Assembly (NCBI GenBank): GCA_030704615.1
Contig: CM060733.1
Span: 42,408,001 to 42,472,000, forward strand
From: Takakia lepidozioides
Taxonomy: Eukaryota > Plantae > Bryophyta
Length of the DNA stretch: 64,000 bases
Reading direction: 5' to 3'
The translations under genes were made by a program, and so were the position numbers. Below are positions 1-64,000 of the stretch, piece after piece; within the stretch, counting starts at the first letter, position 1, and each line of letters opens with the position of its first letter. The notes beneath the pieces were generated by a model. That model saw only the letters and a list, made by a program, of their open reading frames with translations. It was not told where the DNA came from and made no database searches.

Positions 1-1292
1 CTCACGAGATAAGGTTCTCTGATTGAAGAATGAGGCACTTTCGTTCCAACCGTAAGCTTTTTTATGTTTGCTTCTCCTTGTTTAGCGACAAAAATCTTGC
101 TCACTATGGGCAAGCATGCGCTCAAGGCTAAATTAGCTTGCCCGACACGATTACCATATACCCCCAGCCGCCTTCCCCATTGTAAGCGGTGGCTAAAATG
201 GCGTCAAACGGAAGGCTCTATACGCCCGTGTTTTGGAAAGAAAGAAGGCCTCGGAAATATCCAAGGGTTGGGATTCCCCTCGGAGCCGAGCACCCCTTCG
301 ATCCAAGTTGCCCGGGCGGGCAATGACTAGACTCTCGACTTCTCTAAGTGTGGAGACACAAAAAGAGTTAAGGTATTTTATTCCAAACAAGTTTCGCTTG
401 ATTGCTCAAGCTCATCAGTGCAACACCAAGAGATGAAGTCCTAAGAGCCAAGCCTATCCTTATATACTAGAAAAACACACTCACTATGTGCAAACGATAT
501 GGGATAATTCCCAAGGCAATAATAATGCCACTAAAGCACTAATTTAGCCTCCAAGTCAAGACTGCATTAATTAGTCAATGGTCCAAATTAATTGTTGGAA
601 CCCTTTGACTTTAACATCAACACTAGGGTTATCAAAGAGGCAAAATTAATAATGCTAGGGACATTTGCACTACAAGATCATCCTATCATTCTAGATTTAA
701 CTAAGAATGAACTCAGCTTTCGCGGGTTCCTCCAACAAATCATCGTTCAAGGAAGAAATCGAAGCTCCGGGACTTGCTGAAGCAACTCGTGGAGTCTAGG
801 GTTTAGGGTGACCCCCAAGTTCAAGGCTCGAGTGTACGAAGAGTAGTCGAGCTTAAGAACAAGGGGGGCCCGTTTACCCTCAACTACGCGTTGCGTCTGT
901 TGGTCGAGTAGAGCGGATCTGAGGTCGTAGGAGATCTTGGTGAAGCAACTCCGGATGAACGCCGCTGGATAACCTCGGGCTCGAAGACATTTGTAAAACA
1001 AAAGTCGCAAATGGTTGAACCCTTGGATGGTGCTTTCTCGTATTACGTACTGTTGGAGCTCGCCGATGACGAAAGCTTTCTTTTGGTGATGTGGATGTCA
1101 TGAGGACCAAGGCAAGTATTGATACTTGTTCTGGGCTTTTTGATGATATCTGGTAGAGAGCCGTCGAGTTTGGATGAAGTCGTCTCATTTAAAGAAGGTG
1201 ATATGCAAGATGTCGGCAAACGTCGGGCTTATGGCAGTCGTGATTTTGATGCCATCGAACATGGAACCGTAGTTCCGTAACTAGGACCAAAA
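1..1292 (-). mobile_element. Penelope-like element family A, copy 1 (diverged, 5'-truncated; pLTR plus RT C-terminal remnant 678-1292)
   Basis: Colinear with 1966-3510 and 10163-11710 but with many substitutions and a 254-bp deletion at 128/129. Translation LRARGYPAAFIRSCF...KRAPLVLKLDYS matches the RT C-terminus. Confidence 0.9.
381..423 (-). ncRNA. Minimal hammerhead ribozyme (family A), stem I mutated
   Basis: Minus strand TTGCA-CTGATGA-GCTTGA GCAA TCAAGC-GAAAC TT GTT-TGGAA; one stem I mismatch relative to the other A copies. Confidence 0.8.
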
Positions 1293-1630
1293 GCTGAGCT
1301 CATCAGTGGGAAAGAAAAAGAATGAGATACAAACCCCACCCCCCGCTTATATACTACTAGGAGTGAACTGCCTCGTGTGGACAATCTTCCAGTGGATGTC
1401 TCGTGAGGAGAAAAACCATCCAACAAACGTCACGTACGGAGAGAATAGTCCAAAAAGTCTCGGTGGGAGAAAGTCATCCAGTGGATGAAAACAAGTTCTC
1501 GACAAGAGAGAACTAGATCCAAAGAATAAAAAATCATCCAAATAGTCAATTGCATATCTCTCAAATACAACTAACTCCGTGAGTTTATGACTATGCAACA
1601 ACCAATTATACTGAAGTTACAGCATGTTGT
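1293..1630 (-). mobile_element. Family C fragment joined directly to A copy 1
   Basis: Matches 6122-6455; starts inside the ribozyme (GAGCTCATCAGTGGG). Confidence 0.85.
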
Positions 1631-1712
1631 TTAAAGGATTAGGGTTTAAGGGTTTAAGGGTTTAAGGGTTTTTAGGGTTTAGGGGTTAGGGTTTAGGGTT
1701 AGGGTTTAGGGT
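1631..1712 (+). repeat. Degenerate telomeric tract (TTTAGGG/TTTAAGGG/TTAGGG variants)
   Basis: Direct reading, about 11 units. Confidence 0.95.
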
Positions 1713-1774
1713 TCACATAAAGCGTCAAAACAAGTGTAGCCGTACCTCACAAGTTTAGGGTTTAGGGTTTAGGG
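1713..1774 (+). repeat. 33-bp family C stub, CTCACAAG linker (1746-1753) and (TTTAGGG)3
   Basis: TCACATAAAGCGTCAAAACAAGTGTAGC is the start of the C cDNA, followed by CTCACAAG and telomeric repeats 1754-1774. Confidence 0.9.
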
Positions 1775-4700
1775 TGGTTAGCAAAGGCTTGCAAAGGTAA
1801 CAAAAAGTAGAAAAATACTGGAAAAAGACACAGTAAAAATTAAGGGGGGCCGGTTCGGACCCAAATACAAATGCAATGGAAACCAAGACAAATGCATACA
1901 AAGTGCGCCTATCGTGCCTAAAGGGATGCAATAAGACTATTATGTCTTATGCAAGGACTCCCGCCCTCACGAGATAAGGTTCTCTAATTGAAGAATGAGG
2001 CACTTTCGTTCCAACCGTAAGCTTTTTTATGTTTGCTTCTCCTTGTTTAGCGACAAAAATCTTGCTCACTATGGGCAAGCATGCGCTCAAGGCACTCACA
2101 AACATAGGGTCAAGTCTCAACCCCTAGTTGGAAAACTTATATGCCCCACCTTCAAAAAGAGGTTCGTACCTCTAAGGAAGAATGGGAGGGATTACCGCAT
2201 AAGGTCATCGACGAGAAGGTTAGGTCGGCAGAGGCTTGCGCATGCCCATAGTCCTCTGATCGCTCGAGATGAACTCGAGGGAGGATCAACCAAATCCCTT
2301 CTCTCCGACCATCGGGCGTACGACAGGGGGAACCGTGTAGTCGGGGCTAAATTAGCTTGCCCGACACGATTACCATATACCCCCAGCCGCCTTCCCCATT
2401 GTAAGCGGTGGCTAAGATGGCGTCAAACGGAAGGCTCTATACGCCCGTGCTTCGGAAAGAAAAAAGGCCTCGGAAGTATCCAAGGGTTGGGATTCCCTCG
2501 GAGCCGAGCACCCCTTCGATCCAAGTTGCCCGGGCGGGCAAGGACTAGACTCTCGACTTCTCTAAATGTGGAGACACAAAAAGAGTTAAGGTGTTTTATT
2601 CCAAACAAGTTTCGCTTGATTGCTCAAGCTCATCAGTGGAACACCAAGAGATGAAGTCCTAAGAGCCAAGCCTATCCTTATATACTAGAAAAACACCCTC
2701 ACTATGTGCAAACGATATGGGATAATTCCCAAGGCAATAATAATGCCACTAAAGCACTAATTTAGCCTCCAAGTCAAGACTGCATTAATTAGTCAATGGT
2801 CCAAATTAATTGTTGGAACCCTTTGACTTTAACATCAACACTAGGGCTATCAAAGAGGCAAAATTAATAATGCTAGGGACATTTGCACTACAAAAATCAT
2901 CCTATCATTCTAGATTTAACTAGGAATGAACTCAGTTTTCGCGGATTCCTCCAACAAATCATCGCTCGAGGAAGAAACCGAAGCTCCGGGACTTGCTGAA
3001 GCAACTCGTGGAGTCTAGGGTTAGGGTGGCCCCCAAGTTCAAGGCTCGAGTGTACGAAGAGTAGTCGAGCTTAAGAACAAGGGGGGCCCGTTTACCCTCA
3101 ACTGCGCGTTGCGTCTGTTGGTCGAGTAGAGCGGATTTGAGGTCGTAGGAGATCTTGGTGAAGCAACTCCGGATGAACGCCGCCGGATAACCTCGGGCTC
3201 GAAGACGTTTGTAAAACAAAAGTCGCAAATGGTTGAACCCTTGGATGGTGCTTTCTCGTATTACGTACCGTTGGAGCTCGCCGATGACGAAAGCTTTCTT
3301 TTGGTGATGTGGATGCCACGAGGACCAAGGCAAGTATTGATACTTGTTCTGGGCCTTTTGATGACATCTCGTAGAGAGCCGTCGAGTTTGGATGAAGTCG
3401 TCTCCTTTGAGGAAGGTGATATCCAAGATGTCGGCGGACGTCGGGCTTATGGCGGTCGTGATTTTGATGCCATCGAACATGGAACCGTAGTTCCGTAACC
3501 AGGACCGGAGGCTCTTTTCGGAGCCTACCCAGATGCCAAAGCCGTCGTCGATATAGCGCTTAAGATAAAGCAGCTCTTGCTCCGATGGGCACACGTACTC
3601 CATGTACATCTCCAACCGACAGAGGAACAAACAAGCGTAAACAACTGCAAAGTTGCTCCCATGGCCGTCCCGCGAATTTGGTGCCAAAAACTACCATTGA
3701 ACTCAAGGTAATGGTGTTTCAAGACTAATCCAGCGAGGGTCATGATCAGGTCTTTTTTGTGTTTGGTGAAATTACCTCCAATAGCACATTCGAGCTCATA
3801 CAAGCCGAGCTCGGTGATGATGCTGGGATATAGAGATTCCACGTCAAACGTAAAAAGAAGAGCATGCGAGGGGACCTCGAGTTGGGAAACCTCTCGAAGA
3901 AGCGTGAGAGAATCAACCAAATGAGTGGGTTCCTTGAGAAGTACCGGAAGGAGTTGGTGATGGAGCCAAATTGAAGCATGCTCGAAGATGTAGTTGTTGT
4001 AGGAACAAATGGGTCTTCCAACAAGCACGGGTTTGTGCACCTTCGGAATGAAGTACAAAGCACAAGCTCGAAAGTCCGTGGACGACCGAGGGCGTTGGCG
4101 GATGTAATTCCATTCTTTGGTGGAGATCGCAAACCTGTAGATTGGATGGCAAGCCAACACCTCCAACCTCGACCAAAGTTCTTCCCACGGTACGGAATCC
4201 ACGGGACGATAAACTTCGGTGTCTGAGAGTTGCCGCATCGCCTCTTGCATGTACCAAGACTTGTCCATAAGCACAAGACCAAGATTTTTGTCGGCCGGCT
4301 TGATGACAAGGTCCGGATCCGACCTCAATCTTTTGAGAGCAAGTCTCAAGTGTCTCGGCAGACAAGGTCGTGCATTGCGGGCGATTCGATCCAAACGGCT
4401 AGACAAAAGATCATTACCTTCTCGAATGATGGCCTCGAGCGGTTGAGATTCCACTGGCGGATTGAATGATGGATTCGGAACGCGCCAAAGAGGAACCTCG
4501 TCGTTGTCTTTGCCCGAGAAGAACGTTCGCAACCTCAAGCTTCGAGCAAAATTGTTGAATTCGGTGATGATTGAAGATCGGGAAGGGGGAAGAGGACGAG
4601 GAATGTAATTGAGACCAAGGCCCAGGAGTTGTCGCTCCGCAAAGGAGAGAACCCTCTTGCTATAGTTGTGGATAGCAGTGTTGGTGACCCTGCATTCCAC

Positions 4701-4877
4701 TTGGGAGGGAGTCTTCCTAGCAAAGAGCAACAAAGCGTAAGCCTTCGGGTCTACGAGCGGGTACCAGAAGAGACTCCTCGTGCGCCCCCGCGTCTGTGAG
4801 GAGGTACGTATGGCCGCTTCGTCTTCCTCGTCGTCGTCGTCGCACCCTTCGTCGTGGCCGGTTTTCCGTTGACCCTC
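1775..4877 (-). mobile_element. PLE family A copy 2 (pLTR plus whole RT core with 1-nt frameshifts, truncated within ORF1)
   Basis: Near-identical to 9977-13076. ORFs 3525-4733 and 2959-3687 carry KPADKNLG, FTFDVESLY, GTAMG and RYIDDG; single-base deletions near 3021 and 3657. Confidence 0.95.
2599..2641 (-). ncRNA. Minimal hammerhead ribozyme (family A)
   Basis: Minus strand TTCCA-CTGATGA-GCTTGA GCAA TCAAGC-GAAAC TT GTT-TGGAA: catalytic boxes, 6-bp stem II with GNRA loop, 5-bp stem I. Confidence 0.9.
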
Positions 4878-4933
4878 ACAAGTTTAGGGTTTAGGGTTTA
4901 GGGGTTTAGGGTTTAGGGGTTTAGGGTTTAGGG
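4875..4933 (+). repeat. CTCACAAG linker and telomeric tract (about 7 units) capping A copy 2
   Basis: Direct reading; includes two TTTAGGGG variants. Confidence 0.95.
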
Positions 4934-5568
4934 TTTACATAAAGCGTCAAAACAAGTGTAGCAGTACAACGCGGATGCACCGGGTGCAAGATAAACACGA
5001 TCCGGGCAAACGAGTTTTAGGGGGGCGAGTTATGCACCCTTGGAAAAATTTCAGATCCTGTGAATCAAACCTGAAAGGAGAGATCCTGAGAGACAGGAAA
5101 CTAGAATAGAAGTATGCGAGGTGTCCTGAAATGCAACTGCAAACCTATGCAAGAGGCAAATGTGCGTATGAGAATTATTTCACTGGATGCACAGGAGAAT
5201 AAGAACCCTATCTCTGTTTTGCAAGAGAATGGACACACTAGGAACAACTTAGATGCAGATCTCATATGCACTACTCGAAAGGGAGTTTATGGCATAGAAT
5301 AGAAGTATGCGAGGTGTCCTGAAATGCAACTGCAAACCTATGCAAGAGGCAAATGTGCGTATGAGAACTATTTCACTGGATGCACAGGAGAATAAGAACC
5401 ATATCTCTGTTTTGCAAGAGAATGGACACACTAGGAACAACTTAGATGCAGATCTCACATGCACGACTCGAAAGGGAGTTTATGGCATGCCGTATAGACA
5501 CAGAGCACATAACAATGCAATGATCTAAAGCAGGGGATACAAACGCATCTAAAACTCGACAACTTCAA
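4934..5568 (-). mobile_element. Family C fragment with internal 193-bp tandem duplication
   Basis: Matches 5598-6040; GAATAGAAGTATGCG...GGAGTTTATGGCAT is repeated at 5104 and 5297. Confidence 0.9.
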
Positions 5569-5597
5569 GTTTAGGGTTTAGGGTTTAGGGTTTAGGG
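5569..5597 (+). repeat. (TTTAGGG)4 telomeric tract
   Basis: Direct reading. Confidence 0.95.
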
Positions 5598-6096
5598 TTC
5601 ACATAAAGCATCAAAACAAGTGTAGCAGTACAACGCGGATGCACCGGGTGCAAGATAAACACGATCCGGGCAAACAAGTTTTAGGGGGGGGCCAGTTATG
5701 CACCCCTGGAAAAATTTCAGATCCTGTGAATCAAACCTGAAAGGAGAGATCCTGAGAGACAGGAAACTAGAATAGAAGTATGCGAGGTGTCCTGAAATGC
5801 AACTGCAAACCTATGCAAGAGGCAAATGTGCGTATGAGAACTATTTCACTGGATGCACAGGAGAATAAGAACCCTATCTCTGTTTTGCAAGAGAATGGAC
5901 ACACTAGGAACAACTTAGATGCAGATCTCCCATGCACTACTCGAGAGGGAGTTTATGGCATGCCGTATAGACACAGGGCACATAACAATGCAATGATCTA
6001 AAGCAGGGGATACAAACGCATCTAAAACTCGACAACTTCAAAGGGTGAGACTACGAGGCAAGATCATGCAAAGTAGTGAAGCCAAATCTTTATAGA

Positions 6097-6138
6097 CCCC
6101 AGACTAGTTTCGCTCAGCGCGTGAGCTCATCAGTGGGA
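6097..6138 (-). ncRNA. Minimal hammerhead ribozyme (family C)
   Basis: Minus strand TCCCA-CTGATGA-GCTCA CGCGC TGAGC-GAAAC TA GTC-TGGGG; GUC cleavage triplet, palindromic ACTAGT stem III. Confidence 0.92.
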
Positions 6139-7253
6139 AAGAAAAGGAATGAGATACAAACCCCACCCCCCGCTTATATACTACTAGGAGTGAACTGCCT
6201 CGTGTGGACAATCTTCCAGTGGAGGTCTCGTGAGGAGAAAAACCATCCAACAGATGTCTCGTACGGAGAGAATAGTCCAAAAAGTCTCGGTGGGAGAAAG
6301 TCATCCAGTGGATGAAAACAAGTTCTCGACAAGAGAGAACTAGATCCAAAGAATAAAAATCATCCAAATAGTCAATTGCATATCTCTCAAATACAACTAA
6401 CTCCGTGAGTTTATGACTATGCAACAACCAATTATGCTGAAGTTAGAGCATGTTGTGCAAAGTCGTAAGGGCTGAAACCACTTCGAAAGGAACGCACAAC
6501 TCGTAAGAGCTTTTGCACACGCAGACCATCGCGCAACCATCGTCTTGCTAAAGCCTGCAGCTGTGTTGTCCTGAACGTGTCCAACCACGATCCCCACCTT
6601 CCGACCTCCAAGACGAAACACGGCTCGGTCTTCGTATTGTTGCCTCATCACATGAATGAGCAGCTTGGTCAAAAGAATGAAGATCAACATCTGCCTCCAT
6701 TACGTGAAGGCGATTAAAGATGTGTTGCAGCTAACACTGTAAGAAAGTTTAGGGTTCACATAAAGCGTCAAAACAAGTGTAGCAGTACAACGCGGATGCA
6801 CCGGGTGCAAGATAAACACGATCCGGGCAAACAAGTTTTAGGGGGGGGGCAGTTATGCACCCCTGGAAAAATTTCAGATCCTGTGAATCAAACCTGAAAG
6901 GAGAGATCCTGAGAGACAGGAAACTAGAATAGAAGTATGCGAGGTGTCCTGAAATGCAACTGCAAACCTATGCAAGAGGCAAATGTGCGTATGAGAACTA
7001 TTTCACTGGATGCACAAGAGAATAAGAACCCTATCTCTGTTTTGCAAGAGAATGGACACACTAGGAACAACTTAGATGCAGATCTCCCATGCACTACTCG
7101 AGAGGGAGTTTATGGCATGCCGTATAGACACAGAGCACATAACAATGCAATGATCTAAAGCAGGGGATACAAACGCATCTAAAACTCGACAACTTCAAAG
7201 GGTGAGACTACGAGGCAAGATCATGCAAAGTAGTGAAGCCAAATCTTTATAGA

Positions 7254-7295
7254 CCCCAGACTAGTTTCGCTCAGCGCGTGAGCTCATCAGTGGGA
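7254..7295 (-). ncRNA. Minimal hammerhead ribozyme (family C)
   Basis: Same sequence as 6097-6138. Confidence 0.92.
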
Positions 7296-8409
7296 AAGAA
7301 AAGGAATGAGATACAAACCCCACCCCCCGCTTATATACTACTAGGAGTGAACTGCCTCGTGTGGACAATCTTCCAGTGGAGGTCTCGTGCGGAGAAAAAC
7401 CATCCAACAGATGTCTCGTACGGAGAGAATAGTCCAAAAAGTCTCGGTGGGAGAAAGTCATCCAGTGGATGAAAACAAGTTCTCGACAAGAGAGAACTAG
7501 ATCCAAAGAATAAAAATCATCCAAATAGTCAATTGCATATCTCTCAAATACAACTAACTCCGTGAGTTTATGACTATGCAACAACCAATTATGCTGAAGT
7601 TAGAGCATGTTGTGCAAAGTCGTAAGGGCTGAAACCACTTCGAAAGGAACGCACAACTCGTAAGAGCTTTTGCACACGCAGACCATCGCGCAACCATCGT
7701 CTTGCTAAAGCCTGCAGCTGTGTTGTCCTGAACGTGTCCAACCACGATCCCCACCTTCCGACCTCCAAGACGAAACACGGCTCGGTCTTCGTATTGTTGC
7801 TTCATCACATGAATGAGCAGCTTGGTCAAAAGAATGAAGATCAACATCTGCCTCCATTACGTGAAGGCGATTAAAGATGTGTTGCAGCTAACACTGTAAG
7901 AAAGTTTAGGGTTCACATAAAGCATCAAAACAAGTGTAGCAGTACAACGCGGATGCACTGGGTGCAAGATAAACACGATCCGGGCAAACAAGTTTTAGGG
8001 GGGGGCAGTTATGCACCCCTGGAAAAATTTCAGATCCTGTGAATCAAACCTGAAAGGAGAGATCCTGAGAGACAGGAAACTAGAATAGAAGTATGCGAGG
8101 TGTCCTGAAATGCAACTGCAAACCTATGCAAGAGGCAAATGTGCGTATGAGAACTATTTCACTGGATGCACAGGAGAATAAGAACCCTATCTCTGTTTTG
8201 CAAGAGAATGGACACACTAGGAACAACTTAGATGCAGATCTCCCATGCACTACTCGAGAGGGAGTTTATGGCATGCCGTATAGACACAGAGCACATAACA
8301 ATGCAATGATCTAAAGCAGGGGATACAAACGCATCTAAAACTCGACAACTTCAAAGGGTGAGACTACGAGGCAAGATCATGCAAAGTAGTGAAGCCAAAT
8401 CTTTATAGA

Positions 8410-8451
8410 CCCCAGACTAGTTTCGCTCAGCGCGTGAGCTCATCAGTGGGA
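8410..8451 (-). ncRNA. Minimal hammerhead ribozyme (family C)
   Basis: Same sequence as 6097-6138. Confidence 0.92.
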
Positions 8452-8511
8452 AAGAAAAGGAATGAGATACAAACCCCACCCCCCGCTTATATACTACTAG
8501 GAGTGAACTGC

Positions 8512-8538
8512 CACAAGTTTAGGGTTTAGGGCTTAGGG
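8512..8538 (+). repeat. CACAAG linker and 3 telomeric repeats
   Basis: CACAAG TTTAGGG TTTAGGG CTTAGGG. Confidence 0.92.
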
Positions 8539-9952
8539 TTCACATAAAGCATCAAAACAAGTGTAGCAGTACAACGCGGATGCACCGGGTGCAAGATAAA
8601 CACGATCCGGGCAAACAAGTTTTAGGGGGGCCACTTATGCACCCCTGGAAAAATTTCAGATCCTGTGAATCAAACCTGAAAAGAGAGATCCTGAGAGACA
8701 GGAAACTAGAATAGAAGTATGCGAGGTGTCCTGAAATGCAACTGCAAACCTATGCAAGAGGCAAATGTGCGTATGAGAACTATTTCACTGGATGCACAGG
8801 AGAATAAGAACCCTATCTCTGTTTTGCAAGAGAATGGACACACTAGGAACAACTTAGATGCAGATCTCACATGCACTACTCGAAAGGGAGTTTATGGCAT
8901 AGAATAGAAGTATGCGAGGTGTCCTGAAATGCAACTGCAAACCTATGCAAGAGGCAAATGTGCGTATGAGAACTATTTTCACTGGATGCACAGGAGAATA
9001 AGAACCCTATCTCTGTTTTGCAAGAGAATGGACACACTGGGAACAACTTAGATGCAGATCTCACATGCACTACTCGAAAGGGAGTTTATGGCATGCCGTA
9101 TAGACACAGGGCACATAACAATGCAATGATCTAAAGCAGGGGATACAAACGCATCTAAAACTCGACAACTTCAAAGGGTGAGACCACGAGGCAAGATCAT
9201 GCAAAGTAGTGAAGCCAAATCTTTATAGACCCCAGACTAGTTTCGCTCAGCGCGTGAGCTCATCAGTGGGAAAGAAAAGGAATGAGATACAAACCCCACC
9301 CCCCGCTTATATACTACTAGGAGTGAACTGCCTCGTGTGGACAATCTTCCAGTGGATGTCTCGTGAGGAGAAAAACCATCCAACAGATGTCTCGTACGGA
9401 GAGAATAGTCCAAAAGTCTCGGTGGGAGAAAGTCATCCAGTGGATGAAAACAAGTTCTCGACAAGAGAGAACTAGATCCAAAGAATAAAAATCATCCAAA
9501 TAGTCAATTGCATATCTCTCAAATACAACTAACTCCGTGAGTTTATGACTATGCAACAACCAATTATGCTGAAGTTAGAGCATGTTGTGCAAAGTCGTAA
9601 GGGCTGAAACCACTTCGAAAGGAACGCACAACTCGTAAGAGCTTTTGCACACGCAGACCATCGCGCAACCATCGTCTTGCTAAAGCCTGCAGCTGTGTTG
9701 TCCTGAACGTGTCCAACCACGATCCCCACCTTCCGACCTCCAAGACGAAACACGGCTCGGTCTTCGTATTGTTGCCTCATCACATGAATGAGCAGCTTGG
9801 TCAAAAGAATGAAGATCAACATCTGCCTCCATTACGTGAAGGCGATTAAAGATGTGTTGCAGCTAACACTGTAAGAAAGTTTAGGGTTCACATAAAGCGT
9901 CAAAACAAGTGTAGCAGTACAACGCGGATGCACCGGGTGCAAGATAAACACG
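8539..9952 (-). mobile_element. Family C, one full unit (with the 193-bp duplication) plus a 66-bp start of the next
   Basis: Same unit as 5598-6754; seamless internal junction at 9880-9886. Confidence 0.9.
9230..9271 (-). ncRNA. Minimal hammerhead ribozyme (family C)
   Basis: Same sequence as 6097-6138. Confidence 0.92.
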
Positions 9953-9976
9953 GGTTTAGGGTTTAGGGTTTAGGGT
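9953..9976 (+). repeat. Telomeric tract (about 3 units)
   Basis: Direct reading. Confidence 0.95.
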
Positions 9977-10795
9977 TTAGCAAAGGCTTGCAAAGGTAAA
10001 AAAATAGAAAAATACTGGAAAAAGACACAGTAAAAATTAAGGGGGGCCGGTTCGGACCCAAATACAAATGCAATGGAAACCAAGACAAATGCATACAAAG
10101 TGCGCCTATCGTGCCTAAAGGGATGCAATAAGACTATTATGTCTTATGCAAGGACTCCCGCCCTCACGAGATAAGGTTCTCTAATTGAAGAATGAGGCAC
10201 TTTCGTTCCAACCGTAAGCTTTTTTATGTTTGCTTCTCCTTGTTTAGCGACAAAAATCTTGCTCACTATGGGCAAGCATGCGCTCAAGGCACTCACAAAC
10301 ATAGGGTCAAGTCTCAACCCCTAGTTGGAAAACTTATATGCCCCACCTTCAAAAAGAGGTTCGTACCTCTAAGGAAGAATGGGAGGGATTACCGCATAAG
10401 GTCATCGACGAGAAGGTTAGGTCGGCAGAGGCTTGCGCATGCCCATAGTCCTCTGATCGCTCGAGATGAACTCGAGGGAGGATCAACCAAATCCTTCTCT
10501 CCGACCATCGGGCGTACGACAGGGGGAACCGTGTAGTCGGGGCTAAATTAGCTTGCCCGACACGATTACCATATACCCCCAGCCGCCTTCCCCATTGTAA
10601 GCGGTGGCTAAGATGGCGTCAAACGGAAGGCTCTATACGCCCGTGCTTCGGAAAGAAAAAAGGCCTCGGAAGTATCCAAGGGTTGGGATTCCCCTCGGAG
10701 CCGAGCACCCCTTCGATCCAAGTTGCCCGGGCGGGCAAGGACTAGACTCTCGACTTCTCTAAATGTGGAGACACAAAAAGAGTTAAGGTGTTTTA

Positions 10796-10838
10796 TTCCA
10801 AACAAGTTTCGCTTGATTGCTCAAGCTCATCAGTGGAA
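10796..10838 (-). ncRNA. Minimal hammerhead ribozyme (family A)
   Basis: Same sequence as 2599-2641. Confidence 0.9.
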
Positions 10839-10874
10839 CACCAAGAGATGAAGTCCTAAGAGCCAAGCCTATCC

Positions 10875-10882
10875 TTATATAC
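10875..10882 (-). promoter_or_regulatory. Putative TATA box of the family A pLTR
   Basis: GTATATAA about 48 nt upstream of the ribozyme core; same motif and spacing in B and C. Confidence 0.6.
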
Positions 10883-11093
10883 TAGAAAAACACCCTCACT
10901 ATGTGCAAACGATATGGGATAATTCCCAAGGCAATAATAATGCCACTAAAGCACTAATTTAGCCTCCAAGTCAAGACTGCATTAATTAGTCAATGGTCCA
11001 AATTAATTGTTGGAACCCTTTGACTTTAACATCAACACTAGGGCTATCAAAGAGGCAAAATTAATAATGCTAGGGACATTTGCACTACAAAAA

Positions 11094-13205
11094 TCATCCT
11101 ATCATTCTAGATTTAACTAGGAATGAACTCAGCTTTCGCGGATTCCTCCAACAAATCATCGCTCGAGGAAGAAACCGAAGCTCCGGGACTTGCTGAAGCA
11201 ACTCGTGGAGTCTAGGGTTTAGGGTGGCCCCCAAGTTCAAGGCTCGAGTGTACGAAGAGTAGTCGAGCTTAAGAACAAGGGGGGCCCGTTTACCCTCAAC
11301 TGCGCGTTGCGTCTGTTGGTCGAGTAGAGCGGATCTGAGGTCGTAGGAGATCTTGGTGAAGCAACTCCGGATGAACGCCGCCGGATAACCTCGGGCTCGA
11401 AGACGTTTGTAAAACAAAAGTCGCAAATGGTTGAACCCTTGGATGGTGCTTTCTCGTATTACGTACCGTTGGAGCTCGCCGATGACGAAAGCTTTCTTTT
11501 GGTGATGTGGATGCCACGAGGACCAAGGCAAGTATTGATACTTGTTCTGGGCCTTTTGATGACATCTCGTAGAGAGCCGTCGAGTTTGGATGAAGTCGTC
11601 TCCTTTGAGGAAGGTGATATCCAAGATGTCGGCGGACGTCGGGCTTATGGCGGTCGTGATTTTGATGCCATCGAACATGGAACCGTAGTTCCGTAACCAG
11701 GACCGGAGGCTCTTTTCGGAGCCTACCCAGATGCCAAAGCCGTCGTCGATATAGCGCTTAAGATAAAGCAGCTCTTGCTCCGATGGGCACACGTACTCCA
11801 TGTACATCTCCAACCGACAGAGGAACAAACAAGCGTAAACAACTGCAAAGTTGCTCCCCATGGCCGTCCCGCGAATTTGGTGCCAAAAACTACCATTGAA
11901 CTCAAGGTAATGGTGTTTCAAGACTAATCCAGCGAGGGTCATGATCAGGTCTTTTTTGTGTTTGGTGAAATTACCTCCAATAGCACATTCGAGCTCATAC
12001 AAGCCGAGCTCGGTGATGATGCTGGGATATAGAGATTCCACGTCAAACGTAAAAAGAAGAGCATGCGAGGGGACCTCGAGTTGGGAAACCTCTCGAAGAA
12101 GCGTGAGAGAATCAACCAAATGAGTGGGTTCCTTGAGAAGTACCGGAAGGAGTTGGTGATGGAGCCAAATTGAAGCATGCTCGAAGATGTAGTTGTTGTA
12201 GGAACAAATGGGTCTTCCAACAAGCACGGGTTTGTGCACCTTCGGAATGAAGTACAAAGCACAAGCTCGAAAGTCCGTGGACGACCGAGGGCGTTGGCGG
12301 ATGTAATTCCATTCTTTGGTGGAGATCGCAAACCTGTAGATTGGATGGCAAGCCAACACCTCCAACCTCGACCAAAGTTCTTCCCACGGTACGGAATCCA
12401 CGGGACGATAAACTTCGGTGTCTGAGAGTTGCCGCATCGCCTCTTGCATGTACCAAGACTTGTCCATAAGCACAAGACCAAGATTTTTGTCGGCCGGCTT
12501 GATGACAAGGTCCGGATCCGACCTCAATCTTTTGAGAGCAAGTCTCAAGTGTCTCGGCAGACAAGGTCGTGCATTGCGGGCGATTCGATCCAAACGGCTA
12601 GACAAAAGATCATTACCTTCTCGAATGATGGCCTCGAGCGGTTGAGATTCCACTGGCGGATTGAATGATGGATTCGGAACGCGCCAAAGAGGAACCTCGT
12701 CGTTGTCTTTGCCGGAGAAGAACGTTCGCAACCTCAAGCTTCGAGCAAAATTGTTGAATTCGGTGATGATTGAAGATCGGGAAGGGGGAAGAGGACGAGG
12801 AATGTAATTGAGACCAAGGCCCAGGAGTTGTCGCTCCGCAAAGGAGAGAACCCTCTTGCTATAGTTGTGGATAGCAGTGTTGGTGACCCTGCATTCCACT
12901 TGGGAGGGAGTCTTCCTAGCAAAGAGCAACAAAGCGTAAGCCTTCGGGTCTACGAGCGGGTACCAGAAGAGACTCCTCGTGCGCCCCCGTGTCTGTGAGG
13001 AGGTACGTATGGCCGCTTCATCTTCGTCATCGTGGTCGTCGCACCCTTTGCCGTGGCCGGTTTTCCGTTGACCCTCGCTGAAGGTTTTCGGCCTCCCGTA
13101 CCAGAGCCGGTTGTGCGGTTCGGGCCTGACCTCTTGTTGAAAGAGGTAGGTGACGCAGCAGAACGGGTGGAGACCCGGATACCTTTCTGCTGCTTGCCGT
13201 TTCCC
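11094..13205 (-). CDS. Penelope-like reverse transcriptase, endonuclease-lacking (frame extends upstream of the 12932 TTG to a -1 frameshift site)
   Basis: LLGLGLNYIP, KPADKNLG, PKVHKP...GRPICS, FTFDVESLYPSI, GTAMGSNFA, KRYIDDGF, YLPWSSWHP. The frame is open and conserved with family B up to 13205, with no in-frame ATG between 13205 and the 12932 TTG. Confidence 0.93.
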   Translation of the reverse strand, partial: GKRQAAERYPGLHPFCCVTYLFQQEVRPEPHNRLWYGRPKTFSEGQRKTGHGKGCDDHDDEDEAAIRTSSQTRGRTRSLFWYPLVDPKAYALLLFARKTPSQVECRVTNTAIHNYSKRVLSFAERQLLGLGLNYIPRPLPPSRSSIITEFNNFARSLRLRTFFSGKDNDEVPLWRVPNPSFNPPVESQPLEAIIREGNDLLSSRLDRIARNARPCLPRHLRLALKRLRSDPDLVIKPADKNLGLVLMDKSWYMQEAMRQLSDTEVYRPVDSVPWEELWSRLEVLACHPIYRFAISTKEWNYIRQRPRSSTDFRACALYFIPKVHKPVLVGRPICSYNNYIFEHASIWLHHQLLPVLLKEPTHLVDSLTLLREVSQLEVPSHALLFTFDVESLYPSIITELGLYELECAIGGNFTKHKKDLIMTLAGLVLKHHYLEFNGSFWHQIRGTAMGSNFAVVYACLFLCRLEMYMEYVCPSEQELLYLKRYIDDGFGIWVGSEKSLRSWLRNYGSMFDGIKITTAISPTSADILDITFLKGDDFIQTRRLSTRCHQKAQNKYQYLPWSSWHPHHQKKAFVIGELQRYVIRESTIQGFNHLRLLFYKRLRARGYPAAFIRSCFTKISYDLRSALLDQQTQRAVEGKRAPLVLKLDYSSYTRALNLGATLNPRLHELLQQVPELRFLPRAMICWRNPRKLSSFLVKSRMIG

Positions 13206-14002
13206 GACTTTCCGCCAGGATTCGCCTTAGGCTTACTAGCCGGTTTGGTCCCAAGCTTCTGGGCCTTAGGTTTCACCTGGATGGAATTCACCACCTTTTT
13301 CACCTCCTTGAGTACTTCCTTGACCACCTCGCGTTTCACGAGGGTAGCAATGGACGGTTCCACAGGGAGGGTCTCCGCTTCTTCCATAGCACCTTCCCGA
13401 GCAACGTTGCGAGCTGCGATAGCCGCGGCCTTGCTGACGTCGGAAAGTTGTTTGTGAATGAGAAATGCATCTACATGAGTAACGAAGAGATTGCTAAGAT
13501 GAAGATGCCACGACTCGATGGAAGACTTAGACTTGTCACCTATCAAATTTAAGGATCGTAAAGACGAAATCAAATCCGAGAGGCGAGTCTCAAAGACCGG
13601 TTTCGATTGCTCGAGCTTGTGGGTCAAGCTAGCAAGTCGAGATTCTTGGGCTTTGATGAGTGCTTCAAAGCACTTGATCCGATATGCGGTTGTGCATTCG
13701 GCCAGGCTCGCATCAAGGACGGATTGGGCCTCGGGATCTCCTATTTGAAGTTTAGGAGGACTCATTCTAAGGGAGTTGGGTATGGTGCCTTCTTCGAATT
13801 GCACTCGCAATTTTTGAAGGTACTTGGAAGTCTTTTCATGCTCATGCCTAAGACTTTTGAATTCCTTGACCGATGTATGCACAAATGCAAGCAAAGGGGG
13901 AGGAATGGAGATATCCATGCTAGAAGAAGTAGACGCGGATGCATGAGAAGGGCCGACGCCTAAGCTAGGACATGGACGTTTGTTACCTGCTAGTTCCGCC
14001 AT
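12950..14002 (-). CDS. PLE family A ORF1 (350 aa; helical/coiled-coil N-half, basic low-complexity C-tail; probable nucleic-acid-binding protein)
   Basis: Intact ATG ORF. Shares G.IP..LR/CR...PKL.I, RN.AR..AM..A..LP.EP.IA.LV..EV and GNG with family B ORF1. Confidence 0.85.
   Translation of the reverse strand: MAELAGNKRPCPSLGVGPSHASASTSSSMDISIPPPLLAFVHTSVKEFKSLRHEHEKTSKYLQKLRVQFEEGTIPNSLRMSPPKLQIGDPEAQSVLDASLAECTTAYRIKCFEALIKAQESRLASLTHKLEQSKPVFETRLSDLISSLRSLNLIGDKSKSSIESWHLHLSNLFVTHVDAFLIHKQLSDVSKAAAIAARNVAREGAMEEAETLPVEPSIATLVKREVVKEVLKEVKKVVNSIQVKPKAQKLGTKPASKPKANPGGKSGNGKQQKGIRVSTRSAASPTSFNKRSGPNRTTGSGTGGRKPSARVNGKPATAKGATTTMTKMKRPYVPPHRHGGARGVSSGTRS
13155..13205 (-). promoter_or_regulatory. 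-1 programmed ribosomal frameshift signal (G_GGA_AAC, 5-nt spacer, hairpin)
   Basis: Heptamer 13205-13199 in the ORF1 phase; stem GCAGCAGAA/TTCTGCTGC with inner CGGGT/ACCCG; the -1 frame is the RT frame. Confidence 0.8.
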
Positions 14003-14012
14003 GGAAAAAGGA

Positions 14013-14027
14013 GTTTAGGGTTTAGGG
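14013..14027 (-). promoter_or_regulatory. Element-encoded (CCCTAAA)2C just upstream of the ORF1 ATG; putative telomere-annealing/priming site
   Basis: A copies 2 and 3 begin at or within a few bases of this site after telomeric tracts (1775, 9977). Confidence 0.75.
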
Positions 14028-14317
14028 TGGTCAACAAAGGCTTGCAAAGATAACAAAACGTAGAAAAAATACTGGAAAAAGACATAGTAAATTTTAAGGG
14101 GGGCCGGTTAGGACCCAAATACAAATGCAATGGAAACCAAGACAAATGCATACAAAGTGCGCCTACCGTGCCTAAAGGGATGCTATAAGACTATTATGTC
14201 TTATGCAAGGACTCCCGCCCTCACGAGATAAGGTTCTCTAATTGAAGAATGAGGCACTTTCGCTCCAACCGTAAGCTTTTTTATGTTTGCTTCTCCTTGT
14301 TTAGCGACAAAAATCTT

Positions 14318-14346
14318 CTCACAAGTTTAGGGTTTAGGGTTTAGGG
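14318..14346 (+). repeat. CTCACAAG linker and (TTTAGGG)3
   Basis: Direct reading. Confidence 0.95.
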
Positions 14347-14817
14347 TCTACAAAAGAGTGGAAACAAATACATGTAGCAGTGCAACAGAGTTCGAACCGC
14401 GAATGCACCGGGTGCATTAGTAGCAAAGTGCAAACAAGTTTTTAGGGGGGCCAGTTATGGACACCTTAGAAAGCTTGTAGAAATATCTAGCCTGTGAATC
14501 AAAACTAAAAGAATCGATCCTGAGACACAAAACTAGAATAGAACAGAGTGGGAGTGATGTTGCAACGTTCTAAAGTGCAAATGCAAGTATATGCAAGAGG
14601 CAAGTGTGTGTGATGAAACTAATTCACTGTAAGGACAGGAGAATAGTAACCTATCTCTAAGAAAGAGAATAGACACACTAAAGAGCAGTCTTAGAAGGAG
14701 ATCTAACATGTAACACTCGAAAAGGAGTTTAAAACATGCACTACAATAGACACAAAGCAAATGAATGCAATGAACTATGCAGAAGATCAAATCTAAAACT
14801 CAACAACAACAACAACG
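14347..14817 (-). mobile_element. Family B pLTR segment, inverted relative to 17104-17573
   Basis: Reverse complement of 17104-17573; begins at the B CCCTAAAC site. Confidence 0.92.
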
Positions 14818-14820
14818 AGA

Positions 14821-16711
14821 GAAGAGGGCTCGCAAGCTCTTCTGGTGGCCGTTGAGGGATGTAGAAGGCTATAAGCTTTATCTTTTTTCCTGCAAGAGAG
14901 TCTCTCAGGCAGAGAACAGGTTAACCAACATGGCCATCCACAACATGGCCAATCGTCCACTCTCTTGTTTTGAAAAGAAGCTTTTAGGCCTAGGTTTGAG
15001 TTTTATTCCTCATCCTACTCCTCCTTCTCCCTCTTCTATTCTTGATGCTTATGACTCTTTGGCTCGATCTTTACGTCTTCGATATCACTTCAGGGATGCT
15101 AGAGATAGACCCATTCCTCCTTTCAGAGTTCCTCAACCTTCTTGGGATCAGTGTGTGCGACTTCCTGCTCTGGAAAGCATTATCATCGAGGGTCGCAACA
15201 TTGTAGAGACTCGGTTAAGGGAGGTGGCTCGCTCTGCCTACAGGTCTTCTATTCGAGGTCACCTCAAGACTGCGATACGCTGTCTGAGCAGAGATGAGTC
15301 CATCGTCATCAAGCCAGCAGACAAAAATCTTGGGTTGGTGATCATGCGGAAGGACTGGTATGTGGATGAGGCTCACCGCCAACTCCACGATGGACAAGTT
15401 TACGAATCCGTGGCAGAGATCCCATTTGACAATCTCACATATGGTTTGGATGCATTGCTCGCTTCCGCTCTCTTGTTTGGATTGATTGACAGGCAGACAA
15501 GGGACTTTTTGGCGCTCAAGCCCCAAGGGGGCTACCGACCCTGCATGTTTTATCTCGTGCCCAAAATGCACAAGCCCGTGGTGGTTGGGAGGCCGATTTG
15601 TTCATACAACGGATATGTTTTTGAGCACGCATCCAAGTGGTTGCATCACCATCTGTTTCCCATTCTGCTCGAGGAAGATAACCATTTGGTAGATTCTATA
15701 TCTTTGTTGAAAGATCTGTCGGATAGGCAACTTCCTGGCGACGTGCTTTTGTTCACCTTTGATGTGGAGTCATTGTATCCTAGCATTTCTACTGGGGACG
15801 GGCTTCGACGATTGAAGGAGATGATTGCCGGCAAGCTCAAGTCACCTCGGTTTGAAAGATTCGTCCTGAGTCTTTCTCGCATGGTGTTGGAGAATAACTA
15901 TCTTCAATTTGGCTCCAGCTATTGGCATCAGATCCGAGGCACGGCAATGGGTAGCAACTTTGCTGTTGTTTATGCTTGTCTCTTTCTTTGCAGCTTAGAA
16001 AGAGAGTTGGCTGGTGCTGGAGGAGGCATGTGGCCTCTATACTACAAGAGATACATCGATGATGGATTTGGAATTTGGGCAGGATCTCGGGCAAGTTTGG
16101 AGGCTTGGCTCGATGGATACAACTCTCTTAGTCCCACAATTCGGATTCAAAGGGTAATCTCTGAGTCTACGGTTGACATTCTTGATATTAAGTTCTTCAA
16201 GGGAGCTGATTTTGTCAACCATGGGATTTTATCTTCGAGATGTCATCAAAAGGCACTCAACAGATACCAGTATTTGCCATGGACCTCGTGTCATCCACGA
16301 CACCAAAAACGAGCATTCATCATTGGCGAATTACGACGTTACACTTTGAGGGAGAGCACACGCGCAGGTTTTTCTGAGATCAGGCAACTGTTCTATGAGC
16401 GACTGCGTGCTCGAGGCTATCCAAAGTCTTTTATCTTGGAGTGTTTTGTGCTTTGTGACTATGCACAACGTGCTACACTGTTGACTTCAGAGTCCACTCG
16501 TAAGTTGACGGGCAAGCGGGCCCCCTTGGTTTTGAAACTTGAGCATTCGCGTTATACTCAAGCTCTAAGCTTTGAGGGAGTCCTAAACCCTAAACTTCAT
16601 GAGGGCTTTTTGAAAGTTCCGCAGTTAGCGTCTTTTGACAGACCTATGGTATGTTGGAAGAGGGCACGGAACTTGCGTTCCTATCTAGTTCGTGCTATGT
16701 TACAAACCTAG
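14821..16711 (+). CDS. PLE family B reverse transcriptase (uninterrupted; native N-terminus lost at the inversion junction)
   Basis: KPADKNLG, PKMHKP...GRPICS, FTFDVESLYPSI, GTAMGSNFA, KRYIDDGF; no endonuclease domain. Confidence 0.93.
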
Positions 16712-17588
16712 AGGCTAGTTGTATTTGAGACATGCAGTTAGCTTCTAGTTTGGATGATTATCCATTTTGGAGAGAACATTAGGATGTTTTTCATCTAGAT
16801 TTTCATGCGTTGGATATTTCTCCCCTGCCGAGAAAACTTTGGATGTTTTTCATCTAAGTTTTCATGTGTTGGACGATCTCTCCAGCCAAGACAATTTGGA
16901 TGTTTTCCATCCATTAGGTATTTTCTCTCCCCCCGAGACAAGTTCACTTTCCGCAGTATATAAGCGGGGTGAGGGTGCACATTGTATCTCTTTTCCTTCT
17001 CTTTCCCACTGATGAGCTCACGCGCTGAGCGAAACTAGTTTGGGGATTATAGAGATTCGCTTTGCTGCATCTTGTGTTCTTGTCTCTTTGTCTCATTGGC
17101 GGCGTTGTTGTTGTTGTTGAGTTTTAGATTTGATCTTCTGCATAGTTCATTGCATTCATTTGCTTTGTGTCTATTGTAGTGCATGTTTTTAAACTCCTTT
17201 TCGAGTGTTACATGTTAGATCTCCTTCTAAGACTGCTCTTTAGTGTGTCTATTCTCTTTCTTAGAGATAGGTTACTATTCTCCTGTCCTTACAGTGAATT
17301 AGTTTCATCACACACACTTGCCTCTTGCATATACTTGCATTTGCACTTTAGAACGTTGCAACATCACTCCCACTCTGTTCTATTCTAGTTTTGTGTCTCA
17401 GGATCGATTCTTTTAGTTTTGATTCACAGGCTAGATATTTCTACAAGCTTTCTAAGGTGTCCATAACTGGCCCCCCTAAAACTTGTTTGCACTTTGCTAC
17501 TAATGCACCCGGTGCATTCGCGGTTCGAACTCTGTTGCACTGCTACATGTATTTGTTTCCACTCTTTTGTAGACCCTAAACATTTGTT
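16712..17588 (+). repeat. Family B pLTR / inter-ORF region (TATA 16956-16963, ribozyme, CCCTAAAC 17574-17581)
   Basis: Homologous to family C; partly repeated at 14347-14817 (inverted) and 44076-44397. Confidence 0.85.
17003..17046 (+). ncRNA. Minimal hammerhead ribozyme (family B)
   Basis: TTCCCA-CTGATGA-GCTCA CGCGC TGAGC-GAAAC TA GTT-TGGGGA. Confidence 0.9.
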
Positions 17589-19528
17589 ATGATGTTAGCT
17601 GCAACTTCTGAACCTTCTTCTTCCAAGCGTCCTAGGATAGAGATGAATAGTGATGGTGCTCCTGCAGAAGATCTACCGTCTTATTCGCCTCCAAGGGATT
17701 TATCTCCTACTCCAAGGCCGCAAGTTGGGATTTTTTTCAACCAGAATGATCATTCTCCAGACTTTGTGGATGCTATTCGCAAGTTGTTGGACAACTCTCT
17801 GGCGCAGTACAAGAAGGATTTCAAGAGACTTCAACGTCTCAAGGCAACTTCCGACAAACTCAGATCTCAAAAAGCTGCCGGTGAAATTCCTCATGCTTGT
17901 AGAGTTGCTTGTCCGAAGTTGGTCATCTCTTCTGCCTCTGTCCAGACGTCTTTGGATGCTACTGTCCTAGCAGCCACTGTTGCTTACCATTCAGCTTTGC
18001 AAACAGCTTTTATTCAAGCTCATTCCGATCTGGTACAAGAAGCTGAAGCTGTTTTGAGCAAATCCTCTGATGTTTTCATTGCTCGACTCAGGGAGATCAA
18101 CTTGCATGTGTGTATCTTCTTGCACTGACCAGATTCAGGATTCTTCTTGGCTCTTTGATGAGCTTGACTTTGTGTGCACTCAAGCCACTACAGCTTGGTA
18201 TGCCGGAATTTCTTGCTTTCGCGCCAACCACAACCTCGGTACTGCAGTGAGGGATAAGGCGTTACATGAAAGGAACCAAGCTAGAGATCAGGCCATGGCA
18301 GATGCTGATGTTCTTCTACTGAGCCTACCATTGCCGAGCTAGTAAGGAAAGAGGTGCAGAAACAACTTTCCCACTCACGAAAGAAAACTTCTCTCTCTCC
18401 TACTCGCCTAAGCAACATCAACGAGCGCGTTCTTCCTCTCCTAACCACAAGAGGCGACAACAGCGTGGCCGCTCACCTGCTCGACGAGTCTCCAAGACTC
18501 AACCTACCAGCCGAGGCACTTCAGCAAATGCCAAGGTACCTTCCTCCAAGGCAAACTCTTCAAAGCAGCAGGGAAATGGCCAACAGCGGAATGGGACTGC
18601 TCGCACCCATTTCGCTGCATCGCGTTCATCTTCTCCGAGCAAATCCGCCCTACGTTCTCAGACCCGTTCTGGTTCTGGACAACAAAAGTCGGGGCAAAAC
18701 CAACAATAGAAGCTCAAGAAGAAGGTCACATGGGCAGATCCAAGCCGAAGAGAGCTCGCAAGCTCTTCTGGTGGCCGTTGAGGGATGTAGAAGGCTATAA
18801 GCTTTATCTTTTTTCTTGCAAGAGAGTCTCTCAGGCAGAGAACAGGTTAACCAACATGGCCATCCACAACATGGCCAATCGTCCACTCTCTTGTTTTGAA
18901 AAAAGCTTTTAGGCCTAGGTTTGAGTTTTATTCCTCATCCTACTCCTCCCTTCTCCCTCTTCTATTCTTGATGCTTATGACTCTTTGGCTCGATCTTTAC
19001 GTCTTCGATATCACTTCAGGGATGCTAGAGATAGACCCATTCCTCCTTTCAGAGTTCCTCAACCTTCTTGGGATCAGTGTGTGCGACTTCCTGCTCTGGA
19101 AAGCATTATCATCGAGGGTCGCAAATTGTAGAGACTCGGTTAAGGGAGGTGGCTCGCTCTGCCTACAGGTCTTCTATTCGAGGTCACCTCAAGACTGCGA
19201 TACGCTGTCTGAGCAGAGATGAGTCCATCGTCATCAAGCCAGCAGACAAAAATCTTGGGTTGGTGATCATGCGGAAGGACTGGTATGTGGATGAGGCTCA
19301 CCGCCAACTCCACGATGGACAAGTTTACGAATCCGTGGCAGAGATCCCATTTGACAATCTCACATATGGTTTGGATGCATTGCTCGCTTCCGCTCTCTTG
19401 TTTGGATTGATTGACAGGCAGACAAGGGACTTTTTGGCGCTCAAGCCCCAAGGGGGCTACCGACCCTGCATGTTTTATCTCGTGCCCAAAATGCACAAGC
19501 CCGTGGTGGTTGGGAGGCCGATTTGTTC
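17589..19528 (+). pseudogene. Second tandem family B unit: frameshifted ORF1 and RT N-terminal part, cut at 19528
   Basis: ORF1 pieces match the intact 44398 ORF; 18747-19528 repeats 14821-15603 with indels. Confidence 0.9.
18571..18617 (+). promoter_or_regulatory. -1 frameshift signal of family B (G_GGA_AAU, 6-nt spacer, 12-bp hairpin)
   Basis: GGGAAAT at 18571-18577; CAGCGGAATGGG/CCCATTTCGCTG; the -1 frame is open into RT (RARKLFWWPL). Same heptamer in ORF1 phase at 45384-45390. Confidence 0.8.
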
Positions 19529-21470
19529 TGATCCCTAACTCCACCTTATCCCGCCGCCTCCTTCACGTGATTATTTAGTAGCAAGCCAACAATATTTAAG
19601 ATCCTACAGCTTTTGGACATCAAGTATGGCGGCCACCGGGTCTTATCCCCTCTGTGCCACAGGCCCATCAACTTCTAAAAATATACTATACCTACGTGTT
19701 TTGTTTCTCAACCACCCTTTTAGCTGCATGCCACTTGCTAATATTTAATGTGGCCACTCTGTCCATTAAATCACCGCTGAGTCCCTTGTCTTATTTCAGC
19801 AGTATCATCCCATGTGATGAAGAATCAACTTTCTCATTAGTGTTTTCATCGCCCTGTCATCCTGCTAGCTCATCATCCATCCACTAATGCCAATTAGTGA
19901 TCTCATCCATGTTTGCCATCCAATTTTCCCACCGTTCATCCACTGATGAAAATTTATCAATTTCATCTTGTTAACTCCAATGATAAAGCGCGATTTCATC
20001 TCCCAGCACCCCATAACCCTAGCATCCTTTGTCTGTTTCTTGCATGCCTTCCGTGTTTCCCTCATTACCTCCCTTCGACCTACAGGTGTAAGTCCTCCGA
20101 TTTTAAGCTGTCTGGCCCTCCGGACAACGCTCACTCCACCTGCAGCAACTTTAAATTACGTCGTGATCTGCTCCATTGTTTCCCTCCACCGTCCTGCAAT
20201 ACACAAACTCAATCTGCCTCACTCCTTGTTCCTTCTTGGTGTTTGTCAACATAGGCTTGAAATTTGTATGGTCCCTCCCACGATGATTCCAAATTTCGCT
20301 TTCTCCCTGGTCGGATCATCATCACGAGCTTGCCATGCTGCAATTCTATAAGTCCCTTCTCATATCTATGTCGTTGCTTGTATGCTTTCCGTTGTGCTCC
20401 CTGTGCAGCAGTCACACTGTCCCTTAATGCACCCTCTAGCTCATGTATTATTTGTATCTTTCCTTCGATCATCTGTTGCATTGATGCCTGATCGTCGTTG
20501 AGCTCCACCAACTCGCCAATGCGTCGAAGTCGATTGTCGATCCCCAACCTCATCGTTCTTCCCGTGAGCACCATGTATGGTGAGAGACCTGTGGATGCTT
20601 GAATTCCCACACGATACCCAAAAGCTGCCTTGTAGAGTGCTCTATCCCATTTTTTGTTACCTTGTGTACTTAGAGCTAACATGCTTTCTTTGAGAGAACG
20701 AATTAACCGCTCCACCATCCCATTGCATTGCGGCCAATAGGGCGCTGACCTTTCGTGCTTGACTCCAAACTTTGTGCATGTGATTTCGAACTCCTTCGCC
20801 CACTCGGATCCATGATCAGTAAGCACCGCATGCGGCACTCCATACTTGTACATTACTTGTTCTTCAAAGAAACGACTGGCCAGCTCTGAGGTATGTTCAG
20901 CAACTGCAGCTACTTCAATCCACTTTGAAAAGTGATCTATTGCAATCAAAGCATATTTGTTGCCGTCACTCGAGACTAGCAGTGGCCCTGCTGTGTCTAA
21001 CGCGATTCGATAGAAGATGTCCCTGACAGGTATGCTTTGTAGTTCATTGGCTCTTGACCTCAAAGGAATAGAAGTCTTGGCAATTTGACACTGCAAACAT
21101 GTCTTGAGTACTTGTTTGATGATCCTTGTGCGATTGTGCCAAAAAAATGCTTGCACACCTCGTTGTGTACTCTTTTAATGCCATAATGTCCAATTTCCTC
21201 GTGGATGTCTCGAATAATCCGCTCCGGCTCCTTCTTCTCTGGTACCCATTTGCCTTTGAAGGTGAGCCTCCCTTTCACCAATTGATATTCTGCTGTCCTT
21301 TTCTTGATTCGTTTGATCTCCCTGTTGTCAAGGTAGTCATTTGTCTGTCCAAAGGTAATCATGTGCATAGCCTGCACATCATCCAATATGTCTGCATTGT
21401 TTTCTTCCTTTCTTTCTTCGGTATTTTCACACTCCCATTGGTCTTGCTATGCTGCTTGTAAAGAGGTTAG
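19529..21470 (-). mobile_element. Ty3/Gypsy remnant: probable 3' LTR (19529-20064), PPT and integrase
   Basis: HEEIGH..C..C zinc finger, IALDTAGP, LTDHGSEW, PQCNGMVER, WEGPY; TGA...TCA termini adjacent to GAAGGGAGGTAA. Confidence 0.85.
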
Positions 21471-21956
21471 CTATTTCATGAGCATGAGCGGTATGAGTGG
21501 CATGAGCGGAGTAGTAAGACAATTGGTTTTCATGAGCAGAAGTACAAATTTTGGAAATAAAAAACATTAAAAAAACATTAAAAAACATTGTTTTAATGGA
21601 ATGTGTCAGAAAAAAACAAAAAAGCCAATATAATATTCATTGTTTGAAGTAGAAATTGTAGTTTTGAGAGCAGTGCTCATGATATTTCGTCTTCCGCTCA
21701 TGCGAATTCCGAGCGACATCTGAAAAAATGGCGCCGAATTTCGCGGTAATAGGTTCCGCAAGCGGAGAAATCGGCGACGTATTGCGCGGTAATAGGTGTC
21801 TCCGGCGAAAAATGGTGCCGAATTTTGCGGTTATAGGTCCCAACTTGATTGAAGTGTAAGCCCAAAATTTGGAAATGTGGCGCTGAATTTCGGTACATGG
21901 TGTCGGGCATTGCACAAATGTTGGGCAGTTCTGGGCCATGTAACTAGAAATTCGGC

Positions 21957-23341
21957 GATCAACACATGATCACAGCATCTCTTTCAGATCCACCATCTCA
22001 AACCTCTTTGAGATATCACTTTGTCTTTTCGACAAAGACTGATCATTAACACATGATCACATGGTCTCTTTTAGATCCACCATCTCAAACTTCATTGAGA
22101 TATCGCTTTGTCTTTTTCAACAAAGCCTGATCAACACATGATCACAAGATCTCTTTCAGATCCACCATCTCAAACCTCTTTGAGATATCACTTTGTCATT
22201 TCAACAAAGACTGATCATTAACACATGATCACATGATCTTTTTCAGATCCACCATTTCAAACCTCTTTGAGATATCACTTTGTCTTTGTTTCAACAAAGT
22301 CAATTTGTCACAACCACTATCTCAATCTCATTTGAGATATTGACACTTTGTATGTGTTTCAACAGAGTCAAGTCATTAGAGACCAAAATCAGATCATCAA
22401 CGTACAATGTTATGATCACAAAAGAGTTTCCATGAGCCCTCTTATATAGTAAACACTATAATCAGCAGAGCTCCTCTCAAACTCTTCATCCATGAAATAT
22501 GCATCAATCTTAGCATTCCATGCCCTAGGGGATTGCTTCAAACCATACAAGGACTTGAGGAGCTTACACACCATCATTTCCTTCCTTTTTACAGCAAATC
22601 CCTCGAGCTAGTCCATGTATATTTCTTCCATAAGATCTCCATTGAGAAAGGCTGTACATACATCCATCTGATGTACCTCAAGATTTTCAACAGCAGCAAA
22701 CGCTAGAATCACTCGAATTGACTCCATCCGTGCAACAGGGGAGAAGGTTTAATTGTAATCAATACCTTCAATTTGCGAAAAATCCCTTTGCAACCAAGCG
22801 CGCTTTGTACCTTGCTACAGAACCCTCTGCATTGTACTTAATCTTGAAAATCCATTTGCAGCCAACAGACTGCCGTCCAGATGGAAGTTGAACAAGACTC
22901 CAAGTCTTATTATCCTGAAGAGACTTAAACTCAGATGCCATAGCTTTCTTCCAGTGTGAAGAGTTCACACTCCTCATTGCATCTGACACACTTTGAGGTT
23001 CATCATTGTCAACGAAATAGGCAGAATATACCTTTGAGGGTTTTTCAATCACAGTAGATTGTACCTCCTCCATTTGAACCTCAACTATCTCTTCAACAAT
23101 CTTCTCTTCCATTTTATCTTCATGTGTTAGAGCCAAGTTCTTTTTTTCATGGTCCAAAATTTGAACTATTGTTTCCTGATGAAAGTTCCTGGACTCGTTG
23201 AATATCACATCACGACTAATGATCACATACTTGCTCTCAGGGTTATACAACTTCTACCCTTTGGTTTCTTCACAATAACCAATGAAGATACACTTGATTG
23301 CTTTTGCATCCAATTTCTTCCTTACTTCTTTTTGAACATGG
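21957..23341 (-). mobile_element. Ty1/Copia RT fragment with four tandem ~80-bp repeats (21957-22300)
   Basis: WKKAMASEFKSLQDNKTW, VGCKWIFKIK, RYKARLVAKGF; duplicate of 55307-56691. Confidence 0.88.
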
Positions 23342-24860
23342 CAATGGATAGGCCTCCTGCCATGTTTGGTACACACACTCGCCTGCTACTCGATGCAAAT
23401 TGCCAACTGTACCCCACAGTGGAATATGAACAAGCACATGAGGAAGCAAATCAGCCTTGTATGCCAATTGTTTATCCTCATCAGGTGGTGGCCTATCATT
23501 TGCATGGCTATTGCCCTCCAAGAGCTCACCACCCCAAGCCACTACCCTTGAGAATGCAGCCAATATGGGCATCATGTTCCCATAATCCACCGCTACATTC
23601 CCAATAAACCGCACTGGGAGCAGTGCACGTTGACCATCCCCTGACTGCCATTCCGACCTGTAGGATACCGTTTCCTCCCAAAAGTCCAAAGTAAAGCCCA
23701 TCGGGTATAACACAGCCCCACCAACAAACACATCATAAGACATCGCGTCCGTAATAATGGCTTTCGCTCTCATGACAGAGCCATCTGTAGGATGATCTGG
23801 CTGCAATCAAATGAAAAGCTCATGGCGTATAATCCCTCGTGCCTTCTCTGAACCACCCAAAGATGTTTGAATTTGGAAAGGGCAAGGCTCCAAATCCGCC
23901 TCTGTAAGGCCCAAGCCTACAATTGCTGCTCTCCCCAACATCAATGGTTGTGCTCTTGAGTCCAACAAGACCCGCAGTGGCCTATACTTCTTCTCGGCTG
24001 GGCCACCCAACTGAAACACACCATCCTGATTGTCCACCAGGACTACCCCAGGAGTCACCATACTACGCTCAATGGCTGGTCTAGCTGGCAACTCCTGCAA
24101 CCTTGCAGCTGCCGCTTGTCATGGCGCAGCTGTGGCTGTCTTCACCCTTGAATCTAGGGCATCCATGCACTACACCTGATCCGCTATCCCCGCAGATAGT
24201 GTCGATGCATCACCACTCTCACATTGAAGTGCAGCTGTCAGTTTAAACATTGCAGCTGGCTGCATCCCCGACATTGCAATTGTCGTGGCAAAAAACAATG
24301 GAGTTTGGCAAATTGTCGTAGCCGCCCCCAACAATGTACTGGCTGCACCTTGCTTTGCAGTACCACCCACTGGCATTTCCCGAGCCATACCAACTCTCCC
24401 CAATGGCACTCATGCCTCTACCTCTGACACACTTGGGCGAGCTCGTGCCATCGATGGCATAGTTGGCACTGTCTCAGCCAATGTGAAAGACTGTGGAAGC
24501 CTTGTTTGCCGACTTGCTTCCCCTCTTTGTGGATCAAAATCCATATCCGCTCCTCTTGGCTCAGGAGCACGCGTTGCTACTCGAGTGACAGCAGCTGTAG
24601 AGTCCACATGCAATGGTCTTGCAAGTGCGGCTCCACATATGAAGCCCATACCAATTTGGTCTTCCCTAGGCATAGGAGGTTGTGCAGATGGGGCTTGAAC
24701 CTCGAGGCTTGGAGCTGGCGCAACATGAGTAATGGCTATGGTAGCAAGACGTTGCTCTAGCTAGGCAAGCCTATCCACCATGTCTTGGTCATGACCTTGA
24801 CCCTGACCCTGTACTCTTTGGTTTTGGTTACGACCTCCACCACGACCTCTGCCTCCTCTA
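23342..24860 (-). mobile_element. Degenerate gag/aspartic-protease-like retroelement fragment
   Basis: RVLLDSRAQPLMLG...YDVFVGG resembles a retropepsin; multiple stops. Confidence 0.55.
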
Positions 24861-27846
24861 CCTCTCTGGAATAAATCTCCTTAGACTCTTAACATTCACT
24901 GGTGGTGGAGAGGCTTTAATGGCCTCTGTTTTCCTGGGATCCACAAGAAGTCCCCTCTTACACACAATGTGTCCCAGAAGCACCCCTGAGTTCACACAGA
25001 AAGTACACTTCTCTGGATTCAGGCCCAGACCTCTCATCCTGCATCTGGCCAGACATAACTCCAATTTATGCAAGTGCTCATTCTTAGAGCTATACACACT
25101 AAAATCATCCAAGAACACCTGCATGAAATCATCCAGATACTCATGAAAAGATTCACTTATCACTCTCTGAAAGGTTGCTGGTGCATTACAAATTCCAAAG
25201 GGCATGACTTTGTATGCATAAGCACCCCAGTCTGTGATGAAAGCTGTCTTTCCTTGGTCTTCTTCTGCCACTTGCACTTGATTATAACCACTGAAGCCAT
25301 CCATGAATGAGTACATCTCATGGCCTGCCACAGTGTCCAATACTGCTTCTTGTGAATGGCAAAGGGAAAGGATCTTTCTTCGTACAAGCATTCAGCTTCT
25401 TGTAGTTCACACAAACTCTTAGTTTACCATTCTTCTTGGGAACTATCACAATGGGTGACAACCAAGTTGTATACTCTATTAGGTATATAAACTTAGCCTC
25501 AGCCAACTTCTTGATCTCTTCTCCAACCTTCTGTGCGTAGTTGGGATTCATTCTGTACCTTGCCTGCTTGATTGGTACTGACCCTGGTTCCAGTTCAATC
25601 TTATGCTGACAGATTTCAGGTGGTATCCCTTTTAGATCCTCATAGCTCCAAGCAAATACATCTCTGTATTTGATGAACAAACTCTTAGCTTCTTCAAAGA
25701 ATTCTGGCTCCAAATCAGCTCCTACCTTCACCATCCTCGGTTCCTCTTTAGTTCCCACATTGACTTTCCCCACTTGCTCATCAGTTGTGATTGTCCAACC
25801 AGTCACCACTTCATCCTGTAAACTCACAATGGCTGGTTCCTCTAGGATTTCCATTTCTCCTTCTTTTTCTTCATAGAAATGTGATGGGTAACTGCTGGTT
25901 TCCTCTTCAATTGGTGTTGCTAACACTACACCACAGCAGATACCTCTTAAACAACTTAGGCTTTCCAGCCGCATCTCTGCAACCTGCTCCCACTCTGGGT
26001 GTGCAGCAAACAGGGTAGCTTCCTGCTCCTCATCCAGTCCTCCTCTCCAGTCATACTCTCTGACCCCTCAAGGTCTTCTCGTAGCAGGTAATCTACTAGA
26101 TTTCTTTGTGGTAATTTGTATCTCGTGCATCCCATTATGCACGGTTAGTAACTGAAAATTCCAGTCATGGAATACCCTGGTCTGTTTAAGCCACCGACGT
26201 CCCAATAATAAGGAGTAAGCCTCCATGACTTCATCCATCTTCAACACAGTTACTGTGATCATAAAGATCATCTTCTATATCTGTATCTTAACTCCTCTTA
26301 TTAATCCCAATGGCTGTACACTTCTTTGATCTGCCATTGTTACTGTAAATGAGGGTGGTTTCATGTTACTTAGGCCAAGCTTCTTTCTTAATTGGTCTGT
26401 CATGATATTTACTCCCGAGCCTCCATCTATCACTACATCAGTTAGTTCTATGCTTCCAATTCTCAATTGGATTACTGGCATAGAATCATCAAAGTCCATG
26501 ACTGTTTCTCGCCCTTCCGGCTTCACATTATAACTGGTCACATTGCTGTTCAGGTCTGTGTTTCCTGTCTTCTGGGCAATTCGATTGATTGCTTGATACA
26601 GCCTGTGTCTACAATAAGGTGCCACAGCCAATAGCTGTCCAATGGTAATCTCTGTTTTGGTCAGGCGTATTACTTCAGCCAAAGTCCCTTCATTATTTTG
26701 CATATCTGCATCTTCTTTCTTCCTTTCATCCTCACTCACTTCTTCTTCTCCATCAGAATCAGAAGAATCTGCCACAGGAATATCAGTACTCTTCTGCATT
26801 TCCCTTATGGTATCTGTCACTTCCTTGTGCAGTTCCTTCTCATCTCTCCAAGCCTCATCATCTTCAGGCATATCACTGCCACCTTCATTATCATCCTCTT
26901 CCTCAACTACTGGAGGTATTAGTTTGGCTTTGCTTCTTATTACTATCATTGTACTTACTTCTGGTACAACACATGGCCTAACCATGTGAGCTGCCACCAC
27001 TGGGCCCTCATTCACAGGAGCTCTCATCTCATTTTGGTGTCTAATCCAGAATGAATAGGTTGCCTTGCGATGTCTTGGCTGATTACAATAGTAACATAGT
27101 TCTTCACCATTGGGTCCTCGCCCTTGGTCTGTTCTTGGATTATTTCTGTAATCCTGATTCCCGGGCTGGTAATTCCCCCTTGGATTACCCTGATAGTTGC
27201 CTCTGGAATTTCCTTGGTAATTCCCTCTTGAATTACCTCTCCCTTCCATGCCGTTGTTATAACCACCAGACCTACCATAGTGGTCCTGATCATTGTTTCT
27301 TCTTGGCTGGGGCTGCACCTGATGCACCCTTACTTGCCTAGGTTCTCTTGCAGCTGTCCTTCTGTTGTAGTAACAATTCTCAGTAGAATGGTTATCCATT
27401 TTACAGATAGTAGAGTTTTTCTCCTTCATGTGGCATTCAGTGGTGGTATGGCCTTCATTCTGGCACTTTGCACACCATACACCCTTCCTCCAATGTGTTG
27501 CAGCCTCTGTGGCATACTTCTTCAAGATTTCTTCTAATCTTTTCTCATAGTTATCCCTCTTCAACTTCTCCTTTATCTTACTCTTCCTTTTCAGTTCTTG
27601 CTCTTCTTCTTCATCTGACTCATCCTCAGGGTCCTCATCATCCCTTTTCACTCTCCTGAGCATTCCCAATTGCTCAATTCTGTTTGCCGTTTCAAATGCA
27701 TCCTCCACTGTATTATGGGGTAACATATCCACTTTCTTCTACAACTCTGGTCTTAGTCCACTCACAAACCAAGTCTTCTGTAAACCTGGTGCTGGTACAG
27801 CAGCCAACTTTTTCATCATCAATTCCATCTTTTCCATATACTCCTC
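24861..27846 (-). mobile_element. Ty3/Gypsy family D gag-PR-RT fragment
   Basis: CCHC knuckles (WCAKCQNEGH, CYYCNQPRH), VIDGGSGVN protease, MDGFSGYNQ, MPFGICNAPATFQR, FLDDF. Confidence 0.92.
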
Positions 27847-27849
27847 AAC

Positions 27850-30686
27850 AGTTTTGTAGTGTGAATGCAGGGAGTAAAAATCTCAAGTTTGTGTTTGGCA
27901 TCAGGTTTCGGCACTACTACGAAGGGAGTACCCTTCGTGCTAATGAAGGGGAGGAATTGACCATAACTTGAGGTAATTCCATGGAAGGACTATGCTATTT
28001 ATCTGCCAAGAACAAAATATGGCTAAGTTATGACATGCACCTTTTTCATCCCTAGGATGAATGATTTTCATCCATGATGTTGAACCCTAGAAGCGGGATG
28101 TGAAATTCGAAGGGGAAGAGTGCGTGGATCTTTTCGCAGCTGCTGCAGTGGTGTTGACAGCACAGGATATCTGAGAAGGTTCCACCTACGCAAAGGGTAT
28201 CAGCTTGCTTTTAAGAGAAATGTTAAGAGCTCCTGCTTGGCTTTCTGTGCAAGAAGAAGCGGTGCCGCCTTCTTCGTAAGCAATGATCAAACCTGAGGGA
28301 TCGGGTTTGTGATAAGGCGGTGCACCACTGCTGTCGCCATGGTATTGTGAGCACATTAATGAGGAGATGGAGTGGCTCAGCAGGTGTTGGGGGATGAGAA
28401 ATGCAGGCTGGTGTGTATTATCGCCTCAGGTTGTCAGTGATCAAATCTTGTAGCTGCTGTCTGTTTTTGAGCTGTAGGACCAGATCACTTTGTAAGGGAA
28501 TCAGCTTGCCTTAAAGAGTGACGTTGAGGGATCTGGCTTGGCTTTCTGTGCAAGAGGAAGCGGTGCCGCCTTCTGGTGTGTATGGCGCTTAAGCTATCTA
28601 TAAATAAGTTATGTATCTGCTCTCTGTCTTAAGGGCTGTAGGACCAGATCACCTCATAGGGAGGAAATGCACATGTAGAAGGATAGGGTAGAGGTTGGCA
28701 GGCACAAGGATGTGCCAGCAGCTGAAGCAGAGCCGTCATGCCTTAATGAGGACTGGAATCACGATAAGAAGAAACGTCGGAGATGGCTGACGAGGAGAGG
28801 ATAAGGTGCCTTCTTGACAGGCAGACCCACCACTTCAAGGAGTATAAGACAGATAAGTTTGAGGAGTGTTGGCCCCCTTTTTTGGGTTTTTGGTTGCTTA
28901 GAAATCGCTTTGTGAAGTTTGAACTGTCTCTTGTATGTAGTAAGAGACACTGACATGTGAGGAAGAAAAAGAGCTTTGTAAATGGAATGAAGACACTGGA
29001 CTTCAAATCAGGATGGGCTGGAGATGGATGCACCTGCTATTACATTGTACAGTAGGAAAATGAATGGAAACAGGGTAGACTCGTTGCTGGGACAGAATGG
29101 TTACTGTTGTTGTATTCTTGTTCCTTGTTTCAACGTCATGAGCTTGTACAAACAATCTAGCCTGGGTGTTGACACATTGCAGCCAATGTGGAACTAGCTT
29201 AGTAGGTAGAGGAAACCAGAGAGGGTTAGATAGAACTGTTTGGAAACAACAAGAAGGGATGATGTGGATGGGGCAGAAAAACCAGCATCTGTTTGGGTTT
29301 GGATCTGATTCTCAGAGTGCTCTCAGCCCATGAACCACTGAGGTTCACAGCTGATGGGAAAAAGAGAGCTGTCAGGGTGTGTAAATTTGAGACCTGTAGA
29401 AGGGTTGAGAGCTGTCTTGGGCAATGGTTATACCTGGGAAAAAGTGGAGTGTGAAGCATCTGTCATTGGCAAGAGAGGGACTGATAAAGGGTGATTATAT
29501 CTTGTGTGACCAAGGTTGATTTCAATGCTGGGTGCACTGGATGCTTGGCTGAATGCGCATTGCATTGCATCATAGGCATGTTACAGTGGAAAGAGTGAGG
29601 AGCCCACTTATCCTGAAAGAAAGAGAGAGGGAGAAAGGACACAAGGGAGAGAGTTTGACCAGCAAGAGGTTATGATGAGGAATGGATGATTGGGGAGGTA
29701 AGATAAAGAAAGCATGAAACCATGAAGGGCCAAACTGGTGGGCCTGCAAACTCATGGCAGATCTGCGTTGCCGCCTTCCAAATCGTGATCTTGTTACAAA
29801 GGGATTCCACGTATAGTTGACCAAGAGAGCTGCCCACAAGGGCAGTGGTCATCACTGACGTAGGGCTGGTTGCATCACTGAAGACCGCATGGTAACATGG
29901 CTGGTGCAGTGTATCAGGGAAAGGATGTCGTGTAGAAGTAGAACCACGGTGAAAACAATACAGACTCCCATCCATGTCTTCTCTTCCGCTGCGGCGTGGA
30001 TGAGGATTGTGCGAACTCTGATCACGAAGGACCTGATGGAAACCCACACCGAGTGACGATGGTTGGATCAGCTGAGAGGAGAGCTCCTTTCCTTCCCTCC
30101 GATTGACCTAGGGAAGAGCACAACTAGACTTGCACAGAAGGGGATTTCACCCCCTTCTTTTGGTATCAGAGCTTTAGGATGTTAAATCTTGATTTCTACT
30201 AGCTAGGGATCTTGACTGGTATTGGATGGTTTGATGGCAGGAAGAGACCACACACTGATTCCTGATGAACCAAGCATTGGAGATGTGCTGATTTGCTTCA
30301 GCAGACGCACACCAAATGCACACGCAGACCCTTGTTTGTACTTCTTCAACCCTGCTTGGAGAATAGCCAATGGTGATTTATGTCTTAGAGTGATTCATAC
30401 TGGTGGAAGAACAACCATAGCACTTTGGATAAGAGAGTTAGGAAGGTGGGTGAAGATAAATACCATGGCACGAGAGGTGACATGGGGAGGTAGAGTAGAG
30501 ATGTTGCGAAATGGACAGTGGGAGTGGTATAGAGGTCAACATTAAGGGAGTTGCGGAAAATTAGAGTCAGAATTAGGTGTTGAAACAGTTTGAACTTTGA
30601 TTAGAGAATAGAAGGATGACCAGTCCAACCAGCATAGATGCGCCTTATCATGGTAGGAATAGTGAGGATGTAAATGACTGGCTGGA
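27850..30686 (+). mobile_element. Probable long LTR, tRNA-iMet PBS (30161-30172) and 5' internal region of another LTR element
   Basis: TGGTATCAGAGC; upstream non-coding region with internal direct repeats (28198/28500). LTR limits uncertain. Confidence 0.5.
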
Positions 30687-31186
30687 NNNNNNNNNNNNNN
30701 NNNNNNNNNNNNNNNNNNNNNNNNNNNNNNNNNNNNNNNNNNNNNNNNNNNNNNNNNNNNNNNNNNNNNNNNNNNNNNNNNNNNNNNNNNNNNNNNNNNN
30801 NNNNNNNNNNNNNNNNNNNNNNNNNNNNNNNNNNNNNNNNNNNNNNNNNNNNNNNNNNNNNNNNNNNNNNNNNNNNNNNNNNNNNNNNNNNNNNNNNNNN
30901 NNNNNNNNNNNNNNNNNNNNNNNNNNNNNNNNNNNNNNNNNNNNNNNNNNNNNNNNNNNNNNNNNNNNNNNNNNNNNNNNNNNNNNNNNNNNNNNNNNNN
31001 NNNNNNNNNNNNNNNNNNNNNNNNNNNNNNNNNNNNNNNNNNNNNNNNNNNNNNNNNNNNNNNNNNNNNNNNNNNNNNNNNNNNNNNNNNNNNNNNNNNN
31101 NNNNNNNNNNNNNNNNNNNNNNNNNNNNNNNNNNNNNNNNNNNNNNNNNNNNNNNNNNNNNNNNNNNNNNNNNNNNNNNNNNNNNN
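30687..31186. other. Assembly gap (500 N)
   Basis: Run of N. Confidence 1.
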
Positions 31187-32030
31187 TGCTTCATCAATTT
31201 TATCGGATTCCATCAACTCATCAATTCATTCCACAGCTTCACTCAGATCTCTCTACACAGTGTGAGTATGAGGTGTGTATCAGATTAATATCTATCAAGT
31301 ATCAGGCTGAAGTCATGGAGTCTCTAATCTGCTCTACATTACAATTCTACTGCCTGCATTCATTAAGCATCAACAGATCCTCCTCCTACTCCGTGCTCTC
31401 CCTCTTTCTGCTCAGAGATACGCTCTCTCCTCCTTTCCCCCAGTGATGTCCGAAGTCTTCCCCAAGAAGTGCTCCTCCCACTCCTTCCAGCAGTGATTCT
31501 TCCCCCGAAGTCATCCAAGAAAATCCCCTTTTTCAGTCCTTGCTCCTAGCTTTATCTTCCTACCCGTTGTTCTAACCGTTTCCCTCACTAACCGTCGTCC
31601 GTGAACTAACATGTTCCATTCGCAGGTGTTGTTCCCCACAGTCGTTCCCTGTCCTGCTATCCGTTCCCTATGGTCGTGACAGCTGTGTCAAGTTGTGACT
31701 GGCTGTGTGAAACTGTGACCGGCTGTGACCGGCTGTGTCGGGCTGTGGCTGGCTGTGCGACTGTGTTTGGCTGTGTCGGGCTGTGACTGGCTGTGTGGCT
31801 GTGTCGGCTGTGACGGGCTATGTTGGCTGTGATGGGCTGTGTCGGGCTGTGACTGGCTGTGTGGCTGTGTCGGCTATGACGAGCTGTGTTGACTGTGACG
31901 AGCTGTGTAACCCTCCCTAAAGTGCGCTGCTGTCACCCGTAAGGCTCCTGTTGGTCTCAGTCTGTGCAAAAATTAAGGGTACCCCACAGATCCCCGTATA
32001 AGTGTCTAAGTCCCAGACAGTCCTCTAACA
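31187..32030 (-). mobile_element. Partial LTR of Gypsy family D (contains GCTGTG-rich minisatellite 31680-31910)
   Basis: Colinear with 36543-37277; ends CCTCTAACA. Confidence 0.85.
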
Positions 32031-32037
32031 GACAGTC

Positions 32038-35000
32038 CTGTGAATGAGGGCCCAGTGGTGGCAGCTCACATGGTTAGGCCATGTGTTGTACCAGAAGTAA
32101 GTACAATGATAGTAACCAGAAGCAAAGCCAAATTAATACCTCCAGTAGTAGAGGAAGATGATGATAATGAAGGTGGCAGTGATATGCCTCAAGATGAAGA
32201 GACTTGGAAAGATGAAGGAACTGCACAAGGAAGTGGCAGATACCATAAGGGAAATGCAGAAGAGTACTGATATTCCTGTGGCAGATTCCTCTGATTCGGA
32301 TGGAGGAGAAGAAGTGAGTGAGGATGAAAGGAAGAAAAAAGATGCAGACATGCAAAGTAATGAAGAGACTTTGGCTGAAGTAATATGCCAGACCAAAGCA
32401 GAGATTACCATTGGACAACTATTGACTGTGGCACCTTATTGTAGGCACAGGCTGTATCAAGCAATCAATCGAATTGCCCAGGAGACAGGAATCACAGACC
32501 TGAACAGCAAGGTGACCAGTTATAATATGAAACCGGAAGGGCGAGAAACAGTCATGGACTTTGATGATTCTATGCCAGTAATCCAATTGAGAATTGGAAG
32601 CACAGAACTAACTGATGTACTGATAGATGGAGGTTCTGGAGTAAATATCATGACAGACCAATTAAGAAAGAAGCTTGGTCTAAGTAACATGAAACCAGCC
32701 CCATTTACAGTAACAATGGCAGATCAAAGAAGTGTGCAGCCATTGGGATTAATAAGAGGAGTTAAGATACAGATACAGAAGATGATCTTTATGATCACAG
32801 TAACTGTGTTGAAGATGGATGAAGTCATGGAGGCTTACTCCTTATTATTGGGACGTCCGTGGCTGAAACAGGCCAGGGTATTCCATGACTGGAACTTTCA
32901 GTTACTAACCGTGCATAATGGGATACACGAGATACAAATTACCACAAAGAAATCTAGTAGATTACCTGCTACGAGAAGACCTCGAGGAGTCAGAGAGTAT
33001 GACTGGAGAGGAGGACTGGATGAGGAGCAGGAAGCTACCCTGTTTGCTGCACACCCAGAGTGGGAGCAGGTTGCAGAGATGCGGCTGGAAGGCCTAAGTT
33101 GTTTAAGGGGTATCTGCTGTGTGAGTTTCAACAACACCGATTGAAGAGGAAACCAGCAGTTACCCATCACATTTCTATGAAGAAAAGAAGGAGAAATGGA
33201 AATCCTAGAGGAACCAGCCACTATGAGTTTACAGGATGAAGTGGTGACTGGTTGGACAATCACAGCTGATGAGCAAGTGAGGAAGTGAATGTGGGAACTA
33301 AAGAAGAACCGATGATGGTGAAGGTAGAGCTGATTTGGAGCCAGAATTCTTCGAAGAAGCTAAGAGTTTGTTCATCAAATACAGAGATGTATTTGCTTGG
33401 AGCTATGAGGATTTAAAAGGGATACCACCTGAAATCTGTCAGCATAAGATTGAACTGGAACCGGGGTCAGTACCAATCAAGCAGGCAAGGTACATAATGA
33501 ATCCCAACTACGCACAGAAGGTTGGAGAAGAGATCAAGAAGTTGGCTGAGGCTAAGTTTATATACCCAATAGAGTATACAACTTGGTTGTCACCCATTGT
33601 GATAGTTCCCAAGAAGAATGGTAAACTAAGAGTTTGTGTGAACTACAAGAAGCTGAATGCTTGTACGAAGAAAGATCCTTTCCCTTTGCCATTCACAGAA
33701 GCAGTATTAGACACTGTGGCAGGCCATGAGATGTACTCATTCATGGATGGCTTCAGTGGTTATAATCAAGTGCAAGTGGCAGAAGAAGACCAAGGAAAAA
33801 CAGCTTTCATCACAGACTGGGGTGCTTATGCATACAAAGTCATGCCCTTTGGACTTTGTAATGCACCAGCGACCTTTCAGAGAGTGATAAGTGAATCTTT
33901 TCATGAGTATCTGGATGATTTCATGCAGGTATTCTTGGATGATTTCAGTGTGTACAGCTCTAAGAATGAGCACTTACATAAATTGGAGTGCTTCTGGGAC
34001 ACATTGTGTGTAAGAGGGGACTTCTTGTGGATCCCAGGAAAACAGAGGCCATTAAAGCCTCTCCACCACCAGTGAATGTTAAGAGTCTAAGGAGATTCCT
34101 TGGACAAACAAGCTATTATAGAAGATTTGTCAGACGGTATGCACAGATAGCAGCACCATTGAGCAAACTTCTGAAGAAAGATGCAGTGTTTGCATGGACA
34201 CCTGAATGTCAACAGGCTTTTGAGGAACTTACATTGTCAGTAACAACTACACCTGTGCTGATTAGTCCTCACTGGCAGGAAATATTTCATGTTCACTGTG
34301 ATGCTTCTGGAGAAGCACTAGGAGCAGTGTTAGCCCAAAATGTAACAGGAAGGATAGATTCACCTGTGTACTATGCTAGCCGATTGATGAACAATGCCGA
34401 AAAAAATTATAGCACAACGGAAAGAGAAGCATTGGCAATGATCTATGCAGTGAAGAAATTCAGGCATTACCTGTTGGGCAAGAAGTTTATGTTCTATGTG
34501 GATCACTAGGCTCTGATATACCTGGTAAACAAACCTCTGATAAGCGGAAGAATAGCAAGATGGTTGATAATCTTGCACGAGTTTGAGTTCGAGGTTGTTT
34601 ACAAGCCTGGAAGACTGCATCTTGTGGCGGATCACTTGTCACGGTTATCAACAGGAGAACCAGCCACGGGAGTAGATGATCAATTACCAGATGCGAGTCT
34701 ATTTGTAGTGGAGGTGCAGGGAAGTGCAGATGACTGGTTAGATTGGCAATGGCCAATCAGATACTACCTTGTTCATGGTCAGTGCCCACCAAGTTATGGA
34801 AAGGAGCAGAGAAAGAGAATTGCTATCAAGGCTCTACCTTACACTATGGTAGGGAGCAGAATGTATAAGCTAGGACCAGATGGAGTGCTGAAGCGATGCT
34901 TATACCACCATGAAGTTAATAAAGTTTTGGAGGAAGTTCATAAAGGAGTGGCAGGAGGTCATTTTGGAGAAGAGACTACCAGCAGGAAAATACTACATGC

Positions 35001-35811
35001 AGGTTACTGGTGGCCTACTTTGTTCAAAGATGTACACAAGTATTGCCAGAGTTGTGATGAATGTCAGAGGCTAGGACCTTTGCAAAGATCTAGGAAAATG
35101 GCTTTGCATCCTACAATGCCTACGGAACCATTTCAGAAATGGGGACTAGACTTTGTTGGACCAATTAACCCACCAGCCAAGAATACACAGAACAGGTACA
35201 TAATTACAGCCACTGATTATACTACGAAGTGGGTGGAAGCTAAAGCTTTGAGGGACAACACAGCCAAGTCCACAGCAAGGTTTCTGTATGAGAACATACT
35301 TACACGATTTGGCTGTCCCTTGGAATTTATCAGTGATCATGGAAGTCACTTCATTAATGAGACCATTGAATTGTTGACTAAAGAGTTCATGATTGTGCAT
35401 AGAAAGAGTACAACATATTACCCACAGGGTAATGGGTAGGCAGAGGCTACCAACAAAATACTATGTACTATCTTGGCTAAGATAGTCAATGCAAACAGAA
35501 CGGATTGGGATACAAAGCTGCTGACAGCTTTGTGGTCATACAGGACTTCATATAAAGTCACCACAAAGTATACACCATTCCAATTAGTTTATGGTATGGA
35601 AGCCTTACTTCCAGTGGAATTCCTGTTACCTACCATGAGAACGGAATGGGGAAAGAGAATGGAATTGCAAGATTCCATTAAGGTCAGGAAACATGAATTA
35701 TACCATGTGGAAGAAGTACGTGCTGATGCAGCTGATAATATGACCAGAATTCAGATGAAGAGAAAGGAACAGTTTGATGAAGGCAAGTTAAAGACTTTTA
35801 AGACGGGAGAA
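32038..35811 (+). mobile_element. Gypsy family D pol (PR-RT-RNaseH-INT), disrupted
   Basis: LIDGGSG, FLDDF, HCDASG...YSTTEREALA, GHFG..C..C, WGLDFVGP, ISDHGSHF; stops and frameshifts. Confidence 0.93.
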
Positions 35812-36336
35812 GGATCACTTCTTGGGGAATCACTGCTGGAAGGAGTGGGAGGAGCACTTCTTAGGGGAGGACTTGGGACATCACTGGGGGAAATGAGGAG
35901 AGAGCGTATCTCGGAGCAGAAAGAGGGAGAGCACGGAGTAGGAGGAGGATCTGTTGATGCTTAATGAATGCAGGTTGTAGAATTGTAATGTAGAGCAGAT
36001 TAGAGACTCCATGGCTTCAGCCTGATACTTGATAGATATTAATCTGATACACACTTCATACTCACACTGTGTAGAGAGATCTAAATGAAGCTGTGGAATG
36101 AATGGATGAGTTGATGGAATCCGATAGATTGATGAAGCAAACTGATACTTAATTACCAACAGTAAGGTAACTAGCTAACATGAATGCGGGAAGGAAAACA
36201 AATAGGAACACACCCCATGATACACTAGCTGTAGGTCATGACTGATTGTTCTGAGCGGGCTGAGTACTTAGAGATTTCCAACTCTTCTATCTTGCAGTTT
36301 CCGCCTCGGATAGCAAAGGGATGGGTGAGTTAAAGA
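35812..36336 (+). repeat. Inverted partial LTR of family D (left arm of palindrome)
   Basis: Reverse complement of about 36348-36860. Confidence 0.88.
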
Positions 36337-37277
36337 TGTTGCGCGGCTTTTACTCACCCATCCCTTCGCTATCCGAGGCGGAAACTCCAAGATAGAAGAG
36401 TTGGAAATCTCTAAGTACTCAGCCCGCTCAGAACAATCAGTCATGACCTACAGCTAGTGTATCATGGGGGTGTTTCCTATTTTTTTTCCTTCTCGCATTC
36501 ATGTTAGCTAGTTACCTTACTGTTGGTAATTAAGTATCAGTTTGCTTCATCAATCTATCGGATTCCATCAACTCATCCATTCATTCCACAGCTTCACTCA
36601 GATCTCTTTACACAATGTGAGTATGAAGTGTGTATCAAATTAATATCTATCAAGTATCAGGCTGAAGCCATGGAGTCTCTAATCTGCTCTACATTACAAT
36701 TCTACTGCCTGCATTCATTAAGCATCAACAGATCCTCCTCCTACTCCGTGCTCTCCCTCTTTCTGCTCCGAGATACGCTCTCTCCTCATTTCCCCCAATG
36801 ATGTCCCAAGTTCCTCCAAGAAGTGATTCCACCCCCCGAAGTGATCCAAGAAGCGATCCTTTTCCAGTCCTTGCTCCTGGCTTTATCTTCCTACCCGTTG
36901 TTCTAACCGTTTCCCTCACTAACCGTCATCCGTGAACTAACATGTTCCATTCGCAGGTGTTGTTCCCCACAGTCGTTCCCTGTCCTGCTATCCGTTCCCT
37001 ATGGTCGTGATAGCTGTGTCAAGCTGTGACTGGCTGTGTGAAACTGTGACCGGCTGTGTCGGGCTGTGATTGGCTGTGCGGCTGTGTCGGACTGTGACGA
37101 CTGTGTTGGTTGTGTTGGGCTGTGTCGGGCTGTGTCGGACTGTGACGGGCTGTGTAACCCCCTTCTAAAGTGCGCTGCTGTCACCCCTAAGGCTCCTGTT
37201 GGTCTCAGTCTGTGCAAAAATTAAGGGTACCCCATAGATCTAGTAAAAGTGTCTAAGTCCCAGACAGTCCTCCAACA
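36337..37277 (-). mobile_element. Complete 3' LTR of family D (941 bp) preceded by a PPT
   Basis: Minus strand GAGAGGGGAATGGGTAA then TGTTGG...GCAACA. Confidence 0.85.
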
Positions 37278-37315
37278 TTACCCATTCCCCTCTCAAAAAG
37301 CCGTGTCCTCACGGT

Positions 37316-40300
37316 TTACTGATTGGGATTAGCAAACCTTTGTGAGCGAGCACCTTTCTGACGTTGAGAGTTTCGTGGCGGACTGTGTGTACGAGCCCGA
37401 GGTCTGTCACTGGTTGACGGAGATGATTGAACACTACCTGGATATGTGAGGCCCTCTGGAGGCTGATATCGAGGTAACCTTTCAGGCATAGGAGACCCTC
37501 GTCGCTTCTTCTCTGCCATCTGAATTGCATAGTCTTCTCCCATGTCAAAAGAATCGGCTGAAGAAACAGTTGTATCAGAATCCTCATCGCCTCTCAGGTG
37601 TTTTAATTGTCGAACTTTTTGTGGAATCCTCTGGGGCATACAATGTTGTCCTACCATGTCTGAAAGTTTAAACTTTAAAACTTGCTGTAAACGCTGAATG
37701 GCAAAATTGGTGAAGACCCTGAGCTCCTTGTCTGTCCAGGTGAGTGGGGTACCAATGACTTGTGAATTGTGCAAGTATTTCCATGCCTCATGTCCCTTAC
37801 AGAAAATATCATCAATGCCGAATTTCTGTGTTGACAAATTGTTCCAGGCCGCATGAAACCATGAACGAATTTGAGAATCCTTTTGCATCATAACTTTTGC
37901 CTCATATAGGTACATATGAGGTGGCACTGAAGGTAAGACCCAATGATCCCCACTGCAATAACTCAGAAAGCGCGATTGCATCTTGTGCTGCTCAATGTGA
38001 TAACGTACCATAAAACAAGCAGCGTAGTATAGCCCGCATCCCATGACAATACTTGCTACCTCCTTGGTCTTGGTATAAATGAATCCATGTACAATTTGGA
38101 AGGCAATTAATTCCTTCAACATGGTACCTGCCTCATGCAAAGTGATGATCCTCAATTGGTTGATTGTTCGGAAGAACTTTAGTCCTAGTTGCCACTGGCA
38201 GTCAAATGCGCATGATTTGATAGTAATGTGCCAATGACTGCGGAGGACTAAATTCTTTCCAAGCCAAATCTAACATAATGGGAATTTGGTTGAAGGGCAT
38301 AATCATAGCCCTACTGTACTCCCTTGCAGCTGGAGTTTTAGGTGGGTTAAAAGCAGCATTGCCCCATACCTCAGGCTGTGGTGGCTGTGGTGTGGCTGTA
38401 GTAACAACAGGGTCAGCTACTGGCACAGTGACTTGTTGTGGTGTTGGTGGCACTGGCTCTTGTACCATTGGCATCTCCTGCACCTCCTGTGAAGAAGACT
38501 GAAAAGCCAAAGTTCTGGCTTGTAAATAAGAAGCCATTAGCTGTTCCTCAGGTATATAGACTCTTTTGTCGATATTTGAAGTGAGGTCCTCCACTTGAGT
38601 CTGCAGTCCGTCTACATCCTCCTGTAACTCCGCTATCCTATTATAGACATTGTCTATAGTAGTTGTGGCAATGTTCTGCATTTGCAGTTTGAGCTCATTC
38701 ATCTCGCTTTGGGTGAGCTTTCGTGGTGCTTTGCCCTCCACTGGCCCTTGTGCTAACCATACCTACATAAGGTGGTTATCCACCAAGTTGCTTGTGGTTC
38801 CTCTAAGAGTGTGCTCCTCTCTGAGTTTGTACACATCTAACTGCTGTTGTAAAGCCTCCATGCGCTTCGCATGAGGTTCAACCAATTTCGCATAGGCAGC
38901 AAGCAGATTATTGGCTTCCTTCCAAGCCTTGTTAGTGACCGAGATTTCATTTCTATTGGCCATGACCGTTTGTTGCAACTCCAGGATGTGCCTCTCTTGG
39001 TCAGCTTCAACCTGCCTGTATTGCTTGAAAGTATCCTCATTGCGACAGATTGTATTCTTCATATCGACAATGAGTTTCATTTGCTCAACATTCTCTTCCT
39101 CTGCCTTCGTACATTTTCCGCTTGACTGTTTATTTCTTTTGTAGATTGGTCAAGCATAGTTGTGAGTGTAGCACATTGTATGGTCATCCTGTCATGCACT
39201 GTCTGCAACTCCATATGTAGTGCATTCACTTCTTGCAACTTGCTTTCATGCTTCACCTGCATTTGGTATAGCTGTTGCTTATGTGCTTCGTGTAAGTGGT
39301 CTTGTGCGAGGCCTGCCTCAATCAATTGTTGCTTGGCCAATTGCAAAGCCGCTTCTTTACTCTCCAAGTCTTGCTGCATCTTGAGAGTCACCTCTTCATC
39401 GACCTTGTTTGCACACTCTGTGGCAAGTCGAGCCTCAAACTCTTTCTTGAGTTCCTCCCTCAAAGCTGCCAATTGAGTAGTGGGAACATGGGATTTGACA
39501 TAAGTACCCAACAGATTAAGTGTCCTGCTTATGGAACTCATAAGCATGGCCTATTGAGGGTCATCTTGGTGAACTTGCTGCTGTTCTCCCTGATCCTCAA
39601 TAATGTGATGCCTTACGAACCACTCAGGCCATTGCCCCACCAGATTTTCTTCCTGAACCACTTCATCCGTCACCGGTGCTGCAGTGTCTTGACATTCTAC
39701 CTGTGGTACCTCCGACACAGGTGTGTGTATTATATGCACCGCAGGGTTTCCCCTGGACAATTGTTGCACCTCCGGAATCACTGTGTCCTTGACCATACCA
39801 GAATATTCATAGAGAAGGTCCCCCTTCTCAATTTCTGCCACCACCTGTTCTGTAGTGGGAATATCTAACCCTTCTTTTTCTAAATCAATTATTTCTGGTT
39901 GAACTGCATGGACAACTTGTGGTAACCCTGTGACAAGCCGATCCTCTGGCTGTGAAGGCTGTGATACTGAAGTAACTTCCTCTTCCCTCTCTGAAGGTCC
40001 TGCTTCCAGTAATAGCAGTTCTCTGTGCTGCTGTGCCCCTTCCTGCACAAAAACTTGGGAAACATTATCATGCGGATTCCGTGAAGCCAATGGATCCGCC
40101 ACTATAAACTTTCCCCGCCTCTGTCTCTTATTCTCGGGTTGCCCTGCCAGTCCACCCTCACTGTGTGAAGAGCCTTGTTCTTCCATTGCAGTGGTTTCTG
40201 GCTCAAACACTCCCATCTCTTTTCTTTCTCGCGCATCAAGTATGCCAGAATCAAGAATTATTTGAGCAATGATTGGGCCAGACACTATGATAGGAGACTT

Positions 40301-41545
40301 TGCGGCAGTACCCTGTAATCTTTTCATCTCCTCTACCAGTGCGTTGTACATTATGTCCGCCCATTCTACCTCTTCTCCTCTCAGGGCTTTGAGTATTTCT
40401 TCTGTGAAGGATCTGCTCAAATACTGTTGGTTCTGTTTCATGGCAAACAGAACGTTCAATACCTGGCCTACCTCCCTTAGCCCTAGGTACACGGCCTTGG
40501 TACAAGCATAACCCTGAGTTTTAAAGAAACTCCCTTCTTGGAATAAGTCCCCTATTTGTAGTCTTGCCCTGTGCTCCTCCACATGCACTTGACCTGCTAG
40601 CAATCGAAACAATTGCTGTAGGTATAGGGGAGTAATTACTAATTCAACTCCCTTCACCGTTGTTGCTCTTGTCCTTGGCTCAAAGTTCTGCAAGAATTGT
40701 AACATGTACTGTCTATGGTGCAATGTCCAATCTTTGCTTTGCAATCCTTGCAATCTCAGCTCCTTCAGTAACTGTATCGCCTGTGGAGTAGCAATCGTTT
40801 GTTTCTGCAGGATTGTGGTGCTCTTCACCCTGATTTCCTCCATTCCTCTCACTCTCTTCATTCTAGACCCACAGAAATGTTTTGGCTGTAACAATTGAAG
40901 AAATGCCTGTAGTGCACAAAACATAAACGTATGGTTGCCACAAAAAGCTATGGGTAATTTCTTGTAAGCCTGCGGGGCTTGCAAGCATCGATCAAGAGAA
41001 AAGATCCGTTCTGTTCTTTCGTCCCTATGCCACTGCGTAAGTAATATTGCGAGTGTATAGTCTGTTAGTTCCTCCATAGCTTCAAAGCTATCGCATTGAT
41101 GGTTTGTCCCGTCGAGACGCCCGTTACTTAGAACGACGCCGACTCTTGCGCTTAATTTCCCTCCAATTTCTTGATCCCTTCTCTGGCTTTCGATTGGCTG
41201 TAACCGCTGTGACTGAATTTTAGATTTAATTTTCTTTAGTGGACTTTTCCTGCTGGACTGTCCACTAGGATAACACATGTGACAAGAATTTCGCTTTTCT
41301 GTACTTGCCGTTTGTTCTGTTGCCCCTTTTCTGTATTCATTAATGGGCCCGCCATTTATCCGAATTGACGTGCTAATTAGGTATTTTGACGGCCATTCTT
41401 GTCCTCTTTCTTGATGACATCCGTTCTTGCACTTCCTTCTCAGCTGTGTGTTGCGCCCTGACTTCCACGTGTCCCTTTCTAAACTGGCTTTCGTCCTTTC
41501 TTCCGCCGGCCATTTCACTGAAGTTATCCTGCATCCACCTGTCAC
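37316..41545 (-). pseudogene. Large extra ORF(s) between pol and 3' LTR of family D (unknown function, long coiled coil)
   Basis: ORFs of 664, 156, 105, 179 and 279 aa in series; 42130-42232 is the reverse complement of the integrase tail 35700-35810. Confidence 0.7.
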
Positions 41546-42232
41546 TGATTCTATGGATTGTGTAACCCTAGTAGGCTGTGTTGAGCTGTGACAGGCTGTG
41601 TTATACTGTGGTACGCCGTGATATGCTGTGTTGCACTGTGGTAAGCTGTGATAGGCTGTGACATGCTATGGTAGGTTGTGATAGGTTGTATTGCTCCGTG
41701 CTGACCTGTGATATGCTGTGTCGTACCGTGATGGGCTGTGATAGGCTGTGTCGCGCCTTGATGGGCTGTGATAGGCTGTCGCGCCGTGATGGGCTGTGAT
41801 AGGCTGTGTTGCGCTTGTTCTGCCCGCCCTGGTCATATATGCTCGGCCTAGCGACAAGTGCTCTATACTCCGTTGGTATCACTGGTGCAGCCCGTGACTG
41901 CTTTTGCGTTTCAACATGCAAATCATGCTGCAATGGTTTGTCATGGATACCACTGTACCCCTTCAACTTATTAGCATTGACTCTTCCCAGCATCTCTTTG
42001 TTAATGGTTTGTAAAACATGGCGGTGTTGTTATCATACATCTTTTGTATGACATAAGGTCCTTTCCATGGTGATTTAAGCTTAGAAGCTTTAATCTTTCC
42101 TTTCTTCTGCAACCATAGAACCAAATCTCCCGTCTTAAAAGTCTTTAACTTGCCTTAATCAAACTGTTCCTTTCTCTTCATCTGAATTCTGGTCAAATTA
42201 TTAGCTGCATCAGCATGTACTTCTTCCACATG

Positions 42233-44075
42233 GCCCGAGGAATCCTTGAGAGCTCTGACAAACCAAGAGATGCCTCCCATGCTGGCAGCCTTTTGGGAAG
42301 GGTTATTGGCGCAGTTTGGCGGGACGTTGAAAGACGTGTTGAAGGCGGCTAATGCCACTTCCGCTAAGGCAAAGTTTAAGATGAAGCCTAAGGAACCCGG
42401 CACCTTCGAGGGCGTCCGAAATCGGAAGGCACTCAACACCTGGCTCTTGGAGCTAGAGCAGTACTTCCGGGCGGCCAAGTTGAGTGACGAGGATCGCGTG
42501 GAAGTGGCTCCCACCTATTTGAGGGGCTATGCTCAACAATGGTGGCAGAAACGCCTTCACGACCGAGGTCCAAGTCCGGAAACCTTGAACTGGAGTGGGT
42601 TCAAGGAATTGTTGAAGAGACAGTTTGTGCCCCTCAACGCGTCCTGGCTTGCCCGGGACAAGATGAGGAATTTGAAGCAAACAGATGACATTCGGGGTAT
42701 GTCCAGGCTTTCAATGTGCTGTTGCTCGAAGTCGCGGACATGGCAGAACCAGAAATGGTCTTCAACTTTGTGGCGGGACTGGCCCCATGGGTCAGGCGGA
42801 AGTTGGAGGAGAAGCCACCCAACTTTGAACGAGGCAATTGAGAGGGCTGAATGTTTCTCGGATGTCCCTAGGGGTGAAAGACAAGGCCGTACGGAGCCGA
42901 ACCACAAGAAGATTCGGCGGGAAGGTGACTCCTTCCGACCGGAAAAGAAGTGGGATAGGCCACGCGGCGAAATGGCACGTGGAAATCGAAGGGAGGGCCT
43001 TCACACGTCAAGGCGGCAACCGGTGCTTCGAAAGGAAAAGCGGGTGGAGCGGCTTATGGCGGACAGAAGGCGACCTTTGATGGAGTGTGTTTCAATTGCG
43101 GGGAGCCCAGGCACATGGCCAAGAAGTGCACGAAGCCCCCAATTGAACATGACTCGGGCGACCACGGAGCTGTTGGAAGATACCATCAGTCGCTTGGTGG
43201 AAGCGGTGGTCGCCAGGACTTGCAAGGTAGGCAAATTTTCTTGTGAGTTGTATCAGGAAACTGGCGCCTTACGAAAAGGGAGTCAGTTATTGTTCGTGGA
43301 TGGGATAATATCCGGAATTAATGTGTCATTGTTGGTGGACACAGGAGCGTCGCACTCCTTCATGACACCGGCAACGGCACAAAAGCTGGGACTCCCGACA
43401 AGTGACGTTGGGGCCTCTACTGAGGTGCGTTCTGCCAAAGGAGAACCACAGTTGGCGACAAGGTTGGCGATTGATGTTCCTCTTCAACTGGGGAGTTGGG
43501 AAGGACGTGAGAACTTCACCATCTGCGAGATCGATGGAGTGGATCTCATTTTGGGGATGACCTTTTTGAGCAAATCCGGAGCGGTCATAGATGGCCGCAA
43601 GAGAGTAGTCACGCTGCCATGTGGGAATGGTGGCGAGGTTTTACGAGTGTCTGAAACGCCCAAATCCGTGGGAGGGCGAATAAACCTTCTATCAGCAAAG
43701 GAGTGGGCCGTGGAGGAGGCACACGAGCCCCAGTTTTTGCTTTACATTAGAGAAGTGAAAGGAGAAGGCGATGGGGAACCGAGCCCAGATTGGATCAAGG
43801 GGATTTTGGAGAAATACCAGGATGTGATACCAGAGGATTTACCAAGCGGCTTGCCACCGCGAAGAGAAGTTGACCACAAGATTGAGGTGATACCGGGATC
43901 GGAACCGCCTGCCAAGGCGCCCTACCGGTTGAGCCACAGAGAGTTGGTCGAGCTGAAGAGTCAGCTCAGGATCTAATGTCAAAGGGGTACATCCGGCCGA
44001 GTAAGTCACCTTACGGAGCCCCGGTGCTATTTGCAGACAAGAAGGATGGGACGTTGCGGATGTGTGTCGATTACA
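42233..44075 (+). mobile_element. Ty3/Gypsy (different family) gag-PR-start of RT fragment
   Basis: Gag WLLELEQYF...AQQWW, CFNCGEPRH knuckle in a shifted frame, [36 protein letters not shown]. Confidence 0.9.
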
Positions 44076-45421
44076 ATAGGTTACTATTCTCCTGTCCTTA
44101 CAGTGAATTAGTTTCATCACATACACTTGCCTCTTGCATATACTTGCATTCGCACTTTAGAACGTTGCAACATCACTCCCACTCTGTTCTATTCTAGTTT
44201 TGTGTCTCAGGATCGATTCTTTTAGTTTTGATTCACAGGCTAGATATTTTTACAAGCTTTCTAAGGTGTCCATAACTGCCCCCCTAAAAACTTGTTTGCA
44301 CTTTGCTACTAATGCACCCGGTGCATTCGCGGTTCGAACTCTGTTGCACTGCTACATGTATTTGTTTCCACTCTTTTGTAAACCCTAAACATTTGTTATG
44401 ATGTTAGCTGCAACTTCTGAACCTTCTTCTTCCAAGCGTCCTAGGATAGAGATGAATAGTGATGGTGCTCCTGCAGAAGATCGACCGTCTTATTCGCCTC
44501 CAAGGGATTTATCTCCTACTCCAAGGCCGCAAGTTGGGATCTTTTTCAACCAGAATGATCATTCTCCAGACTTTGTGGATGCTATTCGCAAGTTGTTGGA
44601 CAACTCTCTGGCGCAATACAAGAAGGATTTCAAGAGACTTCAACGTCTCAAGGCAACTTCCGACAAACTCAGATCTCAAAAAGCTGTCGGTGAAATTCCT
44701 CATGCTTGTAGAGTTGCTTGTCCGAAGTTGGTCATCTCTTATGCCTCTGTCCAGACGTCTTTGGATGCTACTATCCTAGCAGCCATTGTTGCTTACCATT
44801 CAGCTTTGCAAACAGCTTTTATTCAAGCTCATTCCAATCTGGTACAAGAAGCTGAAGCTGTTTTGAGCAAATCCTCTGATGTTTTCATTGCTCGACTCAG
44901 GGAGATCAACTTGCATGTGGATGTATCTTCTTGCACAGACCAGATTCAGGATTCTTCTTGGCTCTTTGATGAGCTTGACTTTGTGTGCACTCAAGCCACT
45001 ACAGCCTGGTATGCCGGAATTTCTTGCTTTCGCGCCAACCACAACCTCGGTACTGCAGTGAGGGATAAGGCATTACATGAAAGGAACCAAGCTAGAGATC
45101 AGGCCATGGCAGATGCTGATGTTCTTCCTACTGAGCCTACCATTGCCGAGCTAGTAAGGAAAGAGGTGCAGAAACAACTTTCCCACTCACGAAAGAAAAC
45201 TTCTCTCTCTCCTACTCGCCCTAAGCAACATCAACGAGCGCGTTCTTCCTCTCCTAACCACAAGAGGCGACAACAGCGTGGCCGCTCACCTGCTCGACGA
45301 GTCTCCAAGACTCAACCTACCAGCCGAGGCACTTCAGCAAAAGCCAAGGTAACTTCCTCCAAGGCAAACTCTTCAAAGCAGCAGGGAAATGGCCAACAGC
45401 GGAATGGGACTGCTCGCACCC
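44076..45421 (+). mobile_element. PLE family B fragment: 3' part of pLTR and uninterrupted ORF1 (44398 onward), truncated just after the slippery site
   Basis: Near-identical to 17267-18609. Confidence 0.92.
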
Positions 45422-46179
45422 GTCTCCTTGATGCTCTCTAAGACAAGACTAAGCACTCCACAGCCTTTGCCAAGCTCCTGAAACCCTAAGGCTTACATTT
45501 CCAGCCACAAGATATTTCTCTTGTGATGCAAGAGCTCTTCTTCCAAGCTCTGAAACCCTAGGTGCACATTCCATGGCCTTGCCGCACCTCTTAGCTCCTG
45601 TTCCAGCCCTGCTCTTGCCATGACAAGAGCCCTCTCAATGCTGAAGCTCGAGATTGAAACCCAATCTCACCATACTCCACAAAGTGCACTGATTTGCCCC
45701 AAGCCAAATTAGCCCTTTCGCTTGGTCCTGCAATCCTTCACACAATGAAAGCTCGCATTCCCAAGTCCAGTTCTCAGCTTTGCCACCAAAGCCACTATAA
45801 CCTGCTCTTGACTGGTCCTCTTCCCAATCGTGCTTGCTCATGCATGTATACAATCTGAAACCATCAAGGTGCTCTGGAATTACCTGTAGCATGGTGCTTT
45901 CATCTCTGAAGCTGAAGATCAAATGCCAAGGTCTACCACCTCGTAACCCACATCGCCTCCGCTTCTAACAACCAAGAGCTCCACGGTGCTCCTTGCATAA
46001 CAACTTGGTTTCTCTTATTCTCAAGCAAAACCACAAGTGCAACAACTAACTCGTATCTGGCACTCACAGATACGAGCTGATCTTTCTCGAGTAATAAAGA
46101 AGAGGAATACAAGCACGAGCTCACAAATCTGAAGCATAAACTCATGCATATATAACCTCATCACTCAAATACAAGTCGA

Positions 46180-46662
46180 GGGAGGAACTCAGGAAGGAGT
46201 TTGAGGCTCGACTTGCCACTGAGTGTGCAAACAAGGTCGATGAAGAGGTCACTCTCAAGATGCAGCAAGACTTAGAGAGTACAGAAGCGGCTTTGCAATT
46301 GGCCAAGGAACAATTGATTGAGGCAGGCCTCACGCAAGACCAGTTGCACGAAGCACATAAGCAACAACTATACCAAATGCAGGTGAAGCATGAAAGCAAG
46401 TTGCAAGAAGTGACATACGGAGTTGCAGACATGCATGACAGGATGGCCATACAATGTGCTACACTCACAACTATGCTTGACCAAGCTACAATAGAAATAA
46501 ACAGTCAAGCGGAAAGATGTACAAAGGCAGAGGCAGAGAATGTTGAGCAAGTGAAACTCATTGTCGATATGAAGAATACAATCTGTCGCAATGAGAATAC
46601 TTTCAAGCAATACAGGCAGGTTGAAGCTGACCAAGAGAGGTACATCCTGGAGTTGCAACAAA
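46180..46662 (+). mobile_element. Inverted copy of the coiled-coil part of the family D extra ORF
   Basis: Reverse complement of about 38969-39460. Confidence 0.85.
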
Positions 46663-47226
46663 CGCACCCCACGCCATGGGGAATCCACACTACGGCGCCA
46701 TAGCTAGGCGCGGTGAGGCTCAACTCGAGAAAGATGAGCCTCCCGCGCTTGTCGTGAAGATAACCACTCCAGGGCCTAAATCTACCTTGACCCCTGGATT
46801 GACACTTGGGCCAATCCCAAATGTCAATATGTAAAAGCTAGCTATTTCCTAGCTAGTTTCACACTAGTGGTAAAATAACTTGACAATGTTGATGTAAGAT
46901 TCTTACGTCAAGCCTGTAGTGTATGGGGAGCCATCACTGAGCAGTAGCTACTTCAGTTGTGGGAAACCATGAACATTGCAGTCCACTTATGGTTACATGA
47001 TTCTTTCATTGAATTTATGCACTTGTCAGCAAATACATAGTTGTTTTTCTTGGAGTGAATAACTTTTACAAGACGAACAACCAATGGACAAATGAAGTCA
47101 TTTGTTTGGTGTAAACTTGGGTTTTTAAGTCTACGTTACAGCCTTGGAGCAGTGAGGATGATGATTTGTCTCTTCACTACATCTCAGTTTATGGCTGCAT
47201 ACTGATTGACTGTAGGGGTGCTGCAG

Positions 47227-50200
47227 CCTGCTAAGAGGACAACATAATTCAAGCCTGGGAGCAGACCCAGTCTTCTCTCCTGTGGAGAGGGAGCTTGTTT
47301 TTGACATTGTGAGTTTTTGGCCCTGATCTGAAAGTTCTATGTGCATGTGACACAAATATATCAACCAAAAAACCATATGAAAAGACTGAAACTGTTGCCC
47401 ATGAGAGAGATTGTACTCATAAGACGTTGTTTGCCTTGGCCCATGAGAGAGAGAGAGCCCATGGAATAAAATATGATAGAAAAATTAAAGCACAAATCCG
47501 GGACATCGGCTTTGTGATGCAACCCCAATCAGTGGGATGCCCCCGCCCTTTCAAGGAAATAAAGCAGAAGAATGAAGCTGCGTGTCTAAGAGGCATGTTG
47601 TCTTAAAGCTGTGCTGAAGGGGTCGTAGTTCTGGCAGGATATGACAGACTATGATGACATTTGCCATTGTTGCAGCGGGGCAGATGTATGTCTGCAGAGG
47701 TCTAATCTTTTATCCCCTCTTAGTTTACACTTGTCAAGATCCCACAAGGTCTTATAATAGATTGTGCTCTGGCGCATTGACTTGTCACTCTTTCATTGAA
47801 TGTACATGTATGCAGGTACATGCTATTCGCATGCTATCGTAGCTGATGATGTTATGCAATCAATACTTTTCGACGAGGAACGGTCCTTTTTCCCATACAC
47901 ATAGTTTTTTGGAGGTTCTGATACGGGATGATTCTGGTTGAGCTTGTAATTGTGGCTGAGGCATGCATGTGATTAAAAGTTTCACACTGAAACTTGTTCC
48001 TGGCCCTCTGGAGGATCCAAATAGCACACTTCTCCTTAAGCCCTTGTGTCTTGAAGCTGCAACTAAGCTTCTCATGGCTGCACATATGAGGAATGGCTTC
48101 AATATGCTTTTGTTCATTTGTTCTTGCAGAGGACTTTGGATTTGAGCACGTACTATGGGTTTATAGGGGTCGACATGGTGTCCATTGTTGGGTTTGTGAT
48201 CCAAAAGCACGCAAGTGTCTACTCAACTTCTTTTAGTCACCGTTGTCTTGGCTGTCATTTGTGGTCAGGGCTGCACATGATGCATAGCTATATGGAAGAA
48301 TTTCTCATAGACTTGTTGGTGAGCAGGGTCCTCATAGTACACACCTACTCTCCCCTTGATGGGTTATCTCTGTGACTGGAAATGATGGGATGTCGGTGGG
48401 GAGCTTGCTTTGGGTGGACCCCACCCCATTATCTGAACAGGTCTAGAAACTGTGGTCATATCAGCAATTGTAGTATAGATTTCAAATTTGTGAAGAAAAC
48501 TTCAGTGGAAGGAACCATGATTGTTAAGTGCAGAAATTTTCAGAATATGTACGACCATTCACTTCAACCTTGCTCATTACAGACGAATTTCTTTGCTTGG
48601 ACTAAAGCAGCAGCATGGAAGGGCAAGAAGTTTTCTTGACCCCTTCTGGAAAGATAAATGATACAATATATGGACTACATAAATACAATATGTTTAGCTC
48701 AAAAGCATCTCCTATGCTTTGCTTTGTGCAGACTGACCAGTGATCAGAGGACTTCCATCGCTGATTATTTCCGTCTCTACAAGGTTCACTCCTCATAAAC
48801 CATCTGTAGCAATCAGATGAATATAATACCAGTTCGGGAAGGGGGCACAAAAGTGATGGTAGTCACACCTATATTTTTCAATCCTTCCTTCTGCTCCTGG
48901 AAAACTGCAAACACTCATTTATGTGAGGGTGGCAAGAAAAGAGATGAAAGTAGGCGCAAGGCCTTTGCAACCTGTAGCATATAGATGCTCTTGGGTGGCT
49001 TAAATCTACATTTGAGATCACGAGGCTTTTCTATAACTGCCAGTTGTTTGGGTGTTGCTGTGAGACTCTTTAGGCACCTTTGCTGAGAATCAAGCATGGT
49101 CTGTGTTTGAAATATCCGATGAACAAACATTGAGAAGGCTAATGGGAAGGCTGGTTGAGACAGGATAACGAGAATAACATGAAAAAAGATATCCCTCACT
49201 GGAGCAGCTCTTCACCCCGCATTCATGTACGTAACTCAGCCTTGTCGTGCTCTTTGCACCATGCCTATCTTCTCCAGCTGTCTGGAATGTGATGTTTTGT
49301 ATGTTGTTTATATATCTCTAATTGCCTCTCCAGTGTTACTAGGCTCTGATATAATTGATATATGTTTTGTATCTATATGAGATTGCAAAAGTATGACGTT
49401 CAAATAGTGTAATGTGGCCCTCATTTTCGGTGCCTCTATTGCATGTTGTTTGTACCCTTCTTGCTTTTCTCTAGTCACCCCTCTCAATCTTCACAGGAGA
49501 GGAGATGAAGATGACATTTGCATGGCTGGTCCTCCACCTCCATCTACTTATCTAGCTTATCAATCTCTCACGGACCAATCCATGCCCTCTATTTAAACAA
49601 AGTGTGAGGCTAATGTCCAAAGACTCCACTTGTGTTTGCAGGCGAGCATATGCAGAAGTGCTCAAGATGTTCTCCGAGGAGAAGATACTGTTAGATCAAA
49701 GCTTGTTAAATCCAGAGGATCACTACGAGAAAGTACTGGAGCTAGTCCGGACGAATGTATCCATTTAAACTTGCCTTGCTTACACTATGGTTCATGTTGA
49801 TTCAGTCAGCTCAAAAGATTTTGGGTAGGAAATACATAGAACTATGAAAAGGTACTGAAATGTATAGCAAACAAAAATCTTAACTCTTGACTAACAAGTT
49901 TAGGGAAACATGAAGAGTCGTGTAATATGTTTCCAGTTCTGTTGAGAGGTTGCGAGTTATCTATTCTAGGAAATTTTAGGGAAGAGTTCTTGAGCAATGC
50001 AAGCATTTATGTGGGGCAGTAGATGTGCCTTGGACTTCTCATCATTGCGTGCCCTGTGTTGAAAGGTGTTGGATTAGCTTTTGAAATAAATTACACTTGC
50101 AATTGTGAAGCTGTTAGGGCCCAGATGCGCGACAGGTGGCAGGAAAGCAGGCGCAAATCAGCTGCCAAAGAAGAAATCAATGTGACCCGATGGAGGCAAC

Positions 50201-51111
50201 TAAAACAGAACTTGGAGTCTAAGCAAGAGGTAGACTTTCCCATTTCACATCTGAGTTGGATGTGTCTCAGAGTCAAGCTACCTTCCCTTAAAACAATGTG
50301 CACAGAGACTAGTTCAGACGTCCGAAATCTTCTTGCATGAAGGGGGTGTCTCATGAAACATAATCTGAATTATGCTCTTGGACAATGCTGGGTGTATAGC
50401 ACAGGCCAGCCTTGAGACGATGTGTGGAGGAGATTGTGTTCTCCTATACTTACCCCAGACTGGACTTGGAGGTATATTCTTAAAGGCTGTTAGTATTAAC
50501 AAAAGAACACTCCAGTGTGCTTTCATCTTATATCTTGGCTCCTGGTGTAATGTACAGGCCCCAATTTTGAATTGCTAAAATGAACAGATGATGGACTGCC
50601 TTTGAACACAAGAGCTGTTTTCAATCAGAATGCATATTTTTTCATGGTAATAGAGACTCCCAAGTATGTAAGGAGGTTGGAATTGCGGCATTGGCTTTGC
50701 TCTTCCAAGTGACGAATCACATGAATCACTTGCTTAAGGTGCCCTTCTGTGTGCATCCAAAAACTGGTAAGACTAAAACATAAGAGTACGTCTATGCAGC
50801 AACATGGCTCTCCTATGTACATGCACAACATGTAACTTAAAGCCGGTGTTGGATCCTGCACGTCGTGTGTGCCTGCCTATCGATCCACAAAACTGTGAAA
50901 GCTTTGACCCTACAATTGTGCCCACCGTATCTCAGGTACAAAACAGAAAATATCAGTGCCTTCTGTATTCATTGATATTGTATTGCCTCACTTCCAATTG
51001 TCTACTAACAGTGGTCTTGTGTAGGACTAGTTGGCCAGTCTCAGATAGGTTTACATGAGGTAGTGACTGGCGATTGCATTGTGTGCATAGCTTCTGAATG
51101 AACTCAATGAG
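47227..51111 (+). pseudogene. PRI1: DNA primase small (catalytic) subunit pseudogene, about 10 exons
   Basis: Exons: VERELVFDI (to 47308), DMTDYDD..CCSGADVC (from 47638), [24 protein letters not shown] (from 48130), SIADYFRLYK, LHPAF, RAYAEVLK, RWQES..RWRQLK, CVEEIVFSYTYPRLDLE, NHLLKVPFCVHPKTG, RVCLPIDP, LLNELNE. Frameshift/stop in the first exon, SGRRG altered to RGRHG, broken acceptor near 50860. Confidence 0.85.
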
Positions 51112-51362
51112 GGTGAGGCCCTGCTTGCAGGCAATGGCTCCGGGGAAAAGAGGTATCGGCCTATTCACTAGGTTTGACTGCAATAGATCGTCCTTTGTCT
51201 TTGTTGGCTAATGGGTATTTGTGGATCTTCATATGACGTTTGATGACTCCTTCAATTTTCTCAACAGCGTCAGATACACTCGTTACATCATTTTGTTTTC
51301 AAAGGTACTGTGTGTTCCAAGTTTGTTGGCAAATTTGATAACTGTATCCTGGGTTTACATCC

Positions 51363-52075
51363 TGGTTACATGGGTGTGCCCGCCAAAAATGACCCTTTTT
51401 TTTTTTCGTGTTTTGAGGTGACCTACCCCCCCATTTATGATGATTGTGATTCTAGGGATGTCTTAAAATTTCCCTAATCCCTCGTCATTTGGGAGATATG
51501 ACACGTTGGACTTTTGACTTTTTGGGTTGACTTTCGACTATATATAGTTTTTTTTGAAATTTGAAATGGCCAATGTGTTTGTTTAGGCTAGTAGTATTAC
51601 AATGGTGGTGTTAGTTTGGTAAAAATGTTAAGTAGTTGATAGATATGGACGATTGAAGGCGAAACCCTAAAATGGAGTTTGTGGCTAAATTTAGTGTTTG
51701 TTGATAGTTTTGATTTGACCTTACCCCCCATTTGTAAGTATAGAGAATCTAGGAATGTAAAAACATTTCCCTAACGATGCTTTATTTAGGAGATATGGAG
51801 TGTTTGACTTTTGGTTGACTTTTTCAAATTTGGCATAAATTAAGATTTTTTTTGAATTTTTGGGTTACATGGGTGTCCCCGCCAAAAATGACCTTTTTTT
51901 TTTTTTCGTGTTTTGAGGTGACCTACCCCCCCCCCCCCCCCCCATTTATGATGATTGTGGTTCTAGGGATGTCTTAAAATTTCCCTAATCCCTTGTCATT
52001 TGGGAGATATGACACATTGGACTTTTGACTTTTTGGGTTGACTTTTGACTATATATAGTTTTTGTGAAATTTGCC
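51363..52075. repeat. About 200-bp direct repeat (51363-51563 and 51862-52073), probably DNA-transposon subterminal sequence
   Basis: GGTTACATGGGTGT.CCCGCCAAAAATGACC... occurs twice. Confidence 0.65.
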
Positions 52076-52920
52076 GCAACTTGCCCCTTACTACGCAGAT
52101 AGCATATAAGCAGCTACAAGCGCAATTCGCCACCTAACACAAACTAGAATCTAGAATACCTGAAATTGCTCCCGCTTCTTGTAAACTCTGCAGTCACTCC
52201 ACACCACGCGCCACAACCTCCCGCTCCAATGATTATTAAACCGCAGCAGAAAAGTGCAGAAGTGAGTAAGCGAGCCAAAAAGAGACTGCAGATATGATAA
52301 ACGGTGGTATGCGCAGAATGCAAGAGAAAAACCCCCTAATTACAGGAGTTCTCATCCGTCCGATCAGGACAATCTGACGGCCAGCATCTCCACGACCAAC
52401 TCTGAATTGCACTCTGAAGGTCATCCAAAAATGAAGTTACAGGCCATACATACAGCCAACATTCCAGAGGACACCCATCGGGGTTGTTAGGACATGAGTT
52501 TGACATAATCAGGACATGACTGAGCATTTTCTTGACACCAAGAGAGATGTGCCTCGTTTGGTTACTTATGTTAATTGGAAGCCTATGATTGAGTCGTATG
52601 TGCTTTTGTTGTCACGGCTCTAAGTGAATGGTGCCCATTTACTAAAGAGACACAAACTTAAAAATAATTGCACTACGTGCTCCAAACATTAGATAGATCC
52701 AAGTTGAAAAAGAAAATTACATAATAAGGTGTAAGTAAAAAGAAAGTCCTAAGCCCATGCCAGTACAACCCATTAGTACTCCATCTATCCCAGACTGCAA
52801 TCTAAAATGATTCACATGCCCCCACACTTCATCACAATGAACTCTCTTTACTTCAGAGCCAAAAACTAGAACAAAAGAAGAGAGATGACCATCCAGTCTC
52901 CACTAATCTTATACTTGGGC

Positions 52921-54860
52921 TGATCCCTAACTCCACCTTATCCCGCCGCCTCCTTCACGTGATTATTTAGTAGCAAGCCAACAATATTTAAGATCCTACA
53001 GCTTTTGGACATCAAGTATGGCGGCCACCGGGTCTTATCCCCTCTGTGCCACAGGCCCATCAACTTCTAAAAATATACTATACCTACGTGTTTTGTTTCT
53101 CAACCACCCTTTTAGCTGCATGCCACTTGCTAATATTTAATGTGGCCACTCTGTCCATTAAATCACCGCTGAGTCCCTTGTCTTATTTCAGCAGTATCAT
53201 CCCATGTGATGAAGAATCAACTTTCTCATTAGTGTTTTCATCGCCCTGTCATCCTGCTAGCTCGTCATCCATCCACTAATGCCAATTAGTGATCTCATCC
53301 CTGTTTGCCATCCAATTTTCCCACCGTTCATCCACTGATGAAAATTTATCAATTTCATCTTGTTAACTCCAATGATAAAGCGCGATTTCATCTCCCAGCA
53401 CCCCATAACCCTAGCATCCTTTGTCTGTTTCTTGCATGCCTTCCGTGTTTCCCTCATTACCTCCCTTCGACCTACAGGTGTAAGTCCTCCGATTTTAAGC
53501 TGTCTGGCCCTCCGGACAACGCTCACTCCACCTGCAGCAACTTTAAATCACGTCGTGATCTGCTCCATTGTTTCCCTCCACCGTCCTGCAATACACAAAC
53601 TCGATCTGCCTCACTCCTTGTTCCTTCTTGGTGTTTGTCAACATAGGCTTGAAATTTGTATGGTCCCTCCCACGATGATTCCAAATTTCGCTTCTTCCCT
53701 GGTCGGATCATCATCACGAGCTTGCCATGCTGCAATTCTATAAGTCCCTTCTCATATCTATGTCGTTGCTTGTATGCTTTCTGTTGTGCTCCCTGTGCAG
53801 CAGTCACACTGTCCCTTAATGCACCCTCTAGCTCATGTATTATTTGTATCTTTCCTTCGATCATCTGTTGCATTGATGCCTGATCGTCGTTGAGCTCCAC
53901 CAACTCGCCAATGCGTCGAAGTCGATTGTCGATCCCCAACCTCATCGTTCTTCCCGTGAGCACCATGTATGGTGAGAGACCTGTGGATGCTTGAATTCCC
54001 ACATACCCAAAAGCTGCCTTGTAGAGTGCTCTATCCTATTTTTTGTTACCTTGTGTACTTAGAGCTAACATGCTTTCTTTGAGAGAACGAATTAACCGCT
54101 CCACCATCCCATTGCATTGCGGCCAAGGGCGCTGACCTTTCGTGCTTGACTCCAAACTTTGTGCATGTGATTTCGAACTCCTTCGCCCACTCGGATCCAT
54201 GATCAGTAAGCACCGCATGCGGCACTCCATACTTGTACATTACTTGTTCTTCAAAGAAACGACTGGCCAGCTCTGAGGTATGTTCAACAACTGCAGCTAC
54301 TTCAATCCACTTTGAAAAGTGATCTATTGCAATCAAAGCATATTTGTTGCCGTCACTCGAGACTAGCAGTGGCCCTGCTGTGTCTAACGCGATTCGATAG
54401 AAGATGTCCCTGACAGGTATGCTTTGTAGTTCCTTGGCTCTTGACCTCAAAGGAATAGAAGTCTTGGCAATTTGACACTGCAAACATGTCTTGAGTACTT
54501 GTTTGATGATCCTTGTGCGATTGTGCCAAAAAAAATGCTTGCACACCTCGTTGTGTACTTTTAATGCCATAATGTCCAATTTCCTCGTGGATGTCTCAAT
54601 AATCCGCTCCGGCTCCTTCTTCTCTGGTACCCATTTGCCTTTGAAGGTGAGCCTCCCTTTCACCAATTGATATTCTGCTGTCCTTTTCTTGATTCGTTTG
54701 ATCTCCCTGTTGTCAAGGTAGTCATTTGTCTGTCCAAAGGTAATCATGTGCATAGCCTGCACATCATCCAATATGTCTGCATTGTTTTCTTCCTTTCTTT
54801 CTTCGGTATTTTCACACTCCCATTGGTCTTGCTCTGCTGCTTGTAAAGAGGTTAGCTATT
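52921..54860 (-). mobile_element. Ty3/Gypsy remnant: probable 3' LTR (52921-53456) and integrase
   Basis: Near-identical to 19529-21470. Confidence 0.85.
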
Positions 54861-55306
54861 TCATGAGCATGAGCGGTATGAGTGGCATGAGCAGAAGTAC
54901 AAATTTTGGAAATAAAAAACATTAAAAACATTAAAAAATTGTTTTAATGGAATGTGTCAGAAAAAAACAAAAAAGCCAATATAATATTCATTGTTTGAAG
55001 TAGAAATTGTAGTTTTGAGAGCAGTGCTCATGATATTTCGTCTTCCGCTCATGCGAATTCCGAGCAACATCTGAAAAATGGCGCCGAATTTCGCGGTAAT
55101 AGGTTCCGCAAGCGGAGAAATCGGCGACGTATTGCGCGGTAATAGGTGTCTCCGGCAAAAAATGGTGCCGAATTTTGCGGTTATAGGTCCCAACTTGATT
55201 GAAGTGTAAGCCCAAAATTTGAAAATGTGGCGCTGAATTTCGGTACATGGTGTCGGGCATTGCACAAATGTTGGGCAGTTCTGGGCCATGTAACTAGAAA
55301 TTCGGC

Positions 55307-58300
55307 GATCAACACATGATCACAGCATCTCTTTCAGATCCACCATCTCAAACCTCTTTGAGATATCACTTTGTCTTTTCGACAAAGACTGATCATTAAT
55401 ACATGATCACATGGTCTCTTTTAGATCCACCATCTCAAACTTCATTGAGATATCGCTTTGTCTTTTTCAACAAAGCCTGATCAACACATGATCACAAGAT
55501 CTCTTTCAGATCCACCATCTCAAACCTCTTTGAGATATCACTTTGTCATTTCAACAAAGACTGATCATTAACACATGATCACATGATCTTTTTCAGATCC
55601 ACCATTTCAAACCTCTTTGAGATATCACTTTGTCTTTGTTTCAACAAAGTCAATTTGTCACAACCACTATCTCAATCTCATTTGAGATATTGACACTTTG
55701 TATGTGTTTCAACAGAGTCAAGTCATTAGAGACCAAAATCAGATCATCAACGTACAATGTTATGATCACAAAAGAGTTTCCATGAGCCCTCTTATATAGT
55801 AAACACTATAATCAGCAGAGCTCCTCTCAAACTCTTCATCCATGAAATATGCATCAATCTTAGCATTCCATGCCCTAGGGGATTGCTTCAAACCATACAA
55901 GGACTTGAGGAGCTTACACACCATCATTTCCTTCCTTTTTACAGCAAATCCCTCGAGCTAGTCCATGTATATTTCTTCCATAAGATCTCCATTGAGAAAG
56001 GCTGTACATACATCCATCTGATGTACCTCAAGATTTTCAACAGCAGCAAACGCTAGAATCACTCGAATTGACTCCATCCGTGCAACAGGGGAGAAGGTTT
56101 AATTGTAATCAATACCTTCAATTTGCGAAAAACCCCTTTGCAACCAAGCGCGCTTTGTACCTTGCTACAGAACCCTCTGCATTGTACTTAATCTTGAAAA
56201 TCCATTTGCAGCCAACAGACTGCCGTCCAGATGGAAGTTGAACAAGACTCCAAGTCTTATTATCCTGAAGAGACTTAAACTCAGATGCCATAGCTTTCTT
56301 CCAGTGTGAAGAGTTCACACTCCTCATTGCATCTGACACACTTTGAGGTTCATCACTGTCAACGAAATAGGCAGAATATACCTTTGAGGGTTTTTCAATC
56401 ACAGTAGATTGTACCTCCTCCATTTGAACCTCAACTATCTCTTCAACAATCTTCTCTTCCATTTTATCTTCATGTGTTAGAGCCAAGTTCTTTTTTTCAT
56501 GGTCCAAAATTTGAACTACTGTTTCCTGATGAAAGTTCCTGGACTCATTGAATATCACAGCACGACTAATGATCACATACTTGCTCTCAGGGTTATACAA
56601 CTTATACCCTTTGGTTTCTTCACAATAACCAATGAAGATACACTTGATTGCTTTTGCATCCAATTTCTTCCTTACTTCTTTTTGAACATGGGCAAATGCA
56701 ACACACCCAAAGATGCGTAAATGATCAACTGAAGGTTTCTCACCCTTCCAAACCTCTTCAGGTGTCTTTGTAGAGATTTCCTTAGTAGGAAGTCGATTCT
56801 GGAGGTATGTTGCAGTTGCCACTACTTCTGCCCAGAAACGGTGGTCCAACCTCATGTGTTGCAACATATACCTCACACTCTCAACAAGCGTTTGATTTTT
56901 TCTCTCTACAACTCCATTCTGTTCTGGCGTATATGGTGTGGTTGATTGTTTCACAATATCATTCTCCCTACAGAACTGGTTAAAATTCTTTGTACTCACC
57001 ACCACCATCACACCGAAGAGATTTGATCTTTTCTCCAGTTTGATTCTCCACCAAAGCTTTGAATGCCTTGAACCTATCAAGAACTCCAAACTTGTTTTGC
57101 ATCGTGGAGAGAAATATTTTCCTGGAAAAATCATCAATGAAGGTCAAGAAATACTTTGCACCTCCATGAGATTCAGTTGACATAGGACCACATAGATCTG
57201 TATGAACTAGCTCAAGAACCTTATTTGTTCGAGAACCTCTATCATTTGGAAATGGGTTGCAATGGTGTTTATCGTACACATATCCGTCACAAAAACTCAA
57301 GATCCGATCTCCTGTAAGATCCATGCCTTTAACCAGATTGTTAGCGGACATGCATGCCAAACTTTGCATTGAGACATGTCCAAGTCTCTAATGCCAGAGG
57401 TCACTCTGCTTGAGCGTAGTAGTACACTTCGCATGTAAAGCTTGGACAACCCCCACTGGCTTGTACAATCTTGCATCTTTCACTGCCTCAGCTATTACTT
57501 CACTGTCAAACTTCACCCAACAATGATTGGTAGAAAATTCAACCGTAAGACCTTGCTCAGTTAGCTGACTAACTGACAATAGGTTCTTTGTCAATCCAGG
57601 AACAATGAGAACTCATCCGATCTCCTTCGACACTCCAGATGATAATTGAAACATAACAATACATTTTCCATGGATATCAAGACTAGTACTGTTGTCTCCA
57701 AGATACACCTTGTGTCCCACAGAGAGTTCTTTGAAGGTTGAGAATGCTTCCTTCTAGAACGTCATGTGTTGAGATGCCCTTGAATCAATGAACCATGTAT
57801 CTCTACAACTCCTTTCTTTGCAAAAAGTTGTTGCTCAAGAGTCAACCCTGCGGCTATGATCTCTCCATCTTCAAGCTGTAGTTGAACTGGTGCAACCGCT
57901 TCTCCTTATGTGATCTCCCACAGATCTTTCTCATGAAAAATGAACTCCATCTTAATCTTCCATGTATGAAAATTGTGACTATCTAACTTCTCCACTCGGG
58001 TATGATCAGCAGAAGGTGCCATGATGCTAGTTTGATGTTTTGCCAACTATAAAACACCCTCAAACTTTCAGATCTAACTCCAAGCACTCAAGCTTTCAGA
58101 TCTAAACCCAAGCACTCAAGCCTATTGGTTGTAAATCAAATACTCATCTCTTTCTATCTCTCAAACAGAACCTTGCTCTGATACCATGTTGGAATTTGAC
58201 ATAGAATATAAAAGATGAACTGATTACTGAAAACTCTTCACCCAACCATAGGACCACAACAAGTTGTGTCCACCTTCCGAGCTCTCCCTATTTATACTCA

Positions 58301-58553
58301 AAGTCTAATCCAGAAATAGCTGAGATAACTATAGCATAACTTCATGCTTTTACTTAAGTTATCTCCACCTGTTATTAGATGGTACAATGACTTGAGTCAC
58401 TAATAACTGAAGCTAACTTTAGCTATCTTTTAGCTAACCGAGGCTTATCTCTATTGTTAATTGTGACTTGTCAGCACTCTTATTATGGAAGCCTGACTTG
58501 TCATCACAGTGACTCTAGGTAGTAGTAACTTGGTCAGGAGTTCATTTCCAACA
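55307..58553 (-). mobile_element. Degraded Ty1/Copia element: 5' LTR 58187-58553, iMet PBS 58175-58186, PR/INT/RT remnants
   Basis: TGTTGGAA...TTCCAACA termini, TGGTATCAGAGC, WFIDS, LVHTDLCGP, RCDGGGEY, TPEQNGVVER, YKARLVAKGF. Confidence 0.9.
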
Positions 58554-60427
58554 GTATTGTTATCCAAAGTGCAAGCGTAACTTATGGTGTCACTTGACCC
58601 CATATGGCTACTATTGTTATCCATCCATCCATCAAAGCCCTTGCGGAGGAGGAAAGTTTATCCTCAGTTTCATATATCACAAGAGGAACCGTCACCCCAG
58701 ACCGACAAACAAACCATACACACAGGCCATAGCAGGAATTGAACCCCGAACCTGCACTTATCCAAGAGATAAGAGAAATTTAGGTTTAGGAAACCAGAGA
58801 CCTCGTGGCTGTGCGCTCTCTTTCTCGGGTTAGCTTCTCTGCGGGGCTCCAAGGCGACCACATTACGAGCACAAGACTGAGGCACTGTGGAGTAATAGCT
58901 ATAAGAAATTTGAACGTTAGATGGTCAATTGGAAGCAGCAGCAGCAGCAGCACGGCTGATAAAATTAGGCACTTCCACCATGGGTACCACTTCCGAACAA
59001 GGAGCAAGAGAGGGAGTCTACAAGATCTTTGGCACTTACTGGCATGTTTGGAAAGTATGCGAGGGAGAAAAGGTCTGTTGTTGTTCTGAATGGTGAATAG
59101 AAGAAATTTCAGTTCAGTAGTTCCTAACTATTGGTGTCTTGAGCTCTGTGGATTTTCTTAGCATAGCAATGGCACTCAACGATGGTTGTCTATACGGGCT
59201 TTCCGTCCATGCCATTGTCCCCCAAAAAAGCTAGAGAGTGACGCTCTTTATGACCATGAGGTACATAGTTGCTGCATCTTTGTTCACCAAATTGCAATAT
59301 CTTGAGGCTGAACATAAAGCCTAGGTCCTGCTGGGGTCTAATTGCTAGGAAGCTCGCACACAGCAGATTGATGTTTGCGTGAAGAGCTTGCTGGAGGAAA
59401 TATGGAAAACCTGAATTAATTATTTATATGAAGGTAAGTCCCACTTTTGGACTTAAATATCAGTAGTACCAAGACTGCCTTCCCCCCACCTATGTCACAA
59501 ACTGGAAACGAGTTCAGGGTTTTATGCCTAACTTTTGTTCGGACATTCTGCACGACTCCAACATGATTGAACTGACCCCATCATTTGACCTTAAACTCTG
59601 CTACTGGCCTGGCTAACAAGGCTTGCCTTAGTTCCTGGCCAAGGGCTCCATTTTCCTTCTTGCTCCGTTCCACCAGCTCTTTTATTTCTCTTTCAGAATT
59701 CATCTTCTCAAATTGAAGCTCTGACTGCAGGTATCATTGCATTGTGTAATTATAGATTGCATCAGATTTTGCACTAGTAATGTCACCTCACTGTCAGATG
59801 AACTGTCTTTCACAGAGGGAAGTGCTATTTTGTGATGAGGTTATGGGTTAGACATACAACATGTACTTGAACTTAGAACATAAACGTTGGCTATTACAGT
59901 GCAGTATGCAGGCCAGACAACTCTTAGTTTGTTCTTTGTAGTTTGTTGACTTGACTTGAGCTTTTTCGGTGTCTATCTTTTCTTTAGCCCCACAACTCGA
60001 GGTCGTGTGTAATTGGAATGTTTTTAGAGAGGTCTGTCGGGTAGCTCCTCACTCTGCCTATTTGTTAGGAACCCTTGCAACTATTTGTGAGGGGATGATA
60101 GAGACGCAAACGTAGTCTTCATGATGGACTTTGCCAATGGTGTGTTTCCTTGCAATGATGCAGGAGTATAGATGGAAGTTAAGAGCAGATGGAGCCTGGG
60201 CTGCATGTTGAAGATACAGAGAGCTCTCGCATTTCCCCATTGCTAGGGTTTGGGTTTGTTCTTCTCTTTATCTCCTGTGGTGCTGATGTGATCATTCTGT
60301 GTCATCAATGTTACTATCCCCAGCTCGACCAACAGACAATTGCTTTGCAATATGGTCGGTCCAGTGGCTTGAAATACTGTAAGTGCTGTGGCAAGGGAGA
60401 AATTTGCAGAGGCTGAGATTTTTTCTC

Positions 60428-61423
60428 GGGGAGGTCACTCCCTATCTAGTTTCCTAGGCACGTGAGGCAAATAGGCATTTTCTATGGGGGTATTAATTTT
60501 ATTTTCTGGATTTTTGCCACCATATTATTACATAATTTTGTAATATGACATATTTTCTGTAGGCTATATTATTTATATTTTATAGCAGATAACAAATATT
60601 GGACACCCTATATTAACCTGAAAATAAATAAAATAAAATACGGGTAAGTAAAAATACGGGGTAATGAATTTTTTATTTGCTGGAAACAAATTTATCCAAA
60701 GTAGATGCATCAGCATCATTTAAAGTATAAAAGTTTTGAGCAAAATCACATCTCATAGTAACTGAACTAATAATCGAATTTATATTTATCCACTTGCTGT
60801 CAGTTACATCATATTTGAATTTCAGATGCCCTCTAGATTTTGAGAAGTAGTTGAGAAGCACCATGATTGTTGTGGCTGGTTTGTTAAGGAGATCAACTGG
60901 TTGTCGAGAGACCTCCCACCTGCTCCATATCTTTCTGCTTATTTTTTGTATTCTGCCTATCCACCATGTCTCTCAAAACCTATGGGCCGCCATGCTTGTG
61001 TTGCCATCCTTCCCTCTCAATCTACGCTTCTCCATTGTCACGTCCTGCAAGCTTCAAAACCTATGGGCCACAATGCTTGCACCACTGAGCGCACAACCCT
61101 TTCTTTCTGTCTGTCTAGCACAATGTCACCACGAATTGCAGCCGACAGGAGAGAGGGAAGCCTAAGGTTGTTGTGCACATGCGCCTACGCCCTCTCCGCT
61201 GCGTGTCACTGATCGACACGTGTCCATTTAATTTATCTTCATCCTATATTAGTTTTAATTTTTTTGAAGAATCCGTCTTCATTTTGGACCCTATATTAAT
61301 TTAAATGTGGTGCCGCCAATATATTAGTACCCTATAAATATATTCTAAATTTTATTTTCTCAGAATTTTGGGCACCCTATATTTTTTTGCACGTCAAGTG
61401 GTAATATTTGGAAGTGACCCCCC
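60428..61423. mobile_element. Possible non-autonomous TIR element (about 1 kb)
   Basis: GGGGAGGTCACTCC versus reverse complement GGGGGGTCACTTCC; AT-rich ends with repeated ACCCTATA; no clear target-site duplication. Confidence 0.4.
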
Positions 61424-61767
61424 TTTGGATTTCTTCTTTCTATGGAAGATGAAAGGATGTGTCATGTACCATGCTGGAACTGAAACTGTTTCTCAGAACA
61501 AATGACATTGCTCCAAGAGTCTAGGTGTTTATCCTCATGGCATTTTGTAGGACATTAGAGAACCAATATTTGTGCAGAGGTGAAGGGAAGTTAGAGTAAC
61601 CGTTTGATTGCTTTTGCAAGAGATGGTGCTCGATGGCGGTGGCAAGGGATTCCCATTTCTCTCCAAACTGGTGTACCGAAGATGGAGGGTTGGCTGCCTC
61701 ATCAGAATTCAGAAGAAAACTCGCCATGTCTGTCTGATTCGAGTTATGCCAGGAGCTCCTGAGCTTT

Positions 61768-64000
61768 TGGCGGTCGTGATTTTGATGTCATCAAACATGG
61801 AACCATAGTTCCGTAACCAGGACCGGAGGCTCTTTTCGGAGCCTACCAGATGCCAAAGCCGTTGTCGATATAGCGCTTAAGATAAAGCAACTCTCGCTCC
61901 GATGGGCACACGTACTCCATGTACATCTCCAATCGACAAAGGAACAAACAAGCATAAACAACTGCAAAGTTGCTCCCCATCGCCGTCCCGCGAATTTGGT
62001 GCCAAAAACTATCATTGAACTCAAGGTAATGGTGTCTCAAGACTAATCCAGCGAGGGTCAGGATCAAGTCTTCTTTGTGTTTGGTGAAATTACCTCCAAT
62101 AGCACATTCAAGCTCATACAAGCCAAGCTCGGTGATGATGCTGGGATACAGATTCCACGTCAAACGTAAAAAGAAGAGCATGCGAGGGGACCTCGAGTTG
62201 GGAAACCTCTCGAAAAAGCGTGAGAGAATCAACCAAATGAGTGGGTTCCTTGAGAAGTACTGGAAGGAGTTGGTGATGGAGCCAAATTGAAGCATGCTCG
62301 AAGATGTAATTGTTGTAGGAACAAATGGGTCTTCCAGCAAGCACGGGTTTGTGTGGAATGAAGTATAAAGCACAAGCTTGAAAGTCCATGGATGACCGAG
62401 GGCGTTGGCGGATGTAATTCCATTCTTTGGTGGAGATCGCAAACCTGTAGATTGGATGACAAGATAGCACTTCCAACCTCGACCAAAGTTCTTCCCACGG
62501 TACGGAATCCACGGGACGATAAACTTCGGTGTCTGAGAGTTGCCGCATCGCCTCTTGCATGTACCAAGACTTGTCCATAAGCACAAGACCAAGATTTTTG
62601 TCGGCCGGCTTGATAACAAGGTCCGGATCCGACCTCAATCTTTTGAGAGCAAGTCTCAAGTGTCTCGGCAGACAAGGTCGTGCATTGCGGGCGATTTGAT
62701 CCAAACGGCTAGACAAAAGATCATTACCTTCTCGAATGATGGCCTCGAGCGGTTGAGATTCCACTGGCGGATTGAATGATGGATTCGGAACGCGCCAAAG
62801 AGGAACCTCATCGTTGTCTTTGCCGGAGAAGAACGTTTGCAACCTCAAGCTTCGAGCAAAATTGTTGAATTCGGTGATGATTGAAGATCGGGAAGGGGGA
62901 AGAGGACGAGGAATGTAATTGAGACCAAGGCCCAGGAGTTGTCGCTCCGTAAAGGAGAGAACCCTCTTGCTATATCGACGACGACTTTGGCATCTGGGTA
63001 GGCTCCGAAAAAAGCCTCCAGTCCTGGTTACGGAACTACGGTTCCATGTTTGATGGCATCAAAATCACGACCGCCATAAGCCCGACGTCCGCCGACATCT
63101 TGGATATCACATTCTTCAAAGGAGACGATTTCATCCAAACTCGACGGCTCTCTATTAGATGTCATCAAAAAGCCCAGAACAAGTATCAATACTTGCCTTG
63201 GTCCTCGTGGCATCCACATCACCAAAAGAAAGATTTCGTCATCGGCGAGCTCCAACGGTACGTAATACGAGAAAGCACCATCCAAGGGTTCAACCATTTG
63301 CGACTTTTGTTTTACAAACGTCTTCAAGCCCGAGGTTATCCGGCGGCGTTCATCCGGAGTTGTTTTACCAAGATCTCCTACGACCTCAGATCCGCTCTAC
63401 TCGACCAACAGACGCAACGCGTAGTTGAGGGTAAACGGGCCCCCCTTGTTCTTAAGCTCGACTACTCTTCGTACACTCGAGCTTTAAACTTGGGGGCCAC
63501 CCTAAACCCTAGACTCTACGAGTTGCTTCAGCAAGTCCTGGAGCTTCGGTTTCTTCCTCGAGCAATGATTTGTTGGAGGAATCGCGAAAGCTGAGTTCAT
63601 TCTTAGTTAAATCTAGAATGATAGGATGATTTTGTAGTGCAAATGTCCCTAGCATTATTAATTTTGCCTCTTTGATAGCCCTAGTATTGATGTTAAAGTC
63701 AAAGGGTTCCAACAATTAATTTGGACCATTGACTAATTAATGCAGTCTTGACTTGGAGGCTAAATTAGTGCTTTAGTGGCATTATTATTGCCTTGGGAAT
63801 TATCCCATATCGTTTGCACATAGTGAAGGTGCTTTTCTAGTATATAAGGATAGGCTTGGCTCTTAGGACTTCATCTCTTGGTGTTCCACTGATGAGCTTG
63901 AGCAATCAAGCGAAACTTGTTTGGAATAAAACACCTTAACTCTTTTTGTGTCTCCACACTTAGAGAAGTTGAGAGTCTAGTCCTTGCCCGCCCGGGCAAC
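61768..64000. mobile_element. Interstitial PLE family A copy with 5' inversion (61768-62974 minus; 62969-64000 plus)
   Basis: RT N-half on minus, RT C-half and pLTR on plus; GCTATA microhomology at the junction; no telomeric tract. Confidence 0.92.
63884..63926 (+). ncRNA. Minimal hammerhead ribozyme (family A), TATA at 63840-63847
   Basis: TTCCA-CTGATGA-GCTTGA GCAA TCAAGC-GAAAC TT GTT-TGGAA. Confidence 0.9.

What the first reader, a model, noticed from the sequence alone, without database searches (positions are those of the whole stretch)
1..14817. Three-family telomere-extending retroelement system alternating with telomerase-type repeats
Seen: nine element segments (A, C, C, A, C, C, C, A, B), all antisense to the G-rich strand. 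Of the eight whose start is visible, seven begin at or within a few bases of the element's own CCCTAAAC site right after a (TTTAGGG)n tract; each ends at a variable truncation point, and seven ends are capped by new repeats. The RTs lack an endonuclease. The leftmost copy and tract are the most decayed and the rightmost A copy is intact. Established: endonuclease-deficient, telomere-associated PLEs (Athena, Coprina and Selaginella types) are thought to prime on chromosome 3' ends. Inference: this records successive rightward end-extension events by PLE RT and telomerase in turn, with two autonomous families and one dependent family sharing the same end.
Basis: partly seen in the sequence, partly recalled or inferred. 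Interest (0 to 1): 0.85.

Follow-up and report, generated by a model that had tools for sequence, protein, structure and literature searches.

The report
Plant telomere-repeat and Penelope-like retroelement array
A 14.8-kb stretch of a plant-type genome is a chain of endonuclease-lacking Penelope-like retroelements, each joined by its own tail to a short telomere repeat tract; this arrangement was already described for the spike moss Selaginella, and here it lies inside the assembled sequence, not at its end.

Summary
Window 1-14817 holds 13 element segments, not nine, from three families (A, B, C). All are antisense to the TTTAGGG strand. Eleven of the 12 visible starts lie at the element's own CCCTAAAC terminus. 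A and B encode ORF1 plus a reverse transcriptase (RT). That RT falls in a streptophyte clade with Selaginella, Cryptomeria, Ginkgo and Closterium, shows no GIY-YIG endonuclease, and folds most like TERT, the telomerase RT. All three families carry a hammerhead ribozyme supported by covariation. C is a 1.15-kb non-coding derivative of a B-like element.

- The array is not terminal. The G-strand points into at least 49 kb of transposon-rich DNA.
- Most of B lies in the opposite orientation.
- A and B copies occur elsewhere in the window without tracts.

Junctions fall into two classes. Full-length ends are followed by one or two repeat units, consistent with a template jump. Truncated ends are followed by three or more units, and five of seven of these carry all or part of an unexplained linker, CTCACAAG, overlapping the truncated end by 0-5 nt. 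The linker may be a telomerase RNA footprint, but this could not be tested here.

The parts
1..1288 (-). A copy 1. Covers A positions ~3852 to 2311 with an internal ~250-bp deletion. Its 3' end lies off the window and its 5' end is not capped.
   Evidence: blastn against the full A copy gives 96.9-99.2% identity. RT amino-acid identity is 89%.
1295..1637 (-). C fragment q285-625. It starts inside the hammerhead after the filler AAAAGC (1289-1294) and is the only segment that does not start at a 3' terminus.
1638..1711 (+). Degenerate telomeric tract of about 10-11 units, including TTTAAGGG, TTAGGG and TTTAGGGG variants.
1712..1745 (-). c: an abortive 34-nt fragment of the C 3' terminus.
   Evidence: sequence reading
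1746..1774 (+). Linker CTCACAAG followed by (TTTAGGG)3.
1775..4877 (-). A copy 2, q939-4039. It starts at the A 3' terminus. The RT is broken by two frameshifts. Hammerhead core at 2609-2636.
4878..4933 (+). ACAAG (the CTC before it is shared with A) followed by 7 units, with a 15-nt periodicity.
4934..5568 (-). C copy q706-1149 carrying a 194-bp internal duplication.
5569..5597 (+). G (the CAA before it is shared with C) followed by 4 units.
5598..7903 (-). Two full-length C copies (5598-6746 and 6755-7903) separated by a single GTTTAGGG (6747-6754). Hammerhead cores at 6107-6133 and 7264-7290.
7904..8512 (-). A single repeat unit (7904-7911) followed by C copy q548-1149 (7912-8512).
8513..8538 (+). 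ACAAG followed by 3 units, the last being CTTAGGG.
8539..9878 (-). Full-length C copy carrying the 194-bp duplication.
9879..9975 (.). A single unit (9879-9886), then c, a 66-nt C 3' fragment on the minus strand (9887-9952), then GG plus 3 units (9953-9975).
9976..14014 (-). A copy 3, full length at 4039 bp. ORF1 is 12950-14002 (350 aa). The RT frame is open from 13226 to 11094, is -1 relative to ORF1 and overlaps it by 277 nt. Hammerhead core at 10806-10833.
14015..14027 (+). Two units after the full-length A 5' end.
14028..14322 (-). a: a 295-nt fragment of the A 3' terminus, 95.5% identical to copy 3.
14323..14346 (+). AAG followed by 3 units. The whole CTCACAAG spans 14318-14325.
14347..14817 (-). 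B 3' fragment (q3448-3926). It is uncapped and joined head-to-head to a sense-strand B.
14821..17581 (+). B on the sense strand, 5'-truncated (q1166-3926). The RT frame 14822-16711 is intact. Hammerhead core at 17009-17035. The copy ends in CCCTAAAC.
17582..19528 (+). Second sense-strand B (q1-1948), in tandem with the first. ORF1 is broken. The copy is cut at 19528 by a repeated transposon that also occurs at 52920-56695.
44076..45421 (+). B 3' fragment (q3612-3926), one unit, then B 5' part with an intact ORF1 (44398-45441). It abuts coding sequence of a Ty3/gypsy-type (LTR retrotransposon) RT, and there is no telomeric tract.
61763..64000 (.). Inverted pair of A fragments: antisense q2372-1152, then sense q2260-3293 running off the window. 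There is no telomeric tract.

Best explanation
The region is a relic chain of endonuclease-deficient Penelope-like retroelements (PLEs) of a streptophyte lineage.

Shown:
- A and B encode ORF1 plus an RT that lacks an endonuclease and is most similar in fold to TERT.
- C is a non-coding derivative of a B-like element.
- All three families carry a hammerhead ribozyme 0.5-0.8 kb upstream of a 3' terminus that ends in CCCTAAAC.

Inferred:
- The RNA pairs through that terminus with a G-rich (TTTAGGG)n 3' end, and the RT extends that end with antisense cDNA. This explains the uniform polarity and start points.
- When the RT reaches the RNA 5' end it jumps to the 3' end of another PLE RNA. This gives 1 unit for C and B and 2 units for A.
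- When synthesis aborts, the truncated end receives three or more telomeric units and is then used again as a primer. The repeats are most likely added by telomerase.
- The array is no longer a chromosome end. It ends in a head-to-head B junction of the kind PLEs make, and is followed by transposon-rich DNA.
For: - Tracts and polarity.
- RT: invariant D297, D396 and D397 and the YIDD motif. It falls in a clade supported at 99 with Selaginella, Cryptomeria and Ginkgo, and at 98 when Closterium is added. That clade is separate from the nine GIY-YIG-bearing relatives, which group at 100.
- No endonuclease: relatives with the endonuclease align to the window only over their RT part.
- Fold: the AF2 model has pLDDT 91.6, and the best PDB matches are TERT (3du5, E 8e-11).
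- Hammerhead: 9 core matches against 0.46 expected, all on the element sense strand. In an alignment with Cryptomeria, Selaginella and a Logan (public read-archive assembly) relative, 95.8% of cells pair and 7 of 12 pairs have compensatory changes, while shifted controls pair in under 50% of cells.
- C and B share a 13-nt 5' terminus and about 610 nt of 3' sequence at 72% identity, with an identical hammerhead core.
- Relatives show the same anatomy. In Selaginella GL377752.1 and Cryptomeria BSEH01000784.1, element 3' ends are followed by (CCCTAAA)n, and 32-35-nt 3' fragments lie between tracts.
- Two junction classes: 1-2 units after 6 of 6 full-length ends, and 3 or more after 7 of 7 truncated ends. 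The linker is seen at 0 of 6 versus 5 of 7 (one-sided p 0.016).
- Literature for the model: PMC8557442, PMC4209133 and PMC12477314, all citing Gladyshev and Arkhipova 2007.
Against: - The array is not terminal here. The G-strand points into at least 49 kb of further sequence, and the only N gap is at 30687-31186.
- Tracts are very short, 3-11 units.
- A and B copies occur without tracts and in both orientations at 44076 and 61763.
- No result here shows telomerase activity.
- The linker CTCACAAG is not explained by the published model.
- The rightmost a fragment is more divergent from copy 3 than copy 2 is, so a strict left-to-right age order is not shown.
- The organism and the position of the window on its chromosome are unknown.
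Confidence: 0.62

Rival explanations
1. The elements inserted into a pre-existing interstitial telomeric tract. They primed on nicks or breaks in the G-strand of a long internal (TTTAGGG)n block, and the repeats after truncated 5' ends are leftover tract, not new caps. No chromosome end was ever involved.
For: The array is internal. The same polarity and start rule would result. The Selaginella and Cryptomeria relatives also lie inside scaffolds, next to longer tracts.
Against: The model does not explain why truncated ends are followed by the same non-telomeric 8-mer in a microhomology register. It also does not explain why tracts after truncated ends are so uniform (3, 3, 3, 3, 4, 7 units). 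The degenerate left tract next to clean right tracts suggests different ages.
Confidence: 0.17
2. The PLE RT did everything and telomerase played no part. All repeats, and the linker, are copied from element RNAs whose 3' tails read (CCCUAAA)nCUUGUGAG, for example read-through transcripts of array copies. The chain grew by serial template jumping, possibly at a double-strand break.
For: Single-unit junctions and head-to-head junctions show that jumping is frequent. Three units is the modal count after the linker. The added linker never exceeds 8 nt, as expected if an RNA ends there. The 15-nt periodicity of tract 4883-4933 fits repeated copying of a ...CCCUAAACCCUAAAC end.
Against: The linker is absent from all 6 jumps that follow full-length copies. 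It would have to be attached to three different families. It is not the 5' end of A, B or C.
Confidence: 0.15
3. The chain arose mostly by DNA-level amplification, through unequal crossing-over or segmental duplication of a few founder insertions.
For: The C copies at 5598-8512 are 99.5% alike and tandem. Blocks 1704-4877 and 9879-13076 align at 98.5% and include a C fragment, a tract and the A 3' end.
Against: The two blocks differ at the junction itself: 34 nt plus linker in one, 66 nt plus GG in the other. Truncation points all differ. The C variants with and without the 194-bp duplication are interleaved.
Confidence: 0.04
4. The arrangement is an assembly artefact, for example a fold-back chimeric read or a mis-join at the B inverted repeat. 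In that case the array really is terminal and ends near 14817.
For: Inverted 479-bp arms at 14339-14817 and 17103-17581 are 99.6% identical. A 500-N scaffold gap shows that the assembly is scaffolded.
Against: There is no gap at 14818. The two B parts do not overlap in element coordinates (q3448 against q1166). A second antisense-to-sense junction of the same kind exists for A at 62969-62974, and PLEs are known for inverted insertions (PMC8557442).
Confidence: 0.02

Closest known systems
Telomere-associated EN-deficient PLEs of Selaginella moellendorffii (Gladyshev and Arkhipova 2007, as cited in PMC12477314, PMC4209133 and PMC8557442)
   Same: They belong to the same RT clade (P0014, 46-48% identity; support 99). 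Both have an ORF1 + RT layout without an endonuclease. Both have a canonical type-I hammerhead, and the covariation alignment includes L006. Both have 3' ends followed by (CCCTAAA)n, with ~35-nt 3' fragments between tracts.
   Different: The species is different and unidentified. RT identity is below 50%. Three co-resident families are present, including an abundant non-coding B derivative. Tracts are much shorter. The CTCACAAG linker is not seen at the three Selaginella junctions examined.
Athena elements and Terminons of bdelloid rotifers
   Same: They are EN-minus PLEs oriented towards chromosome ends, with reverse-complement telomeric repeats at the 3' end, a hammerhead motif, 5' truncations capped by repeats, and chains of units (PMC8557442, PMC12477314).
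   Different: In Athena the ribozyme is described as immediately adjacent to the repeats. Here it lies 509-830 nt upstream of the terminus. Athena is specific to rotifers and basal in PLE trees. No giant units or captured host genes are present here.
Coprina clade (EN-minus PLEs of fungi and other taxa)
   Same: They are EN-minus, carry short (NNNCCC)n 3' repeats, are associated with telomeres, and have ORF1 separated from the RT by a frameshift (PMC8557442, figure 1 legend).
   Different: Membership could not be tested because no named Coprina reference sequences were available. Fungal hammerheads have a long helix III, whereas the ones here are of the plant type with a 2-bp helix III (PMC4209133).
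Drosophila HeT-A/TART/TAHRE and Bombyx SART/TRAS
   Same: They are retroelements that build or occupy chromosome ends in head-to-tail, uniformly oriented arrays.
   Different: They are non-LTR (LINE) elements with poly(A) or an endonuclease. Drosophila has no telomerase and no interspersed telomerase repeats. SART and TRAS cut the repeats with an endonuclease.
Retrozymes, which are non-autonomous hammerhead-bearing retroelements
   Same: C is a short non-coding element with a hammerhead, presumably mobilised in trans by an autonomous partner.
   Different: Plant retrozymes use LTR-retrotransposon machinery and circular RNA. C shares its termini with a PLE (B), and there is no evidence of circular RNA.

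Membership tests
Penelope-like elements (PLE) | The RT belongs to the PLE/TERT branch, with PLE-type N-terminal motifs and thumb. | tested here: met
   168 homologues were found. The close ones carry the precomputed Pfam families DUF8422 + HTH_animal, and a sister clade carries a C-terminal GIY-YIG. The best fold matches are TERT. The local Pfam copy gave no hit at all.
Penelope-like elements (PLE) | A hammerhead ribozyme motif lies in the terminal or 3' region. | tested here: met
   The core motif occurs 9 times against 0.46 expected. Covariation gives 95.8% of cells paired and 7 of 12 pairs compensatory. The Rfam HH9 match scores only 16.7 bits, below the gathering score of 52.
Penelope-like elements (PLE) | Copies form tandem (pseudo-LTR) and inverted arrangements. 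| tested here: met
   There are partial + full tandems (a-A, c-C, B-B) and head-to-head junctions at 14818 and 62969-62974.
EN-deficient telomere-associated PLEs (Athena/Coprina/Selaginella type) | No GIY-YIG endonuclease at either end of the coding region. | tested here: met
   tblastn with nine relatives that carry the endonuclease aligned only their RT part. ORF1 has no Pfam hit. Every member of the surrounding 31-row clade lacks PF01541.
EN-deficient telomere-associated PLEs (Athena/Coprina/Selaginella type) | The 3' terminus carries the reverse complement of the host telomeric repeat. | tested here: met
   A, B and C all end in CCCTAAAC (A in two units), as do the Logan, Cryptomeria and Selaginella relatives.
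EN-deficient telomere-associated PLEs (Athena/Coprina/Selaginella type) | Uniform orientation relative to the G-strand, with 5'-truncated ends followed by telomeric repeats. | tested here: met
   All 13 segments are antisense. All 7 truncated ends inside the chain are followed by 3 or more units.
EN-deficient telomere-associated PLEs (Athena/Coprina/Selaginella type) | Location at chromosome termini. | tested here: not met
   In this window the array is followed on its telomere-facing side by at least 49 kb of other DNA. The position of the window on its chromosome is unknown, so a subtelomeric location cannot be excluded.
Coprina or Athena clade (phylogenetic membership) | The RT groups with named Coprina or Athena reference RTs. 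| not testable with these tools
   No named reference sequences could be obtained, and the 2007 and 2017 primary papers are not held. Only grouping with the Selaginella protein is shown.

The most novel reading that the evidence does not exclude
The 8-nt linker CTCACAAG is copied from the telomerase RNA of this species, from the residues immediately 3' of its template (5'-...CCCUAAA-CUUGUGAG-3'). On this reading the array is a natural record of chromosome healing. Aborted PLE cDNA ends were aligned on telomerase RNA outside the template by 0-5 nt of microhomology. They were extended by about one template pass (two units) and were then captured again by a PLE RNA. That would be direct sequence evidence that telomerase and its sister RT alternate on one DNA end, and it would reveal a telomerase RNA flank from genomic scars alone.
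Probability: 0.35. Interest if true: 0.72.

Novelty: new member of a known kind. Interest (0 to 1): 0.45.

Why it matters
A 2025 review calls telomere-associated transposons rare in plants and names only the Selaginella PLEs and Silene Retand elements (PMC12477314). This window, together with the relatives found here in Cryptomeria, Ginkgo and Closterium, suggests that an endonuclease-lacking PLE lineage with CCCTAAAC termini is widespread in streptophytes.

The array is clean enough to read individual events: full-length against aborted copies, template jumps against re-capping, and a non-coding parasite (C) outnumbering its likely B-type helper. The recurrent linker gives a concrete and cheap test of whether telomerase and PLE RTs really alternate on the same end. 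That bears on the old idea that telomerase descends from such elements.

Tried and rejected
- **Pfam and PDB sequence searches.** Pfam hmmscan of the A and B ORFs returned nothing, even at E 10, although the same tool worked on neighbouring LTR-element ORFs. The domain evidence therefore rests on precomputed annotations of homologues. An NCBIfam scan failed because of a frame error and was not repeated. A PDB sequence search found nothing.
- **Rfam.** A scan of the whole window found no hammerhead. A local scan found only a weak HH9 match.
- **Organism.** It was not identified. An exact-protein look-up of ORF1 found nothing. A gag-protease search gave only unnamed Logan hits at 87% identity. 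A B RT search gave at most 52% identity. No paper cites the Logan run accessions.
- **Telomerase RNA test of the linker.** No plant telomerase RNA sequences are held as text, and a full-text search for the linker string found nothing relevant.
- **Metagenome scan for the linker plus repeats.** It found 4 contigs. One is another array of fragments and tracts, but there CACAAG sits at the same element end both times, so it is uninformative.
- **Other origins for the linker.** It is not an element 5' end, and the 8-mer occurs nowhere else in the window except one chance match at 43240.
- **Palindrome from sister-chromatid fusion at 14818.** Rejected, because the right arm does not mirror the left.
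- **Frameshift signal.** No canonical XXXYYYZ slippery site was found in the 277-nt overlap of ORF1 and the RT frame.
Full report
**1. What is in the sequence**

The 21-mer (TTTAGGG)3 with up to one mismatch occurs 9 times, all on the + strand and all between 1671 and 14346. Shuffles give 0.00. A unit-level scan finds no multi-unit tract of either polarity in the remaining ~50 kb.

Self-comparison and mapping against one reference copy per family resolve three families.
- A is 4039 bp. The reference copy is window:9976-14014:-.
- C is 1149 bp. The reference copy is window:5598-6746:-.
- B is 3926 bp in a coordinate frame obtained by placing window:17582-18746 before window:14821-17581, two copies that overlap at 99.4%. 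This frame was used only for numbering.

Between 1 and 14817 there are 13 segments, all antisense to the G-rich strand. In order they are:
- A (1-1288)
- C (1295-1637)
- c, 34 nt (1712-1745)
- A (1775-4877)
- C (4934-5568)
- C (5598-6746)
- C (6755-7903)
- C (7912-8512)
- C (8539-9878)
- c, 66 nt (9887-9952)
- A (9976-14014)
- a, 295 nt (14028-14322)
- B, 471 nt (14347-14817)

Eleven of the 12 visible starts are at the family's own terminus (...CCCTAAAC in the sense strand). The exception begins inside the C hammerhead after a 6-nt filler. Uniform orientation has a probability of 2^-12 given the first segment.

**2. What the elements are**

A copy 3 has an intact ORF1 (350 aa) and an RT frame. 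B has an intact RT frame in one copy (14822-16711) and an intact ORF1 in another (44398-45441). The two ORF1s are homologous (28% identity, E 4e-21), and the RTs are 51% identical.

Both RTs have the motifs FDVESLYPSI, GTAMGS and YIDD, and the catalytic aspartates are invariant across 50 homologues. The database search returned 168 relatives. The nearest named ones are from Cryptomeria japonica, Selaginella moellendorffii, Ginkgo and Closterium. The nearest of all is an unnamed read-archive assembly at 70% identity.

In a 118-row tree, A and B lie in a 28-row clade with Selaginella, Cryptomeria and Ginkgo (support 99). That clade becomes 31 rows when Closterium is added (support 98). None of these proteins has a GIY-YIG domain. 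The nine relatives that do have one form a separate clade (support 100). Those nine align to the window only over their RT portion, so no endonuclease remnant lies in the 3' regions.

An AlphaFold model of the A RT built on 50 homologues has mean pLDDT 91.6. Its best matches among solved structures are telomerase catalytic subunits (Tribolium 3du5 at E 8e-11, then Candida and human), ahead of LINE-1, R2 and group II intron RTs.

In both A and B the residue where relatives begin (MFW...) is Leu. The A RT frame overlaps ORF1 by 277 nt in the -1 frame. This fits the frameshift-separated ORF1 drawn for PLEs in PMC8557442. Expression by frameshifting is an inference, and no canonical slippery site was found.

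**3. Ribozyme**

The hammerhead core CTGATGA...GAAAC occurs 9 times against 0.46 expected, always on the sense strand of an A, B or C copy. It lies 830 (A), 546 (B) and 509 (C) nt upstream of the 3' terminus.

I aligned it with the matching sites of a Logan relative, Cryptomeria and Selaginella. The three-helix type-I structure forms a standard pair in 95.8% of cells. Seven of 12 pairs have changes on both sides, and sliding the partners by one to three columns drops pairing below 50%. Rfam itself gives only a sub-threshold HH9 match. Canonical type-I hammerheads in Selaginella PLEs are already published (PMC4209133).

**4. C is a dependent, B-like element**

C has no ORF longer than 97 codons. 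Its last ~610 nt are 72% identical to the B 3' region, with an identical hammerhead core. Its first ~25 nt share the 13-mer TGTTAGCTGCAAC with the B 5' end. Mobilisation by a B-type RT is an inference.

Two C variants, with and without a 194-bp internal duplication, are interleaved in the chain. This argues for separate retrotransposition events and against local duplication.

**5. Two classes of junction**

*After a full-length 5' end.* The six cases are three C junctions, one A junction, the B-B tandem at 17574, and the B junction at 44383. The next element follows after only one unit (two for A), which is no more than the element's own terminus. This is what an RT jump from the 5' end of one RNA to the 3' end of another would give. 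A multimeric transcript would give the same result.

*After a truncated end.* In all seven cases there are at least three units (about 10-11 degenerate, then 3, 7, 4, 3, 3, 3).
- In five of the seven, the repeats are preceded by all or the 3' part of CTCACAAG, in a register that overlaps the truncated element's own sequence by 0-5 nt. At 1746 the full 8 nt are added. At 4875 the CTC is shared with A. At 8511 a C is shared with the C element. At 5566 the CAA is shared with C. At 14318 either the full 8-mer is added or CTCAC is shared with A.
- The added part never exceeds 8 nt.
- The linker is absent from all six full-length junctions (one-sided Fisher p 0.016; 0.027 without the 44383 junction).
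- It is not a 5' end of A, B or C.
- It is not seen at the three Selaginella junctions I could read.

Some RNA therefore appears to present 5'-...(CCCUAAA)n-CUUGUGAG. The simplest candidates are the telomerase RNA just 3' of its template, or an acceptor RNA that ends there. I could not test either. No plant telomerase RNA sequences are held, and the telomerase RNA gene of this organism is not available.

**6. Context**

The array is not terminal in this sequence. At 14818-14820 the antisense B fragment (ending at q3448) meets a sense-strand B that starts at q1166. That B runs to its CCCTAAAC at 17581 and is followed directly by a second B from its first base. The second B is cut at 19528 by a transposon that recurs at 52920.

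The rest of the window holds gag, protease and integrase ORFs of LTR elements. It also holds a B partial-plus-5' copy abutting Ty3/gypsy-type RT coding sequence at 44076, with 2 nt of microhomology and no tract, and an inverted pair of A fragments at 61763-64000. The only N run is at 30687-31186.

Head-to-head junctions therefore recur (B at 14818, A at 62969-62974). They match the 'complex tandem/inverted insertions' described for PLEs (PMC8557442). Copying of a free antisense cDNA from its 3' end would give exactly the observed sense-strand B that starts at a truncation point and ends at CCCTAAAC. That is an inference.

**7. Relatives elsewhere**

The Cryptomeria scaffold BSEH01000784.1 carries three tandem sense copies. 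They are followed by (CCCTAAA)10, a 32-nt 3' fragment of another element, and more tracts. Selaginella scaffold GL377752.1 shows element ends followed by (CCCTAAA)n with 35-nt 3' fragments between tracts. Three read-archive assemblies of the closest complete RT are circular permutations of one ~3.9-kb unit, with the junction ...AAACCCTAAAC. The anatomy is therefore shared across the clade.

**8. Comparison with what is known**

The system matches the published description of EN-minus PLEs. [quoted passage not shown] 2017). A plant example in Selaginella is already known (PMC12477314, PMC4209133). The two primary papers are not held, so their details come from the citing papers.

Differences here:
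- The organism is another, unidentified one.
- Three families sit on one array, including an abundant non-coding one.
- The ribozyme is far from the terminus.
- The tracts are very short.
- The location is internal.
- The linker is present.

**9. Verdict**

It is unproven on telomerase and on 'rightward growth of a live end'. It is not new as a concept, so I class the array as a new member of a known kind. The junction dichotomy and the linker are the parts worth following up.

No toxin, effector or animal or crop virus sequence was involved.

Noticed in passing
window 798-812, 3016-3030, 11214-11228; L005 3560-3575; L006 11612-11630; L004 1626-1641: Inside the C-terminal part of the RT ORF, the residues T-L-N-P are encoded as ACCCTAAACCC, which gives an internal telomere-repeat-like site. 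The same codons are kept in Cryptomeria, Selaginella and a Logan relative, although overall protein identity is only about 50%. It may be an internal priming or pairing site, or just codon coincidence. No array segment starts there.
   Followed up: partly
window 4883-4933: The seven-unit tract has a 15-nt periodicity of GTTTAGGGTTTAGGG blocks with an extra G. That would result from repeated abortive copying of an RNA ending ...CCCUAAACCCUAAAC, or from a two-repeat telomerase template.
   Followed up: no
window 36287-36395: A near-perfect 109-nt hairpin matches the Rfam family mir-3119 on both strands at 52-55 bits, below the gathering score of 80. It is most likely a palindromic transposon feature and not a microRNA gene.
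   Followed up: no
window 19528-23344 and 52920-56695: Two copies 98% identical over 3.8 kb are 33 kb apart. Each contains an 87-bp tandem array (21957-22299 and 55307-55649) and integrase-type ORFs. The first copy starts exactly where the second B copy is cut.
   Followed up: partly
window 31682-31908, 37013-37155, 41572-41814: There are three CTGTG-rich minisatellites with periods of about 10, 20 and 30 nt and units such as GGCTGTGAC. They lie next to LTR-element ORFs and are probably parts of one transposon family.
   Followed up: no
window 30687-31186: A run of exactly 500 N is a scaffold gap. The mechanical ORFs listed across it are meaningless.
   Followed up: no
L007 (metagenome contig Ga0209555_10084542) 350-1382: This is another chain of short sequence fragments separated by (TTTAGGG)3-5 tracts, all on one strand, from an unknown organism with TTTAGGG telomeres. 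It looks like the same kind of end-addition record.
   Followed up: partly
window 1289-1300: The only junction inside the chain that lacks repeats joins a truncated A to a C fragment starting in helix II of its hammerhead, through the filler AAAAGC.
   Followed up: no

What the first reader, a model, noticed from the sequence alone, without database searches (positions are those of the whole stretch)
1746..14325. Recurrent CTCACAAG linker before added telomeric tracts: candidate footprint of the telomerase RNA template flank
Seen: at five truncation points in unrelated sequence contexts the first TTTAGGG is preceded by the same linker or a suffix of it: CTCACAAG (1746, 4875, 14318), CACAAG (8512), and TCAAG/CAAG (5565, weakest because it is almost all element sequence). 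The intact elements continue differently (gtac-AACGC, ccctc-GCTG, tctt-GCTCACTAT, tgcc-TCGT, ttcaa-AGGG) and often share 1-5 nt of microhomology with the linker. The flank of the CCCTAAAC site in A (-TCCTTT), B (-ATTTGT) and C (-TTTCTT) does not match. Inference: a fourth RNA reading 5'-CCCUAAAC-UUGUGAG-3' templated these bases. The simplest candidate is telomerase RNA, with non-telomeric ends annealing 3' of the template during de novo addition. That would predict part of the host telomerase RNA from healing scars. Alternative: another PLE-related RNA; family B RT contains the similar CCCTAAACTTCATGAG at 16588.
Basis: partly seen in the sequence, partly recalled or inferred. Interest (0 to 1): 0.9.

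Follow-up and report, generated by a model that had tools for sequence, protein, structure and literature searches.

The report
RNA-copied scar at healed telomeres
In a plant's array of telomere-targeting retrotransposons, newly added telomere repeats repeatedly begin with the same short foreign sequence, most likely copied from the telomerase RNA just beyond its template, so the scars may reveal part of that RNA.

Summary
Seven truncated ends in this array of endonuclease-less Penelope-like elements (PLEs) carry added telomeric tracts. Chance is about 1e-5. The linker is independent of the upstream and downstream element, is at most 8 nt in exact copies, and is always followed by 3 or more repeats. 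Homologous Cryptomeria arrays heal without such a linker. The best explanation (about 0.6) is that non-telomeric ends paired just 3' of the telomerase RNA template and the flank was copied first; mouse TERC-ITS loci show this (6-7 nt in the table rows read, PMC2246262). It is unproven: the host is unidentified (TE hits point to a non-seed plant), and its telomerase RNA could not be retrieved. The main rival is a fourth PLE RNA, which is strengthened by a telomere-complementary site conserved inside these RT genes. Verdict: real, probably a plant instance of a known telomerase behaviour, with one decisive genome search outstanding.

The parts
1746..1753 (+). Full 8-nt linker after a 34-nt stub of family C; telomeric tract 1754-1774, then family A
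4875..4882 (+). Full linker at a truncation in ORF1 of family A (CTC shared with the element); tract 4883-4933 with variant repeats, then family C
5566..5569 (+). Weak case: CAA is element sequence, only G is added; tract 5570-5597, then family C
8512..8517 (+). 6-nt linker suffix at a truncation in family C; tract 8518-8538, then family C
14318..14325 (+). Full linker at a truncation in the pLTR of family A; tract 14326-14346, then family B
9953..9975 (+). De novo junction without the linker (element end plus GG, then 3 repeats); CAC lies in the linker's register
1630..1711 (+). De novo junction without the linker; degenerate telomeric tract
11094..12932 (-). Family A PLE reverse transcriptase, 612 aa, no GIY-YIG domain
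12950..14002 (-). Family A ORF1, 350 aa; its own telomere-complementary priming site lies at 14013-14028
1775..4877 (-). Truncated second copy of family A, 99.4% identical to 9976-13076
4934..9952 (-). Tandem and truncated non-autonomous family C units (about 1.15 kb), each with a hammerhead motif; the RT remnant lacks the LNP site
14347..14817 (-). Inverted, truncated family B pLTR, joined head to head with the sense-strand B tandem at about 14820
14777..16711 (+). Family B PLE reverse transcriptase ORF (the first codons span the inversion junction; homology starts near 14930), no GIY-YIG domain
16582..16595 (+). RT-internal telomere-complementary site encoding L-N-P-K; its 3' flank resembles but does not equal the linker
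17003..17048 (+). Minimal hammerhead ribozyme motif in the family B pLTR
17574..17581 (+). Family B 3' telomere-complementary priming site, flank ATTTGT

Best explanation
The array grew at a chromosome end by cycles. A PLE cDNA was truncated or the end broke (shown: truncated copies). The non-telomeric 3' end was then extended from one constant RNA that reads CCCUAAAC-UUGUGAG, starting 1-8 nt 3' of the repeat template and usually helped by a few paired bases (inferred from the shared linker). Several repeats were then added reiteratively (shown: 3-7 repeats with slippage variants), and the next PLE RNA primed on the new G-rich overhang through its own CCCUAAAC site (established PLE mechanism). 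The constant RNA is most likely the host telomerase RNA, whose template would end in ...CUAAAC and be followed by UUGUGAG, copied by TERT (inferred, not shown).
For: The same foreign bases occur at four unrelated breakpoints, P about 1e-5. The linker is independent of the upstream family (C, A, C, A) and of the downstream family (A, C, C, B), and is never followed by other unique sequence, only by 3 or more repeats, which indicates a template boundary plus reiteration. Three junctions reach the same 8 nt. In-register microhomology is enriched (sum 9 over 5 junctions, P about 0.001; 0.01 without 5566). All five intact elements carry a 4-5 nt match to the linker beside the break, against 23% for random 12-nt windows. 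No element flank in the window matches. Precedent: in mouse, 8 of 14 TERC-ITS loci have template-adjacent bases copied before the repeats, 6-7 nt in the rows read (PMC2246262); there is also one Xenopus locus (PMC8537989). Cryptomeria arrays of homologous PLEs heal in register with the repeat itself and show no shared foreign linker, so the linker is host-specific and not a general PLE product.
Against: The host TR was not found; the 15-mer occurs in the window only at junctions. Known angiosperm TR flanks differ (Arabidopsis and Nicotiana primers). In Nicotiana a 6-bp hairpin starts 1 nt after the template, which would have to melt for 8 nt to be copied. Three junctions are slightly out of register with their nearest microhomology (1746, 8512, 14318). 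Sequenced wheat healing sites showed only 2-4 nt repeat homology (PMC12094224). The family B internal flank resembles the linker more than most random sequences (P about 0.03-0.09 over five sites).
Confidence: 0.62

Rival explanations
1. A fourth PLE RNA is the template, for example the missing autonomous partner of family C or a B-like derivative. Its RT-internal telomere-complementary site, or a site placed in a hammerhead loop near the RNA end, reads CCCUAAAC-UUGUGAG. A PLE RT primes stalled ends there and stops after the site, and telomerase then adds the repeats.
For: The RT motif L-N-P is encoded by the telomere C-strand codons CTA AAC in all 8 genes with DNA (window A and B, Selaginella, two Cryptomeria families, three others), although CTA is only 5-18% of Leu codons in the seven genes counted. 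In Cryptomeria, cDNAs end at this site and are capped by long tracts. Read in that frame the linker gives L-N-P-K-L-V, keeping the conserved Leu. In L141 the priming site lies inside hammerhead stem II, about 12 nt from the cleavage site. Family C has lost its LNP site, so its parent's flank is unknown.
Against: Val replaces a His found at that position in most homologues. A PLE RT normally reads through the site into element sequence, yet no junction continues into a fourth family. Nothing explains why priming would be confined to 8 nt. In window families A, B and C the hammerhead is hundreds of nt from either site.
Confidence: 0.22
2. DNA-level repair: broken array ends invade or join (microhomology-mediated BIR or end joining) an abundant donor whose telomere junction already reads CTCACAAG, such as a short subtelomeric repeat unit or an older scar.
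For: Breakpoints are enriched for linker-like bases. Telomeric transposon arrays are known to be repaired by BIR (PMC7367193). Short unit-plus-tract repeats that end in the same bases exist in an unrelated metagenome contig, L007.
Against: Strand invasion should start at variable and often longer distances from the tract, but no junction carries more than 8 nt (13 at most, at 1746) of foreign sequence. No donor repeat is in the window. L007 was selected by the query from a very large collection and shares nothing else with the window.
Confidence: 0.12
3. Chance coincidence or an assembly artefact.
For: Only seven junctions were available. The scaffold has a gap (30687-31186) and single-base indels between near-identical copies.
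Against: P is 2.5e-6 to 3.9e-5. The upstream contexts are unrelated, so the junctions are not duplicates. The inversion at 14820 is not a palindromic fold-back.
Confidence: 0.04

Closest known systems
Mouse TERC-ITS loci (Nergadze et al. 2007, PMC2246262) and the Xenopus type C locus (Sola et al. 2021, PMC8537989)
   Same: Bases complementary to the RNA immediately 3' of the telomerase template precede the first added repeat; similar length (6-7 nt in the rows read, against up to 7 beyond the telomeric G here).
   Different: There the TR is known and, in mouse, a second inverted TERC fragment is also inserted at interstitial breaks. Here the TR is only inferred, there is no second fragment, the host is a plant, the sites are truncations in a telomeric retrotransposon array, and four or five of seven junctions in 14 kb carry it.
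Canonical de novo telomere addition (wheat, PMC12094224; Magnaporthe MoTeR arrays, PMC7367193; Cryptomeria loci L125-L134)
   Same: Truncated ends are capped by telomeric repeats with a few bases of microhomology.
   Different: There the microhomology is to the repeat itself and no foreign bases are added.
Endonuclease-deficient telomeric PLEs (Athena/Coprina type; described in PMC8557442)
   Same: RT without GIY-YIG, upstream ORF1, reverse-complement telomeric repeats, hammerhead motifs, oriented tandem and inverted truncated copies.
   Different: A constant foreign linker at capped truncations was not found in the papers searched. The nucleotide-conserved RT-internal telomere site was not found described either; the original 2007 and 2017 papers were not readable here.

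Membership tests
Plant telomerase RNA (source of the linker) | Template of at least one repeat plus one base of the C strand | tested here: met
   The inferred RNA contains CCCUAAAC, the minimum template used in PMC8287931; this is implied by the junctions and does not discriminate between sources
Plant telomerase RNA (source of the linker) | Single-copy non-coding locus with USE/TATA type-3 promoter and terminator | not testable with these tools
   Host genome not searchable; no such locus in the window. The 1-mismatch site at 49891 lacks TR features
Plant telomerase RNA (source of the linker) | Pseudoknot 3' of the template, boundary element, covariance-model match | not testable with these tools
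   Only 15 nt are inferred; no Rfam hit in the window; TR sequence tables not held or illegible
Plant telomerase RNA (source of the linker) | Behaves as a bounded, reiterated template | tested here: met
   Every linker is followed by 3-7 repeats and then by an unrelated element, never by further unique donor sequence
TERC-ITS-like template-flank copying | Added bases equal the complement of the known TR sequence 3' of the template | not testable with these tools
   Host TR unknown
TERC-ITS-like template-flank copying | Additional inverted fragment of the distal TR domain (mouse type A loci) | tested here: not met
   No insertion longer than 8-13 nt at any junction
Endonuclease-deficient telomeric PLE (the array elements) | PLE-type RT | tested here: met
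   KPADKN, GRPI, FDVESLYPSI, GTAMGS and YIDD motifs; 44-53% identity to Selaginella and Cryptomeria homologues carrying PF28514 and PF26215. No tree was built
Endonuclease-deficient telomeric PLE (the array elements) | No GIY-YIG endonuclease | tested here: met
   The ORFs end shortly after the RT C-terminal region; no Pfam hit
Endonuclease-deficient telomeric PLE (the array elements) | Short reverse-complement telomeric repeats and hammerhead motifs in the pLTR | tested here: met
   Sites; hammerhead cores with stems I and II in all three families by pattern search; Rfam models did not detect them
Endonuclease-deficient telomeric PLE (the array elements) | Located at a chromosome terminus | tested here: inconclusive
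   Oriented array with tracts, but polarity inverts at 14820 and ordinary LTR-rich DNA follows. A Cryptomeria homologue lies 13-35 kb from the start of an 863-Mb record

The most novel reading that the evidence does not exclude
A PLE ribonucleoprotein itself acts as a telomerase: it heals non-telomeric ends by copying, and reiterating on, the telomere-complementary site conserved inside its own RT gene or hammerhead loop, leaving the 3' flank of that site as the linker. That would be a living example of a retroelement-encoded proto-telomerase.
Probability: 0.05. Interest if true: 0.92.

Novelty: new variant of a known kind. Interest (0 to 1): 0.56.

Why it matters
If the telomerase RNA reading is right, this plant's telomerase routinely initiates in vivo outside its template. 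Among the papers searched, that had been seen only at a few vertebrate interstitial sites. Healing scars would then give a 15-nt search probe for a telomerase RNA, about 16,000 times more specific than the 8-nt minimum template used in current TR hunts, and they would map how far the template can slide in the enzyme. The claim is testable with one genome search. If a PLE RNA is the source instead, telomeric retroelements take part directly in end healing.

Tried and rejected
Finding the host TR: Rfam gave no hit. The Song 2019 paper was not held. Supplements of the Fajkus papers were absent or had an illegible TR table. The 15-mer scan of metagenomes gave 120 unrelated hits, judged chance; L004 is a repeat-like fragment with no TR features; L007 has the same junction look but no other link. 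Longer patterns gave 0 hits in viral contigs and 2 bacterial hits, at chance level. Host identification: no window protein is on record; the best RT relatives are 50-70% identical and unnamed; Gypsy integrase hits are mostly Riccia sorocarpa, with one Adiantum, at 43-60%, so the host stays an unidentified plant, probably non-seed. The third homologue search returned nothing because the threshold was too strict. The site at 49891 was rejected as a TR gene (unremarkable folding, z 0.48; no G-rich 5' end). Family B as the direct template was rejected: three identical linkers cannot be copying errors of its flank. A hammerhead-generated RNA end next to the site was rejected for families A, B and C. 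A fold-back artefact at 14820 was rejected. No solved structure matched.

Full report
Naming. The labels A and C are swapped in my script output.

Setting. Bases 1-19.5 kb are an array of endonuclease-less Penelope-like elements separated by short plant-type telomeric tracts. Both RTs have PLE motifs and no GIY-YIG domain. Their named relatives are in Selaginella, Cryptomeria, Ginkgo, Picea and Closterium. All three families carry a minimal hammerhead motif and a short telomere-complementary site, the features given for EN-minus PLEs in PMC8557442. The rest of the window is LTR-retrotransposon-rich DNA. The host is not identified: no window protein is on record, and Gypsy integrase hits are mostly from the liverwort Riccia at 43-60% identity. 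That suggests a non-seed plant and no more.

Observation. Comparing each tract's upstream sequence with intact copies gives seven de novo junctions. At 1746, 4875 and 14318 the first repeat is preceded by CTCACAAG, at 8512 by CACAAG and at 5566 by CAAG. The bases that the element cannot explain are 8, 5, 8 (or 3), 5 and 1 nt respectively. Two junctions lack the linker: about 1630 (degenerate tract) and 9953 (GG added; curiously CAC lies in register). The chance that four of seven share the same foreign bases is 2.5e-6, or 3.9e-5 counting only the ten least disputable bases. The upstream contexts are unrelated, so these are separate events.

What the pattern says. The linker follows truncations in C, A, C and A, and precedes tracts that lead into A, C, C and B. 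It is never followed by other unique sequence, only by 3-7 repeats, some with slippage variants. The donor is therefore independent of the neighbours, is copied for at most about 8 nt before the repeat, stops at a boundary and is reiterated. Breakpoints are enriched for linker-like bases: exact in-register overlap sums to 9 nt over five junctions (P about 0.001; 0.01 without 5566), and all five intact elements have a 4-5 nt match next to the break, against 23% for random 12-nt windows. Three of these matches are slightly out of register with the final junction, which I cannot explain; end trimming, slippage or assembly indels are possible.

Control. Six loci from Cryptomeria arrays of homologous PLEs contain many capped truncations. 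Where an intact copy was available, the overlap was with the repeat itself (for example GGTTT, GGTT, T, or the RT-internal site), and no shared foreign linker appears. The linker is thus host-specific and not a generic PLE product.

Best explanation. A non-telomeric end pairs just 3' of the telomerase RNA template, TERT copies the flank and then the template, and adds repeats; the next PLE primes on the new overhang. The steps shown are truncation, the shared foreign bases, the short tracts and the alternating elements. The identity of the RNA and of the enzyme is inferred. The precedent is close: in 8 of 14 mouse TERC-ITS loci the repeats are preceded by bases complementary to the sequence 3' of the template, 6-7 nt in the table rows I read (PMC2246262), and one Xenopus locus is similar (PMC8537989). 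A weak consistency point: if the four element bases before the 1746 linker were paired, the RNA would continue with GUAC seven bases after the template, and the Arabidopsis and Nicotiana TRs have GUUAAC and GUAAC at a similar distance (primer sequences). Against: those TR flanks otherwise differ, and in Nicotiana the flank is a hairpin arm. I put this at 0.62.

Main rival. The RT motif L-N-P is written with the telomere C-strand codons CTA AAC in all eight genes for which I have DNA, although CTA is a rare Leu codon in them. In Cryptomeria cDNAs stop at this site and receive long tracts. A fourth family with L-N-P-K-L-V at this site would contain the 15-mer. Family C has lost this segment, so its parent is an open candidate, and family B's flank resembles the linker at P about 0.03-0.09. 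In L141 a priming site even sits in hammerhead stem II close to the cleavage site. But His is the usual residue where the linker gives Val, PLE copying should run on into element sequence, and nothing restricts priming to 8 nt. I put this at 0.22, DNA-level repair from a common donor junction at 0.12, and artefact at 0.04.

What could not be done. The decisive test, locating the 15-mer in the host genome, was out of reach. Public-collection scans gave only chance-level hits, and TR sequence tables were unavailable. The source therefore cannot be filed as a telomerase RNA; it behaves like one.

Novelty and score. Template-flank copying by telomerase is known from vertebrate genomes. I found no report for plants or for PLE arrays in ten literature searches, but key subscription papers were not readable. 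This is a new variant of a known kind, with a sharp, cheap prediction.

Noticed in passing
window 16582-16595 and 11213-11224; L121, L124, L125, L126, L127, L141: The RT C-terminal L-N-P motif is always encoded by telomere C-strand codons (CTA AAC), far beyond codon-usage expectation. In Cryptomeria this internal site is where cDNAs are capped by telomeric tracts and is also used for priming. It looks like a selected second telomere-pairing site inside the coding sequence.
   Followed up: partly
window 14347-19528: Array polarity inverts at about 14820: a truncated B pLTR copy meets a sense-strand B tandem head to head. This resembles twin priming or an end-to-internal fusion, so the array may now be interstitial.
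   Followed up: partly
window 17009, 10833, 2636, 6133, 7290, 8446, 9266, 63889: Minimal Penelope-type hammerhead motifs in all three families, missed by the Rfam scan.
   Followed up: yes
L141 4710, 8517, 12018, 15826: In a Picea-like PLE family the telomere-complementary priming site lies within hammerhead stem II and its loop.
   Followed up: no
window 1288-1295: Chimeric junction: family A RT sequence joins family C pLTR sequence at the hammerhead core, with no telomeric tract.
   Followed up: no
window 44076-45421 and 61763-64000: Dispersed fragments of families B and A far from the array, without tracts; the A fragment is an inverted pair. The B fragment holds an uninterrupted ORF1 (44398-45441).
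   Followed up: no
window 49891-49905: A single repeat preceded by a one-mismatch version of the linker, in apparent intron sequence; no TR features found; probably chance.
   Followed up: yes
L007 1200-1382: A metagenome contig of unknown origin has short units ending in the same bases before telomeric tracts. It was selected by the query and shares nothing else with the window.
   Followed up: partly
window 49640-50935: Short exon-like pieces; 50846-50935 translates to a peptide that from memory resembles the C-terminal part of DNA primase small subunit; no Pfam hit.
   Followed up: partly
window about 19528-23330 and 52920-56600: Near-identical duplicated block of LTR-element DNA that starts exactly where the B RT copy is cut at 19528 (first 473 bp 99.6% identical; full extent judged by eye).
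   Followed up: no

What the first reader, a model, noticed from the sequence alone, without database searches (positions are those of the whole stretch)
5598..9952. Family C: RT-less 1157-bp hammerhead-containing tandem element that parasitises the telomeric PLE machinery
Seen: the unit keeps all cis parts of family B (post-RT TAGTTGTATTTGAGA region, TATA, near-identical ribozyme, TGCACCCGGTGCA palindrome, CCCTAAAC, and GTTAGCTGCAAC of the ORF1 start) but replaces about 3 kb of ORF1-RT with about 300 bp. It accounts for five of the nine array segments. Unit junctions (6748, 7905, 9880) are seamless, with only the single intrinsic repeat. Established: retrozymes are non-autonomous hammerhead elements processed to monomeric, often circular RNAs. 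Inference: a retrozyme-like telomeric satellite whose multimers come from tandem transcripts or rolling-circle copying of a 1157-nt circle. Adjacent units differ by a few substitutions, which slightly favours a tandem donor.
Basis: partly seen in the sequence, partly recalled or inferred. Interest (0 to 1): 0.8.

Follow-up and report, generated by a model that had tools for sequence, protein, structure and literature searches.

The report
Protein-less ribozyme retroelement on telomere repeats
A moss-like plant carries a 1157-base jumping element that has lost its own copying enzyme but kept a promoter box, a self-cutting RNA motif and one telomere-like repeat. It has been copied several times onto telomere-type DNA ends, apparently by borrowing the enzyme of neighbouring Penelope-like elements.

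Summary
On the minus strand, 5591-8512 is 2.53 head-to-tail units of 1157 bp (99.3-99.5% alike). 8533-9952 is 1.07 units of a subfamily with a 194-bp internal duplication. Every junction carries a single TTTAGGGTT. Further copies lie at 4927-5568, 1705-1745 and 1295-1636 (a chimera).

Each insertion starts at the same base next to a TTTAGGG tract, stops at a different 5' point, and is capped by new repeats. These are therefore separate telomere-primed reverse-transcription events.

The unit has no ORF related to ORF1 or RT. It keeps a family-B-like tail (72% identity) with a TATA box, a minimal type-I hammerhead, a 13-nt palindrome and one CCCTAAAC. The hammerhead is supported by covariation across eight plant relatives.

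Families A and B are endonuclease-less Penelope-like elements. Their relatives in other plants also form tandem units with one internal CCCTAAAC, so multimers are a clade trait and not special to C.

My reading is a non-autonomous Penelope-like derivative copied in trans. Whether its templates are linear multi-unit RNAs or circles is open. A polymorphism shared between units argues mildly against one homogeneous circle.

It is a new variant of a known kind. The scan noted similar elements elsewhere in this genome (s1-476134, s1-476544).

The parts
4927..5568 (-). Family C, subfamily C2: the 3' 451 nt of the unit plus a 194-bp internal duplication. It is 5'-truncated and capped by TTTAGGG repeats at 5570-5597.
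5570..5597 (+). (TTTAGGG)4 tract onto which the 2.53-unit copy was primed. Its last repeat is also the first 7 bases of the copy.
5591..6747 (-). Family C unit 1 of the 2.53-unit insertion. It was the first unit copied.
   Evidence: 99.5% to the reference unit
6748..7904 (-). Family C unit 2, used as the reference unit. Sense coordinate s = 7905 minus the window position.
7905..8512 (-). Family C unit 3, partial (q1-609). It ends 17 nt upstream of its TATA box, so its template ran beyond the unit's own promoter.
8513..8532 (+). Untemplated ACAAG linker followed by short TTTAGGG-type repeats. These cap the previous copy and prime the next.
8533..9879 (-). Family C2 full unit with the 194-bp duplication (duplicated copies span 8707-9094).
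9880..9952 (-). First 73 nt of a second unit, continuing seamlessly from the previous one and then capped by TTTAGGG repeats at 9955-9975.
6097..6138 (-). Minimal type-I hammerhead, with predicted cleavage between 6102 and 6101. Identical copies lie at 7254-7295, 8410-8451 and 9230-9271.
6173..6180 (-). TATATAAG box 47 nt upstream of the ribozyme's CUGAUGA. Also present at 7330-7337, 8486-8493 and 9306-9313.
   Evidence: same spacing, -46 to -52, in six families: A, B, C and three other plant relatives; about -60 in Selaginella
6748..6756 (+). The single intrinsic TTTAGGGTT at the unit junction (sense AACCCTAAA). The same sequence lies at 7905-7913 and 9880-9888. I propose it as the annealing site for the G-rich DNA end.
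6797..6809 (-). 13-nt palindrome TGCACCCGGTGCA, 50 nt before the 3' end and identical in family B. Also at 4976-4988, 5640-5652, 8581-8593 and 9929-9941. The copy in unit 3 carries one substitution.
7557..7880 (-). 324-nt C-specific stretch that stands where ORF1 and RT lie in family B. It has no recognisable coding remnant.
7881..7893 (-). Remnant of the family-B ORF1 start (TGTTAGCTGCAAC) without its start codons.
1295..1636 (-). C-like segment (q532-872, 96.8%) joined inside the ribozyme, at a GCTC microhomology, to codons 398-612 of an A-like RT (681-1325). This is a chimeric copy.
1705..1745 (-). 41-nt 3' stub of family C, followed by a CTCACAAG linker and TTTAGGG repeats.
16928..17580 (+). 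Tail of autonomous family B. It is the closest relative of the C cis module, with a ribozyme core at 17009-17048 and a single CCCTAAAC at the junction to the next tandem unit.

Best explanation
Family C is a non-autonomous lineage derived from a family-B-like, endonuclease-less Penelope-like element (PLE).

It has lost ORF1 and RT. It keeps the following parts:
- the first roughly 24 nt of the unit;
- the stretch just after the RT stop;
- a TATA box;
- a dimer-type minimal hammerhead;
- a 511-nt tail with a palindrome;
- one telomere-complement repeat at the unit boundary.

Proposed cycle (inferred):
1. Transcription starts about 20 nt before the ribozyme in one unit and reads across the boundary into the next unit, as in the pseudo-LTR layout of PLEs.
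2. A G-rich TTTAGGG 3' end anneals to the internal AACCCUAAAC.
3. An RT supplied by family A or B, or by an unseen closer master element, copies the RNA towards its 5' end across one or more boundaries.
4. Synthesis aborts at a variable point and telomerase re-caps the end.

Shown directly: the anatomy; the lack of coding capacity; at least five separate insertions with a fixed 3' start and variable 5' ends; and two subfamilies that each moved.

Inferred: the transcription start, ribozyme cleavage, which RT is used, and the physical form of the template.
For: - Fixed start and variable ends. All copies begin at q1 beside TTTAGGG tracts of different lengths and end at q41, q73, q451, q609 or q872.
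- Two subfamilies. C2 (194-bp duplication plus shared variants) was inserted at least twice, and C1 once as 2.53 units.
- No coding capacity. There is no ORF1 or RT similarity, and the ORF1 start is destroyed.
- Ribozyme. 93% of cells are paired, 7 of 11 pairs show compensatory changes, 0 of 500 shuffles reach this, and slid controls reach at most 50%.
- Promoter box. A TATA box sits at -46 to -52 in six families and at about -60 in Selaginella.
- Possible RT donors. The A and B RTs carry the ADKN motif and RT motifs. Pfam finds no endonuclease domain. Homologues carry PF28514/PF26215/RVT_1, and the named hits are all plants or streptophyte algae, including Selaginella at 48%.
- Clade-wide layout. 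B is tandem with a 3926-bp period and one CCCTAAAC. Relatives from other plants assemble as roughly 3.9-kb units with identical contig ends and the same boundary. Cryptomeria has a 4.33-kb period.
- Co-copying of templates. The chimera at 1295 joins C RNA sequence to A-like RT sequence at a microhomology, as expected if both RNAs were copied by the same enzyme.
- Precedent. Internal initiation of reverse transcription has been shown for a PLE RT in vitro (PMC11167929).
Against: - There are no RNA data, so transcription and cleavage are untested.
- Rfam does not recognise the ribozyme.
- No C copy in this window ends at the predicted cut (q511) or at the predicted transcription start.
- C is only 72% identical to B in the shared tail and has almost no similarity to A. 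The true helper RT is therefore unknown, and no coding master element with a C-type tail is in the window.
- The chimera could also come from DNA recombination.
- The array now lies in the interior of its assembled chromosome, by the index positions.
Confidence: 0.75

Rival explanations
1. This is a true retrozyme cycle. Tandem transcripts are cut by the hammerhead into 1157-nt monomers and ligated into circles. The multimers are rolling-circle cDNAs primed on the telomere-complement repeat of a circle.
For: - There is one ribozyme per unit, in the same orientation.
- The cDNAs run seamlessly across 1 to 2 boundaries and pass three ribozyme sites without a break.
- The copy at 7905-8512 extends upstream of its own TATA box, so a transcript started in that unit cannot have been its template.
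- A circle would solve the problem of carrying the promoter along.
- Animal non-LTR retrozymes are proposed to work this way and to depend on PLEs (PMC7229834; bioRxiv 10.64898/2026.07.22.740005).
- The monomer folds somewhat better than shuffled sequence (z -2.8).
Against: - Units within one insertion are not identical (6, 4 and 3 differences).
- The A/G state at q20 alternates A-G-A within one insertion and is shared with other insertions. Three recurrent hits on one CpG base have P of about 0.001-0.016, so a single homogeneous circle is unlikely.
- The ribozyme is the minimal dimer type, which is weak as a monomer (PMC7761336). In a tested PLE, unprocessed RNA was the main template (PMC11167929).
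- Autonomous B and its relatives show the same multimers without any need for circles.
- Folding is only 62% paired, and the antisense strand is similarly stable.
Confidence: 0.25
2. This is a dead internally deleted copy. It was multiplied at the DNA level within the array by unequal exchange between flanking telomere tracts, break-induced replication or segmental duplication. It has no life of its own as a retroelement.
For: - Telomere-repeat arrays are recombination-prone.
- All copies I could examine lie within 10 kb of each other.
- The variants shared between units could reflect gene conversion.
Against: - The five copies have five different 5' end points, different cap lengths and different linkers.
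- All three unit junctions carry exactly one repeat, as in family B and in relatives from other species.
- The neighbouring A copies are not in register with the C copies: offsets are 8175 against 8197-8201.
- Earlier notes of this scan report such passengers on other pieces of the genome. I did not check these.
Confidence: 0.08
3. The tandem units are an assembly artefact, from expansion or mis-joining of repeats.
For: Arrays of near-identical repeats are hard to assemble.
Against: - Each unit has private substitutions, and the partial units have distinct ends capped by telomere repeats.
- The same architecture is seen in independent assemblies of relatives.
Confidence: 0.03

Closest known systems
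Endonuclease-deficient Penelope-like elements (Athena/Coprina; Terminons)
   Same: - The 3' end carries a reverse-complement telomere repeat joined to G-strand repeats.
- Copies are 5'-truncated, capped by telomere repeats and arranged in head-to-tail chains.
- A minimal type-I hammerhead sits in the terminal region.
- The helper RTs in the window have the DKN motif and lack GIY-YIG.
(PMC8557442, PMC6431247, PMC13159263)
   Different: - Family C encodes nothing.
- The ribozyme is 511 nt upstream of the telomere-complement repeat, whereas in Athena/Terminons the repeats lie immediately downstream of it (PMC6431247).
- There is only one repeat (9 nt), and it lies inside the tandem transcript at the boundary, about 10 nt before ORF1 in the autonomous families.
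- I did not place the RT within the Coprina or Athena clade by a tree.
Metazoan non-LTR retrozymes (Cervera and de la Pena 2020; Li et al. 2026 preprint)
   Same: - Non-coding tandem units, each with a type-I hammerhead.
- Sequence kinship with the pseudo-LTR of a PLE.
- Proposed dependence on a PLE RT.
   Different: - The unit is 1157 bp against 150-450 bp.
- The ribozyme is the minimal PLE type and not the canonical form with loop-loop contacts.
- It is found in a plant.
- Insertion is telomere-primed at a defined base.
- At most 2.5 units are seen.
- Circular RNA has not been shown.
Plant LTR retrozymes
   Same: A non-autonomous, ribozyme-bearing, plant retroelement of about 1 kb.
   Different: - No LTRs.
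- No tRNA-Met primer-binding site.
- Type I, not type III, hammerhead.
- The helper is a PLE, not a Ty3/Gypsy element.
Drosophila HeT-A (a telomeric retroelement without its own RT)
   Same: An RT-less element that outnumbers its RT-encoding partners in chromosome-end arrays and is added head-to-tail to the DNA end (PMC5537684).
   Different: - HeT-A encodes Gag and belongs to the non-LTR (jockey) class.
- It replaces telomerase rather than alternating with telomerase repeats.
- It has no ribozyme.

Membership tests
EN-deficient Penelope-like elements (as a non-autonomous derivative) | Encodes a PLE-type RT (DKN motif, RT motifs, thumb) without a GIY-YIG endonuclease | tested here: not met
   Family C has no RT or ORF1 remnant. 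The feature is met by neighbouring families A and B. C can therefore only be a dependent derivative.
EN-deficient Penelope-like elements (as a non-autonomous derivative) | 3' end with a reverse-complement telomere repeat, joined to G-strand telomeric repeats | tested here: met
   All copies start at TTTAGGGTT|CAC, in phase with a TTTAGGG tract.
EN-deficient Penelope-like elements (as a non-autonomous derivative) | Variable 5' truncation capped by telomere repeats; head-to-tail chains | tested here: met
   Copy ends are at q41, q73, q451, q609 and q872, each followed by new repeats.
EN-deficient Penelope-like elements (as a non-autonomous derivative) | Minimal type-I hammerhead in the terminal repeat region | tested here: met
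   The core is CUGAUGA...GAAA. Helices I and II covary across 8 sequences. Helix III is a 6-nt palindrome (ACUAGU, or ACCGGU in Selaginella), as in dimer-type PLE ribozymes (PMC7761336).
EN-deficient Penelope-like elements (as a non-autonomous derivative) | Telomere-complement repeats immediately downstream of the hammerhead (Athena/Terminon layout) | tested here: not met
   The distance from the cut to the repeat is 511 nt in C, about 530 nt in B and about 820 nt in A.
Non-LTR retrozymes (metazoan type) | Non-coding tandem repeats, each unit with a type-I hammerhead | tested here: met
   Arrays of 2.53 and 1.07 units with one ribozyme per unit. The arrays are very short.
Non-LTR retrozymes (metazoan type) | Unit of about 150-450 bp | tested here: not met
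   The unit is 1157 bp.
Non-LTR retrozymes (metazoan type) | Canonical hammerhead with a stable helix III and loop 1-loop 2 contacts | tested here: not met
   Helix III is 2 bp closed by 2 nt, which cannot form as a hairpin. Helix I is open with an internal loop.
Non-LTR retrozymes (metazoan type) | Expressed as self-cleaved, circular, highly self-paired RNA | not testable with these tools
   No RNA data are available. Folding gives only z -2.8 and 62% paired, which is inconclusive.
Plant LTR retrozymes | LTRs with type-III hammerheads, a tRNA-Met primer-binding site and a polypurine tract | tested here: not met
   The ribozyme is type I and there are no LTRs. The PBS motif occurs only at 30161 and 58175, in LTR elements.

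The most novel reading that the evidence does not exclude
Family C may be the first plant counterpart of the animal non-LTR retrozymes, and a 'missing link' between autonomous Penelope-like elements and retrozymes.

In this reading, its tandem RNA is cut by hammerheads that only work as dimers and is ligated into 1157-nt circles. The circles are then copied by rolling-circle reverse transcription directly onto chromosome ends. A protein-less ribozyme RNA would thus supply most of the DNA that heals or extends ends, much as HeT-A does in flies.
Probability: 0.2. Interest if true: 0.8.

Novelty: new variant of a known kind. Interest (0 to 1): 0.58.

Why it matters
Telomere-attached Penelope-like elements are regarded as rare in plants. 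The one example cited in the 2025 review is Selaginella (PMC12477314). Ribozyme-bearing non-autonomous partners of PLEs have so far been described only as small animal tandem repeats.

Family C is a large, still recognisable cut-down PLE. It shows which parts are kept when the genes are lost: the boundary, the promoter box, the ribozyme, the tail and one telomere-complement repeat.

Every insertion starts at a known base and records its template up to the point of abortion. Such arrays are therefore a natural read-out of template structure (multi-unit linear RNA or circle) and of whether the ribozyme cuts in vivo. Both questions are open for PLEs in general.

In this array the passenger accounts for five of the nine segments. 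That is relevant to how broken or eroded ends are repaired in early land plants.

Tried and rejected
- **Rfam.** No hammerhead is called for family C, at the gathering threshold or at E up to 10. Only weak Hammerhead_3 hits (E about 5) fall on family A cores.
- **Minimum-free-energy folding of 75-nt ribozyme windows.** This gives helices I and II, but z-scores near 0 for C. It is uninformative for a dimer-type motif.
- **Pfam on the A and B RTs and ORF1s.** No hits in the local copy.
- **PDB sequence search.** Nothing found.
- **Permissive tblastn of ORF1 and RT against the C unit.** Only noise. Two weak blastn hits collinear with B (E 0.16-0.56) are not significant.
- **Exact scan of JGI metagenome contigs for the C/B ribozyme.** No match.
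- **Search of the scan's notes by sequence.** Blank.
- **Papers not held.** Arkhipova et al. 2017 and Gladyshev and Arkhipova 2007 are not in the library, so I relied on later papers that summarise them.
- **Cryptomeria locus and one Logan locus.** No DNA was returned.
- **Local segmental duplication as the source of the C copies.** Rejected, because the copies are out of register with their neighbours and have different ends.
- **RT clade.** I did not build a tree placing the RT in Coprina or Athena, because no reference sequences were at hand.
Full report
**What is in the sequence**

The left 14.8 kb of the window is a chain of retroelement copies. All but one are separated by short TTTAGGG tracts on the plus strand; segment S2 follows directly on the tract that caps S1. 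The elements read in sense on the minus strand.

Along the plus strand, each copy begins with the complement of its own 3' end, in phase with the preceding TTTAGGG tract. It runs towards its 5' end, stops at a variable point, and is followed by a new TTTAGGG tract, often after an untemplated ACAAG/CACAAG linker. This is the signature of cDNA primed on a G-rich telomeric 3' end and later re-capped by telomerase.

The nine segments are as follows:

| Segment | Window position | Content |
|---|---|---|
| S1 | 1-1636 | A-like element joined to a C piece (chimera) |
| S2 | 1705-1745 | C, 41 nt |
| S3 | 1775-4876 | Family A |
| S4 | 4927-5568 | C |
| S5 | 5591-8512 | C |
| S6 | 8533-9952 | C |
| S7 | 9976-14013 | Family A, full length |
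| S8 | 14028-14325 | A-type 3' stub |
| S9 | 14347 to about 14800 | Family B stub |

From about 14.8 kb an inverted family B element lies on the plus strand. It is itself tandem, with a period of 3926 bp.

**The family C unit**

The reference unit is 6748-7904. BLAST against the window and the repeat finder show that S5 is 2.53 units and S6 is 1.07 units. The junctions at 6748, 7905 and 9880 each carry exactly one TTTAGGGTT.

In sense coordinates (s1 = window 7904) the unit reads as follows:

| Sense position | Feature |
|---|---|
| s1-24 | 5' boundary, with 13 bases of the family-B ORF1 start. Its ATGATG is lost and a stop follows after 7 codons |
| s25-348 | 324 nt found only in C |
| s349-390 | 76% identical to the bases just after the B RT stop codon |
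| s540-1114 | 72% identical to the B tail |
| s568-575 | TATATAAG |
| s606-650 | Hammerhead, with predicted cleavage after s646 |
| from s1096 | Palindrome TGCACCCGGTGCA |
| up to s1157 | AACCCTAAA |

In the tandem context the open frames (stop to stop) are 40-112 codons. None resembles ORF1 or RT; the best tblastn E-value is 0.28.

**The ribozyme**

Four C copies carry an identical core. Rfam does not call it. This is expected for the minimal PLE-type hammerhead, whose helix III here is A-U plus C-G closed by only two bases.

I collected the equivalent motif from eight sequences:
- families C, B and A, plus a second A copy;
- three relatives recovered through RT homologues (L001, L005, L006);
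- Selaginella (L004).

On this alignment:
- The hand-drawn helices I, II and III are paired in 93% of cells.
- 7 of 11 pairs show changes on both sides.
- No shuffle out of 500 reaches the observed values.
- Sliding the partners by 1-3 columns drops pairing to 22-50%.
- The helix III stretch is a 6-nt palindrome in six of the seven families (ACUAGU, or ACCGGU in Selaginella). This is the hallmark of PLE hammerheads that cleave as dimers (summarised in PMC7761336).

A TATA-like box lies 46-52 nt upstream of CUGAUGA in six families, and about 60 nt upstream in Selaginella. From this I infer that transcription starts just before the ribozyme.

**The partners**

The RT ORFs of A (11094-12932, minus strand) and B (14777-16711, plus strand) carry the ADKN motif, FDVESLYPS, GTAMGS and YIDDGF. 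The local Pfam copy finds no endonuclease domain.

The word-index protein search gives 120 homologues. The named hits are all plants or streptophyte algae: Selaginella (48%), Cryptomeria, Ginkgo and Closterium. Their precomputed domains are PF28514, PF26215 and RVT_1. One distant hit (29%) carries GIY-YIG. The language-model atlas points to the same families, commonest in rotifers, chordates and arthropods. These are endonuclease-less Penelope-like elements. I did not place them in Coprina or Athena by a tree.

**Multimers are a clade trait**

- Family B is tandem. One CCCTAAAC lies at the boundary, 8 nt before the ORF1 start codon.
- Contigs of relatives from three independent read sets are circular permutations of a 3.9-kb unit with identical ends. 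They have one or two CCCTAAA at the same place, and a ribozyme 150-460 nt upstream.
- Cryptomeria has three gene copies at a 4.33-kb period.

The seamless C junction is therefore inherited design. The telomere-complement site lies inside a transcript that spans unit boundaries. This fits the internal initiation of reverse transcription shown in vitro for a PLE RT (PMC11167929).

It differs from the Athena/Terminon layout, where the repeats lie immediately downstream of the ribozyme (PMC6431247).

**Evidence that C moves as its own lineage**

- The five copies have five different 5' ends and different caps.
- S4 and S6 share the 194-bp duplication and two substitutions, so they form a subfamily that was inserted at least twice. 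S5 lacks both.
- Neighbouring A copies are out of register with the C copies, which excludes a simple block duplication.
- In S1 the cDNA switches from an A-like RT sequence into C sequence inside the ribozyme, at a GCTC microhomology. This is what a template switch between two RNAs copied by one enzyme would leave, although DNA recombination is not excluded.

**Linear multi-unit RNA or a circle?**

S5 passes three ribozyme sites and ends 17 nt upstream of the TATA box of its last unit. Its template was therefore either a long uncleaved read-through RNA from a donor of at least three to four units, or a re-ligated circle.

- Units within S5 differ at 6, 4 and 3 sites.
- The state at q20 runs A-G-A in S5 and A-G in S6, and both states occur in other insertions.
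- Three independent hits on one CpG base have a probability of about 0.001-0.016 under uniform CpG decay.

The units therefore most likely came from non-identical template units, unless gene conversion acted later. This argues mildly against one homogeneous circle.

The cleaved monomer folds only moderately better than shuffled sequence (z -2.8, 62% paired), and the antisense strand is similar. No copy here ends at the predicted cut.

**Comparison with what is known**

- Telomere-attached EN-minus PLEs with hammerheads are known, including in Selaginella (PMC8557442, PMC12477314).
- Animal non-LTR retrozymes are small tandem repeats with canonical type-I hammerheads. They are now argued to derive from PLE pseudo-LTRs (PMC7229834; bioRxiv 10.64898/2026.07.22.740005).
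- Plant retrozymes are LTR-type, with type-III ribozymes (PMC4918200).

In four full-text searches I found no description of a protein-less, PLE-derived, telomere-primed ribozyme element in a plant. Family C fails the size and ribozyme-type criteria of both retrozyme families. The tRNA-Met primer-binding site is also absent.

I therefore file C as a new variant: a non-autonomous EN-minus PLE derivative that works like a retrozyme precursor. The same scan has already noted such passengers on other DNA of this genome (s1-476134, s1-476544).

**Caveat on position**

The scan's position index places other notes more than 21 Mb before and more than 17 Mb beyond this window on the same piece. If so, the array is interstitial today. 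The rest of the window is full of LTR retrotransposons.

Noticed in passing
window 681-1636: A chimeric copy. C sequence (q532-872) is joined inside the hammerhead, at a GCTC microhomology, to codons 398-612 of an A-like RT (89% identical to A). This is probably a template switch during reverse transcription.
   Followed up: partly
window 1746-1753, 4874-4882, 8513-8517, 14320-14325: An untemplated (CT)CACAAG or ACAAG linker lies between the truncated 5' end of a copy and the newly added TTTAGGG repeats. This is the subject of another note of the scan.
   Followed up: no
window 14347-19540: A family B stub in minus sense abuts an inverted family B element on the plus strand. That element is tandem, with a 3926-bp period and 100% identity over about 680 bp. 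Its RT ORF is intact (14777-16711), but ORF1 of the second unit is cut short (17589-18128, against the 347-aa version at 44398-45441).
   Followed up: partly
window about 6836-6858; 17468-17490; 10045-10062; L001 about 2850: A conserved run of C followed by TAAAAC or TTAA lies about 95 nt before the 3' end in families C, B, A and a relative. It may be a second telomere-like site. Its role is unknown.
   Followed up: no
L001-L003, L005 (Logan/ENA contigs), Cryptomeria contig: Relatives of the RT assemble as 3.9-kb contigs with identical ends, in different circular permutations. In Cryptomeria there are three gene copies at a 4.33-kb period. These PLEs are therefore tandem, or circular, in several plants.
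   Followed up: partly
window 1629-1713: An irregular telomere tract with variant repeats (TTTAAGGG, TTAGGG, TTTTAGGG) caps the chimeric copy. The tracts elsewhere in the array are cleaner TTTAGGG repeats.
   Followed up: no
window 61736-63929: A family A pair in inverted orientation (RT pieces 62974-61736 minus and 62971-63582 plus), with an A-type hammerhead core at 63889-63929 on the plus strand.
   Followed up: no
window 31682-31908, 37013-37155, 41572-41814: Three minisatellites built on a 10-bp GGCTGTG-type unit lie inside or beside LTR-retrotransposon sequence. Gag-protease is at 42246-43976, and integrase at 34564-35439 and 20209-21156.
   Followed up: no
whole window: By the scan's position index, the window lies more than 21 Mb from one end and more than 17 Mb from the other end of its assembled piece. 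The telomere-primed array is therefore interstitial today.
   Followed up: no
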